DNA of 64,000 nucleotides, from assembly GCA_030704615.1 (NCBI GenBank), contig CM060733.1, positions 5,828,001 through 5,892,000 on the forward strand, read 5' to 3'. A program made the translations under genes and the position numbers. Positions 1-64,000 of the stretch are shown piece by piece. Every line of letters starts with the position of its first letter. The stretch's first letter is position 1. The notes beneath the pieces are model-generated. The model made no database searches. It saw only the letters and a list, made by a program, of their open reading frames with translations, and was not told the origin of the DNA. Origin of the DNA: Takakia lepidozioides (taxonomy: Eukaryota > Plantae > Bryophyta).

Positions 1-269
1 TGGCCGATGGATGGAACATGGAAGTTGGCCCTTACTAGGCCCTTCCGGTTACATGGTGCAATCTCCAATCCGACGATGTCTTACAATTAGTGATTTTACA
101 TTTTCGTAACATCATTATTGTTTTGCCGCAGAAGCCTTATGAATTCGTAAGGCTACACTTCGAGCAGTTCTTTACACAGAATAAGGGCATGAATGGAGGG
201 CCTTCCGCCATTTTCAAGTCTAGGGCCCTCAAATGGCGGAAAGCTCTCCACTCAGGCCCTTTTCCTATA

Positions 270-460
270 CATAATCTAGTATATTCTCTACAGAGCTTTC
301 CGTATGTATTCTAATCATAATCTGGTGTATTCTCTAGGGTGCTTCGCGTTGCTCCGCACTAGTGTACTCCAATTATAATCTAGTATATTCTCTAGGGGGC
401 TTCGCGTTAGTGCGCACTAACGTATTCCAGTCATAATCTAGTCTATTTCTAGGGGGCTTA
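270..460. repeat. Imperfect tandem repeat, 4 units (about 47-58 bp), core ATAATCTAGTATATTCTCTAGGG
   Basis: Core recurs at ~271, 317, 375 and 433. Confidence 0.75.
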
Positions 461-530
461 TTCAGCTCAGCTGTTCTATTAATTAATATAACTATGGATA
501 ATGTTTACATTTTCTTTTGGGACATACCTA

Positions 531-1154
531 TGCAGAGCCCACTAAAGTAGGTACTAACTTACTAAGTACTAAGAGATATGGGGAGAAGAGCGCTCTCTCC
601 TTTACGTACCCTCTTAGGGCGGCGGCCCCGCCTTAGTTTCTTCAAATCCTTGTGTAGCTTACTATATATCCTCCCTATTTAACTCCTAGACCATCCTCTA
701 ATGGACAAGGCCCATGCAAACTTAGGGCTTGTTCTGATAACAATGTTGATTATTGTCATTTCTATTTATTTGAAGATGTTCCAAATTTTAATTTTCTAAG
801 GAGCATCTGCTTGCAGAGCCCACCAAAGTGAGATGGAGGCTGAAGAAACTTTGTAAAATGTAGCCCTTACCCTCTATATATAGTGTCTCAAGGCGTGGTG
901 GAGCCTTCTAGAACAGGGCCACCTCCTCATCCCCACCACTTCATCCCCTTCGAAAGCTCTAGAACTAGAAGCAGGGTGGCCCCTCCAGCTTCCATGCTAG
1001 CCTGTGCACTATACACTGGCCTCATATTTCACCCATTCCACCAGAGGTGCCCTACTCCCCATGGGCTGTTCCAATCCTCTCCCTTTTTTTGACCTTCAGG
1101 AATAGCCCTTGCCAGAATTTGGGACCCTTACTTTAGTGACAACTTCTGATAACA
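531..1154 (-). repeat. Two adjacent short elements (531-742, 812-1154) with shared termini TGCAGAGCCCAC...TTCTGATAACA; solo-LTR-like
   Basis: Both have TG...CA ends and the same terminal 11-12 bp. Interiors differ and no TSD is seen. Confidence 0.35.
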
Positions 1155-1290
1155 ATGTCCACCTCTCTAATTGTCACATGTGGATTCCAGTCCCGGGTGG
1201 TATCCTAGATGTATTGCCTTCATGGCCCCAACAGGGTTATTTTTTCCCCTGATCCCCTTTAGTTTGATTATCTGGGCTTTTGTCCCCACA

Positions 1291-1323
1291 AATAATAATA
1301 ATAATAATCATAATCATAATAAC
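1291..1323. repeat. (AAT)n/(AATCAT) microsatellite
   Basis: Read directly from the sequence. Confidence 0.9.
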
Positions 1324-1399
1324 AAGCAGCTAGACGCATATGGCTCCTCTTTGTAGTGAGATCTACCTTCATCCGTAATAAACCTGAAAGTTCATCCAT

Positions 1400-3055
1400 T
1401 TATTTTTCATAAATTGTTATCTGAGGGAGGTATTGCCTTGAGAAGCATAAGCGGTTTTCGAAAAGGAGAGGAGGTAACGCCTGGGGAAGGCACAACAGGG
1501 CCTTAGCGATCTTTGACACTGATGCAGAAGTCTCCTCTTTAGAATAAAAACGAGCCAATAACCTCAAAATACAAGTCCGGAAAAACCAACCAGTAGCTTC
1601 CAAAAGAAGCTGAACTTCTTTCTCAACTGGGACCGCCCTGAACATTGCATCCTCAAATGCAAAAGCTCCCTGCAAACAAAATTTAAACCTGAAGGCAATT
1701 ATGTGATTATGATATGAAGAACTGACAAATGCAGTTCACAGAATTACATTGGAAATGGATCACGTCATCCATTACCTTCAATGTATAATCATCCTAGCAA
1801 CAACTAAAAACTCTTTCCCTCCGCCTATGTCACCTATTTGAATGAGACCTCTCCACTGTCCCTACTCTACATGTAGTAGGCCGGCTTACAGCCATTCACT
1901 TAATGCATGTGCTTTTGGTAATGTCAGAAGCAACAGATGGCAGATGCACACTTGCTGGAAATTCTTGTCCTGTTCCTTACATATTGAATTGGTAGAGCGT
2001 ACAATGAATACACATCTCTATATCTGATTCGAAATAGAACATGGATGAGAACTGACCATAGCCAGCTTGTGAGTTGTATGACCAACTTTGGCCTCCTCCG
2101 ACCGCACATAGAAAGCTTTATTGAGTGCTTCTACCTGCATGCAAAGAGCAGCATCAAAAACGAAAGATTAGAGGGACTCTTAAAACAGTAACCTTTCAAA
2201 GTGTGGCTATGTTCTCTACAAAGGGAACTATGAGTGATGGGAAAACAGGGGAAGACAGCAACATAGAATCAACCTGAAATAATCTACTTCTCTTTACTTG
2301 AGAGGGAAATTATCTGGGGAGGATTAATGATTGAGTTCAATATAACCGGTGTGCGCCAATGGCAGTGTCTCTCTCAGCAAATACACTAGAATCAACCTGA
2401 AATAATCTACTTCTCTTTACTTGAGAGGGAAATTATCTGGGGAGGATTAATGATTGAGTTCAATATAACCGGTGTGCGCCAATGGCAGCGTCTCTCTCAG
2501 CAAATACACTAGAAATCTGGCGAACACATGTACCCAAAGTCTGTCAAGAGACTTGACACGTAGTCAGCAAATGATCTTTCTTGAGCTGCAAATACATTTT
2601 CTAGTGTGCATGTGTGGGACATACTTGCAATAAGAGTTGTGGGCTGTTTGAAAAAAACTATACAACAGCAATCAGCATCGTGTATGTTAAAGGCAATAAG
2701 GCCAATTACTCTTCGTCACATGTTGATAGGCACAGTAGAAGAGTTCTGGAAACATATGTTCATTTGTTAGATTGTTTCGACATCAATACAAGCAGCTCCC
2801 TGCAACCTGTAATACTTTCTACTTATTTCAACCAACTATGATACATGTGGCACCACACAGTACAGCCAAAGCCCTGTAAATACATACTTTGTATCAGCCA
2901 ATCATCATCTGCATTTTACTCACAGCTTGAAATGAACATGCAAAAGTATGATTTTGAAGAGAAGACCGAGCTGTGAGTAAGGACAGACCTGCTTCGGTGT
3001 GGTGGCAGCAGTTGTCATGGATCTCTTGCTGCTTCGCTGTTAGAAAATGCTCCTG
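1400..3055 (-). pseudogene. Series of short GT-AG-bounded exon-like segments of an unidentified gene/pseudogene, or spliced 3' UTR of the PPR gene
   Basis: Minus-strand acceptor/donor pairs bracket peptide-like pieces such as AQERSFADYVSSLLTDFG (~2533-2586), VEALNKAFYVRSEEAK (~2087-2134) and GAFAFEDAMFRAVPVEKEVQLLLEATG (~1590-1670). Some pieces contain stops and no family was recognised. Confidence 0.3.
2264..2514. repeat. 123-bp direct tandem duplication (2264-2386 / 2387-2509)
   Basis: The two copies are identical except for one T/C difference. Confidence 0.95.
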
Positions 3056-3539
3056 CATACAAGTTCATCAACAATGAATCAATGTCTCTCACACCACCTC
3101 CCTAGGATATAATAAATTCCACATAGAAAAGGCAAGGATTTTGGAGCAGTAATGGTAAAGACAGAGCTTGACACAATTATGATACTGAAACACACAAAAC
3201 TCCCTTCTTCCGTGAACTAGTACTTAAGTCTTTGAAAGAAACCATTTTTGGACATAACTTCATCCCTGCTTCCTTATCATGAGTTTGGTGGCTGAAGCGT
3301 ATGCAGACAGAAGAACACTGCTTTGCCATTCAAACAGTATGTCCCTTCAGTTGTGAAATTGAATAGTCGCTGCCAAAACTGCCAGTACTTGAAAGCCTCC
3401 CTACCCTTACCTAACCCTGCATATCCTGGAATCACATGAGACCACATCCTGTGTAGCAATATTGTTGACCACCTGATGCATAGTTCATGTGCCGTGTTTG
3501 GCACACGTGTCAACAGTACAGTACTTAAGAGTCACTTTC

Positions 3540-3903
3540 AATGATGCAAATCCTTTCTTTATTCTTTCATGCCTGTTGCGTGTTTCACCAGTAATTAGTC
3601 ACCACACCCACAAAGCTTGATGATAATGCCGATAAGTGTCCCAGGGAGAACGGTAATGAGGTCGGAAGCAATTGCCAGCTTTTCATTGTGATCGCAAAGA
3701 ATTTACTCACCAGCATGCAATACACCGCATGGATTTCCTCAATTTGTGGATGCATCTGCCTTCTACACTGAATATATGCCACGGTTGTTGAGCTACACCC
3801 TGACTCTTTTCTGACACCTCTGTCCTGCATCATTTTTCTCACCCTAGCTCGATCATACCATCTGCCAGCTGAAGCATAGATGTTCAAGAGTAGCACATAA
3901 GTT
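3540..3903 (-). pseudogene. Out-of-frame E2/E+ and decayed DYW deaminase remnant of the PPR gene
   Basis: The +1 frame gives TYVLLLNIYASAGRW...RKMMQDRGVRKESGCS...HPQIEEI. Another frame at 3595-3702 gives ILCDHNEKLAIASDLITVLPGTLIGIIIKLCGCGD*, matching the DYW HSEKLAIAFGLI..PGT.IRI.KNLRVCGDC motif. Confidence 0.8.
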
Positions 3904-5943
3904 CCCATCATTCTGTGGATCCCAATTGAGAAGGCATTTTGCTGCCCGCTCTCCTATCTCCATATCACCATAAATTCTGCAGGCACCAAGCAAGGCCCCC
4001 CACACTCTGGAATCTGGTTCGATTGGCATTATGTCAATGAAGTTCTCTGCCTCATGCAATCTTCCTGCACGACCAAGAAGGTCCACCATGCAGCCGAAAT
4101 GCTCTAATGTAGGATTGAGGCCGTGATCACGTCTCATGGAATAAAAGTAGTAAAGGCCTTCATCCACTAGGCCTACATGGCTACATGCAGAGAGAACAGA
4201 TGTAAAAGTAGTACTGTTTGGAGTCAAGCCTTCCTGTTGCATTTCTTCAAATAGTTGGAGGGCCTCCCTACCACACCCGTGCTGAGCACATCCTCCAATC
4301 ATTGCACTCCACGAAACCACATTTCGTTCAACCATACTATTGAACACTTGACGCGAATTGTTTACACTCCCACATTTGGCATACATGTCAAGAAGGCTAT
4401 TCTCCAAATTAATACATGATGTAATTCTAGCTTGGATGACATCAGCATGGACTTCTTTGCCCTTTTCCAGGGTTCCTAGGCTGGCACATGCATTAAGAAC
4501 ACAAATGTACGTTACCATGTCAGGCAACACGCCTTCCCGTGGCAGTTGCTTATAGATCTCAAAAGCCTCGATACCATGCCCATGCTGAGCATACCCTGCG
4601 ATCATGGCATTCCATGAGACCACATCGCGTTCAGCCATTTTGTCTAACACCTCCCGTGCATCCTTTACGCTTCCACATTTGGCATACATGTCAACAAGGG
4701 TATTGTTCATGATGATATTTGGTTCAATCCCACTGTTAATGATGTCAGAATGAACCTCTTTGCCTTTTTCCAGGGATGCCAGACTGGCACATGCATTAAG
4801 AATGCAAATGAAGGTGACCCTATCCGGTATCACACCTTCCCTTTGCATTTCCTTGAAAATATCAAAAGCCTCCATACCACACCCATGTTGACAATACCCT
4901 GTGATCAAGGCATTACAGGATACCACATTGCGTTCAGCCATGTTGTCGAACACTTGCCGTGCATCCTTCATGCACCCACATTTGGCATACATGTCAACAA
5001 GGCTATTCTCTAGCTTTATATATGGAACAGTTCCAGCTTTGATGATGGCAGCATGGACCTCCTTGCCCTTTTTCAATGCCCGTACGCTGGCACATGCATT
5101 GAGAACACAAACAAATGTGACCTTGTTGGGTGTCACTCCCTCCCTTATCATTTGTTCATAGATCTCAAGTGCCTCACTACCACACCCATGCTGAGCATAT
5201 CCTGTGATCATGGCATTCCATGAGACCACGTTTCGAGTAGCCATTTTTTTGAACACTTGAAGTGCATCCTTGAAACTTCCACATTTGGCATACATATCAA
5301 CAAGGGTATTCTCCAAAATTATGTAAGGCACAATCCCAGCTTTGATGATGTCTGCATGGACATCTTTGCCCTTTTTCAGGTCTCCAATGCTAGCACATGC
5401 ATTGATAATGCAAACAAACGTGACCTTGTCGGGTTTCACCCCTTCTTGTATCATTAGCTCATAGATCTTGAAAGCCTCTCTACCATACCCAAGCTTGGTA
5501 TATCCTGCCAACATCGTATTCCAAGTAAACACATCTCGTTCAGGCATTTTGTCAAACACTTTACGGGCATTCACCACACTCCCACACTTGGCATACATAT
5601 TGATGAGGGTGTTGAATATAAAGATGTTTGCCTTCAACCCACTCTGGATAATCTGCGCGTGGACCTCCCTTCCATATGCTAGATCTTTTATGTTGATGCA
5701 CTCCTGCAAGAGACAGACATAACTATAGGAGTCTGCTTGAATGCCTGGTTGGGTCAAAATGTGCAGAGCCTCTTTTAGTCGTCCTGCCTTACATAGTGCC
5801 CTCACATCCCCACAGGTGCCGTAAGGGTTCTTGTTGCCTCCCTCTCTTTGTCCTCTTTCAGAAGCAGTGGTGATGAAGGAGACGCTATCCCTACCGCAGG
5901 TCTGGCATCCAACAAAAAAGAGTCCCTGATTCAACCCTGCCAT
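3853..5943 (-). CDS. PLS-class pentatricopeptide repeat protein (organellar RNA-editing factor type), truncated in the E domain by a frameshift
   Basis: Intronless ~700-aa ORF with repeated P-L-S triplets (VVSWNAMIxGYAQHG / PDxVTFVCVLNACAS / LENxLVDMYAKCG), then L2-S2-E1 (HFGCMVDLLGRAGRL...WGALLGAC). First ATG at 5943. Confidence 0.92.
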   Translation of the reverse strand: MAGLNQGLFFVGCQTCGRDSVSFITTASERGQREGGNKNPYGTCGDVRALCKAGRLKEALHILTQPGIQADSYSYVCLLQECINIKDLAYGREVHAQIIQSGLKANIFIFNTLINMYAKCGSVVNARKVFDKMPERDVFTWNTMLAGYTKLGYGREAFKIYELMIQEGVKPDKVTFVCIINACASIGDLKKGKDVHADIIKAGIVPYIILENTLVDMYAKCGSFKDALQVFKKMATRNVVSWNAMITGYAQHGCGSEALEIYEQMIREGVTPNKVTFVCVLNACASVRALKKGKEVHAAIIKAGTVPYIKLENSLVDMYAKCGCMKDARQVFDNMAERNVVSCNALITGYCQHGCGMEAFDIFKEMQREGVIPDRVTFICILNACASLASLEKGKEVHSDIINSGIEPNIIMNNTLVDMYAKCGSVKDAREVLDKMAERDVVSWNAMIAGYAQHGHGIEAFEIYKQLPREGVLPDMVTYICVLNACASLGTLEKGKEVHADVIQARITSCINLENSLLDMYAKCGSVNNSRQVFNSMVERNVVSWSAMIGGCAQHGCGREALQLFEEMQQEGLTPNSTTFTSVLSACSHVGLVDEGLYYFYSMRRDHGLNPTLEHFGCMVDLLGRAGRLHEAENFIDIMPIEPDSRVWGALLGACRIYGDMEIGERAAKCLLNWDPQNDGNLCATLEHLCFSWQMV

Positions 5944-7797
5944 CCTGCATGACTCACAACTCTTAGTCAAGAAGCCTTGTAACTCATACTAATATAACAT
6001 ATCTCAAAGCTCCTTTCTACTTCTGAGAATACGGTCTTCCTGAGGACAGATATATATTACCAGGGATACAAATCATCTACTTGAGTATCAACTGTCCAGT
6101 TGTATCTGTTTGAGTCGGAATTTTTATAACTATCAAAACAAAACCGATTGTACTCTTGGCCTGGTGCTCCATGGTGTACATCCACATTAGAACCCTCACC
6201 AGACTGTGCTTGACCTTGTATCATGGCATGTAGCTCTGCTTTCACCCAAGGAGGGTTCAACCAACCTCAACTCATTTGTGCGCTTGCTCCATAAGTCTGG
6301 TGATCTTGGAGTTCTCTGAAAACCAACAGTCACCAGCTAAGCAGCCATAGCTTCAACCTCAGCCTCCCATAGAACAGGCTACAACCACCATGTTTCAAAT
6401 AGCAAGGAACAACCTTAAAACCTACCCGTAGCAACAGTATGATCTGATTTTGCAGCCTATTCGCAGCCGAGAATAAAATTTACCTAATTGGAGATACAAA
6501 CCTCACACCAGATAGAGTCACAAGTCCTCCAGTTAGCCTCACTTATGAAATCTGAACAACTCCTGCTAGAGTAGTTCTTACTCACTGCTTAGCCTGCGTG
6601 CAAGAACTGCAAGAACCTTTCGATTCCTCTGCCCTTCGCTTCCTTCCATTATGACTGAATAGTTCAATAGACTCTACCATCCATACAAAGTGATGGATAA
6701 CGAAAAATAGGTTTCTTCAGTTGGGCAATAGGCCCTCTGCTGCATTTGCGAGTTCTTGGAAGGTGTATCGTCAAACTCATTTTCTGGGATCTGGGGGTCA
6801 ATTAGGGTTGCGAACAATCTGGGGGGGTCAATTAGGGCGAACAATCTGGGAGAAGTACTCTGAGGGGGCTCCTGCTACTCTATATGTGGTGGACTCTGCA
6901 AGCCAATCTCGATTTGAAGCCAATATAGGTTTTACCTTGATTTTACCACGTAGGAAAATATATTTTACCTCATACCCATATCTACTATGAAGTAAAACCT
7001 AGAAGAATTACCGTAAAAGGATTCGGGCAATCCTTCCTACCTTCCCTCCTTCAAGCACTTGACGGCTTCAAGCACTTGACGGCAGGTGATCAGAATCACC
7101 ACGTAGAGCCTACTTCTCACTTCCTCACAAATCACAATGAGGCCAACACCAAAACTCTGCAAAGTGCCTAACCGTCTATATCCTCAATCACTAGTAGCAT
7201 ATCTCAAACGATTTGGTGCCAGCTGAGAATGAAGACTTGATTGCAGAGGCAAACCTCTTTGAGGTAGAATGATTTGTCTTAGAGACAAATTATTGTTCAA
7301 CATATTATACTATACTCCTTTGATTGGAGTTTGTTTATTTGTCATTTTTTTTGAAAATTTCAGTGACATCCCGTGTACTTAGTTTGTTGTATGCTATATT
7401 GACAAAGCATCATCCAAAAAACACAAATTTATGTAGGTTTTTTTAGTTGTGCTTTTGCTGCACCATAAAAGGTAACCATAGAATTACACATGTTTAATTT
7501 GTTTTGTATTTTGAATTAAGATCCTTATGTAGTTAGTTAGTTTTAGTTGTTCTTTGCTACACCGTACGAAAACTTATAAAATCTCTGGTTTTCCGTTTTT
7601 AATGGAGACCATGCGTATTTAACTAGTTATATATACCATAAAAGACAATCACAAAAAACATATAAGTTTATTTACTTCTGATTTACTAATAAATTCCCTG
7701 GTTTTAGTTGAAAATTCTCAGTATCACCAATCAGATCAGTTCATCTAATTTTCCAGAAGAATAAAAAAATTAAAATAATTTAATATATTTTTAAAAA

Positions 7798-8004
7798 AGA
7801 ACCGGAACCTAACCAGAACCGGTGGTTTTTTTCCAGCAACTAACCGGTAACCGGAACCGCCCCCATGTTAAAAAGTCAGAACTGAGCTGGACCGGAACCG
7901 CCTTAATAAAAAATAACCGGATCCGGATCCAGAACCGTCTCTTCAAAAATTTGTGGAACCAGAATCGAAGGTTCCTTCACAAAGGCAAGAACCGCCCAAC
8001 ACTA
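7798..8004. mobile_element. hAT-like non-autonomous DNA transposon end with AACCGG subterminal repeats
   Basis: Dense AACCG(G) motifs end in ...AAGAACCGCCCAACACTA (revcomp TAGTGTTGGG, hAT-type TIR). The other end was not found. Confidence 0.45.
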
Positions 8005-8278
8005 GTGTCCACCTTCCTAGCGGAATGCAGTAGCCCTTCGTTGTGTAGTGACTCCATAAGTTACGCTTCCTTCAGGATGCGTCATACTTTCTTGACCTTC
8101 GTCTGCCAGCCGAAATCAGCAATTTTGGCAATGATAGAAGCGCCAGTGGTCCACAACCCGCTGTGAGGTGCTTCTGTCCTTGTGGACTCTTGAGTGCGCC
8201 GACGGCACCTTGCCTGCACCTTCAGGCGCACGTAATCCTCACTGTAGACTGTATTCGAGCCTAAATTGGAACATTACG

Positions 8279-9501
8279 CTAGGCCTTCGCCATGGTCAAG
8301 TTGGGAGGAGTCTTCACGGTGTTCAGTGACTTCACAACAGGGCCCCGAGCGGCCTTCACAACACCGTCCCGTGGGATTGAGTTACTCTTATCGTGGTGGC
8401 TCAGATCGTTGTCTTCATTCGTATCCAAGGGCTTGTGCACGACAACTCTCTTTGATGAGGGGGTACTTTCACCTGGGCACTTGTCCATATCCTTGTCAAT
8501 TGATACCTTAGAATCCGCCCTAGTGGTGGGCTTCTTTGCATACTCTGCACTCAATGCCTTGCGAGATCTCTTTTGTTCTCGTTTACGCTTCCCTGTTGCC
8601 TGAACGTGTGGACCGACAAGGGCTACAGCTGGGGGGTTCAACAGTGGTCCAAGAACAGGAGGGGTTGTTGCTAAGGCATGAGGTACATATACTACCATAG
8701 GTAATGGAGAACCACCATCCAATTGAGCTGGAACTGCGGGAATGGATATTGGCGGAGCAACAAGGGAGGTAGCAACTGGTGTGAGTGACATGAAATATAG
8801 GATCTGAAACTTGTGAGGGGCCTCCACCTATGGTACTGTGCAACACAACTGTATCAGAATCAGACTGGGAGTCGGCCCCAACATCAGTTTCAAATCCCTG
8901 TGACCCCAATTCTGAGTTTGATGAGAGGGTTGCCACATGTCCAGTATTTTGGGCACCATCTCTTTCAACCTTCACATCCACATAAGGAGGAACAACAGTG
9001 GATGGGATTGTCAAGTCCACAACATCTTCATGTGTACTTTGTAGCGTATGTGTCGTGACAATCTCTGGAACAAATGCAGCCTGCAGTGGAGATCCAGGAA
9101 TCTTTTTTGGTGGAGAACCAGGAATGAGGAACTTCTTGACATAACCCTTTCCTGAAGCTGAAACCTCTTGCATGATGGTATCAGGTGTGACATCAACCTC
9201 AGGGTTCAACGGATCACCAACAATTGGTGCAACGATCCCGGCCGCGACAGCCCCAGAGGTGACATTTGAAGAGTTGACGAGCTTGGAGTTCGAGGGAAGT
9301 TTTGGTTCACAGCACTACCACCATGTCCACTTTGGCCTCCACTGTAGTTGGTGGTGAATGCGCTATAGTTGTGGTGGCCTGAGATGGAGGTCCTGGTCTT
9401 CGTTTGTTGGCATCAATGAAGCCATCATCTGCTATCACACCTACACCATTACAACTGGTTTGAGAAGGCTGAATTATCACTTGGTGCCTACTGTCTACCA
9501 A
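8279..9501 (-). pseudogene. Frameshifted low-complexity P/S/T/V-rich ORF chain with basic NLS-like stretch; probably a transposon accessory gene remnant
   Basis: Overlapping/adjacent minus ORFs 9307-9501, 8583-9209 and 8279-8827 (GKRKREQKRSRK). No domain recognised. Confidence 0.3.
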
Positions 9502-9569
9502 TACAACATTAACTGTAATTTGAGTCCAGACAAGTCATTGTAGTCCTTACCATTGGCCGAAGTCCCAAC

Positions 9570-10005
9570 AGTTGGACTACAATAATTATGTGGGGAGTGC
9601 ACAGTCCATCATAATGGACTTTTTGTCCCCCATATTAGACTTCCAAGTTCTATGCAGCTGATGGTGGGACTACAAGCAAGATTCACACTCCCTAATTAGG
9701 ACTCACACTCCATCTGGGCCATGACTCAGATTCCAAGTTGAGAAGCAAGCTCCTCAATAAGGACTCGCATTCCACATCGATTATTTTGCAGTTGGACTCA
9801 CACTCCACATGATTAAGCACATGGACTGACCCTCCACAAGACTCTGATTCCAAACTGGAAATCAGTGGAAATCATTAAGGACTCATACTCCCAGTAATTA
9901 GTTAGCAAGTGGACTCACACTCCCCATGTCTAAACACATCGACTCATACTCCACATGAGTCAGCACTTGGACTCACACTCCACATGACTGAAGACTCAGA
10001 ATTTG
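9570..10005. repeat. Array of about 12 GGACTCACACTCC-like motifs with short variable spacers
   Basis: Motif at ~9699, 9760, 9794, 9823, 9879, 9911, 9940 and 9969, plus degenerate copies. Confidence 0.8.
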
Positions 10006-12658
10006 TGGGGCTACTATTCAACAAGTTTCAGCTGTTTGTGCAGCTGATTTGCGGGATGGCAGGTGGCCTGCGGCTCTCCCTCATGCTACCTCCCACCACA
10101 TCTTGCAAAAGCATTACAGGTGTGGCACCCCCTTAGCTTTTGTGCAATCTGGTGTTCCCTACTCATATTTTCACTTTTATTGCGTACCTCATAGCCTAGG
10201 TGGGGTAGAGGGGTAGAGTAGTCTCTTGTTGTTGTAGCACGTGACAACCCAACTCATCCTTGCGTACCTAATTACCTGAACTGAACCATGACGCTAGATT
10301 GAAGGAACTTGTCTCTTCTGTCAATCATTGGTTGGGATCGAAGAGGAATATGCCTCCCCTGCCTCGCTGATATCGTCCCTTTTATAACAATGACCACATT
10401 TGGTACAAGCCATATACAAATACAACTTGACAAAAAAGGGCATGCAGTCTCACTTGAAACCAGCCAGCGACAACAGTTCACAAGTCTACATGGTAGGCCA
10501 GATTAGGCCAGATCCCCTCATCCCTCCCCACGATCATTAAATGCCACAATTGTGTGCTCCCTTCTAGCACATATCTTGCTGTGGAGTTCTCCTCCAGTTG
10601 TAACTGTGATGAACATACACAAAACAGGTCAAACAACTAAACACAAACTTTGGATATTCTCACTCAAATGTTTCCACTACAGACGGATTAATACTAAAGT
10701 TACAACGACCATGTTGGCCTACCTTGGAGTAGGCATTGCCGTGTGGGAGAGCAACTCCAACCATGCCTAAAACTTTAAAATCCATTCAGCTTTCGGTGCT
10801 CAAAGAGAGCATGTCAGCGTGCTCTACAATAGCTAATGCGGCTGTTCAAGGCAAGTTTGGCGCACCACCCTCGAGCTCTCAAAGTCATGAGTTAGTTCAA
10901 GGTCAGATGGTGGGCTCAGTACCTAATACCAGATACCCTAAGATGACAGACTCTATTTTTTGGAAGCAAGACCGTCCTGTTAAACAGTTTGAAGTCATGG
11001 CAGAAAAATGTAGAGGAGATGTTTCAAGTACCTGAAGTTTGGGCAGGAAGAACTGACCCTGCTGGATGAAGCTCACTTGGAGGCTGAAGTGTCTAAAGCC
11101 ACGTCCGAAGCATGAATAATGCTTGAACAAAAATAAGTTAGGAATAAACATCCCTGAACTTGTTTCCAGTTTGTGACATGGGTGAACCTTAGGCTGAAAG
11201 GCCTACCTATCCTCATCATTAAACTACAATTTAACCCCAGGGCGGGGGGTCAATTCTTGAACAAATAACACATGCAGACAGGAAAGGGAGATTGTCAATG
11301 CTCGATGTGTGGGCACGCTGAAGGCAATACCCATTTTCTAAAACAGTGTCCCGGGTATTCTCATCAGAGAGCCACCCTCTTCAGGACCGTATAGTGCTTG
11401 CACCTCTGTTCACTAACTTTCAAAGTATCGATTCTGAGCCTAAGGCCCTGGCCCTGTTGGGGTCTAATTGCTAGGTAGCTCAGACACAGCAGATTGATGC
11501 AACCAATTGTTTATATCAAGGTAGCTCCAACTACTGGAGTGAGCCCCTCACAAAGGTAATAGTAAGCAGACTTTTGTGATCAATCATCATGCAGGTACCC
11601 TCACCGTAATGGTCACATATAAACTGTCATGTATGAATGACTGTGCAGCCTAAATTTTTAGGGTTTTACAACATGAATTGCTAGTAGGTAGCTCCAAAAA
11701 TTAGCTCAACTAGACTCACTAACAAGACGTAAGTATATCCTCTCTGGGCAGGGAAAAAAATGGAGAAATACCAACCCAACAAGGAACACACCATAGAGAA
11801 TGATAAACAAAACAGGCAATGCAAGAAGTATAGAATCAGGCGTGAAAGATCGCAGCGGCGGCTTGTACTTGTAGAGTTCAAGTGGAAAGTTACTAGTCAT
11901 GATCATCATTTGGATGGCAATCTGCCATCTCTTTCCAGGCGCTACGACAGAAACATCCATGCTTGCAGGAACCTAATTCCAGATATGCCGCACACCAAAT
12001 CGTCTGGCCACGAACTTGAACGAAACTTACCAAAGAGAGAGTCAGGCAACAATCAAGTGCTTTTCCAGCGATGGCACACCCGAGCACCCCCGCCCAAGCT
12101 CCTCCTCTACTCCTCTACCCTCGTGCCTCTGTTGCTATGGCAGCAACACACAATGTTGCACTTTATAAGCTCTGCTCGCATCACCCGCTTCCTCTGCTAC
12201 CACCACCCAAGCGCGCCCATAGAAACACAGAAATGAAAATGAACTTCACGCATGCGTAGAGTTGATGAAACAATCACAAGCTAAACCCTAAAAATCTTAC
12301 AAAATGGTAAGCAAACTTTTGTGATCAAACATTCCCAATCTCTTCCCAATCTCTTCACATTCCCAATCCCAATCAACTCGTACGTCTTGGCTAGCTTCTA
12401 GTTGTGCATCGCGCGTCATACATGACAGCTCGTCGTCCCCGCACTTCAGTCTAGCCCAACGCGACCAGCCATCTTCCAGCCACCCCCCGCGACCTCCAAT
12501 CGACGGTAATAACTTGATGTACAAAAACAATCAACGGCTACAATAAATTCAACTTTTTCCGACTTCGTTCCCGCGTGCTGCGTTTTCTACTTCATATGTC
12601 CATTTTTTATGGACTGCAAGTTGCCGCTTTTGGATGGCCCGTACCATGCTTCTACCCG

Positions 12659-15657
12659 TCAAAAATTCTTGATGTTCAACCAGACCTCTGTGCCTGCCTC
12701 AAACTTAACTTCCCTCCACTTCCGATTCACCTGCCGTTCATACCGTTTCCTAGTTTTGGCAATGTTGTACTTTCCGAGCTCCAACAAACGCTCGCATTCT
12801 TCCAGCACTACTGCTGCTGCTGGTTCCTCAACGTTCTGGGCAGCCCAATTTGTCGGCACCAGAGGTGCTTTTCCATAGACCAATATGAAAGGGGAAACTC
12901 CCGTTGCGGAGTGTTTTGTGTTATTATAACAGAACTCTGCCGCATCCAAGTGCTCCACCTAGTCGGATTGGTCTGCCGACACATAATTCCGCAAGATCTG
13001 CTTCACCACGGAATTCACTCTTTCCGTTTGGCCGTCCGTCGTAGGTTGGAAGGCTATACTCATCTTGAGTCTCGTCCCCATCTTCTTCAAAGTGCCCTCC
13101 AAAATTTACTTGTAAACTTTGGATCGCGGTCCGAGACAATATCCTTTGGGAGTCCATGATGCTTGAAGACGTGGGCGAAGTAAAGTCGCTCTGTCTCCTG
13201 CGCCGTGGCCGTCTTCTTGGTGGGAATGAAATGGCCCATTATACTGAACCTATCCACCACCACCATGATTGCATCGAATTTTTTTGACAGCGGCATAGCA
13301 GTCATGAAATCCATTGAGACACTTTCCCAAGACCCCTCTGGAATCGGCAAGGGTTGTAACAGCCCTGCTTGCTTTTTGTTCTCGCTCCGGTTTTGTTGGC
13401 ATGTGGTGCATGTCTTGACATACTCCTCAGCCTCCTCCCTCAGTTTGGGCCAGAAATACTCGTTCTTCAAGAGTGTCGCGGTGCTCGTGACTCCGCTTTG
13501 GCCCGCAAGCGGGCCATCGTGGCATCTCTCAAGAGACTATCTCTGATCCCTCCCTTCGGCACATAGAGGTGCTTTTGCTTGTACCGGAGCAGTCCATTGT
13601 GCAAGTGAAATTGTGATTTAACTCTTATCCTCAAGTCCCGCATCACGGACTTCGCCATCTCATCCTTTCGGTAAGCCTTCCGAATCTTCCTTTGGAGCGT
13701 CGTCTCGCCCCTGTACACCAACATGAGCTGTTGTTTTCTACTTAAAGCATCGGCCACCACATTGTCCCGTCCCGGTTTGTACTGGATATCCACGTCTTGC
13801 CACCTAAGTTGTTTTGGGGACAACTTAGGCTGTGTGGCAAAATACTTCACCGTGACATTGTCCGTGAACACCTTCATCGGGTTTGAACCAACATAGTGGC
13901 GCCAAAGCTCAAGGCAATGCACCACCGCCTTCATTTCTTTCTCGTACGTAGGCCATCGTCGCTCCACTTCATTCAGTTTCTTACTTTCATAAGCCACTGG
14001 ACGTCCATCTTGCATGAGCACACCCCCAATTGTAAAGTCCGACGCATCTGTATGAATCTCAAATGGACGGTCGAACTCCGGGATTTTCAGGACTGGAGCT
14101 TCTGCCATCCGCTGCTTCAACTCGGCAAAAGGTTGGTCACAAAAGATGTTCCATACCCATACCTTGGATTTACATAGAAGGTCCGACAGCGGCCCCGCGA
14201 TCTTGGCGAAATTTCTCGCATACTTTCGGTAATAGGAGGCGAGTCCTAGGAAGGATCGCACCTCCGGGACCGAAGTCGGAGGCTTCCAGTCTAAGATCGC
14301 CCTCACCTTTCTGTCATCTATTTTGATCCCATCCTGCGTAATCACATGCCCTATGAACTCCACTTTTGTGACCCCGAATTTGCACTTTGAAGCTTTGGCA
14401 TACAACTTCATTTCCCGCAATTTCTGGAATACCCTTTTGAGGTGCTCCAGATGCTCTTCTTTTGTTTTCGAGTACACCAAGATGTCGTCGATGTACACGA
14501 TCACAACGTCAACCAACCTCTCCTGGAAAAGGCTGTTCATTAGCGTGCTAAAGGTCGCGGGTGCGTTGGTGAGCCCAAAAGGCATCACCAAGAACTTATA
14601 TGAACCATATCTTGTCCTGCACGCAGTCTTCTCCTCATCTCCTTCCGCCACTCGGATTTGATGGTAGCCGGAGCGCAAATCGATCCGGCTGAAATACTTT
14701 GCTCCTGCCAACCGATCGAAGAGGTCGTCGATCCTTGGCAAATGGTACCGGTTTTTGATAGTCACCTTATTCAGAGCCCTGTAATCGACATACATCCGCA
14801 ACGTCCCATCCTTCTTGTCTGCGAATAGCACCGGGGCTCCGTATGGTGACTTACTCGGCCGGATGTACCCCTTTGACATTAGATCCTTGAGCTGAGCCTT
14901 CAGCTCGACCAAACTCTCTGTGCTCAACCGGTAGGGCGCCTTGGCAGGCGGCTCCGATCCCGGTATCACCTCTATCTTGTGGTCAACTCCTCTTCGCGGT
15001 GGCAAGCCGCTTGGTAAATCCTCCGGTATCATATCTTGGTAATTCTCCAAGATCCCCTTGATCCAATCTGGGCTCGGCTCCATATCGACTTATCCTTCCA
15101 CTTGTCTTACGTAAAGCAAAAACTGAGGCTCGTGTGGCTCCTCCACGGCCCACTCCTTTGCTGACAGTAGGTTTATTCGCCCTCCCACTTGGTTGGGCGT
15201 TTCCGAAACCTGTAAAACTTCGCCACCATTCCCACACGATAGCATGACTATTCTCTTGTGGTCATTTATGACCGCTCCAGATTTGCTCAAAAATGTCATC
15301 CCAAAATGAGATCCACTCGATCTCGCAAATGGTGAAGTTCTCACGTCCCTCCCAACCCCCCAGCTGAAGAGGAATATTGAACGCCAACCTCGTCGTCAGT
15401 TGTGCTTTTCCTTTGGCAGAACGCACTTCAACAGAGGCCCCCACATCACTTGTCGGGAGCCCCAACTTCAGTGCCGTTGCCGGTGTCATGAAGGAGTGCG
15501 ACGCTTCTGTGTCCACCAACAACGACACGTTAGTTCCGGAAATTACCCCACTCGCGAACATTAACTGACTCTCTTTACGCAAGGCGTCAGTTTCCTTATA
15601 CAACTCACAAGAGTAGTTGCCTACCTTGCAAGTCTTGGCGACTACCGCCTCCACCAA
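12659..15657 (-). pseudogene. pol: pol (protease, RT, RNase H, integrase) of the chromovirus, frameshifted
   Basis: LLVDTEASHSF protease, YIDD RT, TDAS RNase H, HHCC and SMDFM...SDRDPKF integrase. Confidence 0.92.
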
Positions 15658-15659
15658 GC

Positions 15660-16836
15660 GGCTGATGGACTATTCGGACAACTCCGTGGTCGCCCGAGTC
15701 ATGTTCAATTGGGGTTTGGCACACTTCTTAGCCATTTGCCCGGGCTCCCCGCAATTAAAGCACACTCTATCAAAGGTCGCCTTCTATCCGCCATAAGCCG
15801 CCGCACCTGATTTTCCTTTCGGAGCACCGGGTGCCACCTTGACGTGTAAAGGTCCTCCCTTCAATTTCCATGTGTTATTGTTGCCGCGTGGCCTATCCCA
15901 CTTCTTTTCCGGTCGGAAAGAGTCACCCTCCCGCCGGGTCTTCTTGTGGTTTAGCTCTGTACGGCCTTGTCTTTCACCCCTAGGGACATCCGAGAAACAT
16001 TCAGCCCTTTCAATTGCCTTGTTCAAAGTCTTAGGTGGCTTCTCCTCCAACTTCCGTTTGGCCCATGGGGCCAGTCCCGCCACAAAGTTGAAGACCATTT
16101 CTGGTTTCGCCATATCAGCGACTTCGAGCAACCGCACATTGAAAGCCTGAACATATCCCCGAATGTCATCCGTTTGCTTCAAATTCCTCATCTTGTTCCG
16201 GGCGAGCCAGGACGCGTTGAGGGGCACAAATTGTCTTTTCATAAGTTCCTTGAACCCACTCCAGCTCAAGGTATCTAGGTTTGGACCTTGGTCATGAAGG
16301 TGTTTCTGCCACCATTGTTGAGCATAGCCCCTCAAATAGGTGGGAGCCACTTCCACCCAATCCTTGTCACTCAACTTGGCCACCCGGAAGTACTGCTCTA
16401 GCTCCAAGAGCCAGGTGTTGAGTGCCTTCCGATTTTGGACGCCCTCGAAGGTGTCGGGTTCCTTAGGCTTCACCTTAAACTTTGCCTTAGTGGAAGTGGC
16501 ATTAGCCGCCTTCAACACGTCTTTCAACGTCTCGCCAAACTGCGCCAACAGCCCTTCCCAAAAGGCTGCTGGCATGGGAGACATCTGTTGGTCTGGCGGA
16601 GCCTCCGGAAAGTCCTTGTGCTCCGACTCCAAAAATTCCTCCTGCTCTTGAGCGGCCTCGCTCTTAGAAGCATGAATCGCCTCCTCCAATTGTCGCTCCG
16701 GTGACACGTCGCCCCCACCAGGCTCATCAGAATCATCATCTTTCGGGCCGTTCCGCTTTTGCTTTGTCTTGCCCGACCCCATGATGAGGCCGATCTCAAG
16801 GACGATCGCGTATTGAACTCTAAGCTCTGATACCAA
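15660..16836 (-). pseudogene. gag: gag of the chromovirus
   Basis: Retrotrans-gag-like core (KPKEPDTFEG...WLLELEQYF...AQQWW). A degenerate zinc knuckle CFNCGEPGQMAKKC follows a premature stop at 15784. Confidence 0.85.
16824..16835 (-). promoter_or_regulatory. Primer-binding site, tRNA-iMet (TGGTATCAGAGC)
   Basis: Lies 2 nt from the LTR CA end. Confidence 0.9.
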
Positions 16837-17123
16837 GTGTCGCGCACCTCACTTCGGTAAGCTCCCCTTCAAGTCATAGTTACTCGCTTTGATGCGCGCG
16901 CCTAACTCCCAAACTGGCCGCTGGGCCAACTCGGAGCTTCGGCTGCTTACCGGGACATAATGGTCCCCCTTTGCTCCTCCACAAGACCCTCGCTCTATTT
17001 GAGCCTAGTGGAAATTTCCCTTTGGTTGTTGGCAGTCCGGAACAACTCCCCACACCTTGGTCGCTTTCCGGTTCGCATGCTTACTCACTAGTTTTTGGTA
17101 ACCAACGGGCTTGCACCGATCTT

Positions 17124-17623
17124 NNNNNNNNNNNNNNNNNNNNNNNNNNNNNNNNNNNNNNNNNNNNNNNNNNNNNNNNNNNNNNNNNNNNNNNNNNNNN
17201 NNNNNNNNNNNNNNNNNNNNNNNNNNNNNNNNNNNNNNNNNNNNNNNNNNNNNNNNNNNNNNNNNNNNNNNNNNNNNNNNNNNNNNNNNNNNNNNNNNNN
17301 NNNNNNNNNNNNNNNNNNNNNNNNNNNNNNNNNNNNNNNNNNNNNNNNNNNNNNNNNNNNNNNNNNNNNNNNNNNNNNNNNNNNNNNNNNNNNNNNNNNN
17401 NNNNNNNNNNNNNNNNNNNNNNNNNNNNNNNNNNNNNNNNNNNNNNNNNNNNNNNNNNNNNNNNNNNNNNNNNNNNNNNNNNNNNNNNNNNNNNNNNNNN
17501 NNNNNNNNNNNNNNNNNNNNNNNNNNNNNNNNNNNNNNNNNNNNNNNNNNNNNNNNNNNNNNNNNNNNNNNNNNNNNNNNNNNNNNNNNNNNNNNNNNNN
17601 NNNNNNNNNNNNNNNNNNNNNNN
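17124..17623. other. Assembly gap (500 N)
   Basis: Run of N. Confidence 1.
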
Positions 17624-18416
17624 GAAAAATCAGCGCGCTTGTTCCACAACACAGAGCGCATGTTACAATCAACAGCAAACGCAGGAACCTGCAGCTCATC
17701 GACATAGACAAACGCATCAGTGCCAAGGGCTTCCTCCCCGTAACTAGAATGGGCCGGGGACCCGCAAGCTCCAGCACAAAGTCCAGTGCTTCCCGCTGGT
17801 AATCCTCCTCAGTGAGTTTATCGTTAGCCACCAAGGCCTCGCCTGTGAGTGACCCCTCGCCTGTACATGGCGTCCGTAAAACATGTCTTTCCTTCCCCTC
17901 TCTTGGTGCGCAAGCCTGCAAGCAATCATGGAATCCACTCTCTTTCACAACAAGACACTACTGAGTGCCACAATTCCCTCTCTCTCTCTCTCTCTCTCAC
18001 TCTCGGTATGCAGAAGACTGGAGCAAGGTGCGAAATATAGGGCACGTGGCCAGGGAACCTAGGATGCCATATAGAACTTAGGGAACCGGGAACCAGTTAC
18101 CAGACATTTTGGGTGTAACTTTGAATTTTTAAAAATTGAAAACCTTTAAAAAAAAAAACCCTTTTTAATCTAATTTGAATGAGTTGGAGCCAAATTCATC
18201 ATATCTTTGTCAAATGGACTCTGTTTGACCCAGTTTTTGGGGGGATAGCTGCAGAAAGGGGAAATCTACCTATCTAAACCTGGTTTCTGTTTTGGGGACT
18301 CTGCTAAAAATCTATGGAATTTTTAGAGTGTGAGTGTGCCATGAAAGATCCACAATCCTGTCTCTAGAACCTGTGCTGGTCTATATGAGAGACAAATTGG
18401 TGGATGTACTCCATGC

Positions 18417-19166
18417 ATGGCTGGGGGAAATGAGGACGTAATTGAAGGGCAGGTCTCTTCTCTTAGTCTGTGCACACAAGGGGACACGATTTATGTTTCC
18501 CAAGGAACTCAGACTGATTTGAGTGGAGAACAGTTGGACGAGTTGATTGCATACTGGGAGTCAGGCATTAGCAGTAGACAACAGACTGCTGTAGTTGGCA
18601 TTGAGGGCCTCAATATCGCCTTGGACAGTCAGAACTCTGTTGGAGCCAGCAGTTCTGCAGCTGTAGGTGAAATACCAAAGTGGGTGAAAGCTAGGCTTGG
18701 AACACAGCCAAAGACAGCTCCGGGGACCAAGGTGTTCAGCCACAAGGCCGTGGTGTACTGGAGCAGAGGAGCAGGAGCTGCACAAGTTTGTGCAATTAGA
18801 CAGTGTTGCAGTCGGACACGCTCTGCACAAGGCAACCACGAGCGGGGGTTCATTAGCGAGGACAAGTTTGTTCTGTTTGAAGGCGATGCAGTCATTCGCA
18901 ATGAAGACACCCGCAACCGTCTCAAAGCTTTCGAGTTGAGAGACTATCAGACCCTACCTTTGTTTTCTTTAGTGTTCAGTGAGCGGGAGATAGGGGAGTA
19001 CTGCTTTGTCTCTACCTGGCAGAAAGAGGAGGAGGGTTGGTTAGAGCGAGCTACTGTAGCTTGGGACAAGGTTAGTGGCAGGTTTCTGGACATAGATATA
19101 CCTCCTACACCTTACCATCAAGCAGAGCGAGGCACTTTGAGAGAAGTCTGGAAGTTGATAGCATAG
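18417..19166 (+). CDS. 249-aa ORF of unknown function in the 5' leader of the DNMT retrotransposon
   Basis: Uninterrupted ATG-initiated ORF with a globular-looking C-terminal half, on the same strand as gag. No domain recognised. Confidence 0.45.
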   Translation: MAGGNEDVIEGQVSSLSLCTQGDTIYVSQGTQTDLSGEQLDELIAYWESGISSRQQTAVVGIEGLNIALDSQNSVGASSSAAVGEIPKWVKARLGTQPKTAPGTKVFSHKAVVYWSRGAGAAQVCAIRQCCSRTRSAQGNHERGFISEDKFVLFEGDAVIRNEDTRNRLKAFELRDYQTLPLFSLVFSEREIGEYCFVSTWQKEEEGWLERATVAWDKVSGRFLDIDIPPTPYHQAERGTLREVWKLIA

Positions 19167-19867
19167 ATCAGGATTAGATCTTGCTTGGGCGGGCTTCTAT
19201 TCTTCCCCTCCATCTCTGTACTATTTTCATTACCTTGTACTTGTAGTTGCCAAAGCCTCTCTTGGTGGAGGCCAGTCAGTCCGGGGTTTTGGGCTGGGAT
19301 ATTCTGCAGGATCAGCATTGCAGCTGGATTTTGGTGTGGGGGTGTTGATGTTTTGATTTCTTGTGTTTGGATCCCCCCCAACACCTGCATGCTTGACTGT
19401 GCGCCATGTTGGTTTTGTGTGGGCGCTTGCTTTCATAGGGATTAGGCCGGATTTGATCACCGGTCAATCCTAGAGTATGCTGTCGGTGGTGAGGCTGGAG
19501 TGATGACCAGCAAGACCACCAGTGTTTCTTCTATGGTGAGGCTGGGTTGATGACCAGCCAACCATAGGAGTTCTTGCGGTGGATGCAGGTGCAGGTGCCC
19601 TGAGCCATTGGGATATGACCCTTAGACTGCAACAGGTGCCCACCCGTGTCACTATTAGATTAGTACTAGAGCCTTATAGTGTCACGTGGAGGAGGTGCAC
19701 ATTGTGAGTGTCATTACGGAGTTACCCAAGGGTTTTGAGGGGAGTACGGCTACAAGCAGTGACAGTGAGAGTGGGTCACAAGACGAGGTATTCGGTTCAG
19801 ACCACCTTCACCGCCACCCTCAACTACTGTAGAGTCAGACACAGACTCGGAGGCTTCATCAACAGGT

Positions 19868-21703
19868 GTGCACTTTCATTCGCCATTGTTGTGGGACGAC
19901 ATGGAGGAGATGTATGGAGCTACCAAGGGGCCTCGTAGGTACTCTGGAGCTGTGGGCACAATCGAGTTGGATGACTTTATCCAGGAGTTCGACAGCTGGT
20001 GTGATTTGCAGCAGATGCGCAATCCACAGCTATTCACCCCATTCATGGCGTGGAAGGGACTGTTCCAGCATTTGGAAGGCCCGCCTATGGACGATTACCA
20101 CGAGTTCAGGCGAGGACATGAAGCAGAGATTGAGGAGTGGAGGATGTATTGGTCACCTGACTACGTCTCCATTACTCGAGGCACGACGCGACCAGTAGCT
20201 GCATCAGTACCAATAGCTTCCACTGCCAGCACTAGTAGTGGAGCAAGTAGTGCTGGTACTTCTGAAGGTGGTACCAGTTCAAAAGGTGCTACTACTTCTC
20301 CTGCCACGACTACAACACATTTGCCTAGATTCAACCCGGTGGTGGAGTTCTTCCAGGAGTTGCGGAGGAACTACCAAGGTGTACGGACAGAGAAGCTGCG
20401 AAGTTTGCAAGACTTCCAGCGCAAACCCAGTGAGAGCCTGCGAGAGGCGTACACTCGTATGAGGCGCTTGATAAGTGTGACCCAAGGGGTTACTGAAGCT
20501 CAGGCAATCCAGTTTTGGTATGGAATTCTGGACAAGGAGCTCAAGAGAAGGGTGCGAGATGCAACCCTGTTACAAGCAGCCCAACCCACATTAGCAGATG
20601 TGTTTCTGCTGGCTGAGCGGATTGAGCTCAACATGGTGGAGGAGCGAGTTGTTACAATTGGATTTGGCAAGGACATGCCTGTACGGGGCACAGCTGTCAG
20701 CCCACAAGCACAAGGGACTGCCCAACAGCGTGGTCAGGGGGGCAAGGTTGCCCAGCCCAAGTTCCATGGAGCTTACAGGGGACCTCAGGTGCAGAGGCCC
20801 GTGGCATCTTTTGCAGGCCAACAGCAACCAGGGGTGATATGTTGGACATGTGGAGGACCCCATGTCAAGAGAGATTGCCCAGAGAGTGGCAGAAGGCCGG
20901 CACAAGCACAGCCTGCACAGTTGCAGTGTGGGCATTGTGGCAAGTATGGGCATGGAGATGCCCAGTGTTATGACTTGCATCCTGAGTTGCGCCCAGGCCA
21001 GTTCCAAGGGAACAATGGTGGCCGGGGGCGAGGTGGACCAGCCCAAAGAGGACGAGGTGGTCGGGCACGAGGTGCAGGCCAAGGGCAAGCTCCACATGGC
21101 CAAGGACGCGGAGGTCAGGGTGTTGACCAAGGCATGGCCAATCGGCTTCAGCAGCTAGAGCAGAGGCTCGCTGCCATGGCTATAGCTCAGGCGGTACCGG
21201 CTCCCAGGCGGGATGGCCCACCTCCTGCTCCTGAGGGAGGAGATATGGGCGGAATGGGATTCATGTGCGGAGCAGCACTACCACTAGAGCAGGTGGAGTC
21301 TGCTGCAGCCGTGACTCGAGGAGCAGCACGAGTTCCTGAGCCACGAGGTGCAGAGGTGGAGTTGGATCCACAACGTGGGGAGGCAAGCCGTCAGGCAAGG
21401 CTGCCTCAGTCATTCACCTTGGCGGAGACAGTGTCAACGCCATCCATGGCACCTAGTTCTCGCCCGACTGTTACCGAGGCGGAGGTTACTATGCCATTGG
21501 GGAGAGCTACCCGTGCAGCACTGACACCTACTACCAAGGCTAGTGCAGCCGGTGTGTTATTGGGAGCAGCCACCTCTGTGTGTCAAGCCCCACTGTTCTC
21601 GGCAACCATGATTGCGACGCCGGGAGTGAGACCAGCTGCAGTGTTCAGACTAGCAGCAACACTCTGTGAGAGTGGGAGGTCACTTCATCTTCTGCGGAGT
21701 TAG
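19868..21703 (+). CDS. gag: Gag with two zinc knuckles and an RGG-rich segment
   Basis: QRKPSESLREAYTRM gag core; CWTCGGPHVKRDC and CGHCGKYGHGDAQC. Confidence 0.85.
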   Translation: MHFHSPLLWDDMEEMYGATKGPRRYSGAVGTIELDDFIQEFDSWCDLQQMRNPQLFTPFMAWKGLFQHLEGPPMDDYHEFRRGHEAEIEEWRMYWSPDYVSITRGTTRPVAASVPIASTASTSSGASSAGTSEGGTSSKGATTSPATTTTHLPRFNPVVEFFQELRRNYQGVRTEKLRSLQDFQRKPSESLREAYTRMRRLISVTQGVTEAQAIQFWYGILDKELKRRVRDATLLQAAQPTLADVFLLAERIELNMVEERVVTIGFGKDMPVRGTAVSPQAQGTAQQRGQGGKVAQPKFHGAYRGPQVQRPVASFAGQQQPGVICWTCGGPHVKRDCPESGRRPAQAQPAQLQCGHCGKYGHGDAQCYDLHPELRPGQFQGNNGGRGRGGPAQRGRGGRARGAGQGQAPHGQGRGGQGVDQGMANRLQQLEQRLAAMAIAQAVPAPRRDGPPPAPEGGDMGGMGFMCGAALPLEQVESAAAVTRGAARVPEPRGAEVELDPQRGEASRQARLPQSFTLAETVSTPSMAPSSRPTVTEAEVTMPLGRATRAALTPTTKASAAGVLLGAATSVCQAPLFSATMIATPGVRPAAVFRLAATLCESGRSLHLLRS

Positions 21704-22635
21704 TGGAAGGTGTAGTGGCAGAGGGATCCTCGGATTTGAGGGTCAAGACTGCCACGGCAGCGCCCTGGCAAGCTGCAGCTGCCAGGTTGACGGAGCTGCC
21801 AGCTAGGCCAGCCTTTGAGCGCGCCATGGTGACACCTGGAGTTGTCTTGTTAGACAACCAGGGAGGCATTTTCACTTTGAGTGGACCGGCAGGCAAGAAG
21901 TACCGGCCACTGCGGGTCTTGTTGGACTCAGGAGCTCAGCCACTGATGTTGGGCAGAGCTGCTATTGCAGGTTTGGGCCTCATGGAGGCGGATATGGAGC
22001 CTTGTCCTTTCCAGATACAGACATCTCTGGGAGGATCAGAGCAGGCTCGCGGCATGACACGGCATCAGTTGGCTATTAGACTGCAGCCGGATCATCCTGT
22101 AGATGGCTCAGTGATGCGAGCCAAGGCCATTGTGACAGACGCGGTCTCTTACGATGTCCTCGTTGGTGGGGCAGTGTTATACCCCATGGGCTTCACCCTG
22201 GATTTCTGGGAGGAGTCAGCATCCTACAGGCCTGGATGGCAGTCAGGGGATGGTCGCCGTGCACAGCTCCCTGTGACATTCATTGGGGGTATTGCAGCTG
22301 CTCAGCGGGGCAAGATGCCAACACTAGCCGCCTTCACAGCTGCAGTTAGCTGGCCTGGAGAGTTGCTGGAAGGCAATGCCCATGCAGAGGATGTGCCACC
22401 TCCAGCAGAGCAGGATGACATGCATGGTACGGCGGAGTTGCCTGCCATGGTTGCTCACACTCCGTTGTGGGGTACGAGCAAGGATTTGCAGCACGCTGCT
22501 GATGGACGGGTGCAACAAGCTTGGGTAGAAGCTTTTGTACCGTCAGGAGAGGAGGAGAGTGCGGTGATTGCACCAGGGCCACCTCAGTTGTCGCCATTGG
22601 ACACCACACCTCTTGTGTGGCAGCGACCGGATGAA
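21703..22635 (+). CDS. Retroviral-type aspartic protease and linker
   Basis: VLLDSGAQ active site and YDVLVGG C-terminal motif. Confidence 0.85.
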
Positions 22636-23600
22636 GGCATATGCCTTCTGGACTTATTTGGCGGGATCAGCACTGGATTGGCTGCAGTGCTGCAGGCAGG
22701 TGTACGAGTTCGACGTTACCTGTATGTGGAGAGGGATGAGACTGCACGACGCGTCTCACTGCGCCATGTTGCTCAGATGGTGCAGCAGCACCCTGAGTTG
22801 TTGCCGGTGTCTGCAGTTCGTGGATATCAGCAGGCCTTGCCAGCAGACATTGCGTTGCTGGGGGCGCAGGATTTGGAGCGGGTTGGCTCCATTGATCTGG
22901 TAGTGGCAGGTTGGCCCTGCCAAGGGCATTCATCAGCCGGGCATGGCAATGGATTGCGAGACTCGAGGACGGGTCTGTTTTGGGAGATGGTGCGGATTTT
23001 GCGCCACTTGCAGCTTCATCAGGCTGTATCTCCGGCATACATCTTGGAGAATGTGCCACTGATGGGTGATTCTCGGGCCAGGGTGATGGCCAGTGTGCAT
23101 CAAGTCCGGTCGTGGCTTGGGTCAGCAGTATTGCTGGATGCAGCTGCAGTGGGGTCACGGGCTCATCGTCCACGACTATGGTGGACTAACTTGATGCCAC
23201 CCGCACTGCTCAAGCGTGCATTTGATGGGGTGCAGCGGCCAGCACACCTCACCGTGGATGGCATTTTGGACACAGGAAGGCAGTCTCAACGTGTGAGACA
23301 CGATGACCGTTCGCCTTTGGCAGTGGTCAACAGGGTGGGTCAACCACGAGCAGCATTACCTACACTGCTCAGCTTCCCAGGATCCCATGCTTTTCGGGAT
23401 GGTGGACCTGGCCTCCTGTGGGATGCTCAGTTGCAGCAGTTAGTGGAGCCTAATGCCGACGAGCGAGAGCGGGCTATGGGGTTTTCCACTGGGACCACGG
23501 CGGTGCCTTCCTTTCTGAGGCATCACGTCGTCAGGTGTTGGGGCAAGCAATGGATCTCAATTGCTTGACCTGGATTGTCAGCTTGGCTATGGCTGAGCAA
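22636..23600 (+). CDS. C5 cytosine DNA methyltransferase domain (DNMT3-like) inside the polyprotein
   Basis: Motif I LLDLFGGISTG, II YVERDE, IV AGWPCQGHS (catalytic PC at 22915-22920), VI ILENV, VIII AHRPRLWW, IX ERERAMGF, X LGQAMD (after a 1-nt frameshift at ~23512). Confidence 0.92.
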
Positions 23601-23861
23601 CGTAGAGTGCGGAGTGCACTTCCCTTGATGGTCTCTCTGCCTACCGAGACGGTACAGGCAGCGAGTGGGGGCGAGCCGGTGAGGACCACGAGGTGTAGAC
23701 ATCCATGGCACATGTGGGAGGTGCTCGAGGTTCAGAGGGAGTTGGCAGCGAAGGCAGCTGTGATGGATGAGGAGGTTCTCAATGATGAGATGATGGGGCA
23801 GGATGAGGCCTTGTCATTGACTGAGCAGGAAGGGGGTACTGCTCAAGAGGTTGCAGCATAG

Positions 23862-26800
23862 CAACCACGGGACGCGTCCTCTACCTCTAAGCCCACTGGA
23901 CTTAAGGTTGCAGTTACGGAGGACAATTGGGAGCCTGATATTGGACCCATTGTCACCGGAGGAGAGAGACGACGTATACGGCGGTTCCTGAGGGCTTACA
24001 GGAATTGCTTTGCCTTCAGTTTGAAGGACTTGGGAGCACTGAAGGGTCAAGAGATCCGTATTGAGTTGGCCACTGACACGCCAATCTTTCGGAGACCCTA
24101 TAGATACAGTGACATGGAGAGGTCTTTGATTCAGATGAGGACTCAAGATCTCTGGGAGGCAGGTTTGGTGGAGCTCTCTGGTGGAGAGTATGCTTCAGCC
24201 ACAGTGATGCCAGCTAAGAAGGATGTCTATGGCAATTGGACGGAGAGACGTATGTGCGGTGATTACCGGCCTGTAAATCGTCAGACCAAGTCCGATAGGT
24301 ATGCCATGCCAACACCAGAGGAGATCTTTGATGCCATTGGGCATTCCAAGGTCTTTAGCACGTTGGATTTACGATCCGGATATCACCAGTTGCCGATCAA
24401 GGAGGCGGATAAGCAAAAGACGGCATTCTGGGGGATCAATGAGCACGGGAAGGATTGCCTATACCAGTGGCGGTTCTTACCATTTGGGCTTAAAAACGCT
24501 CCCGCTGAGTTTCAAAGAGTCATGGACAGGATTCTAGCAGGGGTGGAGTTTGCTCGGTGCTACATAGATGACATCATCATCTTTAGTGCTACGGTGGAGG
24601 AGCATGAGAGACACCTTCAGGGGGTATTTGAGCGCTTGAGGACGCACGGATTGAAGTTACATCCGGGCAAGTGCAAGTTTTTCCACAACCAGATTGAGTA
24701 TCTGGGTCACATGATATATCCTGGAGGATTGGGGGTACAGCAGACTAAGGTAGAGTCCATTGCACAGGTTCCACGCCCCACGGATGTGAGCCGAGTTCGA
24801 GCTTTCATGGGGTTAGCAAACTATTACAGACGGTTTGTTAAGGGATTTAGTGCCATTGCAAAGGCTCTAACCAAGCTGACCAAGGTGGACCAGGAGTGGC
24901 AGTGGGAAGATGAGCAAGAACAAGCTTTTCAAGAGCTCAAGGCGAGGTTGACCTCGGCGCCCATCTTGAGACGACCTATCAGGGGGCGTCTTTTCAGCTG
25001 CATACAGATTGGAGCATGCTGGGGCTTGGAGCGGTGCTCACACAGGTGGATGATGAGGGAAGAGAGTTCGTAGTGGCTTATGCTAGCCGCTCGAACAATG
25101 CTGCAGAGTCTAAGTATAGCTCATATGAGGGAGAATGCTTAGCTGCAGTGTGGGCCGTGGCACACTTCAGGTGCTATCTATACGGCAATCTCTTCACCCT
25201 TGTCACGGATCACCAACCACTCAAGTGGTTGATGGAGTCAGACAAGCTTACGGGGAAGCTTGCACGGTGGGCACTCATCCTTCAAGAGTATGACTTTCAG
25301 GTGGTGCATCGACCGGGTTTGGTCAATCGAAATGCAGATGGGTTGAGTCGCAATCCATGCACGAGCCAGCAGGATGACACTGGAGCTCGGTGGCATGGTG
25401 AGACGGACGAGGAGATGGTGCCCGGATGGCATGCATCTGCATTTCTGTGTATCTTGGCAGCGGAAGGCCAGGTTGGACCTACAACAGGGATGACTGTAGA
25501 TCAAGTGTCTGAGGACCCTGAGGCCAGCAATGAGCAGGGTGGCGCCAAAGATATACATGAGGATTCAGTTGTGTTGGACTACCTCCGCAGTGGAGACACG
25601 GCAGCCATTATGACTGCCAAGGAGAGGGATCGGATCCTACAACGAGCCAAGAGGTTCAGGTGGGAGGGGACACACCTGCTCCGAGTGTGGGAGGATGGTC
25701 GAGTGAGGATTGTGCCTCACCCAACACAGCGGGCACGGTTAGTGCGGCATGCCCATGAGGAGTTGGGGCATTTTGGGGTGCGACGCACTCATAGTCTACT
25801 ACAGGGGCAGTATTGGTGGCGTGGTATGCACACAGAGGTACAACACTTTGTGGCTAGGTGCATGGTGTGTGACAGGGTGCGTGCTTCATTCAACGCCCCT
25901 ACTCCACAATTGCACCCTCTTCCGATCATGGGATTGGGCTACAGGTGGAGTCTTGACTTCGCAGGGCCGTTGCCACTGACCATGCGCCACAACAAGTACG
26001 TGTTGGTGATGGTGGAGCACTTCTCCAAGTGGATTGAATTGGTTCCATTGCCTGATAAGGCTAGTGAGGGAGCTGCGTATGCATTCCTGGATTGTGTGCT
26101 TAGCCGATTCGGTGCTCCAGCTGAGGTACTCACGGACCAAGGGAGAGAGTTCTTGGGGGAGTTTCAGGCTTTGTGTGACAAGGCCTTGATAGACCACCGC
26201 ACCACTTCTCGGGATCATCCTGAAGCCGATGGCTTGGCAGAGAGAGTTGTTCAGACAGTAAAGAGGGGTTTGCGCAAGTATGGCTTGCAGAAGGGACACC
26301 TAGGAGATTGGGACCTTCAGTTACCCTGGTTAGCCATGGGCTACAGGTTCAGCAAGCAAGCATCACTTGCCTCCTTCTCACCATACTTTCTTCTCTTTGG
26401 CCGAGAGCCGGATTTGCCTACATCCATTCGCAGAGAAGCTGCTACAGTTCTTAACCTTGACGATCCGGACGTGTGGGCACGTGCATGTGAGCAGCGTGCA
26501 GAGTTGTTCAAGAGAGTCATGCCTATGGCTTTCGAGAACCTTGCCATTGCACAACACCGTGATACGTTGAGGTATGCTACCATACGTGGTGGGGGCTATC
26601 GTCCTGGGGTTCGGAGATTCAACCCTGGTGACTATGTCTATCTGCAGCAGACTGCTCCTACGACCCTGGATGTGACTGCAGGACGTGTTATTTTGAGGGT
26701 TCGAGAGGTCTTGCCCTCAGGCGTCTTGGTCTTGGAGGGTCGGGATGGCATCACTTGGAAGGACCATGTGCGTAATTGTGCGCCATGTCACCTTCCGAAT

Positions 26801-26995
26801 GTCGATGGCAGGATTGACCCAAACCTGGCAGTGGTATCTGCAGGTTTGAGGTGCATGTTGTGTGGGTCTGCTAAAGGGGCAGCCACCATGCTGGTATGTG
26901 ATCGGTGCTCTAGAGGTTGGCATATGGGATGCTTGACTCCACCTCTTGAGATGGTTCCGGATGGAGATTGGTTATGTCCACATTGCATTGGATAG
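23862..26995 (+). CDS. pol: RT-RNase H-integrase-PHD finger (one frameshift at ~24990)
   Basis: LPFGLKNAP and YIDD RT, TDWS RNase H, HHCC and D-D-E integrase (SLDFAG, TDQG, AERV), C-terminal C4HC3 PHD at 26852-26986. Confidence 0.95.
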
Positions 26996-27255
26996 TGGGA
27001 GTGGATACAACCATGGGAGGCTAACAAGAAACGCAAGGCCCAGCTACTAGGAGACCTTGAACACACGAGATCTTGGCTCAAGTTCATAGATTGCAAGACG
27101 GCGACTAACGATGGGGCTACTCTTGTACCCGGCCTCTTGGTTGATAGAGTTTGAGCTCGATAAAGACAGTGATAGAGGACTTAGTACGGCTGTGGCTATT
27201 ACATCTTGTAGCTATCTGGAGGTAGAGGGACCTATCCACCAGCTAGGGGGGCGAT

Positions 27256-27785
27256 TGTGCTAGACTACTTTATTGTGCATATATGTGTGGTGTGGTTTGG
27301 ACAGCGATGTAGTTGTGTAGCGATATGTATGCGCACGACAGCTGTCAAGTTAAATAAGCACAGTGTGAAAACAGCTAGAATAAAACTAGTTATTTGTATT
27401 TAACACTTGGATTTAGGTCAAGTGTTAAATCAGGTGTCAAGTTTAGTTTGACACCTGGTCTGTTTTATCTTCACGAGAGCGGCAGTCGCGCGGCTCATCT
27501 CTCTCGAGTTGAGCCTGCGCGACCGAGCTCCTGCATTCTTCAGATCTGAGTGTGCTTATGATGGGAGTGTAGGTTGTTGTGGGGTGGAGTCTCCATAGCT
27601 TGGGGTGCCCCTGGCTCGACTATTATCTTAAAGAGTGATGTTGAGGGATTGCATATTTCTTGTGTTGAGAGTGTGTGTCCTTATCTAGTTTGGTTATCAT
27701 TGTGCTAGACTACTTTATTGTGCATATATGTGTGGTGTGGTTTGGACAGCGATGTAGTTGTGTAGCGATATGTATGCGCACGACA
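27256..27785 (+). repeat. 3' terminus: two identical 85-bp TG...CA LTR-like repeats (27256-27340, 27701-27785) flanking a 360-bp hairpin-rich spacer
   Basis: Exact direct repeat. Its 3' ~50 bp match the copy-2 LTR at 46643-46830. Confidence 0.9.
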
Positions 27786-29427
27786 CATTACCTGTTGGGC
27801 AAGAAGTTTATGTTCTATGTGGATCACCAGGCTCTGATATACCTGGTAAATAAACCTCTGATAAGCGGAAGAATAGCAAGATGGTTGATAATCTTGCACG
27901 AGTTTGAGTTCGAGGTTGTTTACAAGCCTGGGAGACTGCATCTTGTGGCGGATCACTTGTCACGGTTATCAACAGGAGAACCAGCCATAGGAATAGATGA
28001 TCAATTACCAGATGCGAGTCTATTTGCAGTGGAGGTGCAGGGAAGTGCAGATGAATGGTTAGATTGGCAGTGGCCAATCAGATACTACCTTGCTCATGGT
28101 CAGTGCCCACCTAGTTATGGTAAGGAGCAGAGGAAGAGAATCGCTATCAAAGCTGTACCTTATACTATGGTAGGAAGCAGAATGTATAAGCTAGGACCTG
28201 ATGGAGTACTAAAACGATGCTTGTACCACCATGAAGTAAATAAAGTTTTGGAGGAAGTTCATAAAAGAGTGGCTGGAGGTCATTTTGGAGAAGAGACTAC
28301 CAGTAGGAAGATACTACATGCAGGTTACTGGTGGCCTACTTTGTTCAAAGATGTGCACAAGTATTGTCAGAGTTGTGATGAATGTCAGAGGCTGGGACCT
28401 TTGCAGAGATCTGGGAAAATGTCTTTGCATCCTACAATGCCTACGGAACCATTTCAGAAATGGGGACTAGACTTTGTTGGACCAATTAACCCACCAGCCA
28501 AGAATACACGGAACAGGTACATAATTACAGCCACTGATTATACTACGAAGTGGGTGGAAGCTAAAGCTTTGAGGGACAACACAGCCAAGTCCACAGCAAG
28601 GTTCATGTACGATAACATACTTACACGATTTGGCTGTCCCTTAGAATTTATCAGTGATCAAGGAAGGTCACTTCATGAATGAGACCATTGAGTTGTTGAC
28701 TAAAGAGTTCATGATTGTGCATAGAAAAAGTACAACATATTACCCACAGGGTAATGGGCAGGCAAAGGCTACCAACAAAATACTATGTACTATCTTGGCT
28801 AAGATAGTCAATGCAAACAGAACGGATTGGGATACAAAGCTGCTGACAGCTTTGTGGTCATACAGGACTTCATATAAAGTCACCACTAAGTATACACCAT
28901 TCCAATTAGTTTATGGTATGGAAGCCTTACTTCCAGTGGAATTCCTGTTACCTACCATGAGAACGGAGTGGGGAAAGAGAATGGAATTGCAAGATTCCAT
29001 TAAAGTCAGGAAACATGAATTATATCATGTGGAAGAAGTACGTGCTGATGCAGCTGATAATATGACCAGAATTCAGATGAAGAGAAAGGAACAGTTTGAT
29101 GAAGGCAAGTTAAAGACTTTTAAGACGGGGGATTTGGTTCTATGGTTGCAGAAGAAAGGAAAGATTAAAGCTTCTAAGCTTAAATCACCATGGAAAGGAC
29201 CTTATGTCATACAAAAGATGTATGATAACAACATCGCGATGTTACAAACCATTAACAAAGAAATGCTGGGAAGAGTCAATGCCAATAAGTTAAAGGGATA
29301 CAGGGGTATCCATGACAAACCCTTGCAGCATGACTTGCATGTTGAAATGCAAGAGCAATCGCGGGCTGCACCAGTGTTACCAACGGAGTATGGAGCACTT
29401 GTCGCTAGGCCAAGCATATATGACTAG
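27786..29427 (+). pseudogene. pol: RNase H C-terminus and integrase (frameshifted)
   Basis: YVDHQAL...RIARW; H...GGHF...CDEC; KWGLDFVGP, SDQG, W.GPY. Confidence 0.92.
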
Positions 29428-29439
29428 GGCGGGCAAAAC

Positions 29440-29655
29440 AAGCGTGACACAGCCTATCACAGCCCATCAAGGTGAAACACAGCCCATCACAGCCCATCAC
29501 GACGTGACACAGCCTATCACAGCCCAGCACGGCGCAACACAGCCTATCACAACCTACCACAGCGTGTCACAGCCTATCACAGCTTACCATAGTGCATCAC
29601 AGCCTATCACAGCGTACCACAGTATGACACAGCCTGTCACAGCTCAACACAGCCT
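29440..29655. repeat. 30-bp tandem repeat (ACACAGCCTATCACAGC... units)
   Basis: About 7 units, translating as QPITAxH repeats. Confidence 0.9.
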
Positions 29656-30128
29656 ACTAGGATTACACGATCCATAGAATCAGTGACAGGTGGGCGCACA
29701 ATAACTTCAGAAAATGGCTGACGGAAGAAAAGACGGAAACCAGTTTAAAAATAGACACGTGGAAGTCAGGGTGCGACACACAGCCGAGAAGGAAGTGCAA
29801 GAACAGGTGTCATAAAGAAAGAGGACAAGAACGGCCGTCAAAATGGATGAAAGGCGGGCCCATTAATGAATACGGAAAAAGGGGAACGGAACAAGCGGCA
29901 AGTACAGAAAAGCGAAATTCTTGCCACATGTGTGATCCTAGTGGACTATCCAGCAGGGAAAGTCCACTAAAGAAAATGAAATCTAAAATCAAGTCACAGT
30001 GGTTACAGCCAATAGAAAGCCAGAGAAATGATCAAGAAATTGGAGGGAAATTAAGCGCAAGAGGCGGCGTCGTTCTGAGTAACGGGCGTCTCGACAGGAC
30101 AGACCATCAATGCTATAGCTTGAAAACT

Positions 30129-33100
30129 ATGGAGGAACTAACAGACTATACGCTTGCAATACTACTCACGCAGTGGCATAGGGACGAAACAACAGAGCGG
30201 ATCTTTTCTCTTGAGCGATGCTTGCAAGCCCCACAGGCTTACAAGAAATTACCCATAGCTTTTTGTGGCAACCATATGTTTATGCTTTGTGCACTACAGG
30301 CATTTCTGCAGTTGTTACAGCCAAAATATTTCTGTGAGTCTAAAATGAAGAGAGTGAGAGGAATGGAGGAAATCAGGGTGAAGAGCACCACAATTCTGCA
30401 GAAACAAACGATTGCTACCCCACAGGCGATACAGATACTGAAGGAGCTGAGATTGCAGGATTGCAAAGCATAGATTGGACATTACACCATAGACAGTACA
30501 TGTTACAATTTTTGCAGAACTTTGAGCCAAGGACAGGAACAACAACGGTGAAGGGAGTTGAATTAGTGATTACTCCCCTATACCTCCAGCAATTGTTTCG
30601 ATTGCCAGCAGGTCAGGTGCATGTGGAGGAGCACAGGACAAGACTGCAAATAGGGGACTTATTCCAAGAAGGGAGTTTCTTTAAAACTCAGGGTTATGCT
30701 TGTACCAAGGCCGCGTACCCAGGGCTAAAGGAAGTAGGCCAGGTATTGAACGTTCTGATTGCCATGAAACAGAACCAACAGTATTTGAGCAGATCCTTCA
30801 CGGAGGAAATACTCAAAAGCCCTGAAAGGACAAGAGGTAGAATGGGCGGACATAATGTACAACGCACTGGTAGAGGAGATGAAAAGATTACAAGGTACTA
30901 CCGCAAAGTCTCCTATCATAGTATCTGGCCCAATCATTGCTCAAATAATTCTTGATTCTGGCATACTTGATGCGCAAGAAAGAAAGGAGATGGGAGTGTT
31001 TGAGCCAGAAACCACTACAATGGAAGAGCAAGGCTCTTCACACAGTGAGGGTGGACTAGCAAGGCAACCCAAGACTAAGAGGCAGAGACGGGGAAAGACT
31101 ATACTGGCGGATCCACTGGCTTCACGGATTCCGCATGATAATGTTTCCCAAGCTCATGTGCAGGAAGGGGCACAGCAGCACAGGGAACTGCTATTACTGG
31201 AAGCAGAACCTTCAGAGAGGGAGGAGGAAGTTACTTCAGTAACACAACCATCACAGCCAGCTGATCGGCTTGTCACAAGGTTACAAGTTGTCCATGCAGC
31301 TCAACCAGAAATAATTGATTTGGAAAGAGAAGGGTTAGATATTCCAACTACAGAACAGATAGTGGCAGAAATTGAGAAGGGGGACCTTCTCTATGAATAT
31401 TCTGGTCTGGTCAAGGAGACAGAGATTCCAGAGGTGCAACAGTTGCCCAAGGGAAATCCTGAGGTGCATATAATACACACACCTGTGTCGGAGGTACCAC
31501 AGGCAGAAGGTCATGGCACTGTAGCACCGGTGATAGATGAAGTGGTTCAGGAAGAAAATCCGGTGGGACAATGGCCTGAGTGGTTCGTGAGACATCACAC
31601 TGTTGAGGATCAGGAGGAACAGCAGCAACCTCACCATGATGACCCTCAACAGGCAATGCTGATGAGTTCCATAGGCATGACACTTAATTTGTTGGGGACT
31701 TATGTCAAATCCCATGTTCCAACTACCCAATTGACAGCCTTGAGAGAAGAACTCGGGAAGGAGTTTGAGGCTCGACTAGCCACTGAGTGTGCAAACAAGG
31801 TCGATGAAGAGGTCACTCTCAAAATGCAGCAGGACTTGGAAAACACAGAAGCGGCTTTGCAATTGGCCAAGGAACAATTGATTGAGACAGGCCTCGCGCA
31901 AGACCAATTGCACGAAGCACATAAGCAACAGCTATACCAAATGCAGGTGCAGCATGAAAGCAAGTTGCAAGAAGTGAATACATTACATACGGAGTTGCAG
32001 ACAGTGCATGACAGGATGGCCATACAATGTGCTACATTCACAACTATGCTTGACCAATCTACAAAAGAAATAAACAGTCAAGCGGAAAAATGTACGAAGG
32101 CAGAAGAAGAGAATGTTGAGCAAATGAAACTCATTGTCGATATGAAGAATACAATCTGTCGCAATGATGATACTTTCAAGCGATACAGGCAGGTTGAAGC
32201 TGATCAAGAGAAGCACATCGTGGAGTTGCAACAAACGCTCATGGCCAATAGAACTGAAATCACGGTCACTAACAAGGCTTGGAAGGAAGCTAATAATCTA
32301 CTTGCTGCCTATGCGAATTTGGTTGAACCTCATGCGAAGCGCATGGAGGCCTTACTACAGTAGTTAGAAGTGTACAAACTAAGAGAGGAGCACACTCTCA
32401 GGGAAACCACAAGCAACTTGGTGGATAACAGCCTTATGCAGGTCTGGTTAGCACAAGGGCTAGTGGAGGGCAAAGCACCACGAAAGCTCACCCAAAGCGA
32501 GATGAATGAGCTCAGACTGCAAGTGCAGAACATTGCCACAACTACTATAGACAATGTCTATAGTAGGATAGCAGAGTTACAGGAGGATGTAGACGGACTG
32601 CAGACTCAAGTGGAGGACCTCACTTCAAACATAGACAAAAGAGTCTATATCCCTCAGGAACAGCTAATGGCTTCTTATTTACAAGCCAGAACTTTGGCTT
32701 TTCAGTCTTCACAGGAGGTGCAGGAAATGCCAATGATACAAGAGCCAGTACCACCAACACCACAACAAGTCACTGTACCAGTAGCTGAACCTGTTGTTAC
32801 TACAACCACACCGCAGCCACCACAGCCTGAGGTATGGGGCAATGCTGCTTTTAACCCACCTAAAACTCCAGCTGCAAGGGAGTACAATAGGGCTATGATT
32901 ATGCCCTTCAACCAAATTCCCCTCATGTTGGATTTGGCTTGGAAAGAATTTAGTCCTCCGCAGTCATTCGCACATTACTACCAAATCATGCGCATTTGGC
33001 TGCCAGTGGCAACTAGGACTAAAGTTCTTCCGAACAATCGACCAATTGAGGATCATCACTTTGCACAGTACTGGCACGAGGCAGGTACCATGTTGAGGGA

Positions 33101-33206
33101 ATTAATTGCTTTCCAGGTTGTACATGGATTCATTTATACCAAGACCAAGGAGGTAGCAAGTATCGTCATGGGATGCGGGTTATACTACGCTGCTTGTTTT
33201 ATGTAG
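30129..33206 (+). pseudogene. Extra ~1000-aa ORF downstream of integrase (env-position ORF) with long coiled coil
   Basis: ORF pieces 29847-30473, 30461-30955, 30855-32363 and 32370-33206 joined by 2 frameshifts and one TAG. Motif MLQFLQNF...VKGVELVITP..LQQLFRLP resembles plant retrotransposon accessory proteins. Confidence 0.7.
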
Positions 33207-33214
33207 AGGGGGGT

Positions 33215-34124
33215 TACACAACACGTCACATCCAACACAGCCCGTCACAGTCGTCACAGCCGACACAGCCAACACAGCCCGTCACAGTCGTCACAGCCAA
33301 CACAGCCAACACAGCCCGTCACAGTTGTCACAGCCGACACAGCCAACACAGCCCGTCACAGCCGACACAGCCACACAGCCAGTCACAGCCCGACACAGCC
33401 AAACACAGTCGCACAGCCAATCACAGCCCGTCACAGTTTCACACAGCCAGTCACAGCTTGACACAGCTGTCACGATCATAGGGAACGGAGAGCAGGACAG
33501 GGAACGACTGTGGGGAACAACACCTTGCAAATGGAACATGTTAGTTCACGGACGACGGTTAGTGAGGGAAACGGTTAGAGCCACGGGTAGGAAGATAAAG
33601 GGAGAAGCAAGGACTGAGTAGGGGGCTTTTTGGGGAGAGGATTCTGGGAAGCACGTCAAGAGAGAGAGAGGATCGGGTGGAGAGTAAGAACGGAAGCAAA
33701 GATGGAGAGCACGGTGAAGGAGGAGAGATGATTAGTAGATGCTTGTTATATGAAAAACTGTAGTGATATTGTAGAGCAGATTAGAGACACAATGGCTTCG
33801 GCCTGATACCTGATAAATCATAATCTGATACTTATACGATACAACCACACTGTGTAGAGAGATCTGAGTGAAGTTGTGGAATGAATGGATGGGTTGATGG
33901 AATCCGATAAATTGATGAAGCAAACTGATACTTAATTATCAATGGTAAGGTAGCTAACATGAATGCCAAAAGGGAAACAAAGAGGAAACACCCCCATGAT
34001 ACACTAGCTGTAGGTCATGACTGATTGTTCTGCGCGGGCTGAGTACTTAGAGATTTCCAACTCTTCTATCTTGGAGTTTCCGCCTTGGATAGCGAAGGGA
34101 TGGGTGAGTAAAAGCCGCGCGACA
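33215..34124 (+). repeat. 3' LTR with (CACAGCC)-rich tandem array at 33227-33475
   Basis: Follows the PPT and ends in CA. Confidence 0.7.
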
Positions 34125-34480
34125 CAGTTCCAGCTTTGACAATGTCACGATGGACCTCTTTGCCCTTTACCCAGTCTCCAGGGCTGCCAGGTTTGCACAT
34201 GCATTGCAAACACGAATGAACGTGACCCGGTCAGGCTGCACCTCTTCTCAACATTTGCTCATATGTCTCCAATGCCCTCATCCCGCACACATGCTCGCCA
34301 TATCTTGCAAGATTCAGCGTGTTCCTTGAGACAACATCTTGTTCAGCCATGTTATCAAACTCTCCCTTCGCAACTTCATAGGTCTCCAAAGCCTCCATCC
34401 CACGTCCCTGCTGTGCATACCCTGCAAGCATCGCACTCCACGACACTACATCTCGGCAAAACAGGCTGAAATAGCTCGAA
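34125..34480 (-). pseudogene. PLS-PPR pseudogene fragment
   Basis: RDVVSWSAMLAGYAQQGRGMEALE..., with frameshifts. Confidence 0.85.
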
Positions 34481-35312
34481 GAAGAAGGTGCCCTCACCAC
34501 ATTGTCCTCTACCTTGTGTCATGACCCATTGCGGATTAGACTGACCATGAACCCAAGAAGACCTCTTGTGCGTGCTGCTTGTATCTCTAGTTAGGTAATG
34601 TGGGATTGGTTCGTAAGAACCACCACAGTGCAGCTGAGCGGGCAGAGATTAAAATATGGGTTGCTAAGACCAAGCTGATTCCCCCAAGAACCTTGTGATC
34701 ATCAGGATGAATACCAAATCATGGTACAAAGGGGAGCCAAGAGCCCACATTTGCACATAATGCGCCCTTGACGCCATAAACGCTTGCAACAACAGGACAT
34801 GGGCCTCGATTTGGTCTTCGTCCTTCTCGCATCACTTGCTCGTCTCTCTCTCAAGCCTCCATCCCTCTCCCAACACTTGGACAAATTCAGGCAAAGGACA
34901 AAGTTACTCTTCCACCCTTAGATCATTTTACATCCGACGATTAGAACAATCTCTACGAGCCACACAAGCCCTAAAATACATTAAAATATTCCACGTCATG
35001 AGCCATGTGGAGCACTTATAAAAATTCCATTTTTGAATAGGGTGTGCAATGAATGCCTAGTTGTTAAGAGTCGTTCTCTAGTGCTTAAAACCACTTGTAA
35101 TTGTTGTTTAAAAAAAAAAACAATTTACGTAATTGAATTAAATCGCCACGAATATTGTGCCGACTGCGGAGTCATTGATGTAACTTCTATCCGCCATTAG
35201 AAATGTGAATTTATCCGTTACGACTGTGCAGTAGTAACAAACATCTCAAAGTTGTTCCCTCAGTGGTTTTGGACATGCAGTCGATTCGGAAAAGACACGA
35301 ATGCTTCTAGTG
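34125..35312. repeat. 1.19-kb segmental duplicate (copy A) of 41964-43153: 5' part of PPR pseudogene, upstream region and CACTA-like end
   Basis: Near-identical to 41964-43153. Both end ...GAATGCTTCTAGTG (revcomp CACTAG). Confidence 0.92.
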
Positions 35313-35850
35313 CTGTGAGGGCCTGTGACGGGCTGCGCCGGTGGCCTTGGGGGTTGTGATGGGCTGTGAGGGGCTGTGCCGGTGGCCTTTTGGGGCTGTG
35401 AGGGGGTGTGACAGTCTGTGCCCGTGGCCTTTGGGGCTGTGATGGGCTGTGAGGGGCTGTGACAGGCCGTGCCTGAGGCCTTTGGAGCTGTGACAGGCTG
35501 TGAGGGGCTGTGACAGGCTGTGCCCAGTGGCCTGTGGGCTGTGACCCCTGTGACCTGTGTCGGGCTGTGACAGGCTGTGCCCTGTGGCCTATGGGCTGTG
35601 AGGGGCTGTGATAGGCTGTGGCCTTTGGGGCTGTGACCCTGTGACCTTTGTAGGGCTGTGACAGGCTATGCCTGTGGCCTTTGGGGTTGTGATGGGCTGT
35701 GACAGGCTGTGACATGTGGTCTTTGGGGCTGTGACCTGTGTAGGGCTGTGATAGGCTGTGGCCTGTGAGTTGTGTGGGCCTGTGCTGGTCTGTGGTGGCC
35801 CGTGTTGACCTGTGGACGGCCTATGCTGACTCGTGGAGGCACTGGTGGAC
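35313..35850. repeat. GGCTGTGA (revcomp TCACAGCC) tandem array
   Basis: Dozens of degenerate units. Confidence 0.9.
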
Positions 35851-36061
35851 CGCCTAAGGACTGGTATGTGGTCTTGAAGGCCGAATTTTGAAGCTCGTGG
35901 AGGGCGGTTTGAGGAGTATCTTCATGATATTCCCATGGTTGTGCAAGTGAGGGAAGAGAGGAGAGGAAGAGTGTTGGGATGAGGGCATGCTGGGGTTAGG
36001 CATTGCTTTAGCTTCTCTTCCTCATAGTTTCCACCCTCTCATTAGGCCAAGACCTTTCCGT

Positions 36062-38160
36062 AGGTGGAGGCAAGAGTCAGTCCGGGTTTGGGCTGGGGTG
36101 TCCTTGCAGGAGCAACACCGTGGAGTTGTTTTTGGTGTGGGGGAGTTGTCGTTCTAATTTCTTGTGTTTGGATCCCCTCCATACCTGCATGCTTGACTGT
36201 GCGCCATGCTAGTTTTGTGTGGGCGCTTGTTTTTATAGGTGATTGGTCCGGATTTGATCACCGGCCAGTCCTAGAGCATGCTGTCAATGGTGAGGCTGGG
36301 GTGATGACCAGCTAGACCATCATTGTTTCTCCTGTGGTGAGGTTGGAGGTGATGACCAGCCAACCATAGGAGTGCTTGCGGTGGATGCAGGTACATGTGT
36401 AGGCTATGTTAGGAACTTAGTATTCCAAACCCTAAGCCGCAACAGGTTCTCTACCCGGTTACCTTGTGGAGAGGGGGTTAGGGACATGTTCATGACCGGT
36501 TGAGTGTCAACACGGAGGTGCCACTAGTTGCTGGGGACAGTGCCGGTTCGAGCACTAGTGATACTAGTGGGTACATGAGACGAGGTGTGCGGTTTAGGCC
36601 ACCTTCACCTCCTGTGTCTTCTACGGAAGCACCTTGAGGGGCCGCCTATGGATGATTACCATGAGTTCAGGCGGGGGCATGAGGTTGAGATCGAGGAGTG
36701 GAGGATGTACTGGTCACCCGATTATGTCTCCATCACTAGGGGCACTAGAGCCACGAGGGCAGTGGCTATACCTGCCGTTGCACCGGCAGCTTCAGCAAGT
36801 AGCAGTGGGACTAGTGGTGGTACAGTAGCTACAACGTCCACCCAAGCCACTACCGCACCAGCACTAGTACCCGTGCCTGCCTTCAACCCTGTTGTGGAGT
36901 TCTTCGAAGAGTTGAGAGAGAACTACCAAGGGGTGAGGACAGAGAAGTTGCGGAGCTTGCAAGAGTTCCAACGGAAGCCGACCGAGAGCTTGAGGGAGGC
37001 TTTCACTCGCATGAGGCGCTTGATAAATGTAACCCAAGGGGTTACGGAAACTCAGGCAGTCCAATTCTGGTATGGGATATTGGACAAGGAGCTGAGGAAC
37101 TGGCCTCAGCTATTGAGCGCGCCATGGTGACACATGGAGTTGTCATGTTAGACAACCAGGATGACATTTTCTGTTTGAGTGGACCGGTAGGCAAGAGGTA
37201 CCGGCCATTGCGGGTCTTGTTGGACTCGGGAGCTCAGCCATTGATGCTGGGCAGAGCTGCTATTGCAGACTTGGGCCTCACGGAGGCGGATATGGAGCCT
37301 TGTCCTTTCCAGATACAGACGTCTCTGGGAGGATCGGAGCAGGCTCGGGGCATGACACGGCGTGAGTTGGCTATCAGACTACGGCCAGATCACCCTATAG
37401 ATAGCTCAGTGATGCGAGCCAAGGCCATTGTGACAGACGCGGTCTCATACGATGTCATGGTTGGTGGGGCAGTGTTGTATCCCATGGGCTTCACCCTGGA
37501 TTTTTGGGAGGAGTCAGCTTCCTATAGGCCTGCATGGCAGTCAGGGGAGGCCCAGCGTGTGCAGCTCCCTGTGACGTTCATAGGAGGAGTTGCGGTTGCC
37601 CAGCGAGGCAAGATGCCGACACTAGCAGCATTCACAGCGACAGTGAGTTGGCCTAGAGAGTTGCTTGAGGGCAACGCTCATTTAGAGGATGTGTCACCTC
37701 CGGGAGAGTAGGATGACATGTATGGTATGGCGGAGTTGCCTACCATGGTTGCTCATACTCCATTGTGGGGCACGAGCAAGGATTTGCAGCGGGATGTTGA
37801 TCGACGGGTGCAACAAGACTGGGCGGAGGCTTTTGTACCGTCAGGAGAGGAGGAGAGTGCGGGGATTGCACCAGGACCACCTCAGTTGTCTCCATTGGAC
37901 ACCACACCTATTATGTGGCAGTATCCGGATGAAGGCACTTGTTTTTTGAACTTGTTTGGCGGGATCAGCACCGGATTGGCTGCTGTGTTATAGGCAGGTG
38001 TACGAGTTTGGCGTTACCTGTATGTGGAGAGGGATAAGACTGCACAACGCGTTTCACTTTGCCATGTTGCTCAGTTGGTGCAATGGTACCCTGAGTTGTT
38101 GTCGGTGTCTGCAATTCGTGGATATCAGCAGGCCTTGCCAGCAGACATTTCGTTGGAGCG
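36062..38160 (+). mobile_element. DNMT retrotransposon copy 2, 5' part (leader, deleted gag, protease, start of DNMT)
   Basis: Homologous to 19262-22880. About 1.27 kb is deleted at ~37097. DNMT motif I (FLNLFGGISTG) and II at 37935-38160; in-frame stops. Confidence 0.9.
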
Positions 38161-38654
38161 AGTTCTGATCCTCATAATGCAAGACTTCAGTGAGTTCCAC
38201 GGAATAGACCATCTACCCATGGAGGTTTCTTGTAGTTATTGATCCACAGGGAATCATAGATAAATCTTGTGCTTGAAATTTGGCCCTCTAGGATGAATCT
38301 GGACCACACTCTATCCCTGCTCCTTCAGCTATCCATGCCCCTGCACAAATCATGCATTCATCCTTGCCTTGCTGCTAGTAGCTGATAATGACAACCTACA
38401 TTTGTTCTAGGAAACATCCAACTCAGCTTATCACACTAGTTCCTATGCTCAATTGCGTCTGCTACTCTCTGAAATGTAGCAGACATTCACCTTTTTGCCT
38501 CGGTTGTCCCATCATTGACTTGGGGCAGAAAAGTATTCACTCCATAGCTTCTCCTCATGTCTGAATTCAGACATGAATAATTAGGGGCGATTCTGATAAC
38601 AGGGGACAACAAGGTGAAATTGAAGAAGGTGCCTTCATTAGCAGTCATTACACT

Positions 38655-41600
38655 CTATCCTTCGCTCAGCCATATTGTTGAACACTCCCTGTCCACAAGG
38701 GTATTGTTCAGAATGACATCTGCCACAATTCCAGCTTTGACGATGCAACCATGGACCTCTTTGCCCTTCCCCAGCAGGCTCGCACATGCACTACAAACGC
38801 AAACAAAACTGGTTGTGGCAAACTGGGAGCAATATGTGTCAGAAGAAACCACTGATACAAATCTACAGCTTACAGGCTGTCTCTATCCTCAAAATTGGCA
38901 GCACATCACCCGCTGCTATGACATATATTGCCCTAGATACACATTGCCCTAACTGCCATCCCCCAAGATGCTACCCCCACCAGACTTATCTCACTTGGGT
39001 CCTTGCAAGGCTGACTTCCAGCTTTGACTCTGTGCGTGGGGCCTATCGGACAACATACACCAGCAAGCCCTCCCCCTATCCTGCATCAACTCATCTCAAT
39101 CTTATCAACTGCACAACGTGTGATGGGAGTGAGTGCAACATGGGAAAGAGCCACAACACATGATGAGCTGTAGGGAAGAAGCAACATCGTGCAAGTAAAG
39201 CAAATGATGAAGCAGAAAGACGAGGCAACATGGGAGAAGGGAAAATGGGGTCCAAGGGCTGAGAAGGTCAACTGGTCAACAATGAGGAACTGGCTCTGGA
39301 GCACTATGTTGATGATTAAAGGGAGCAGCAAATACATGTGGGGCATCACAGCAAAGTGCATGCCAACGAGGGTCAAAATGGTGCAAGAAAGACTCCACGG
39401 ATGGTGGGCAGCCAAGGGAGATGCAGTGAGACAAGGCACTCATGGCAAGGGAGCTACCAAGACAAAACAGTTGATTAAGCTACGGAGAAAAAGGAAAGCA
39501 CAAGATCAACTACAAGGAAAAGTAGCAATTCAAGCATGGGAGCTGCTGCTAAAACATAAGGAGGAAGACATATGAGGTGAAGCATCAAGGGAACCAGTAG
39601 GAGATGAGGAAGATGGAGCACACTTTCTTGTCAAAGGTTGGCGGTCGAAGAATGCAACCTAGCAATCAGAAAGTGAGGCATCCGAGGCTGGACTGCTGCA
39701 AAGAGGTACAAAGACAGGAGCTGAGAATGAGATGTTGCCTTTCATTGAAGTTCCCCACACAAGGGCTGTTTGGCAAGCAAAACCCCAGGCAAGGATGAGA
39801 GGTGAATCTGGGATAAAACCAGCAGCTGGGAGTGAGGAAAGACACAAGGAAGGGCAGCAATACCTTGTCAAATCTGAGGGTGATGGCTGGAGAAAATTAA
39901 ACAAGGACTGGAAGTATGGGAGCAGCAATCGCATGAAGAAAAATCTGCCTGAGAGGCTGAAGAGTGAAAGGGAGGAAGACAGGCACCTTGCTTATGAAAA
40001 GTGGAAGGGCAGGGTACAAAACCTGATGCCTGAAATTGATGGGAGCTCGTGGGAGACTCTGCCAAGAAGACTCCAATCAGCTGTTGCCAACAATCGGACT
40101 AGTGAAAGATCGCCCTTGGCTGGTGCAACACCACGAAATAAGTGCAGCCCTGATAGCATGGTGAGTGGGGCACCAACAGAGCCAAAAAATGAGGGAGAAG
40201 GAGGAGACTTCCCTGCCAAGAAAGTCAATGACGGGCTTGCAGTGGCATGCAAGGAAAGGGACACCGTAAGTGTTGCCAACAGATGCAAATCAGTGCTCAT
40301 TCATTCGAAAGCACCACGGGAGATGAAGGAAAAAACACCTGCAGGGACGTTGAAGCATAAAAGAGGAGAGCACTTCACTTGGGAAGAAAGTGAAGCATTG
40401 GAGAACGAGGCTGATGACTGGCAGTCTGAAAAGGAAAGGCGGTTGTGGGAAACCCTGCCAAGACAACCATATGGAGAGAATCAAGCAGGTGGGAACTGCC
40501 CTTCATTGGGGTGGTGCAAACAAGAGCAAGACCAGAAGCTGAACCACATGAGAAGATAGCGTGTCATCACAGATGGAGACCCTGGAAAATGCTCTGCCCA
40601 GGAGATGAAGAACATTAGGCAACTAGAAACGTGGGGGGCTGAATATGCTCTGCAGTCAACCTGGCTTGTTGAATGCTTGCATAAGAGATGAGGGGTTGTT
40701 GTCAGTACACGACATTGAGTTCATCAAATCCTACAACAGCCCACCATCGCTGCCCACTGCTTACAAACTGCCACAAAAACAGTTTCACAAGACTTACAGA
40801 TGATTGGTGGAAGGCAAGGCCCCTCGCCATGGGCCAGATTAATTGTATGTTGCAGCCCAGAACAACGACGGGAAGTCATCTAGGGCAACAAACCCCATCT
40901 TGGCAGCGTCTTTTGTGTGAGAGAAGTCAAACAGAACCTGCTCATCATATCGAGTGGGATGGACCAGATGTAAAGCTGCCAAGCCAACCACACTCATATT
41001 CGCACTCAAGCAACATAAGCTAGAGCCATTTTCAGATTATGAGTACCCGTGTTTTAAGAATACTCCTTCTTCAACTTGCGGTGAACGGGCAGAAAACTTC
41101 ACAATGTGCAGCAGATTAATGGACCAAGATGCGGAGCTGAATTGGGTATCCAGTTGGGCAATGCTGGTTTCAAAACCCCGTTCCATCCCTGCGTTTCGAA
41201 GATTTGGCTTGAATGGGCACACTCCGGCAGTGGAAGGCTCACGGAATAATGAGTTTGGGCTGATATGCATGCTGACATGCCATGCCGGTGCAAAGAACAA
41301 CGTTCTGAGTGGTGATTGTGATCTCAAAATCTGCCCCTGCATTCAAGCTGATTTCTCTCTCGAGCAGAGCCGCCTTGTGGATGTTCCAGCCAGTGTCCAA
41401 AAACAGCTCAAGTGCAAGACAACAACATCAGCAAGGCATGGTTAGCTAAGCAAGGTCATGGTGGAGAGGCATTTGAACTCTCTGAACGTAATGTGGTCGG
41501 ACTTCACCCCCTCCCACATCAACTGCTCATAGATCTCCAAAACCTGCAATCCCCGCCCCTGTTGTGCATGTCCTGCGATCATCACTTTCCACGACACCAC

Positions 41601-42330
41601 ATTTTGCTCAGCCATATTGTTGAACACTCCCTATCTAGAAGGGTATTAATGTTCAAAATGACATCTACCTCAATTCCAGCTTTGACGATGCAACCATGGA
41701 CCTCTTTGCCCTTCTCCAACAGGCTCGCACATGCACTACAAACACAAACAAACGTAATGTGCTCGGGCTTCACCCCCTAGACCCACATCATTTGCTCATA
41801 GGTCTCCAAAACCCGCAATCCCTGCCCATGTTGTGCATGTCCTGCGATCATCACGTTCCACCACACCACATTTCGCTCAGCCATCTTGTTGAACACTCCT
41901 TGTCCACAAGGGAATGCTCGCACGTTTGGCATACATGTCGACGAGGTATTGTTACATCTGGTACAGTTCCAGCTTTGACGATGTCACGATGGACCTCTTT
42001 GCCCTTTACCAAGTCTCCAGGGCTGCCAAGTTTGCACATGCATTGCAAACACAAATGAACGTGACCCGGTTAGGCTGCACCCCTTATCACAACATTTGCT
42101 CATGTCTCCAATGCCCTCATCCCGCACACATGCTGGCCATAGCTTGCAAGATTCAGCGTGTTCCTTGAGACAACATCTCGTTCAGCCATGTTATCAAACT
42201 CTCCCTTCGCAACTTCATAGGTCTCCAAAGCCTCCATCCCACGTCCCTGCTATGCATACCCTGCAAGCATCGCACTCCACGACACTACATCTCGGCAAAA
42301 CAGGCTGAAATAGCTTGAAGAAGAAGGTGC
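38655..42330 (-). pseudogene. PLS-PPR pseudogene (38655-38810 and 41485-42330) split by a ~2.7-kb uncharacterised insertion
   Basis: FVCVCSACASLL.KGKEVHGCIVKAGI repeats occur on both sides, with many frameshifts. Confidence 0.85.
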
Positions 42331-43153
42331 CCTCACCACATTGTCCTCTACCTTGTGTCATGACCCATTGCGGATTAGACTGACCATGAACCCAAGAAGA
42401 CCTCTTGTGCGTGCTGCTTGTATCTGTAGTCAGGTAATGTGGGATTGGTTTGTAAGAACCACCACGGTGCAGCTGAGCGGGCAGAGATTAAAATATGGGT
42501 TGCTAAGACCAAGCTGATTCCCCCAAGAACCTTGTGATCATCAGGAAGAATACCAAATCATGGTACAAAGGGGAGCCAAGAGCCCACATTTGCACATAAT
42601 GCGCCCTTGACACCATAAACGCTTGCAACAACAGGACATGGGCCTCGATTTGGTCTTCGTCCTTCTCGCATCACTTGCTCGTCTCTCTCTCAAGCCTCCA
42701 TCCCTCTCCCAACACTTAGACAAATTCAGGCAAAGGACAAAGTTACTCTTCCACCCTTAGATCACTTTACATCCGACGATTAGAACAATCTCTACGAGCC
42801 ACACAAGCCCTAAAATACATTAAAATATTCCACGTCATGATCCATGTGGAGCACTTATAAAAATTCCATTTTTGAATAGGGTGTGCAATGAATGCCTAGT
42901 TGTTAAGAGTCGTTCTCTAGTGCTTAAAACCACTTGTAATTGCTGTTTTTTTTTTTTTAAACAATTTACATAATTGAATTAAATCACCGCGAATATTGCG
43001 CCGACTGCGGAGTCATTGATGCAACTTCTATCCGCCATTAGAAATACGAATTTATCCGTTACGACTGTACAGTAGTAACAAACATCTCAAAGTTGTTCCC
43101 TCAGTGGTTTTGGACATGCAGTCGATTCGGAAAAGACACGAATGCTTCTAGTG
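41964..43153. repeat. 1.19-kb segmental duplicate (copy B)
   Basis: Matches 34125-35312. Here the PPR sequence continues uninterrupted leftward through CAGTT, i.e. the empty site for the element ending at 34124. Confidence 0.92.
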
Positions 43154-46100
43154 AGGGTCAAGAGATCCGTATTGAGTTGGCCACTGACACGCCAATCTTT
43201 CGGAGACCCTATAGATACAGTGACATGGAGAGGTCTTTGATTCAGATGAGGACTCAAGATCTCTGGGAGGCAGGTTTGGTGGAGCTCTTTGGTGGAGAGT
43301 ATGCTTCAGCCACAGTGATGCCAGCCAAGAAGGATGTCTATGGCAATTGGACGGAGAGACGTATGTGCGGTGATTATCGGCCTGTAAATCGTCAGACCAA
43401 GTCCGATAAGTATGCCATGCCAACACTAGAGGAGATCTTTGATGCCATCGGGCATGCTAAGGTCTTTAGCACTTTGGATTTCCGATCCGGATATCACCAG
43501 TTGCCAATCAAGGAGGCGGACAAGCAGAAGACGACATTCTGGGGGATCAATGAGCACGGCAATGATTGCCTATATCAGTGGCGGTTCTTACCATTTGGGC
43601 TTAAAAATGCTCCTGCAGAGTTTCAGAGAGTCATGGATAGGATTCTAGCAGGGGTGGACTTTGCTCGGTGCTACATAGATGACATCATCATCTTTAGTGT
43701 TACGATGGAGGAGCATGAGAGACACCTTCAGGTGGTATTGGAGCACTTGAGAGCGCACGGATTGAGTTGCATCCGGGGAAGTGCAAGTTTTTCCACAACC
43801 AGATTGAGTATCTGGGTCACATGATATATCTTGGAGGATTGGGGGTACAGCAGACTAAGGTAGAGGCCATTGCACAAATTCCACGCCCCACGGATGTGAG
43901 CCGAGTTCGAGCTTTCATGGGGTTGGCAAACTATTATAGACGGTTTGTCAAGGGATTTAGTACCATTGCAAAGGCTCTAACCAAGCTGACCAAGATGGAC
44001 CAGGAGTGGCAGTGGGAAGATGAGCAGGAACGAGCTTTTCAAGAGCTCAAGGCGAGGTTGACCTCGACGCCTATCCTGAGACGACCTATCAGGGGGCGTC
44101 CCTTTCAGCTGCATACGGATTGGAGCATGCTGGGGCTTGGAGCGGTGCTCACACAGCTGGATGATGAGGGAAGAGAGTTTGTAGTGGCTTATGCTAGCCG
44201 CTCGAACAACGCTGCAGAGGCTAAGTACAGCTCATATGAGGGAGAGTGCTTAGCTGCAGTGTGGGCCGTGGCACACTTCAGGTGCTATCTATACGGCAAT
44301 CTTTTCACCCTTGTCACGGATCACCAGCCACTCAAGTGGTTGATGGAGTCAGACAAGCTTACGGGGAAGCTTGCACGGTGAGCATTCATACTCCAGGAGT
44401 ATGACTTTCAGGTTGTGCATCGACCGGGTTTGGTCAATCGGGATGCGGATGGATTGAGTCGCAATCCATGCATGAGCCAGCAGGATGATACTAGAGCTCG
44501 GTGGCATGGTGAGATGGACGAGGAGATGGTGCCGGGATGGCACGCATCTGCATTTTTGTGTATCTTGGCATCGGGAGGTCAGATTGGACCTACAACAGGG
44601 ATGACTGTAGACGGAGTGTCTGAGGACCCTGAGGCTAGTGATGAGCCAGGTGGTGCCAGAGATATACATGAGGATTCGGCTGTGTTGGACTACCTCCGCA
44701 CGGCAGACACGGCAGCCACTGTGACTGCCAAGGAGAGGGATCGGATCCTGCAACAAGCCAAGAGGTTCAAGTGGGAGGGGATACACCTACTTCGAGTGTG
44801 GGAGGATGGTCGGGTGAGGATTGTGCCTCACCCCACACAACGTGCATGGTTAGTGCGGCATGCCCATGAGGAGTTGGGGCATTTTGGAGTGCGACGCACT
44901 CACAGTTTACTGCAAGATCATTAGACTTAGATGACTTAGATGACAGTGGACACTTGTGCCAACGACACAAGCTACCCTAGAGATTGCACTTGGGCCTCAC
45001 TTAGGAGACGCACTAGCATACATATGAGATCTTGCACTTGGGCTTAGACGACACTGGGCATTTGGGCCAACGGCACAAGCTACCCTGGAGGTCGCATTTG
45101 AGCCTCCACATAGGAGACACACTTTGATATATAGGAGATAGCACTTGGACATATCAAGGGAAGGTCTCCGGTTCAAATCTGGTCGCAGGCTGTGTGGAAT
45201 TGGTGGCGTGGTATGCATACAGAGGTGCAACAGTTCGTGGCTAGGTGCATGGTGTGTGACAGGGTGCGTGCTTCATTCAACACCCCTACACCACAGTTGC
45301 ATCATTTACCAATCATGGGATTGGGCTATAGGTGGAGTCTTGACTTCGCAGGACCGTTGCCACTGACTATGCGCCACCACAGATATGTGTTGGTGATGGT
45401 GGAGCACTTCTCCAAGTGGATTGAGTTGGTTCCATTGCCTGACAAAGCTAGTGAGGGGGCTGCGTATGCATTCTTGGATCGTGTGCTTAGCCGATTTGGT
45501 GCTCCAGCTGAGGTACTCACGGACCAAGGGAGAGAGTTCTTGGGGGAGTTTCAGGCTTTGTGTGATAAAGCCTTGATAGACCACCGCACCACTTCTCGGG
45601 ATCATCCTGAGGCCGATGGCTTGGCAAAGAGAGTTGTTCAGACGGTGAAGAGGGGTTTGCGCAAGTATGGCTTGCAGAAGGGACACCTAGGAGATTGGGA
45701 TCTTCAGGTTCCTTGGTTAGCCATGGGCTACAGGTTCAACAAACAAGCATCACTTGCCTCCTTCTCACCATATTTCCTTCTTTTTGGCCGAGAGCCGGAT
45801 TTGCCTGCAGCCATTCGTAGGGACACTGCTCAAGTCCTTAACCTTGATGATCCGGACGTGTGGGTACGTGCATGTGATTAGCATGCAGAGTTGTTCAAGA
45901 AAGTCATGCCCATGGCTTTTGAGAACCTTGCCATTGCGCAGCACCGTGATACGTTGAGGTATGCCACAATACGTGGTGGAGAATATCGTCCTGGGGTTCG
46001 GAGGTTTAGCCCTGGTGACTATGTTTATTTGCAGCAGACTGCTCCTACGACTCTGGATGTTACTGCAGGGCATGTTATTCTGAGGGTTCGAGAGGTGTTG

Positions 46101-46830
46101 CCCTCAGGGGTCCTAATCTTGGAGGGTCGGGATGGCATGATTTGGAAGGACTATGTGCGTAATTGTGCGCCATGTCACTTTCCCAATGTCGATGACAGAG
46201 TTGACCCAAACTTGGCAGTGGTACCTGCAGGTTTGAGGTGCATGCTCTGTGGGTCTGCCAAAGGGGCAGCCACCATGCTGGTGTGTGATCGATGCTCAAG
46301 GGGTTGGCATATGGGATGCTTGACACCACCTCTTGAGAAGGTTCTTGACGGAGATTGGTTGTGTCCACACTGCTTGGGATAGTGGCAGTGGACATGACTG
46401 GAGGCAGCTAACAAGACATGGGAGGCCAAGCTCATAGGAGTCAATACATGAGATCCCAAGCTCAAGTTCACAGATTGCAAGACGGCGACTAACGATGGGG
46501 CAACTCTTGCACCCGGCCTCTTGATCTATCGAGTTTGAGTGTAGTAGGGATAGTGGTGGAGGACTTAGTGAGGCTATGGTCACTATCACATCTTGTGGCT
46601 ACCTGGACTTAGATGGACCTAAGCACCAGCTAGGGGGGCGATTATGTGGACTAGTGACTGCCATAGTGGGCAGCATAGTGGCAGCCTAGTGACTGACTAG
46701 TTGTAGCCTAGTGGTTGGACTAGTGGCTGGACTAGTGGTGGACTAGTGGTATACTAGTGTGTGGTGTGCACATGTGTTGTGTGGTTTTGGACAGCGATGT
46801 AGTTGTGTAGCGATATATATGCACACAACA
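43154..46830 (+). mobile_element. pol: DNMT retrotransposon copy 2, 3' part (RT-RH-INT-PHD, PPT, 188-bp LTR 46643-46830)
   Basis: Homologous to 24043-27340. PHD at 46239-46373, several stops, ~280-bp insertion at 44917-45198. Confidence 0.93.
44917..45198. mobile_element. ~280-bp LTR-like insertion with internal repeats inside the copy-2 integrase
   Basis: Absent from copy 1 at 25800. Repeated CAAGCTACCCT and GCACTTGGGC motifs. Confidence 0.6.
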
Positions 46831-47849
46831 TATAGGTCATTGAGGTACATAGAGAAGTCACTTGAAATAAAGTAAGTCATCTTTGAATTCGAAGTCGTTT
46901 GTAACATGTGGGTTGTCTCGAGATCGATTTAGTTGACTTCGTAGTGTCGTAGCAAATTGGTCGCTCTTCAGTGCTTCCTGAATCTCCTTTATGATCTCTG
47001 CATCGTCATAGGTGGACATAGATAACATATTCAATTGGAGATTTGCTGGTTTCAAGATGATGGATTTCTGTTGGTCGAAAGTTGCCTCCCATTTTTTCAG
47101 CGCAAGATACGATCGTCGAGAAACATCATCGGGTGTCTCTTGAAGATGTCCGGGGCGATAGGTAATAACAAAATCAAACCTTGCTAGTGACATACCCCAT
47201 CTTGCTTGACGTCGATTCAAAACATGAGCACTCATAAAATATTCGAGGTTTATGTGATCGGTGTAGACAGTGATCTGATGTTTAGCTCCCTTCAATAGAT
47301 AACGCCAATCCTCAAAAACATCGATGATCGCTAGAAGTTCTTTGACATGGATTTCACAATTGATCTCTGTAGCGAAAAATTTGCGAGAACGAAAACCAAC
47401 GGTCATCCGTACTGTATTGAGAGAGTATAGCGCCAAGTGCAAAGTTCGATGCATCTGCTTCCAAAAAGAATGGTTTAGATGGGACTGCATGTTCCAGTAT
47501 TGGAGCCGTTGTGAATGCTTACTTCAGCCTTTCAAATGCCTGGTCAGCCTTCTCGTCCCATACAAATTTGTCCTTCCCTGTGAGTCGTGTCAATGGTGCA
47601 GCAATTTTGGAGTAGTCCTTGATGAAGATTCTATAAATCCCAGAAAACATTGTACATCTCGGACCGAAGTTGGTTTAATCCACTCGATGATGGTTTGTAT
47701 TTTCTTCTGATCCATAAACACGCCTTTGTCGGAAATAATGTAGCCCAGAAATTCGACCTCAGATTGAAGGAAAAAACATTTTTCCAACTTGACATATAGT
47801 CCTCTTTCTCTTAATTTATTAAGGACAAGGCGTACATGGCAGCCATGTT
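46831..47849 (-). mobile_element. pol: Tcn1-like chromovirus pol fragment (RT C-terminus, RNase H), degenerate
   Basis: LYVKLEKC...VEFLGYIIS...VRDVQCFLGF; KELLAII..FEDWRYLL.GAKHQITVYTDH..NRRQARW. Continues at 58158. Confidence 0.85.
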
Positions 47850-49351
47850 TGTAGTGTGAATGCACGGGAGTGACATTACATTTTGGCTTCACCGTTAAGA
47901 CCCTGCATCACTATAATGGGAGGGCCCTGATACCAACTGCAAGAGGGATATATCCCTCCATACAGGTAATTTTGTGGGCATACTGTACTCATGCGTTGCC
48001 AAAATAAAAATGGCTAAGTCGTGACCATGCATTTTTCATCCATGCGATGAACGTTTTCGTCACTGATGCTCAACCTAAAAATCGCGAGGAAAGAAGAACG
48101 AAGAGGAAGATGACGGGCGATTCGTAGCAGCTGCCGCGAGCTGTGGTGTTGACAGGGCAGTCTGTGTTGAGAGGTTGTACCTGCGCTGTGGGACTTCGCT
48201 TGGTTTAGATGGCAGCATTAAGTGCCTCTGCTTGGTATTCTGTGTAAAGGGAAGCGGTGCCGTCTTTCTCGTTGTGATGATCAATTCATGGAGATAGGAG
48301 CATGTAAGGAGAGCGGCGCACCACCGCTGCCGCCACTGTCTTGAAGATGACAGTTATGGGCAGATGAGCAAGCAAGGAGAACGGCCACCTGCTAGAAGCA
48401 CAAGGAAGAGAATCTGAGCACAATCAATGGAGGCGATAAGGCATGTGGAGTGCTGGCTGGATGGCAACACAGGTTATCTGTAATCAGGCTTCTAGCTGCT
48501 TTTTGTCTTCTTGCTATAGGTCCATTTCAGTTCTTAAAGAGCTACATGCATAGAAGAATAGAGCAATTTAGTTGGCAAACCACAGGATGCTCCATAGGAT
48601 GATGAGGAGACATCATGGCATGATAAACTCTGGAATCAAGACAAGGAGAAAAGGTTGTGGTGGCTGCTGACAGATGATGGTGAGGTGCCATCTGGGCAGG
48701 CTGACCCACCGCTTCACTGGAGGATAAAAACAGATAAGTTGGTAGACTGTGGGCTTCTTCTTTTGGGCGGACTTAGAAATCGCTTTTGGTAGATTTAGGA
48801 CTGCCCTTTTTGTTGAAAGGAAAGGGTGGAGACATGTGATAGAGGAAAGGTTTTTGGAAATGGAATGGAGACTCTGGACTTCAAACCAGAACATGGAAGG
48901 AATGGATACACCTGCTGTCGTAGTGTCAGTAAGAAAAATGAGTGAAGAGAGAGAGAGAGAGACTGTTGTCACAGAAAACAGAATGGTCACTGTTGTCTTC
49001 ATTCTTGTTCTTGTTTCAGTGTTGTAAACCTGCACACAATGTTGCTGGGGGGTAGTGATACACTGGACCCAATGTAGATATAGCTTGTTTGCTTGGAGAG
49101 ATAATTGAGGGTTAGCTGGAACTGTATGAAAACACAAAAGGGATAAGGTGTGATTTCAGCATTGTATCAGGATATGAACGACTTAAGCCCTTTTGTTGAA
49201 AGGAAAAGAGAGATGTTGGGGTATTCAGGTTGAATCTGAAGAAGGGATGAGAAAGAGAACGCTCCTTTCCTTTGCCCTAATACTTCAACAGGGACGAGTA
49301 GGAGGAGTACAGATTTAGGATTAACCAGAAGGGGATTCACGCCCCTTCTTT
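47850..49351 (+). repeat. 5' LTR (lacks a 710-bp block and the terminal CACACTACA)
   Basis: Alignment by eye to 55942-58157. Confidence 0.93.
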
Positions 49352-49363
49352 TGGTATCAGAGC
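49352..49363 (+). promoter_or_regulatory. PBS tRNA-iMet TGGTATCAGAGC
   Basis: Canonical 12-mer. Confidence 0.92.
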
Positions 49364-49803
49364 TGATGTTAAATCTTGATTTCTACTAGCTAGGGATCTT
49401 GACTGGTATTGGATGGTTTGATGGCAGGAAGAGACCACACACTGATTCCTGATGAACCAAGCATTGGAGATGTGCTGATTTGCTTCAGCAGACGCACACC
49501 AAATGCACACGCAGACCCTTGTTTGTACTTCTTCAACCCTGCTTGGAGAATAACGAATGGTGATTTATGTCTTAGAGTGATACATACTGGTGGAAGAACA
49601 ACCATAGCACTTTGGATAAGAGAGTTAGGAAGGTGGGTGAAGATAAATACCATGGCACGAGAGGTGACATGGGGAGGTAGAGTAGAGATGTTGCGAAATG
49701 GTCAGTGGGAGTGGTATAGAGGTCAACATTAAGGGAGTTGCAGGAAAATTAGAGTCAGAATTAGGTGTTGAAACAGTTTGAACTTCGACTAGAGTATAGA
49801 AGA

Positions 49804-52800
49804 ATGACCAGTCCAACTAGCATAGATGTGCCTTATCATGGGAGGAATAGTGAGGATGTGAATGACTGGCTGGAAAGAATTCAGATGGAGGCAGATGTAA
49901 GGGATTTAAATGAGGACAAAACTTTCAAAGTAGCAAGGCTCAACCTGAGAGCCAAGGCTGATGAATGGTACCGCAAACAAAACCCTAGGCCAGACAACTG
50001 GGAAGATTTCAGGGCAGCCATTTCAGCCAAGTTTGGTATCATTGACTTGGCAGAAATCAGGCTAAGAATGGATACCATCAAACAGGAGAGTAGACAAAAG
50101 GTTCAAACATACTTCGATAGGTTGAACCGGTTATTTATAAGAAGTGGGGCGTCTGATTTGGAACAGAGGCGTAGATTTGCAGCAGGTTTGAGACCAGAAA
50201 TAGCAAGAGTAATGCTGGGCAGGCGCTTCCTTGATGTAGAGGAAGCACTTGACACAGCCATTGAGATTGAAAGGGGCCTGGGAAAGTTAGGGGAAATACC
50301 TCTAGAGCCATTGGAAGGAGATGATACAGATGAGTCAGTTGTGTTTGTTAACCCTGTGGACAGAAGACTTGATCAGCTGAACACTACCCTACAGAAGTAC
50401 TTTGATAGGGGACCAGTCATAGGAGAAAGCTCGGGATCTAGAACACCACCTCGTGTTCGCCTTTGTAATGTTTGTCACAAAGAAGGTCACATAGCTGCAT
50501 ATTGTCCTGAAGGAAGAACCCCAGCTAAGTGTGACAAATGTCACCGGTTCGGGCATTCCACGGAAATGTGTGGTGTGAGATGCAACTTTTGCAAGCTACT
50601 CGGGCATACGGAGAGTGAGTGCAGTAGAAAACTCGACCAGACTATGAGGGGAACTCCGGGAACTAACTTTGTAGATGTGTTCTATGATGATGAGGATGAT
50701 GTACTCGCAGAAATGACAAATCTGATGTCACAAAATAGTATCAATGAAGTCAGACTTCCAAGGACACGTATCCCTGTCCAGAGTCCGATTGTTGAACCTA
50801 CAGGGTCACCAGAAAGGAATAGTGAGAGCAGTGAACAGCCAAGCAGGACCAAGGGTGAAATCTACCCAAAGAACAATTTCAAGACTGCCATAGAAGGAGG
50901 TACGAAATCTAGAATCTTGAACCACTTCTACAAAGGGAGAATCTCGTTGTCTCCCATGGATCTAATCATGACTGTGCCCGGAGAGCTAGACAAATTGAAA
51001 GGGCTGGTCAAAGTGGTGGAAAGGGCAATGGTACAACAAAGGGAGACAACTCACAGTGTAGAAGTTGTGAGGGATGTACCAAGACCTTTGTACTCAGCAC
51101 ACGCTGAACCCACAATCTCATATGCTTATACTGGTAAAGTAAAGGCACTTCATGTGATGATTACAATGGGAGATTACCAAGTATTAGGCCAGATTGACAC
51201 AGGTGCCATGTTCTCAGTAATATCCGCGAGTACTGTAAGGGATCTTGGTCTGATGGGATCTGTCATTACTAGTAAGGATGTAAATTACAGAGTAGCCTCT
51301 GGTGCTCTTGAGACTGCAATGGGCAGACTTGAGGACATCAAGGTCAAAGTAGGAGAGCTGACCAATCGTTTGTCCTTTATGGTGGTGAACACGGATACAT
51401 ATCACATGCTGCTGGGATTAGACTTTCTCAAAAAGTTTGGTGCTGTAGTTGATACCGAAGCTGAAACAATTCGAGTGCGCTATGGGCCAGGAAAGGATTT
51501 TGCTCACTTCCCTTTGCACACCATAAATTATAATGAGCCTGCAGTTACCAAAACGGCCTACCATAGAGGGGTCGAGAGCAGAGTGCGGTATGCAGGCAGT
51601 ACGTCTGCAGGTAATGTCTTAACCCTGACGTCAGATGAACAGTACTTAGGCTTGTGGGAGAAGAAAAGAAAACCAGAGGAAGAATATGAGGACACGGAGG
51701 AATCATCCTCAGGTTCTGACACCTCTCAATATGATAAAGGTGAGGAGATGGGAGGCTCTGAGGAGAGTAAGGAGGTAGAAACAGCACTGAGGGATGTTGA
51801 GGAAATAATAGACGATGTCAACCTAGGGGAGGACTTGTTCGAGGACCAAGGGATGTCTGAACTCCTTCAGGAAGAGACCCATAAAAGCATGGCTGCTGCC
51901 ATAATACAGGAAGCTTACCAGAAAGCTTGGAATGGTGAACTAGGGAACAACAACCTAGAAATAGAGGATGACTTCCATGATTGGAATCAGGTTGTCACAC
52001 AAGAGGAAGGACAGAGAATGGCTAACTCTGTGAGCCAGGTGGAGGGAAAGAGTTGGGAACCCAGTCAAAAGGAAGAAATGGAGAGTCGTTGGAGAAGTCT
52101 GAAATCCAGACTGCACATCAACCCAGAACTGGCCCCAGAACATAGGATAGAGCTGGAGCAAGAGCTGAAAGCAAGCCAGGAATGTTTTGCTCTTAGCAAG
52201 GCTGACTTGGGATACTGCAATGAGGTGGAACACACAATTGACACACAAGGTTTTCCCCCTTGCAGAAGTCGTCCCAGCCGCCTATCAGAGTGGGAGGAAA
52301 ACGAGGTCCAAGGACAAATTGAGACTTTGATCTCACAAGGCAAGATGAGAGAGAGTAGCTCATAATGGTCGTGTCCAGTTACCCTTCCACCAAAAAAGGA
52401 TGGATCCAAGCGGTTTTGTGGTGATTTTAGGCCAGTAAACCGTTTGACCAGAAGGGACTCTTACCCTATGCCATTAATTCAAGATGTTTTAAACCAGTTG
52501 GGGAAAGCCAAGTGGTTTTCTGCGCTGGATTTACAATCTGGTTTTTGGCAGATCAAAATGGACGACCGAGACATAAGCAAAACAACAGTGATCACAAAGA
52601 AGGGATTGTATGATGGCTAGTCATGCCATTCGGGCTAAAAAATGCCACTGCTACCTTTCAGAGAACAATGAATAGGGTACTCAAGGAAGAAATCAAAGAT
52701 TGCGCTAAAGTTTTTGTAGATGACGTCAATATCCATAGCAAGGACTGGGGAGATCACGTGGGACATATAAAGAGAGTACTGAGCAAGGTTAGAAAGGCCA

Positions 52801-55800
52801 ATCTTAGGCTCAATCCGGACAAGTGTTACTTTGCCAACTTACAGTTGGTATTCCTTGGGCATGTGATCTCTGAAGAGGGAACGTGGCCTGATCCAGATAA
52901 GATAGCTGTTATTGAAAGGTTTCCCTTGCCCAAAAACCACACTGCTCTCAAAAGCTACTTAGGCATGACAGGGTACTATAGGCCCTATGTCAAAGGATAT
53001 GCTGGAGTGGCAGTACCCTTGTTCACTCTAACCAAGAAGGATGTGAAGTTTATCTGGAGTGCAGAGGCACAAAACGCCTTTTCTGCCTTACAGGTGAAGT
53101 TGGTAACTGCTCCCATCCTGGCAAGACCAGATTTCTCAAGACCGTTCGTCTTGGATGTTGACTGGTCCATCAAAGGAGTAGGGGCAGTCTTGTCACAAAA
53201 GGAGTATAAAAAGGAGAGGGTCATTGCATACGCCAGTAAGGTACTATCTGATGCTCAGCGCAAATATCACCCTATGGAGGGTGAATGCTATGCCTTGGTA
53301 TGGGGAGTATTACACTTTAGGCAGTACCTGTATGGAACCCCTTTTGTAATCAGGACTGATCACAAACCGCTGGAGTGGTTGGCAACGGTAAGTGACGCAT
53401 ATGGACGCAGGGGTAGATGGATCATGATGTTACAAGATTTTGAGTTTAAAATTGTTCACAGAGCGGGTGCTAGGCATGCTAACGTAGATGCACTAAGCAG
53501 GTATCCAGTGGGACCAGCTGAGGAAACCGAGGAAATCGAGGTATACTCTACTTCTCTGTACAGTCAGAAAAGAGAAGGGAGAAAGAGGGATGGAGCCTAT
53601 CTTCTTAAGCTAGCTTGGGATAGGGGTGCCATCAATGCTTCGTTATTTCAATTTAAGGAGGGTAAGGAGGAGTGAGAGAAGAAGCTCATAGGCAAGTAGG
53701 GTATAGCAGTGAAAAAGGGGAGATGATTTGCAAGAGAGAAGAGTACTATGCATGTGTATGGGGCCTTTGGCACTTCAAGAAAATACTGTTGGGAAGTCAT
53801 TTTTCTTTGGAAACAGATCTAGATCCATATTGGTGGCTGTACTCGGAGCACCACATAGGCATAGACTTACTTGGTGACTTTTCATTTGAGTTCGTTCCGG
53901 GCATAGTAAGATCTTCCACAGGTGGAATGTTGACCAAGGCTCATGGCATATTGAAGGGAGAACTGAAACCAGGCATAATGCCAGATGGAGAAGAAAAGAG
54001 GGTGACTTTTGCTGCACAGACTTTTGCTACAAAAAAAAAAACAAGGAAAGGGTATTGATCAATCAAGCTCTGTCAATCTGGTAAGGGAGGGTATTTGGAA
54101 GGATAAGGGTGCAGGAAGGATAGAGGCTCCTGCAATCAGCAACAAGGAAAGGGAGCATCTGATGCCCTCTTGTCCCACCATCCATGTGATTACCCGAGGA
54201 TCTCGTGCTCGTGATAAGGAGCTAAGCGAGGTACATCCAGCCTGTGACCTTGTGGAAGAGCGATCGAACAATGAAAAAGGAAGCTTGCAAGAGACACCAT
54301 TCCTTCAACACTTGACAAGCACTCCAACAACAAGAAGAACGCGGGTGACTTCCTCATCAGAATGCCCAGCCAGGGAAAACATGGGGGGTGAGTGTTCCAC
54401 CAAGACGTTTTGTTCTTCAGACAATGATGGAACAAGTGGTTCAGAACAAGACACTTCTTCTTGCAACAAGATTGATGAAGGGGACTGGGTACCATGGACC
54501 GCACCCACCAAAGCTACTCAGATGTCATTATTACGTGAGGCTGAAAGATGGGGGAAAAAGTCTCTCATCAGCTCTGACCATCATACAGCAGCTGTTAAGG
54601 AGGAAAGGCAACCTGATGTGCTTGATGATGTGGAAGTCATGCACCTCTTATGTTTTGGAGAAGTCAATGACTACCTGACAAAAGAGGAGAGCAAGAGAGC
54701 CAAGAGGCGGGCAAGGCAGTACTCCTATCTCAAAGGTGAGGTCTACTTTGATGGAAGGGTAGTTCCACCAAGAACTGATAGAGGGGCAATAATCACTGAA
54801 GTACATGAAGCCACTGGCCACTTTGGAGTCAGAAGAACACAAGAGGAGATATGCCGACGTTATTCTGGCATGATAGAACAAAACTCATCAGGCAAGTACT
54901 CAAGGGCTGTGGTAAATGTCAGATGGCCAAACAAAACGGAGTGTTGCGCTCAGGTAGCTCAAAACTTCACAGCATTCCAGTAGTGGATCTGTTTTTCAGA
55001 GTTGCAATTGACACGGCAGGACCATTACCTATAACCAGCAGGGGCAATCAGTACTTTCTGGTGGCAATCGATCACTTCTCAAAATGGATAGAAGCTGCAC
55101 CAGTGGCAGATCATACAGCAGCCCTTGCTGCCCGCTTTCTTGAGGAAGAAGTAATTGACAGGTATAGCTGCCCACATACGTTGCTCACTGACAATGGCAC
55201 AGAGTGGGGAGGTGAGTTTGAAGATACATGCCGCGAATACGGTATAAAGAGGGAGCATAGCGCCCCCTACTGGCCTCAGTGTAACGGTATGGTGGAAAGG
55301 GTCATTAAGTCTCTCAAACAGAGCATCACCACCCTAGGAGTTGGAAACGACACTGAGTGGGATCAGAATCTCTATAAAGCCCTGTTTGGTTACAGAATGG
55401 GTGTCCATGCTTCCACTGGATTCTCACCTTTTCAGGTACTTACTGGTAGAATTCCAAGGCTGGGAATTGACAACAGGTTGCATTTTCTTACAACACCAGT
55501 AAATTCTGATGGATCTGTAGCAGAGGTCACACTTATGATGCAGCAGAAAATCCAGCTTCTCACAGAGATGAAGGCAAAGCTGCGAAAAAGTGTGAAGAAA
55601 GGGCAACGTCAATAGGCAAGAGATTATGAAAGGAGGCATCAAACTGGGCATACCTACTGCAAGTTGATGGAAAACAGCAAGGTTATGATGTTGAGGCCTG
55701 GAAAGAGATCTTCCATGACATCTCCATGGGAGGGACCTTATGACTTTTTGGGGTACAAAGATGCAGGAAACACCACAAGGACAGGGGAAGCTGCACGCAG

Positions 55801-55921
55801 ATGCAGGCTAAGAGATGGGGCAAACAATGAATGGGTAAGAAGTAGGAGGGACTTGAAACCCTTCATACCACCAGTGGGTGATCAGCCAGTGAAGGTGGTC
55901 AGTGAGGACCCTGACACTTAA
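49804..55921 (+). pseudogene. gag-pol: gag-PR-RT-RH-(RH')-INT polyprotein with a few stops and frameshifts
   Basis: Three CCHC knuckles, IDTGA protease, FVDD RT, VDWS RNase H, IDTAG/TDNG/VERV integrase, WEGPY. Confidence 0.93.
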
Positions 55922-55941
55922 AAAGGGAGACACACTACATA

Positions 55942-58157
55942 TGTAGTGTGAATGCACGGGAGTGACATTACATTTTGGCTTCACCGTTAAGACCCTGCAT
56001 CACTATAATGGGAGGGCCCTGATACCAACTGCAAGAGGGATATATCCCTCCATACAGGTAATTTTGTGGGCATACTGTACTCATGCGTTGCCAAAATAAA
56101 AATGGCTAAGTCGTGACCATGCATTTTTCATCCATGCGATGAACGTTTTCGTCACTGATGCTCAACCTAAAAATCGCGAGGAAAGAAGAACGAAGAGGAA
56201 GATGACGGACGATTCGTAGCAGCTGCCGCGAGCTGTGGTGTTGACAGGGCAGTCTGTGTTGAGAGGTTGTACCTGCGTTGTGGGACTTCGCTTGGTTTAG
56301 AGGGCAGCATTAAGTGCCTCTGCTTGGTATTCTGTGTAAAGGGAAGCGGTGCCGTCTTTCTCGTTGTGATGATCAATTCATGGAGATAGGAGCATGTAAG
56401 GAGAGCGGCGCACCACCGCTGCCGCCACTGTCTTGAAGATGACAGTTATGGGCAGATGATCAAGCAAGGAGAACGGCCACCTGCCAGAAGCACAAGGAAG
56501 AGAATCTGAGCACAATCAATGGAGGCGATAAGGCATGTGGAGTGCTGGCTGGATGGCAACACAAGTTATCTGTAATCAGGCTTCTAGCTGCTTTTTGTCT
56601 TCTTGCTATAGGTCCATTTCAGTTCTTAAAGAGCTACATGCATAGAAGAATAGAGCAATTTAGTTGGCAAACCACAGGATGCTCCATAGGATGATGAGGA
56701 GACATCATGGCATGATAAACTCTGGAATCAAGACAAGGAGAAAAGGTTGTGGTGGCTGCTGACAGGCGATGGTGAGGTGCCATCTTGGCAGGCTGACCCA
56801 CCGCTTCACTGGAGGATAAAAACAGATAAGTTGGTAGACTGTGGGCTTCTTCTTTTGGGCGGACTTAGAAATCGCTTTTGGTAGATTTAGGACTGCCCTT
56901 TTTGTTGAAAGGAAAGGGTGGAGACATGTGATAGAGGAAAGGTTTTTGGAAATGGAATGGAGACTCTGGACTTCAAACCAGAACATGGAAGGAATGGATA
57001 CACCTGCTGTCGTAGTGTCAGTAAGAAAAATGAGTGAAGAGAGAGAGAGAGAGACTGTTGTCACAGAAAACAGAATGGTCACTGTTGTCTTCATTCTTGT
57101 TCTTGTTTCAGTGTTGTAAACCTGCACACAATGCTGTTGGGGGGTAGTGATACACTGGACCCAATGTAGATATAGCTTGTTTGCTTGGAGAGATAATTGA
57201 GCTGGAACTGTATGAAAACACAAAAGGGATAAGGTGTGATTTCAGCATTGTATCAGGATATGAACGACTTAAGCCCTTTTGTTGAAAGGAAAAGAGAGAT
57301 GTTGGGGTATTCAGGTTGAATCTGAAGAAGGGATGAGAGCTGTTTTGGGAAATGGGATCTTTTAAAAGAAAAGGGTAGTGTGAAGGGTTGAGTATTGACA
57401 GAGAGAAGAGAGAGAGAGATAGAGAGACTGATGAAAGGGATGGTTTTGCCTTGTGAGACCAATGATGACTTCAAGGCTGGCTGCACTGGATGCCTGGCGG
57501 AGTGTGCATTTGCATTACGTGATAGATGGGCTGTATGTGAAGAAGTAAGGAGCCTGTAGACATAGACAGAGATAGAGAAACAGACGAGAAAAAGAAAAGA
57601 GAGAGAGAGAGAGAGCTGCTCAGCAAAAGGGGTTGATGGGGGGATGGCCAACTTGGAGAGATTGAGATGAAGAAAGCATGAATCCTGAAGGAAAACCAGT
57701 GCCCCTGCAGTTTATGAAGATCTGAGCTGTCTCCCTCTAAATATGTGTCACCATTACAAAAATGGGATTTCCGACATGTCACTGCTCAAAGGGGGTTCAC
57801 ATTAAGGGTCGTATTCACCGCTGCCATTGGGCTGCTTGCATCACAGAAAAGATCGCGCCAACACTGTTGGCGCAGTGAGCATAGGGCCAGGCTGTTGCAT
57901 AGAAGTAGAACCGAGGGCAAGAACAAACCAAAGACTCCTATCCATGTCTTCTCTTCCGCTGCGGCGTGGATGAGGATTCCGCAAACTCTGATCACGAACG
58001 AACCTGAGGGAAAAACCCATATAGCCTCATGACGATGGTTGGACAGAAAAGAGAACGCTCCTTTCCTTTGCCCTGATACTTCAACAGGGACGAGTAGGAG
58101 GAGTACAGATTTAGGATTAACCAGAAGGGGATTCACGCCCCTTCTTTTCACACTACA
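55942..58157 (+). repeat. 3' LTR, 2216 bp, TGTAGTGTG...CACACTACA
   Basis: Perfect terminal inverted repeats. Confidence 0.95.
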
Positions 58158-59033
58158 TGTTCTTCTTCATTCTGTAAAAATATCAAAATGTCGTCCAAAT
58201 AGATGACTACAAAGTCATCTAAAAATTCTCGAAAGATGTCATTCATCATATGCTGGAAAAATTGCTGGAGCATTCGTACGACCGAAAGGCATAACACTGT
58301 ATTCAAAATGTCCGTACCTTGTTCGATTTTTTTTTTTTTTTCTATTCGTCTCCTTCTTTTATCTGTACAAGGTTATAAGCTGTTCTCAAGTCAATTTTGG
58401 TGAAAATCTTTGTTCGTCCCAGCTGGTCGATAAGCCCCAAACTAGAGATACAAGACTAGACAAGAAGTCAAGGTCGGCGTGGCCGAATGCATGATGGGTA
58501 TACATGAATCAAGATGATCTTTATAACAATGGAGAAGAGTACAAGATACTGGAACTCGACTTGATTACTGGAGTGTTGGAAATTGGACTGGAGTACCAGA
58601 TACTGGAAACTGGACTAGAGTACTGGAAGTTGGACTGGAGTACTGGAACTGGAAACAAGAGTAGCTTGAACTTGTGTTGGTGAGACTGAAGAGTGTCTAG
58701 TCTCGCCTCCTATATATACTGGCTACTAGGAAGTTCCCTAAGAAGCTTCCCCAATGGAGGTTTCTTGATGGAGAAGTTTCTAAGGTTAAACAAAGGTTTC
58801 TTGGTGGAGAAGTTTCCTTAAACAAAGGAGAAGTTTCTTCCAAAGGAAGTTTCCTGAGCAGTTTTCAAGTTACTCTCGATAATTTGGTAAACTCCCAGTA
58901 ATTTGGTAACTAATGGTAACTCATGGTAGACCATGGTAAATTATGGTAAATTATGATAACTTCCGGTAACATGGTAACTTGGTAACTTCTGGTATTTACT
59001 CCTGATAAGTTTCTATGGGCTATGTCCGTGACA
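58158..59033 (-). mobile_element. Remainder of the Tcn1-like element: RT N-terminal part (58158-58440) fused by deletion to its 5' LTR (starts TGTCACGG at 59033)
   Basis: [13 protein letters not shown]..., [18 protein letters not shown]. The LTR has a TATA box and ACTGGA / GGTAA(C) repeat tracts. Confidence 0.82.
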
Positions 59034-59844
59034 ACTGCAATAGGCATGTACCCTAGACACCACTACCCTATTTACTACATCCCTCTGGTTACCCGGTGTC
59101 CCCTGGACACCTGTTTTCTTTATAGGGCCCACCCCCGAAAGGGGGCAGTAGTCGTATGGCGAAGTGGCTCTTAGTTACACCGGCTTTGGCCGGAGTTTTT
59201 TTTTTCTCTAAACCAATTAAATATATTTCCAATCATTGAAAGTTGCAAGAACATTTGAAACCAAAGAATATGGTCCAAACACAAATTATAGATACAATGT
59301 ACCTTAAAATAGGAGCAGAATGCACATGATCATGTCTAGGTCTTTCTTCAATGCATTCATGTCATGAGTCATTGCCTCTACACTCTCTGCATGTGTGAGT
59401 GGTTGATGTGGAGGTGCCATAGCATTTCACATAAATACGCCACTAACAAACTCTCGACTTTGTACCTCAGTAATCTGCAGTTCTTCTAGAACATCACAAT
59501 ATTTTCTTTTCTTTCAATCTTTAAAGGATTGAGCAATAATAGTCATTACAATCATATCTCTATGGATAGTTGGTCATACATCTTGTATGATTGTTCATCA
59601 TGATGATTTGTAATTGTTATCCGAACTGTTGCCGGAATTTGAGTTTGTATCATCCTATAGGATGCAGAACATATGTGGTGAACAATGGAAAAAAATGAAT
59701 GATTGAAGCTAGAAAGAATTTGCAATGCCAATTAAATGCAAGCGCGAAAGATAGAAAATGAACAAGATTGGATAGGCGAGAGGGTCAGCTGTATCCACCC
59801 ACACAATTGCCCAAAGAGTAGCTTAGGGAGTCGTAGTGGGGGTG

Positions 59845-60000
59845 ACATAGGACTCACCATGAGGCTGAGGCCTTGTGGTGGGAGTCATGGGGAGTCTTGG
59901 GACTCAACACGGTCCATTGGGGCCGTGGTGGGTGGGCCAAGACTCACCGCGACTCATCATAGGGAGTCAAGGGTCATTTGGACTCTGTTGTAGGACTATT
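59845..60000. repeat. Cluster of GGACTC/GAGTC motifs in both orientations
   Basis: About 9 copies; similar core to 9570-10005. Confidence 0.5.
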
Positions 60001-60605
60001 GTTGTGTAATCACAATTATGACTAATCACACCCGTTATCGTCTTAATCCACTACAGTAAATGATTTAATTCAGTAAGTTGCTGCAATAACTTTCTGATAA
60101 ATTATGCCAGTCCATGTCCCTACTTTGGCTAACTTGTCAAAATGAATGTGCTCCAGATTGTCTTTGCCCATGATGCCTCGAAGTACCAAGAATCCCAGCT
60201 CCAATGTTATTCCGATCAATGAAACCAAAGTTATTGGATTTCGAATAGGTTGAAGAAAAAAACGTTGATCAACATTTGCATCATCTTTGAAGGGGAGGTG
60301 ATAAACAAATTGTTTGTATATGAAAGCAACGTCTCGATCTAACACTTTATAAGAAGAGCCCAATTTGCACAATCCATTTTTTTTCACGTCATTTACTGAG
60401 TGGATAAGTGTGTTCTATCCCCTCTTGAAAAAAGTAAACAACTCAAACTTAGTAGGCTCAAATATTGCAGCCATGCATAATGTTTATAGCTAACCAACTC
60501 TTCCCCGGGGTCAGTTTCTGGCCCCATGGACCGGGCTGAATGATGTACACAGACAATTCAACTTAGTTCTTGATGGTATCCATGCTTGCATGCAAGATAA
60601 TTTAT

Positions 60606-62904
60606 TCAAGTTGACAAAAGATCGCGACCAACGATGGGCATAGTGATAATCAACATACTTTGAACCGCATCCCACTTGGCAGAGCTGCATTCCATGTTGA
60701 TCTTATGAGGCAAGTACGTTGTCAAGAAGCTAGTAACAACCAACATCATTTTGTCATTCCCTAGTATATTTTTCTCTCCCATTCAAATCTATGCAAACAA
60801 GAAAATACAGACGTCTTAAAAGATTGAAGAAAGAATAAATTGAGCGAGAGTTAGAAAACTTACTATGTGGGAGAGCACAACTTCACATAGGTGGGTTGCA
60901 CATCCAGCTCTAATTCACCAAGACCTTCAGTTCCAGGCAGTTGAATTTTCATAACCAGGTCTTCGCAACAGAGGCTGGAGCAATTCTTCTCACTCTACGC
61001 TTGTCCCAAAAATCCCTCTTGACATAATTAGGTAGATGTGTTGTGAAAATAAAAAAGGAAATTGGTGCATGTGAAGAGGTCTATAAGTGGCATTACCTAA
61101 AGCATTGAACAGGTCGCGTGTGTGTGTATATATATGTAACGCTTTCCTAGAACATCGAATTGTGAGTATAAGAAACCAGACTTCCTTCAGGATGAGCACA
61201 TGGCCTGGTTGCCAAATGTCATTGTTTTCCAAACCCTTCTTAGATTTTTTAATTTGATGATTGTGTGTTAGTACCAAGTAATTATAGACCCCAGGTTATG
61301 AAGTATATAGGTGATTACCATTTGCATGTATACGTCATTGGCAGAGACAGCCTGCTTGTACACAAAATCATATCTGCACATCTCCCTCTCCCCAATTATA
61401 AGGCTTATAATTACATCTCTCATTTTTGTGATTATTCTACTCTTCGGGCAAGAACTGTCAGAGAGCACAGACCTCAACCTGGGGGATAAGGGGAGAATGT
61501 CTCCCAACAAGTCCAGAATACCCTACCATATGAGAATGGGGGTGCAGAAGTCACCACACTCGAGAATAACACAAGCTATATTTGTGGGGGTATTGTGATA
61601 ATGATTTTCTGAATCAGGTCCTAGAAGTGCCAATCCAGCAAATGTCCCCTTCTTGTGCAACGATTCTGGATCCTTGTAGAACTCAAAGCAAACCATTGGG
61701 TGATCCCTAGAACTTTCATCTATGGGCAATAATGTTTTTGACCCTCATGTTGGAACACAAAACGCTGGAATGGGGAGGTAAAAGTAGTTACTGGGGTCGG
61801 ATATGGCCGCCGTGCTGGCCAGCTTCCAAATCCAAAATGATTTTCGGCTCATTTTCCTTCTCTTCGTCTGCGAATCCACCCACCATTCGTTTGCCCAATG
61901 TAAGCTGAGTATGCACTAGTTCACACTTTCATACACGTAATTAGCTCAAAACTTAAAGGGTTGCATTGGACATCTTTGAAAAAGACATCTAACAATTGGG
62001 TACTTGAAACAAACATAGAGAATTTGCAAGAAACAAGCCTTTCAGAGACCTATTGCCAATGACAACAAATCTGTAGAAAGATAGGGTTCAGCACTTTACT
62101 CCTTTTCTCATCGCTGTCTTTTTCGTATTCACTCCTATCGTATTGGGGGCCGATGGAACCAGGCGTGAGGCCAGCGCACCCTACTTGTGAGTAGTCTCTA
62201 ATCTGTTGGAGGTTTAACATTGTGTTATTGATCTATGTAGGGACTGTCTATCATGACATCCATCAACTGACGAACAACTTGAGTGCGATGAATTATGAGA
62301 TATCAGCGATGAGATCCGAGATGTTAGTGATGAGCATGATAAGATCTGAGATGTCAACGATGAGATCCGAGATAAAGATCATGAGGAACATTGCAACTTG
62401 TGGTGTCATTGTTCATCTTCTGCTACTTTTGAGGAGTATGCATGTTCTACACCTCCCAGACCTTGTAATAGTATTGCATTCAATTATTTTCATCAAACAT
62501 TGGTTCCAAAGTGGCTCATTTTTTCATGCATACAGTCACAAACACGAGGTGGCACCCACACGCTCCTGGAATCAATCACCCTCCCTCCTCCATTTCTCCA
62601 CCTATACCCCTACAAATTAATTCAAACCTAGACTTTCACGCACTCAACAGAAGGAGTTTAATCTCTTAGAGCTTGAATACTTGTTCCTAGAGGTGATCGT
62701 AGGCTCTCATCACACTACAGCAAGAGCCCACAACCCCGAACATGTATGTGAGCAGTGACCGCATTGCGTTACGCTTTTTCACTTAACGTTGTTCATTCTC
62801 CTTTTCGGGTACCAAAGGACAAAGTAAAGCAACATCACCTCCTCAGGTGCAGAGGCGGAGCCCAACAGAGCCTCGAGCGCCTTCAATTCCTGCCATTGCA
62901 TCAT
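60606..62904 (-). CDS. DNAAF6: Dynein axonemal assembly factor 6 / PIH1D3 (Twister)-like protein, 7 exons, 188 aa
   Basis: Exons 62904-62839, 62714-62681, 62180-62100, 61867-61792, 61373-61319, 60994-60864 and 60729-60606 are all GT-AG and phase-consistent (567 nt). Motifs: ELKALEALL, LTPGSIGP, RPQYDFVYKQAVSANDVYMQMSEKNCSSLCCEDLVMKIQLPG, YLPHK...SAKWD...LIITMPI. Confidence 0.88.
62280..62395. repeat. ~21-bp tandem repeat (GATGAGATCCGAGATGT) in DNAAF6 intron 2
   Basis: About 4-5 degenerate units. Confidence 0.7.
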
Positions 62905-64000
62905 CTTTCTGCCCGTCTCTGAATCCCCCTAAGATAAGCAGGGTCTGAGGGTTTTATGGACTCTGCAAAATTTGCTTTGGATGTCACACAAACATTACCC
63001 CACATCAAACATCTCATTAAGTTGTTGTGTGCATCTGTCCATATATGAAGATGAAATTCCACTCTTTTGCTTTACTACAGATGTTCCAATAGCAGATCAA
63101 TAGAAGACTTCATATGAGAATACTCATGTGCTAATACAACATAATCCCTTAACAAAGTTTTTCTGTCATATCATGGCAGCTATGGGATTATGGCAAATAA
63201 CAGGAATGATAGGTTGTTGTGGTTAGCGATAGGAGGGTAGTGAGGAGATGTTTGAGAAGCACAACTTCACAACCAAATTAACACGTGATCTATTTTTGCT
63301 ACTCATTTTTCCCAACACCAAGTTCTTGCGACCATATGCAAGATGTGTCCAGTGTTGCATATCCAAACTAAGTCTTGTCTCTAGAAAGAAAACAGACTCT
63401 TGTCTTAGGCAGCTTGTACAACCGCTATAGCTCATCTATGTATCCCACCAGATTTTGAAACCCCGAAGTTACCTTAGTAGGCAAAATATCCTTCAACTTT
63501 GCACCATTCTTAGCTTCATCTATCTCACTCATAGAGAAAATTTAATAGTCTGGGTGCGAAAGTTGAGCCATAGCAAGAGAAACCATCGAAGTTCCACCAA
63601 CTGGAAAGGTGGGGTTGAATTTCATACTCTTTGGAACGCCACCTTCATCATCGTATTTGACAAGCCAAAATCTATCAATGCGACAGAATAAACAAATAAT
63701 GCACATAAAATCATGTTTAACCTCTCTTCCTATCCCATTTAACCGCTATCCAATATATCAGACATCGCATATGTACGAACTGCCATCACGCAAGTGTTTT
63801 GACAGAATCTCACAAACTTGCGACCCAATTACAAACCATGCCTTTAAACCGTCTGTTGGGCACTCGATGGCCCATGTGTTGAGCAGTAGGCTCTGTAAAT
63901 TCACTAGACTTTAAGAAAAACTTTATCTTTATGTCATCATTAAGGTGCATTGTCTATCCTTTAACCTCTCTAAAACTATGTCTGCAGAATATGTTATTTG

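Follow-up and report, generated by a model that had tools for sequence, protein, structure and literature searches.

A decayed Ty3/Gypsy retrotransposon copy with a DNMT3-type methyltransferase domain upstream of a conserved stop codon in Takakia lepidozioides

Two copies of a methyltransferase-carrying Gypsy element

The window, by which we mean the whole stretch of 64,000 nucleotides of Takakia lepidozioides contig CM060733.1 that was analyzed, contains on its forward strand a retrotransposon copy (copy 1) whose coding region, 19769–26995, is made up of five pieces. It is preceded by an internal leader (19249–19900), of which 19249–19597 is 84% identical to 36046–36399 in a second copy of the element. 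The first coding piece (19769–21703, with a likely start at ATG 19901) is assigned to Gag; it carries two CCHC-type knuckles at 20840–20878 and 20927–20968 and is 50% identical to the Marchantia protein P0004, and its Retrotrans_gag match (E 0.0016) is under the cut-off. The ORF at 21670–23568 holds an aspartic protease (21808–22290), recognized by the motif DSGA at 21925–21936 and by weak Asp_protease_2 matches in the relatives L018, L028 and P0220, and then motifs I–IX of a cytosine methyltransferase domain (DNMT) that spans 22621–23615. Motif X follows in the piece 23454–23861. The reverse transcriptase (RT) opens ORF2 at 23862–25073, with YIDD at 24561, and the last piece (24914–26995) encodes RNase H, an integrase with H2C2 and rve core, and a C-terminal PHD finger at 26852–26992. 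Pfam matches to RVT_1, RT_RNaseH, Integrase_H2C2, rve and PHD agree with the domains that the first-pass annotation had placed 3′ of the DNMT. The order Gag-PR-RT-RH-INT, together with a DDE integrase, is that of Ty3/Gypsy elements.

For the PHD finger the nearest matches are the fingers of CHD4, PHF12, KDM5A/B PHD1 and BHC80, several of which are readers of unmodified H3K4. As the integrase C-terminus has this finger instead of a chromodomain, a chromovirus was ruled out. Two non-chromovirus clades, Phygy and Selgy, are treated in PMC6317226, the accessible text of which mentions no PHD finger, methyltransferase or Marchantia. No tRNA genes were found in the window. A neighboring PLS-type PPR protein is about equally close, mostly at 41–57% identity, to proteins from lycophytes, gymnosperms, liverworts, mosses and ferns; by itself it points to a land-plant host and no finer group.

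The element had been read as encoding a single polyprotein, which does not hold for this copy. Frame breaks occur near 21673, parting Gag from the protease, near 23510, cutting motif X off the DNMT, and near 24990, parting RT from RNase H, and a conserved TAG lies between the DNMT and RT at 23859–23861. The three frame breaks are absent from the other copies in the host's contigs and are therefore attributed to decay; the window copy is a dead retrotransposon copy. The family to which it belongs is an abundant, high-copy Ty3/Gypsy retrotransposon. In sequencing run X1 (92,560 contigs) there is depth over all 30 bins, those of the DNMT included, a figure that speaks to abundance and gives no copy number.

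The domain had also been reported at the same position in a second copy, and this is true in part. The 5′ part of copy 2 (36046–38155, forward strand) comprises the leader, a deleted Gag, the protease and the start of the DNMT, the last two of which (37107–38155) are placed as in copy 1 and 88% identical to it. Two stops interrupt this segment: the linker has one, the DNMT part the other. Copy 2 breaks off before motif IV and picks up again within RT at 43154, and the DNMT–RT junction is absent from it. Its 3′ part (43154–46830, forward strand) contains RT-RH-INT-PHD, the purine tract and repeat B; repeat A′, which follows B in copy 1, is absent.

Class, conservation and spread of the methyltransferase domain

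The ORF at 21670–23568 matches the PF00145 DNA_methylase profile with 49 bits (E 7.6e-13) against a curated cut-off of 22, which bears out the C5-methyltransferase described within this Gypsy element. In conventional numbering, the motifs are I (DLFGGI, 22651), II (YVERD, 22717), IV (GWPCQ, 22894–22932), VI (ENV, 23044), VIII (RAHRPR, 23155) and IX (ERERAMG, 23449), in canonical order; motif X (GQAM, 23541) is in a different frame. The description of a complete domain in the protease frame is thus correct for motifs I–IX, and motif X lies past the break near 23510. As had been noted, no intron is present in the window DNMT.

Set against the DNMT3, DRM and bacterial enzymes that had been proposed for comparison, a profile built from 55 family sequences ranks DNMT3A (98 bits) over DRM (62 and 51), M.HhaI (39) and DNMT2 (24). 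The single window domain gave the same order with solved relatives, at 1.5e-9 for DNMT3A/B, 2e-5 for DRM and 6e-4 for bacterial enzymes. The unbroken DNMT domain of L018 yields a structure model with a pLDDT of 96.7, and its best match is again DNMT3A (E 1.2e-19, TM 0.73/0.83). A DRM methyltransferase was ruled out, since the motif order is not rearranged (VI–X before I–V) and DRM scores fall below those of DNMT3. By these comparisons the window methyltransferase is assigned to the DNMT3 class, and its enzyme activity is predicted.

The catalytic C, E, R and R are all present in 46/53 proteins with the DNMT before RT and in 169/179 proteins of the chlorophyte type. These counts argue against the domain being a DNA- or RNA-binding module for which methylation is secondary. 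Such a role would suit C. reinhardtii P0237 and Pleodorina P0232, in which the domain is recognizable with its catalytic motifs gone, as well as the yeast test of KnitGypsy-Dnmt3, the only Gypsy DNMT3 for which a test has been published, which showed no methylation and was called inconclusive by its authors (PMC5890265, accessible text); taken together, we consider it very unlikely. Patterns of motifs IV and IX were used to retrieve the metagenome loci, so the conservation of those two motifs in them is circular.

An initial protein search, which left out proteins of >2000 residues, returned 70 matches. Those from Calypogeia and Marchantia were at the top with 72–75% identity, and lower matches came from Sphagnum, Closterium, Chromochloris and Monoraphidium; no Klebsormidium-named sequence was among the named protein-search matches. 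The family members in Marchantia, Calypogeia and Sphagnum are labeled "hypothetical protein". A wide search returned 224 clusters at E up to 1e-30. The DNMT occurs in two layouts, either before RT, in hosts that are streptophytes where named, or between RNase H and integrase, in chlorophytes, as seen in 81 of the 108 new integrase-PHD hits. By integrase the nearest relatives are PHD-bearing Gypsy elements of Chlamydomonas, at 45–50% identity, a group to which REM1 belongs. Gypsy-7a_cRei (PMC9940879) shares the integrase-PHD arrangement with the window element, while in the Chlamydomonas elements a DNMT3-like domain, unmentioned in the accessible text of that paper, sits between RNase H and integrase. 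A viral collection yielded distant methyltransferases only, as partial matches at 30 loci, four of which were taken as an outgroup.

Quick trees of chosen subsets, with SH-aLRT as the only support measure, were built for the DNMT (60 rows) and RT (49 rows). In both, the window, Marchantia and moss-type elements group at 99. The two layouts are largely apart in both trees, and the DNMT tree broadly follows the RT tree. Host DNMT3 and DRM sequences are not among the rows. As the RT outgroup lands among the elements with the DNMT before RT, the tree does not establish a root.

Between the window and 21 moss-type loci the median dN/dS of the DNMT is 0.10, next to 0.06 for RT and 0.13 for the protease, all with dS near saturation; L018 against L028 gives 0.14 for the DNMT. 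The ratio is thus about 0.1 between lineages, with the catalytic motifs mostly kept, and the combination of a dN/dS near 1 and lost catalytic motifs, which would have spoken against the earlier reading, was not found. These ratios mark the domain as old, long conserved and under purifying selection between lineages. The broken state of the window copy and a dN/dS of 0.55 among close decayed moss-type copies might suggest that part of a host DRM or DNMT3 was captured recently and has evolved neutrally. However, RT is equally relaxed among those same copies (0.44), the motif order is unrearranged, no intron is present, the family spans chlorophytes to liverworts and mosses, dN/dS is about 0.1 between lineages, and the RT and DNMT trees broadly match. 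We regard such a capture, spliced or otherwise, as almost certainly wrong, in line with the earlier reading.

The stop between the methyltransferase and reverse transcriptase

The motif X piece and RT share one frame and are separated by TAG (23859–23861) followed by CAA CCA; the whole context (23859–23867), which ends ORF1 (Gag-PR-DNMT), fits CAR-YYA. Among 80 metagenome loci (67 clusters at 98% identity, mostly of two families, so that counts overstate independence), 59 have the DNMT end and the RT start together. A stop followed by CARYY is present in 23/26 moss-type loci, the remaining three having a C-to-T version, a sense codon and a deletion, and in 3/5 loci of further lineages, the other two of which have the C-to-T version. 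The stop occurs in 0/28 loci of a sister family from the same metagenomes, which read straight through, and the proteins P0220, P0086 and P0056 likewise run unbroken from DNMT to RT; because of these, the stop is not needed family-wide. Being conserved in relatives, the in-frame TAG of the window copy is not decay.

The hexamers after the stop are CAACCA, CAACCC, CAGTTA and CAATCA. In the window, L018, L019 and L028 every letter fits CARYYA, whereas the 45-nt flanks agree only 22–47% between the four lineages that keep the stop context. Taken over all stop triplets, CARYY follows at a background rate of 0.7% and CARYYA at 0.19%. In L018 both frames are unbroken, at 1369 and 1047 codons, and TAG CAGTTA is all that separates them. 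Within the host, four sequencing runs show no variant row on the nine letters of the stop context against 19/151 places that varied (chance about 0.3 by our estimate), which shows that the stop is common to the family within the host but makes a weak test of its conservation. In Marchantia, judged from the proteins, Gag-PR-DNMT terminates at a similar distance past motif X. That 16/17 PR-DNMT proteins end 36–163 residues past motif X is given no weight, since the search behind this count left out proteins of >2000 residues. No RNA fold in common was apparent 3′ of the stop.

An in-frame UAG with CAR-YYA constitutes a type I (TMV-like) readthrough signal. Such signals gave 11–32% readthrough in plant reporters, according to the accessible text of PMC2754532, and retroelements are stated to require about 20:1 Gag to Pol (PMC2194720, accessible text). 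From the conserved context we infer readthrough, and consider it likely that the stop is leaky. It would then set a ratio of the Gag:Pol type, with protease and DNMT3 on the abundant side.

The downstream enzymes could instead come from an RNA that is spliced or begins internally, the CARYY context being incidental. The NCBI gene models for P0049 (Sphagnum) and P0006 (Marchantia) do join DNMT to RT and skip the linker, but they join at different places. In the moss-type loci the context, CAACCC, is one letter from consensus and an ATG comes next, as an internal start would have it, and in Tca2, going by the accessible part of the literature, an in-frame stop need not be passed by local readthrough and an internal promoter is reported at the junction. 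Yet the first Met of ORF2 is at residue 85 in the window and at 117 and 14 in two other lineages, and there is therefore no conserved restart; the stop is in frame in every lineage carrying it; and the context persists between flanks that have diverged, which speaks against an incidental CARYY. A separate pol RNA would, moreover, leave the excess of DNMT over RT in place. We think this origin of the downstream enzymes improbable and retain the leaky stop.

Stop-codon readthrough is a feature of the retroelement SIRE1. In TMV (UAG CAR-YYA) and MuLV gag-pol, too, an in-frame stop sets the ratio of upstream to downstream product (PMC2754532, PMC2194720, accessible text). Unlike in TMV, MuLV and SIRE1, the stop here lies 3′ of a protease and a methyltransferase, with an enzyme on the abundant side.

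Split terminal repeats and a proposed replication route

Downstream of the PHD finger, a polypurine-tract-like G run (27237–27253), found at the same position in relatives, lies directly 5′ of repeat B (27254–27340), which ends in CACGACA. Repeat A′ (27343–27698, about 356 bp) is, by its position, an internal copy of the element's 5′ end, as relatives have A twice. Repeat B′ (27699–27785), the element's 3′ end, has loose ends at 27786; B and B′ are 87 bp each and identical at 87/87 positions. Where B meets A′, the near-palindrome CACGACA-GC-TGTCAAG (27334–27349) is the predicted integrase cutting site. Copy 1 is inserted in the RNase H region of another, unrelated Ty3 element, the 5′ half of which was not found in the window, and no match to A′ that would represent the 5′ terminal repeat A was found upstream in the window.

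The full layout A-body-PPT-B-A′-B′ is present in L027, L077, L047, L054 and L046, and the relatives' ends are TGTCATG...CACGACA. Of eight related loci with both ends, six have an exact 4-bp target duplication, in keeping with the TG...CA ends and 4–6 bp duplications of Ty3/Gypsy elements; one of the six, L021, represents a shorter A-body-PPT-B form. The B|A junction occurs in 11/80 related loci and the window, with the spacer GC or one change away in all; the L027 version is palindromic over all of its 16 bp. Thus the element lacks the two full LTRs of standard Ty3/Gypsy elements, the arrangement being A..B-A-B in relatives and B-A-B in the window, a DIRS-like repeat structure. No obvious tRNA primer site was seen on inspection 3′ of the 5′ A. 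Troyka (CG...CG ends, 3-bp duplication, animal hosts) was ruled out by the ends and the 4-bp duplications, and DIRS/PAT/Ngaro by the presence of rve and H2C2 with no recombinase match.

The A-coding-B-A-B split direct repeats resemble those of PAT, Ngaro and SymbioDIRS. DIRS-type elements use a tyrosine recombinase and, to our knowledge, make no target duplication, in contrast to the DDE integrase and 4-bp duplications here. The foamy-virus LTR–LTR palindrome offers a likeness at the junction, with CA/TG ends, and foamy-virus integrase is reported to cut it in circles (PMC1180852, accessible text). What differs from both the DIRS and foamy-virus cases is that the window family keeps one junction inside the integrated copy. 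Taking B-A as the repeat unit, a cut behind CA in each strand of the junction of a one- or two-unit circle would account for both integrated forms and would give the ends that integrase normally makes. The short form could also stem from B × B′ recombination, and the mirror product A-B-A-body-B expected from a two-unit circle was not found among the related loci. Tentatively, the split ends and 4-bp duplications suggest integration from circles.

Taken jointly, the best explanation, and one that we hold to be fairly probable, is that the window contains a dead copy of a DNMT3-carrying Gypsy element with a leaky stop, cDNA methylation and circle integration. In an intact element ORF1 would encode Gag, protease and DNMT3 and terminate at the conserved leaky UAG, so that ribosomes would make mainly Gag-PR-DNMT3 and, as a minor readthrough product, RT-RNase H-integrase-PHD, with DNMT3 in large excess over the copying enzymes. 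Gag-PR-DNMT3 would build the particle, the methyltransferase would be packaged at a Gag-like copy number, and the protease would free it. Before integration the freed DNMT3 would act on the cDNA of its own element, methylating it most likely at CG and perhaps as the circular intermediate, and new copies would arrive already methyl-marked. Guidance of the integrase on chromatin would fall to the PHD finger, and the integrase would cut one- or two-unit circular cDNA at the palindromic CA-GC-TG within the B-A unit, giving A-body-PPT-B-A-B or A-body-PPT-B with 4-bp target duplications.

Whether DNMT3 is an enzyme that acts on the cDNA is, to our minds, evenly poised. It may be active after integration or in trans, methylating host chromatin, other elements or its own promoter and damping activity. 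Synthesis at Gag level would far exceed the enzyme needed for one cDNA, and self-restraint is raised as an option by the authors of PMC5890265 in its accessible text. In addition, the CpG observed/expected ratio of the window copy, 0.51 versus 0.33–0.84 for three further Ty3 stretches in the window, reveals no self-methylation footprint by CpG depletion. The scheme of cDNA methylation is also weakened by the negative yeast test of KnitGypsy-Dnmt3, by the catalytic motifs lost from some chlorophyte members and by the single-ORF sister lineages. However, the fusion to Gag and protease favors packaging, and the chlorophyte DNMT lies between RNase H and integrase, among cDNA-handling enzymes. We accordingly give action after integration or in trans little weight.

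Gypsy elements with a DNMT3 are already known from Klebsormidium. Of described elements, KnitGypsy-Dnmt3 from Klebsormidium nitens comes closest, with an intronless DNMT3, purifying selection and DIRS-like repeats (PMC5890265, accessible text). This type is named "Gypsy-DNMT3" of streptophytes in 10.64898/2026.05.21.726589. In the accessible text of a 2025 paper and of that 2026 preprint, hosts are given only as "streptophytes". Matched by description, KnitGypsy-Dnmt3 shares with the window element the Ty3/Gypsy domains, an intronless, unrearranged DNMT3, purifying selection and the DIRS-like repeat layout. The hosts differ, an alga there and a land plant here. The DNMT of KnitGypsy-Dnmt3 is placed in the Pol ORF, a position shared by the sister family, P0220 and P0086, whereas in the window lineage it lies in the Gag-protease frame before the conserved, leaky-type stop. 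The accessible text of PMC5890265 makes no mention of a PHD finger, 4-bp duplications or a palindromic junction, all three of which are present here. According to a 2019 review, land plants such as tracheophytes have no transposon-encoded methylases (PMC6338049, accessible text). Our literature search found no account of the land-plant family, its stop or its junction; theses, figures, preprint supplements, Repbase and subscription papers lay beyond its reach and may describe them. What is new here is the conserved stop with its readthrough context and the split-repeat ends with their palindromic junction.

A broader reading, which we think rather unlikely, is of a green-lineage retroelement class, alive throughout early land plants, in which DNMT3 would be a structural-level component of the particle and the cDNA would be pre-methylated. 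Integration would depart from that of standard LTR elements, with a DDE integrase opening the circle at a palindromic att site within it. For the enzyme, the conserved stop amounts to a prediction of stoichiometry; for the DDE integrase, the junction together with the target duplications predicts a route by way of circles. The family is also a caution that DNMT genes counted in the genomes of bryophytes and green algae include copies belonging to transposons. As Marchantia is a genetic model, the function of a retrotransposon's own DNMT becomes testable.

Ty3 elements around the DNMT element

The DNMT element, a dead Ty3/Gypsy copy carrying a DNMT3-type domain, is inserted in a separate Ty3 element (window 27786–33600), which encodes RNase H and integrase and contains long additional ORFs (29661–33206) and tandem arrays of the CACAGCC type. 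Another Ty3 element, at 47850–58148, has 1.4 kb terminal repeats of 98.8% identity and a Gag-protease ORF of 866 codons. On the minus strand, a Ty3 element without methyltransferase occupies 13087–16848, and its CpG observed/expected ratio of 0.84 exceeds that of neighbouring elements. An assembly gap of 500 bases (17124–17623) lies 5′ of the DNMT element.

PPR sequences and the second copy

The minus strand also carries a PLS-class PPR gene (3853–5988; period 303 bp), with relatives among lycophytes, gymnosperms, bryophytes, and ferns; its reading frame appears broken close to the C-terminus. PPR fragments are contained in a 1.2-kb duplicated segment (34124–35312 and 41963–43153; 96%), the second member of which directly adjoins the RT-bearing part of copy 2 of the DNMT element. 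This copy is interrupted, its two parts (36046–38155 and 43154–46830) lying ∼5 kb apart.

Related proteins and loci

A DNMT3-like domain that is undetected by Pfam is present in two chlorophyte PHD-Gypsy proteins: it is degenerate in P0237 (Chlamydomonas reinhardtii CHLRE_09g398141v5) and, by sequence, appears intact in P0256 (Haematococcus). Most of the metagenome loci L041–L080 constitute a sister family that has the same split ends (A-body-B-A-B) as the family of the DNMT element, with DNMT motif IV reading W-E-C-Q in place of P-C-Q and DNMT continuing into RT without an intervening stop. In public gene models P0049 and P0006, DNMT is fused to RT over the stop position with differing join points, and these joins look like an annotation artefact that masks the stop signal.

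Follow-up and report, generated by a model that had tools for sequence, protein, structure and literature searches.

The window, by which we mean the whole stretch of 64,000 nucleotides analysed here, holds a whole Ty3/gypsy element at 47850-58157 on the forward strand, whose insertion split the reverse transcriptase (RT) of an older gypsy element running on the opposite strand (47590..47849, resuming beyond 58158). Working inwards from its left end, one copy of the target-site duplication (TSD; TGTT, 47846..47849, the 4-bp length being taken from relatives) is followed by the 5' LTR (47850..49351), which opens with TG (TGTAGTGTG, at 47850) and closes with a pyrimidine tract without a terminal CA (CCCCTTCTTT, ending at 49351). 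The primer-binding site (PBS; TGGTATCAGAGC, 49352..49363), of a type we take to be that of initiator tRNA-Met, abuts U5 with zero spacer. The coding part then comprises an open reading frame for gag and aspartic protease (49765..52365) with a stop before the RT; RT and RNase H (52366..53675) in two frames, with a break near 52612; a frameshifted region holding a degenerate partial RNase H repeat, a long spacer and the zinc-binding region of the integrase (53666..54983); and the DDE integrase core (D-D(34)-E, with a WPQC motif) together with its C-terminal part (54809..55921), the latter preceded by a stop at 55613-55615. All of these lie on the forward strand, and the order of Pfam matches—gag, protease, RT, RNase H, rve integrase—is that of gypsy elements.

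At the right-hand side, the polypurine tract (PPT; AAAAAGGGAGA, 55920..55930) leads into a 9-mer that we call X (CACACTACA, 55931..55939), then a TA spacer between CA and TG (55940..55941) and the 3' LTR as far as the U5 pyrimidine tract (55942..58147). X and the sequence behind it form a perfect 20-bp palindrome directly after the PPT (CACACTACATATGTAGTGTG, 55931-55950). Beyond U5, one T (58148; also the first base of the PBS) and a second, identical X (58149-58157) complete the element ahead of the right TSD copy (TGTT, 58158..58161); the TA spacer is missing from both ends of the inserted element. We infer that T-X at 58148-58157 is the fossil of an end-to-end joint, and that the X behind the PPT is the outer half of the right integrase end, moved from its usual place. 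The three observations on which the initial annotation had built, namely a 5' LTR that meets the PBS without CA (49351/49352), a PPT followed by the palindrome, and element termini at 47850 and 58157 with a U5-T-X end, are all borne out in the sequence. The flanks (ATGTT and TGTTC) fit either a 4-bp TSD (TGTT) with an intact CA end or a 5-bp TSD with its last A lost, between which the interrupted host RT frame does not discriminate; the relatives described below give 4 bp.

The insertion is recent, since only 12 of 1497 aligned bases differ between the two LTRs, the 5' LTR otherwise lacking 710 bp of the 3' LTR (57338-58047) and having 6 extra bp. With its stops, frameshifts and 710-bp LTR deletion the window copy is defective; the DDE core of its integrase looks intact. 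Perfect palindromes of at least 20 bp are expected at 0.05-0.06 per window (60 shuffles), and the window has a second, unrelated one of 22 bp at 38555, so that it is the position of the post-PPT palindrome, not its length, that carries weight; chance identity of the post-PPT arm and the 3' terminus over nine bases has a probability of about 4e-6. Further perfect palindromes lie at 38555-38576 (the 22-bp example), at 405-422 (18 bp) and at 47943-47958 and 56035-56050 (16 bp each), the last two being one palindrome present within both LTRs. A role for the 20-bp palindrome as an RNA hairpin was also considered; it does fold (z -3.2), but we set this role aside because relatives keep just an 8-bp core.

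Other copies of the window's family were examined on contigs from four runs of two samples, in which the family is abundant. One contig (X5 record 25, depth 3500) spans 49326-49585, and so runs through the odd U5/PBS junction, differing by one base and by a 4-base insertion placed behind the PBS; it has 26 bases upstream of the PBS, which is under our 31-base bridging rule. A contig of depth 3300 matches 55895-55945 without a difference, and the second sample spans 55890-55960. For the window's own family, the odd 3' terminus (U5-T-X) is read from the window copy. Four X5 contigs carry the same PPT and palindrome at 55920 with unrelated sequence upstream, and are possibly other subfamilies or non-autonomous derivatives.

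An integrase-alignment search provided 82 more distant loci: the best 80 of 564 relatives in metagenome contigs, and 2 in IMG/VR. Their integrases are 48-54% identical to that of the window and their LTRs have zero nucleotide similarity to the window's LTRs, yet PPT-NNACA-TA-TGT (at most two substitutions from the search motif) is found in 76 of the 77 loci that reach the integrase C-terminus, the 77th stopping at a contig edge. The PBS is conserved in 29 loci, at element distance, and 28 of these have upstream sequence: none shows CA within the six bases before the PBS, and 27 end in TTT. The TSD is 4 bp long, exact in eight of ten distinct full elements and with one mismatch in the other two, an exact 5-bp TSD occurring in none. 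The proposal that the design is family-wide therefore holds for both odd junctions, which recur in family contigs, whereas the long palindrome does not generalise: the conserved core is ACA-TA-TGT with imperfect arms, and the perfect 20-bp form is specific to the window's family.

The window integrase and those of the relatives form one supported clade (FastTree 100, 22 rows), and in the integrase tree the WP-motif integrases make up a supported clade among unnamed proteins. The active-site loop of the lineage reads WPQCNG, with W replacing the usual H before PQ (window 54854-55612; P0001-P0004, P0209), and the 36 WP motifs among the fetched proteins all fall in one clade. D-D(34)-E spacing, tried as a lineage trait, was rejected, 80 other motifs having the same spacing. 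P0209 is a third, distant WP-motif integrase, for which no locus was found in IMG/VR; P0186 is a single 1772-aa polyprotein. The relatives may come from one host group. Three of their contigs (L007, L081, L082), two of them listed as viral in IMG/VR, have identical terminal repeats of 98-123 bases and are probably collapsed-LTR assemblies of a retrotransposon. By eye, the pyrimidine tract at the U5 end of relatives (e.g. L010, L042, L063) is nearly complementary to the PPT over some 11 bases including G-U pairs, which could pair the two RNA ends.

Because the arms around TA are imperfect mirrors in the relatives, the origin of the 3' terminus can be tested there. Our U5 anchor ended 12 bases short of the joint and is thus independent of it; a 3' copy of the anchor was present in 20 of 28 loci. 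Leaving out the eight loci without such a copy, one at a contig end (L007) and two duplicates (L015, L073) gave 17 elements, one of which (L003, PPT deleted) was counted for the joint only, so that 16 entered the comparison with X. All 17 read U5, T, 0-2 bases and an X-like 7-mer. This terminal 7-mer equals the element's own post-PPT X exactly in 12 of 16 cases and within one base in every case; compared with the inverted LTR start, X is the nearer match in 15 (the exception being L022), and compared with the PBS in all 16. X itself falls into classes (GGTTACA, GGTGACA, GGCTACA and the window's unrelated 9-mer) and the terminus follows the class. On the tree, kin share classes, with about two changes of class besides the window's 9-mer; because L021 and L050 appear to be recombinants, the independent changes number about three. 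Each of these two combines the integrase of one subfamily with the LTR of another, likely through recombination, and its X and 3' terminus match the subfamily of the LTR. A looser end finder matched the dinucleotide class in 36 of 37 distinct ends, a level reached in 0 of 20000 shuffles; it assumed GG and mis-called L076, and the counts we rely on are those of the joint-independent anchor. A clear 3' end is missing from L026, L029, L059 and L077 despite ample sequence.

The joint itself bears signs of having been made anew in each copy. Extra bases sit exactly between U5-T and X in eight of the 17 elements, and none is shorter (sign test, p 0.008); five elements gained T and two gained C, and the T run of L022 is longer. 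They vary among close relatives and are absent from the 5' LTR of the same element, and we conclude on these two grounds that the joint base arises per insertion. In six of the eight longer joints the added T lies beside a T run and could reflect slippage; the extra C is not so explained. Reverse transcriptases tend to add untemplated A and G, and the plus-strand T and C at the joint correspond to A and G at the minus-strand 3' end. Short indels are the mark of LTR-LTR junctions made by non-homologous end joining (NHEJ) in the accessible text on carrot eccDNA (PMC9324142), and NHEJ factors form the 2-LTR circles of HIV (PMC3148978, in part).

These observations support the reading put forward in the initial annotation, of ends joined and then cut at the centre of the junction: the last seven bases at the 3' end vary with the seven that follow the element's own PPT, and the joints carry bases added copy by copy. 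tRNA priming ends the right cDNA end at U5, and the sole reverse-transcribed X lies behind the PPT, so that each round of replication must carry X over from the left end to the right; as only the left cDNA end holds X under standard reverse transcription, the ends are probably joined every cycle. We regard this core claim, that the ends are joined and then cut, as highly probable. Our confidence is evenly divided on the fuller model, in which a Ty3/gypsy lineage with a split right integrase end has its linear cDNA joined into a 2-LTR circle that integrase then opens at CA|TA|TG, and likewise stands in the balance on whether it is the host that ligates the ends into a closed circle.

In this model the right end would be split between an inner half, at U5 beside the PBS, and an outer half behind the PPT, namely X with its terminal CA, and standard reverse transcription would yield a linear cDNA of the form X-TA-LTR ... 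LTR-T. Retroviral RNase H leaves the last A of the tRNA. Were the enzyme here to spare that base as well, the constant T at the joint would follow; our literature search found no supporting paper for the retained tRNA base. An untemplated purine, sometimes added by RT to the minus-strand 3' end, would give the extra T or C, and host end joining would close the circle. Integrase would then cut each strand after CA across TA, leaving two recessed CA-3'OH ends with 2-base TA 5' overhangs—a staggered 2-bp cut that would mimic the products of ordinary 3' processing—and strand transfer would generate the 4-bp TSD with loss of TA. Such a circle would also bear a look-alike CA-TA-TG behind the PPT, from which the inner pyrimidine tract might mark out the true joint; the inner arm, that is, may decide which CA-TA-TG is cut. 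Cut PPT-X sites number 0 among 70 true sites in the loci (a 71st match is not at a PPT). Read inwards, the purine fraction is 0.66 and 0.99 at the true ends and 0.06 on the PPT side; over positions 8-18, 4.6 of 11 bases agree with the left end, against 2.5 (n=21), a modest subterminal symmetry.

The joined molecule itself does not appear in the material searched: U5-T-X-TA-TG is absent from 34 ends in 723 kb of relatives' loci, neither the predicted-junction pattern nor the exact palindrome has a match in IMG/VR, the joined form is missing from the loose ends in family contigs among the matches listed, and the run contigs show neither a circle junction nor a cut PPT-X site, again among the matches listed. 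Our data cover inserted products only and, because assembled contigs drop rare forms, we treat the missing molecule as weak counter-evidence.

How else might X have reached the right-hand terminus? Reverse transcriptases can jump end-to-end between templates. RT might thus pass from the finished plus strand (U5-T) to the left-end minus-strand 3' end and copy X-TA-TG, giving a nicked circle within the particle that would undergo the same CA|TA|TG cut, have its nick repaired after insertion and make host ligase unnecessary. Such a jump yields the same products as ligation, it suits the tightness of the joints, which have 0-2 added bases and are free of resection in 16 of 17 elements, and the added T or C would be copies of untemplated A or G on the acceptor end. 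Ligation, however, should give tight joints too, since ends with damage would fail to integrate; the window's family offers no microhomology for a jump, and the sequences examined show neither nick nor flap. We consider the jump unlikely, if still the most serious competitor to ligation. Joining might instead be intermolecular, producing head-to-tail cDNA dimers or concatemers from which integrase excises monomers: the termini would be the same if the partners share one family, and tandem LTR-retrotransposon structures are common in plants according to the excerpted text of PMC11899658. Against this, none of the 34 ends continues into TATG, where uncut tandem joints are predicted, and in place of the foreign-subfamily termini also predicted, every correctly called end has the class of the X of its own element; we judge it decidedly improbable.

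Two further schemes fare worse still. Without any end joining, the 3' end could be a mis-copied tRNA primer, or the result of a template switch via the TGG common to PBS and X; the relatives' end (TGGTTACA) does resemble the PBS start (TGGTATCA), and Tf1 cDNA ends retain primer-derived single strands (PMC11042837, in part). Yet every one of the 16 termini is nearer to X than to the PBS, an extra T or C separates the T from GG, which a tRNA copy would leave adjoining, and the left end would still lose 9-11 bases; the window's own X, moreover, has nothing in common with the PBS past the T, so that the window family already largely refutes this very improbable explanation. Just as improbable, in our estimate, is a read-through RNA covering the entire 3' LTR, with X inherited from the parental 3' end via a non-standard minus-strand start. 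It would keep X and terminus alike within a family, but the PBS is kept in 29 loci and tRNA priming sets the right end at the PBS; nor does inheritance fit joint insertions that vary among close relatives and are missing from the element's own 5' LTR. That the layout is a private deletion, rearrangement or assembly error of a single copy, as the defects of the window copy might suggest, is refuted: both odd junctions occur in family contigs at depths of 3300-3500, with the second sample agreeing at the PPT, and distant relatives without LTR nucleotide similarity share the design, lacking CA before the PBS and carrying the post-PPT junction.

As to classification, the element has the domain order, the direct LTRs with tRNA PBS, PPT and TSD, and the DDE (rve) integrase of Ty3/gypsy (Metaviridae), and shares with the plant lineages of REXdb (in the accessible part of PMC6317226) the order gag-PR-RT-RH-IN, two LTRs, tRNA PBS, PPT, TG...CA outer ends and TSD. 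It differs from them in a 5' LTR without a CA end, in integrase tips placed head to head after the PPT and in 3'-terminal bases without a counterpart in the 5' LTR; the canonical LTR structure (identical ends, TG...CA, CA before the PBS) is found neither in the window's element nor in any of 28 relatives. The accessible REXdb table has no non-chromovirus row with both a Met PBS and a 4-bp TSD (PMC6317226). Phygy is described there with a tRNA-Trp PBS and an NCGN 4-bp TSD, whereas here the PBS is of Met type and neither the window's TSD nor any of ten relatives' TSDs is NCGN; Selgy (tRNA-Ala PBS, 4-bp TSD, about 5 kb) agrees in TSD length but not in PBS type or size, the internal part here being about 6.2 kb (both PMC6317226, in part). 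Unlike the chromoviruses Galadriel, Tcn1 and Chlamyvir, whose chromodomain is C-terminal, the window and the L007, L017 and L068 open reading frames, all of which reach a stop, have no Chromo match. It is thus by described PBS, TSD and chromodomain that the lineage is set apart from Phygy, Selgy and the chromoviruses. The additional archaeal-type RNase H of Tat (OTA) elements has no Pfam match here; a partial repeat in the window matches, weakly, the RT-type RNase H (E 2.6e-4), and relatives give no such match. This degenerate repeat occupies 53666-54058 (+), directly behind the true RNase H, with a long spacer to the integrase. DIRS and Ngaro elements have asymmetric or split ends, a proposed circular intermediate, a tyrosine recombinase and no regular TSD; the present element differs from them in its rve integrase, PBS, PPT and 4-bp TSD.

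The known systems nearest to the element in how it would work are the cleavage of PFV junctions and the copy-out/paste-in insertion sequences. In vitro, PFV integrase cleaves both strands of an LTR junction reading CA-AT-TG (PMC1180852, in part), and the CA-NN-TG junction, 2-base spacer and DDE integrase are common to both, the cut itself being a predicted one here. For HIV-1, 2-LTR circles have been proposed as an integration reserve (excerpts of PMC4372172). In PFV and HIV-1, as far as these sources go, each linear end comes with an attachment site, and use of the circle is optional and contested, whereas here it would be obligatory, because the right end is without CA until the ends are joined. 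In insertion sequences of the IS3, IS30 and IS256 type, the junction of a circle likewise has a short spacer and is nicked at both ends by a DDE enzyme, and integration leaves a TSD; these are, however, bacterial DNA transposons with a transposase-made junction, a flank-derived spacer and no reverse transcription (PMC7780238, in part). The lineage would also be a natural case built as in the 2-LTR precursor model of Panganiban and Temin (1984), with integration from an LTR-LTR junction, a model since overturned for retroviruses in favour of linear precursors (PMC11054761, in part); plant work, in the text available, regards circles as non-integrating (PMC7197481). A literature search, with most subscription papers and Repbase-type notes outside its reach, returned no description of the split-end layout, which is also absent from the accessible portions of PMC11899658, PMC11042837 and PMC12789967.

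Taken together, the design is real and lineage-wide, and is best explained by integration from an end-to-end junction. We think it probable, although short of the confidence we place in joining and cutting as such, that this is an old plant lineage in which part of the right attachment site has come to lie behind the PPT and the 2-LTR junction is an obligatory substrate, that these are the first such LTR retroelements, and that every genomic copy contains a fossil joint. Whether 2-LTR circles are true integration precursors has been debated since 1984, the accepted view being that precursors are linear and circles by-products; if our reading is true, the lineage offers a natural system for testing such precursors, since its right-hand CA end is impossible without joining. 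Its integrase would then have evolved for internal junction cleavage, and the joint requirement would act as a check on complete reverse transcription and could link transposition to host end joining. LTR finders that require TG...CA on both LTRs would presumably mis-bound or miss such elements.

Elsewhere in the window, two other elements look ordinary at the single junction seen in each (CA-CT-PBS near 16836 on the reverse strand; PPT-CGAT-TG at 27256). The gypsy element at 19769-26995 (+) carries a C-5 cytosine DNA methylase domain upstream of the RT and a PHD finger after the integrase; its integrase is also D-D(34)-E, one of the 80 other motifs with this spacing, and its PPT/LTR junction at 27256 is ordinary-looking. 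A 500-base assembly gap lies at 17124-17623. Arrays of a CACAGCC-type repeat of 9-10 bases, in both orientations, occur beside nested gypsy pieces at 29411-29663, 33227-33410 and 35306-35801. Finally, 3853-5988 (-) holds a PPR gene whose highest identities (50-54%) are to clubmoss proteins, which weakly suggests a non-seed land plant as the probable host; the gene is built of repeat units of 303 bp and has an E motif.
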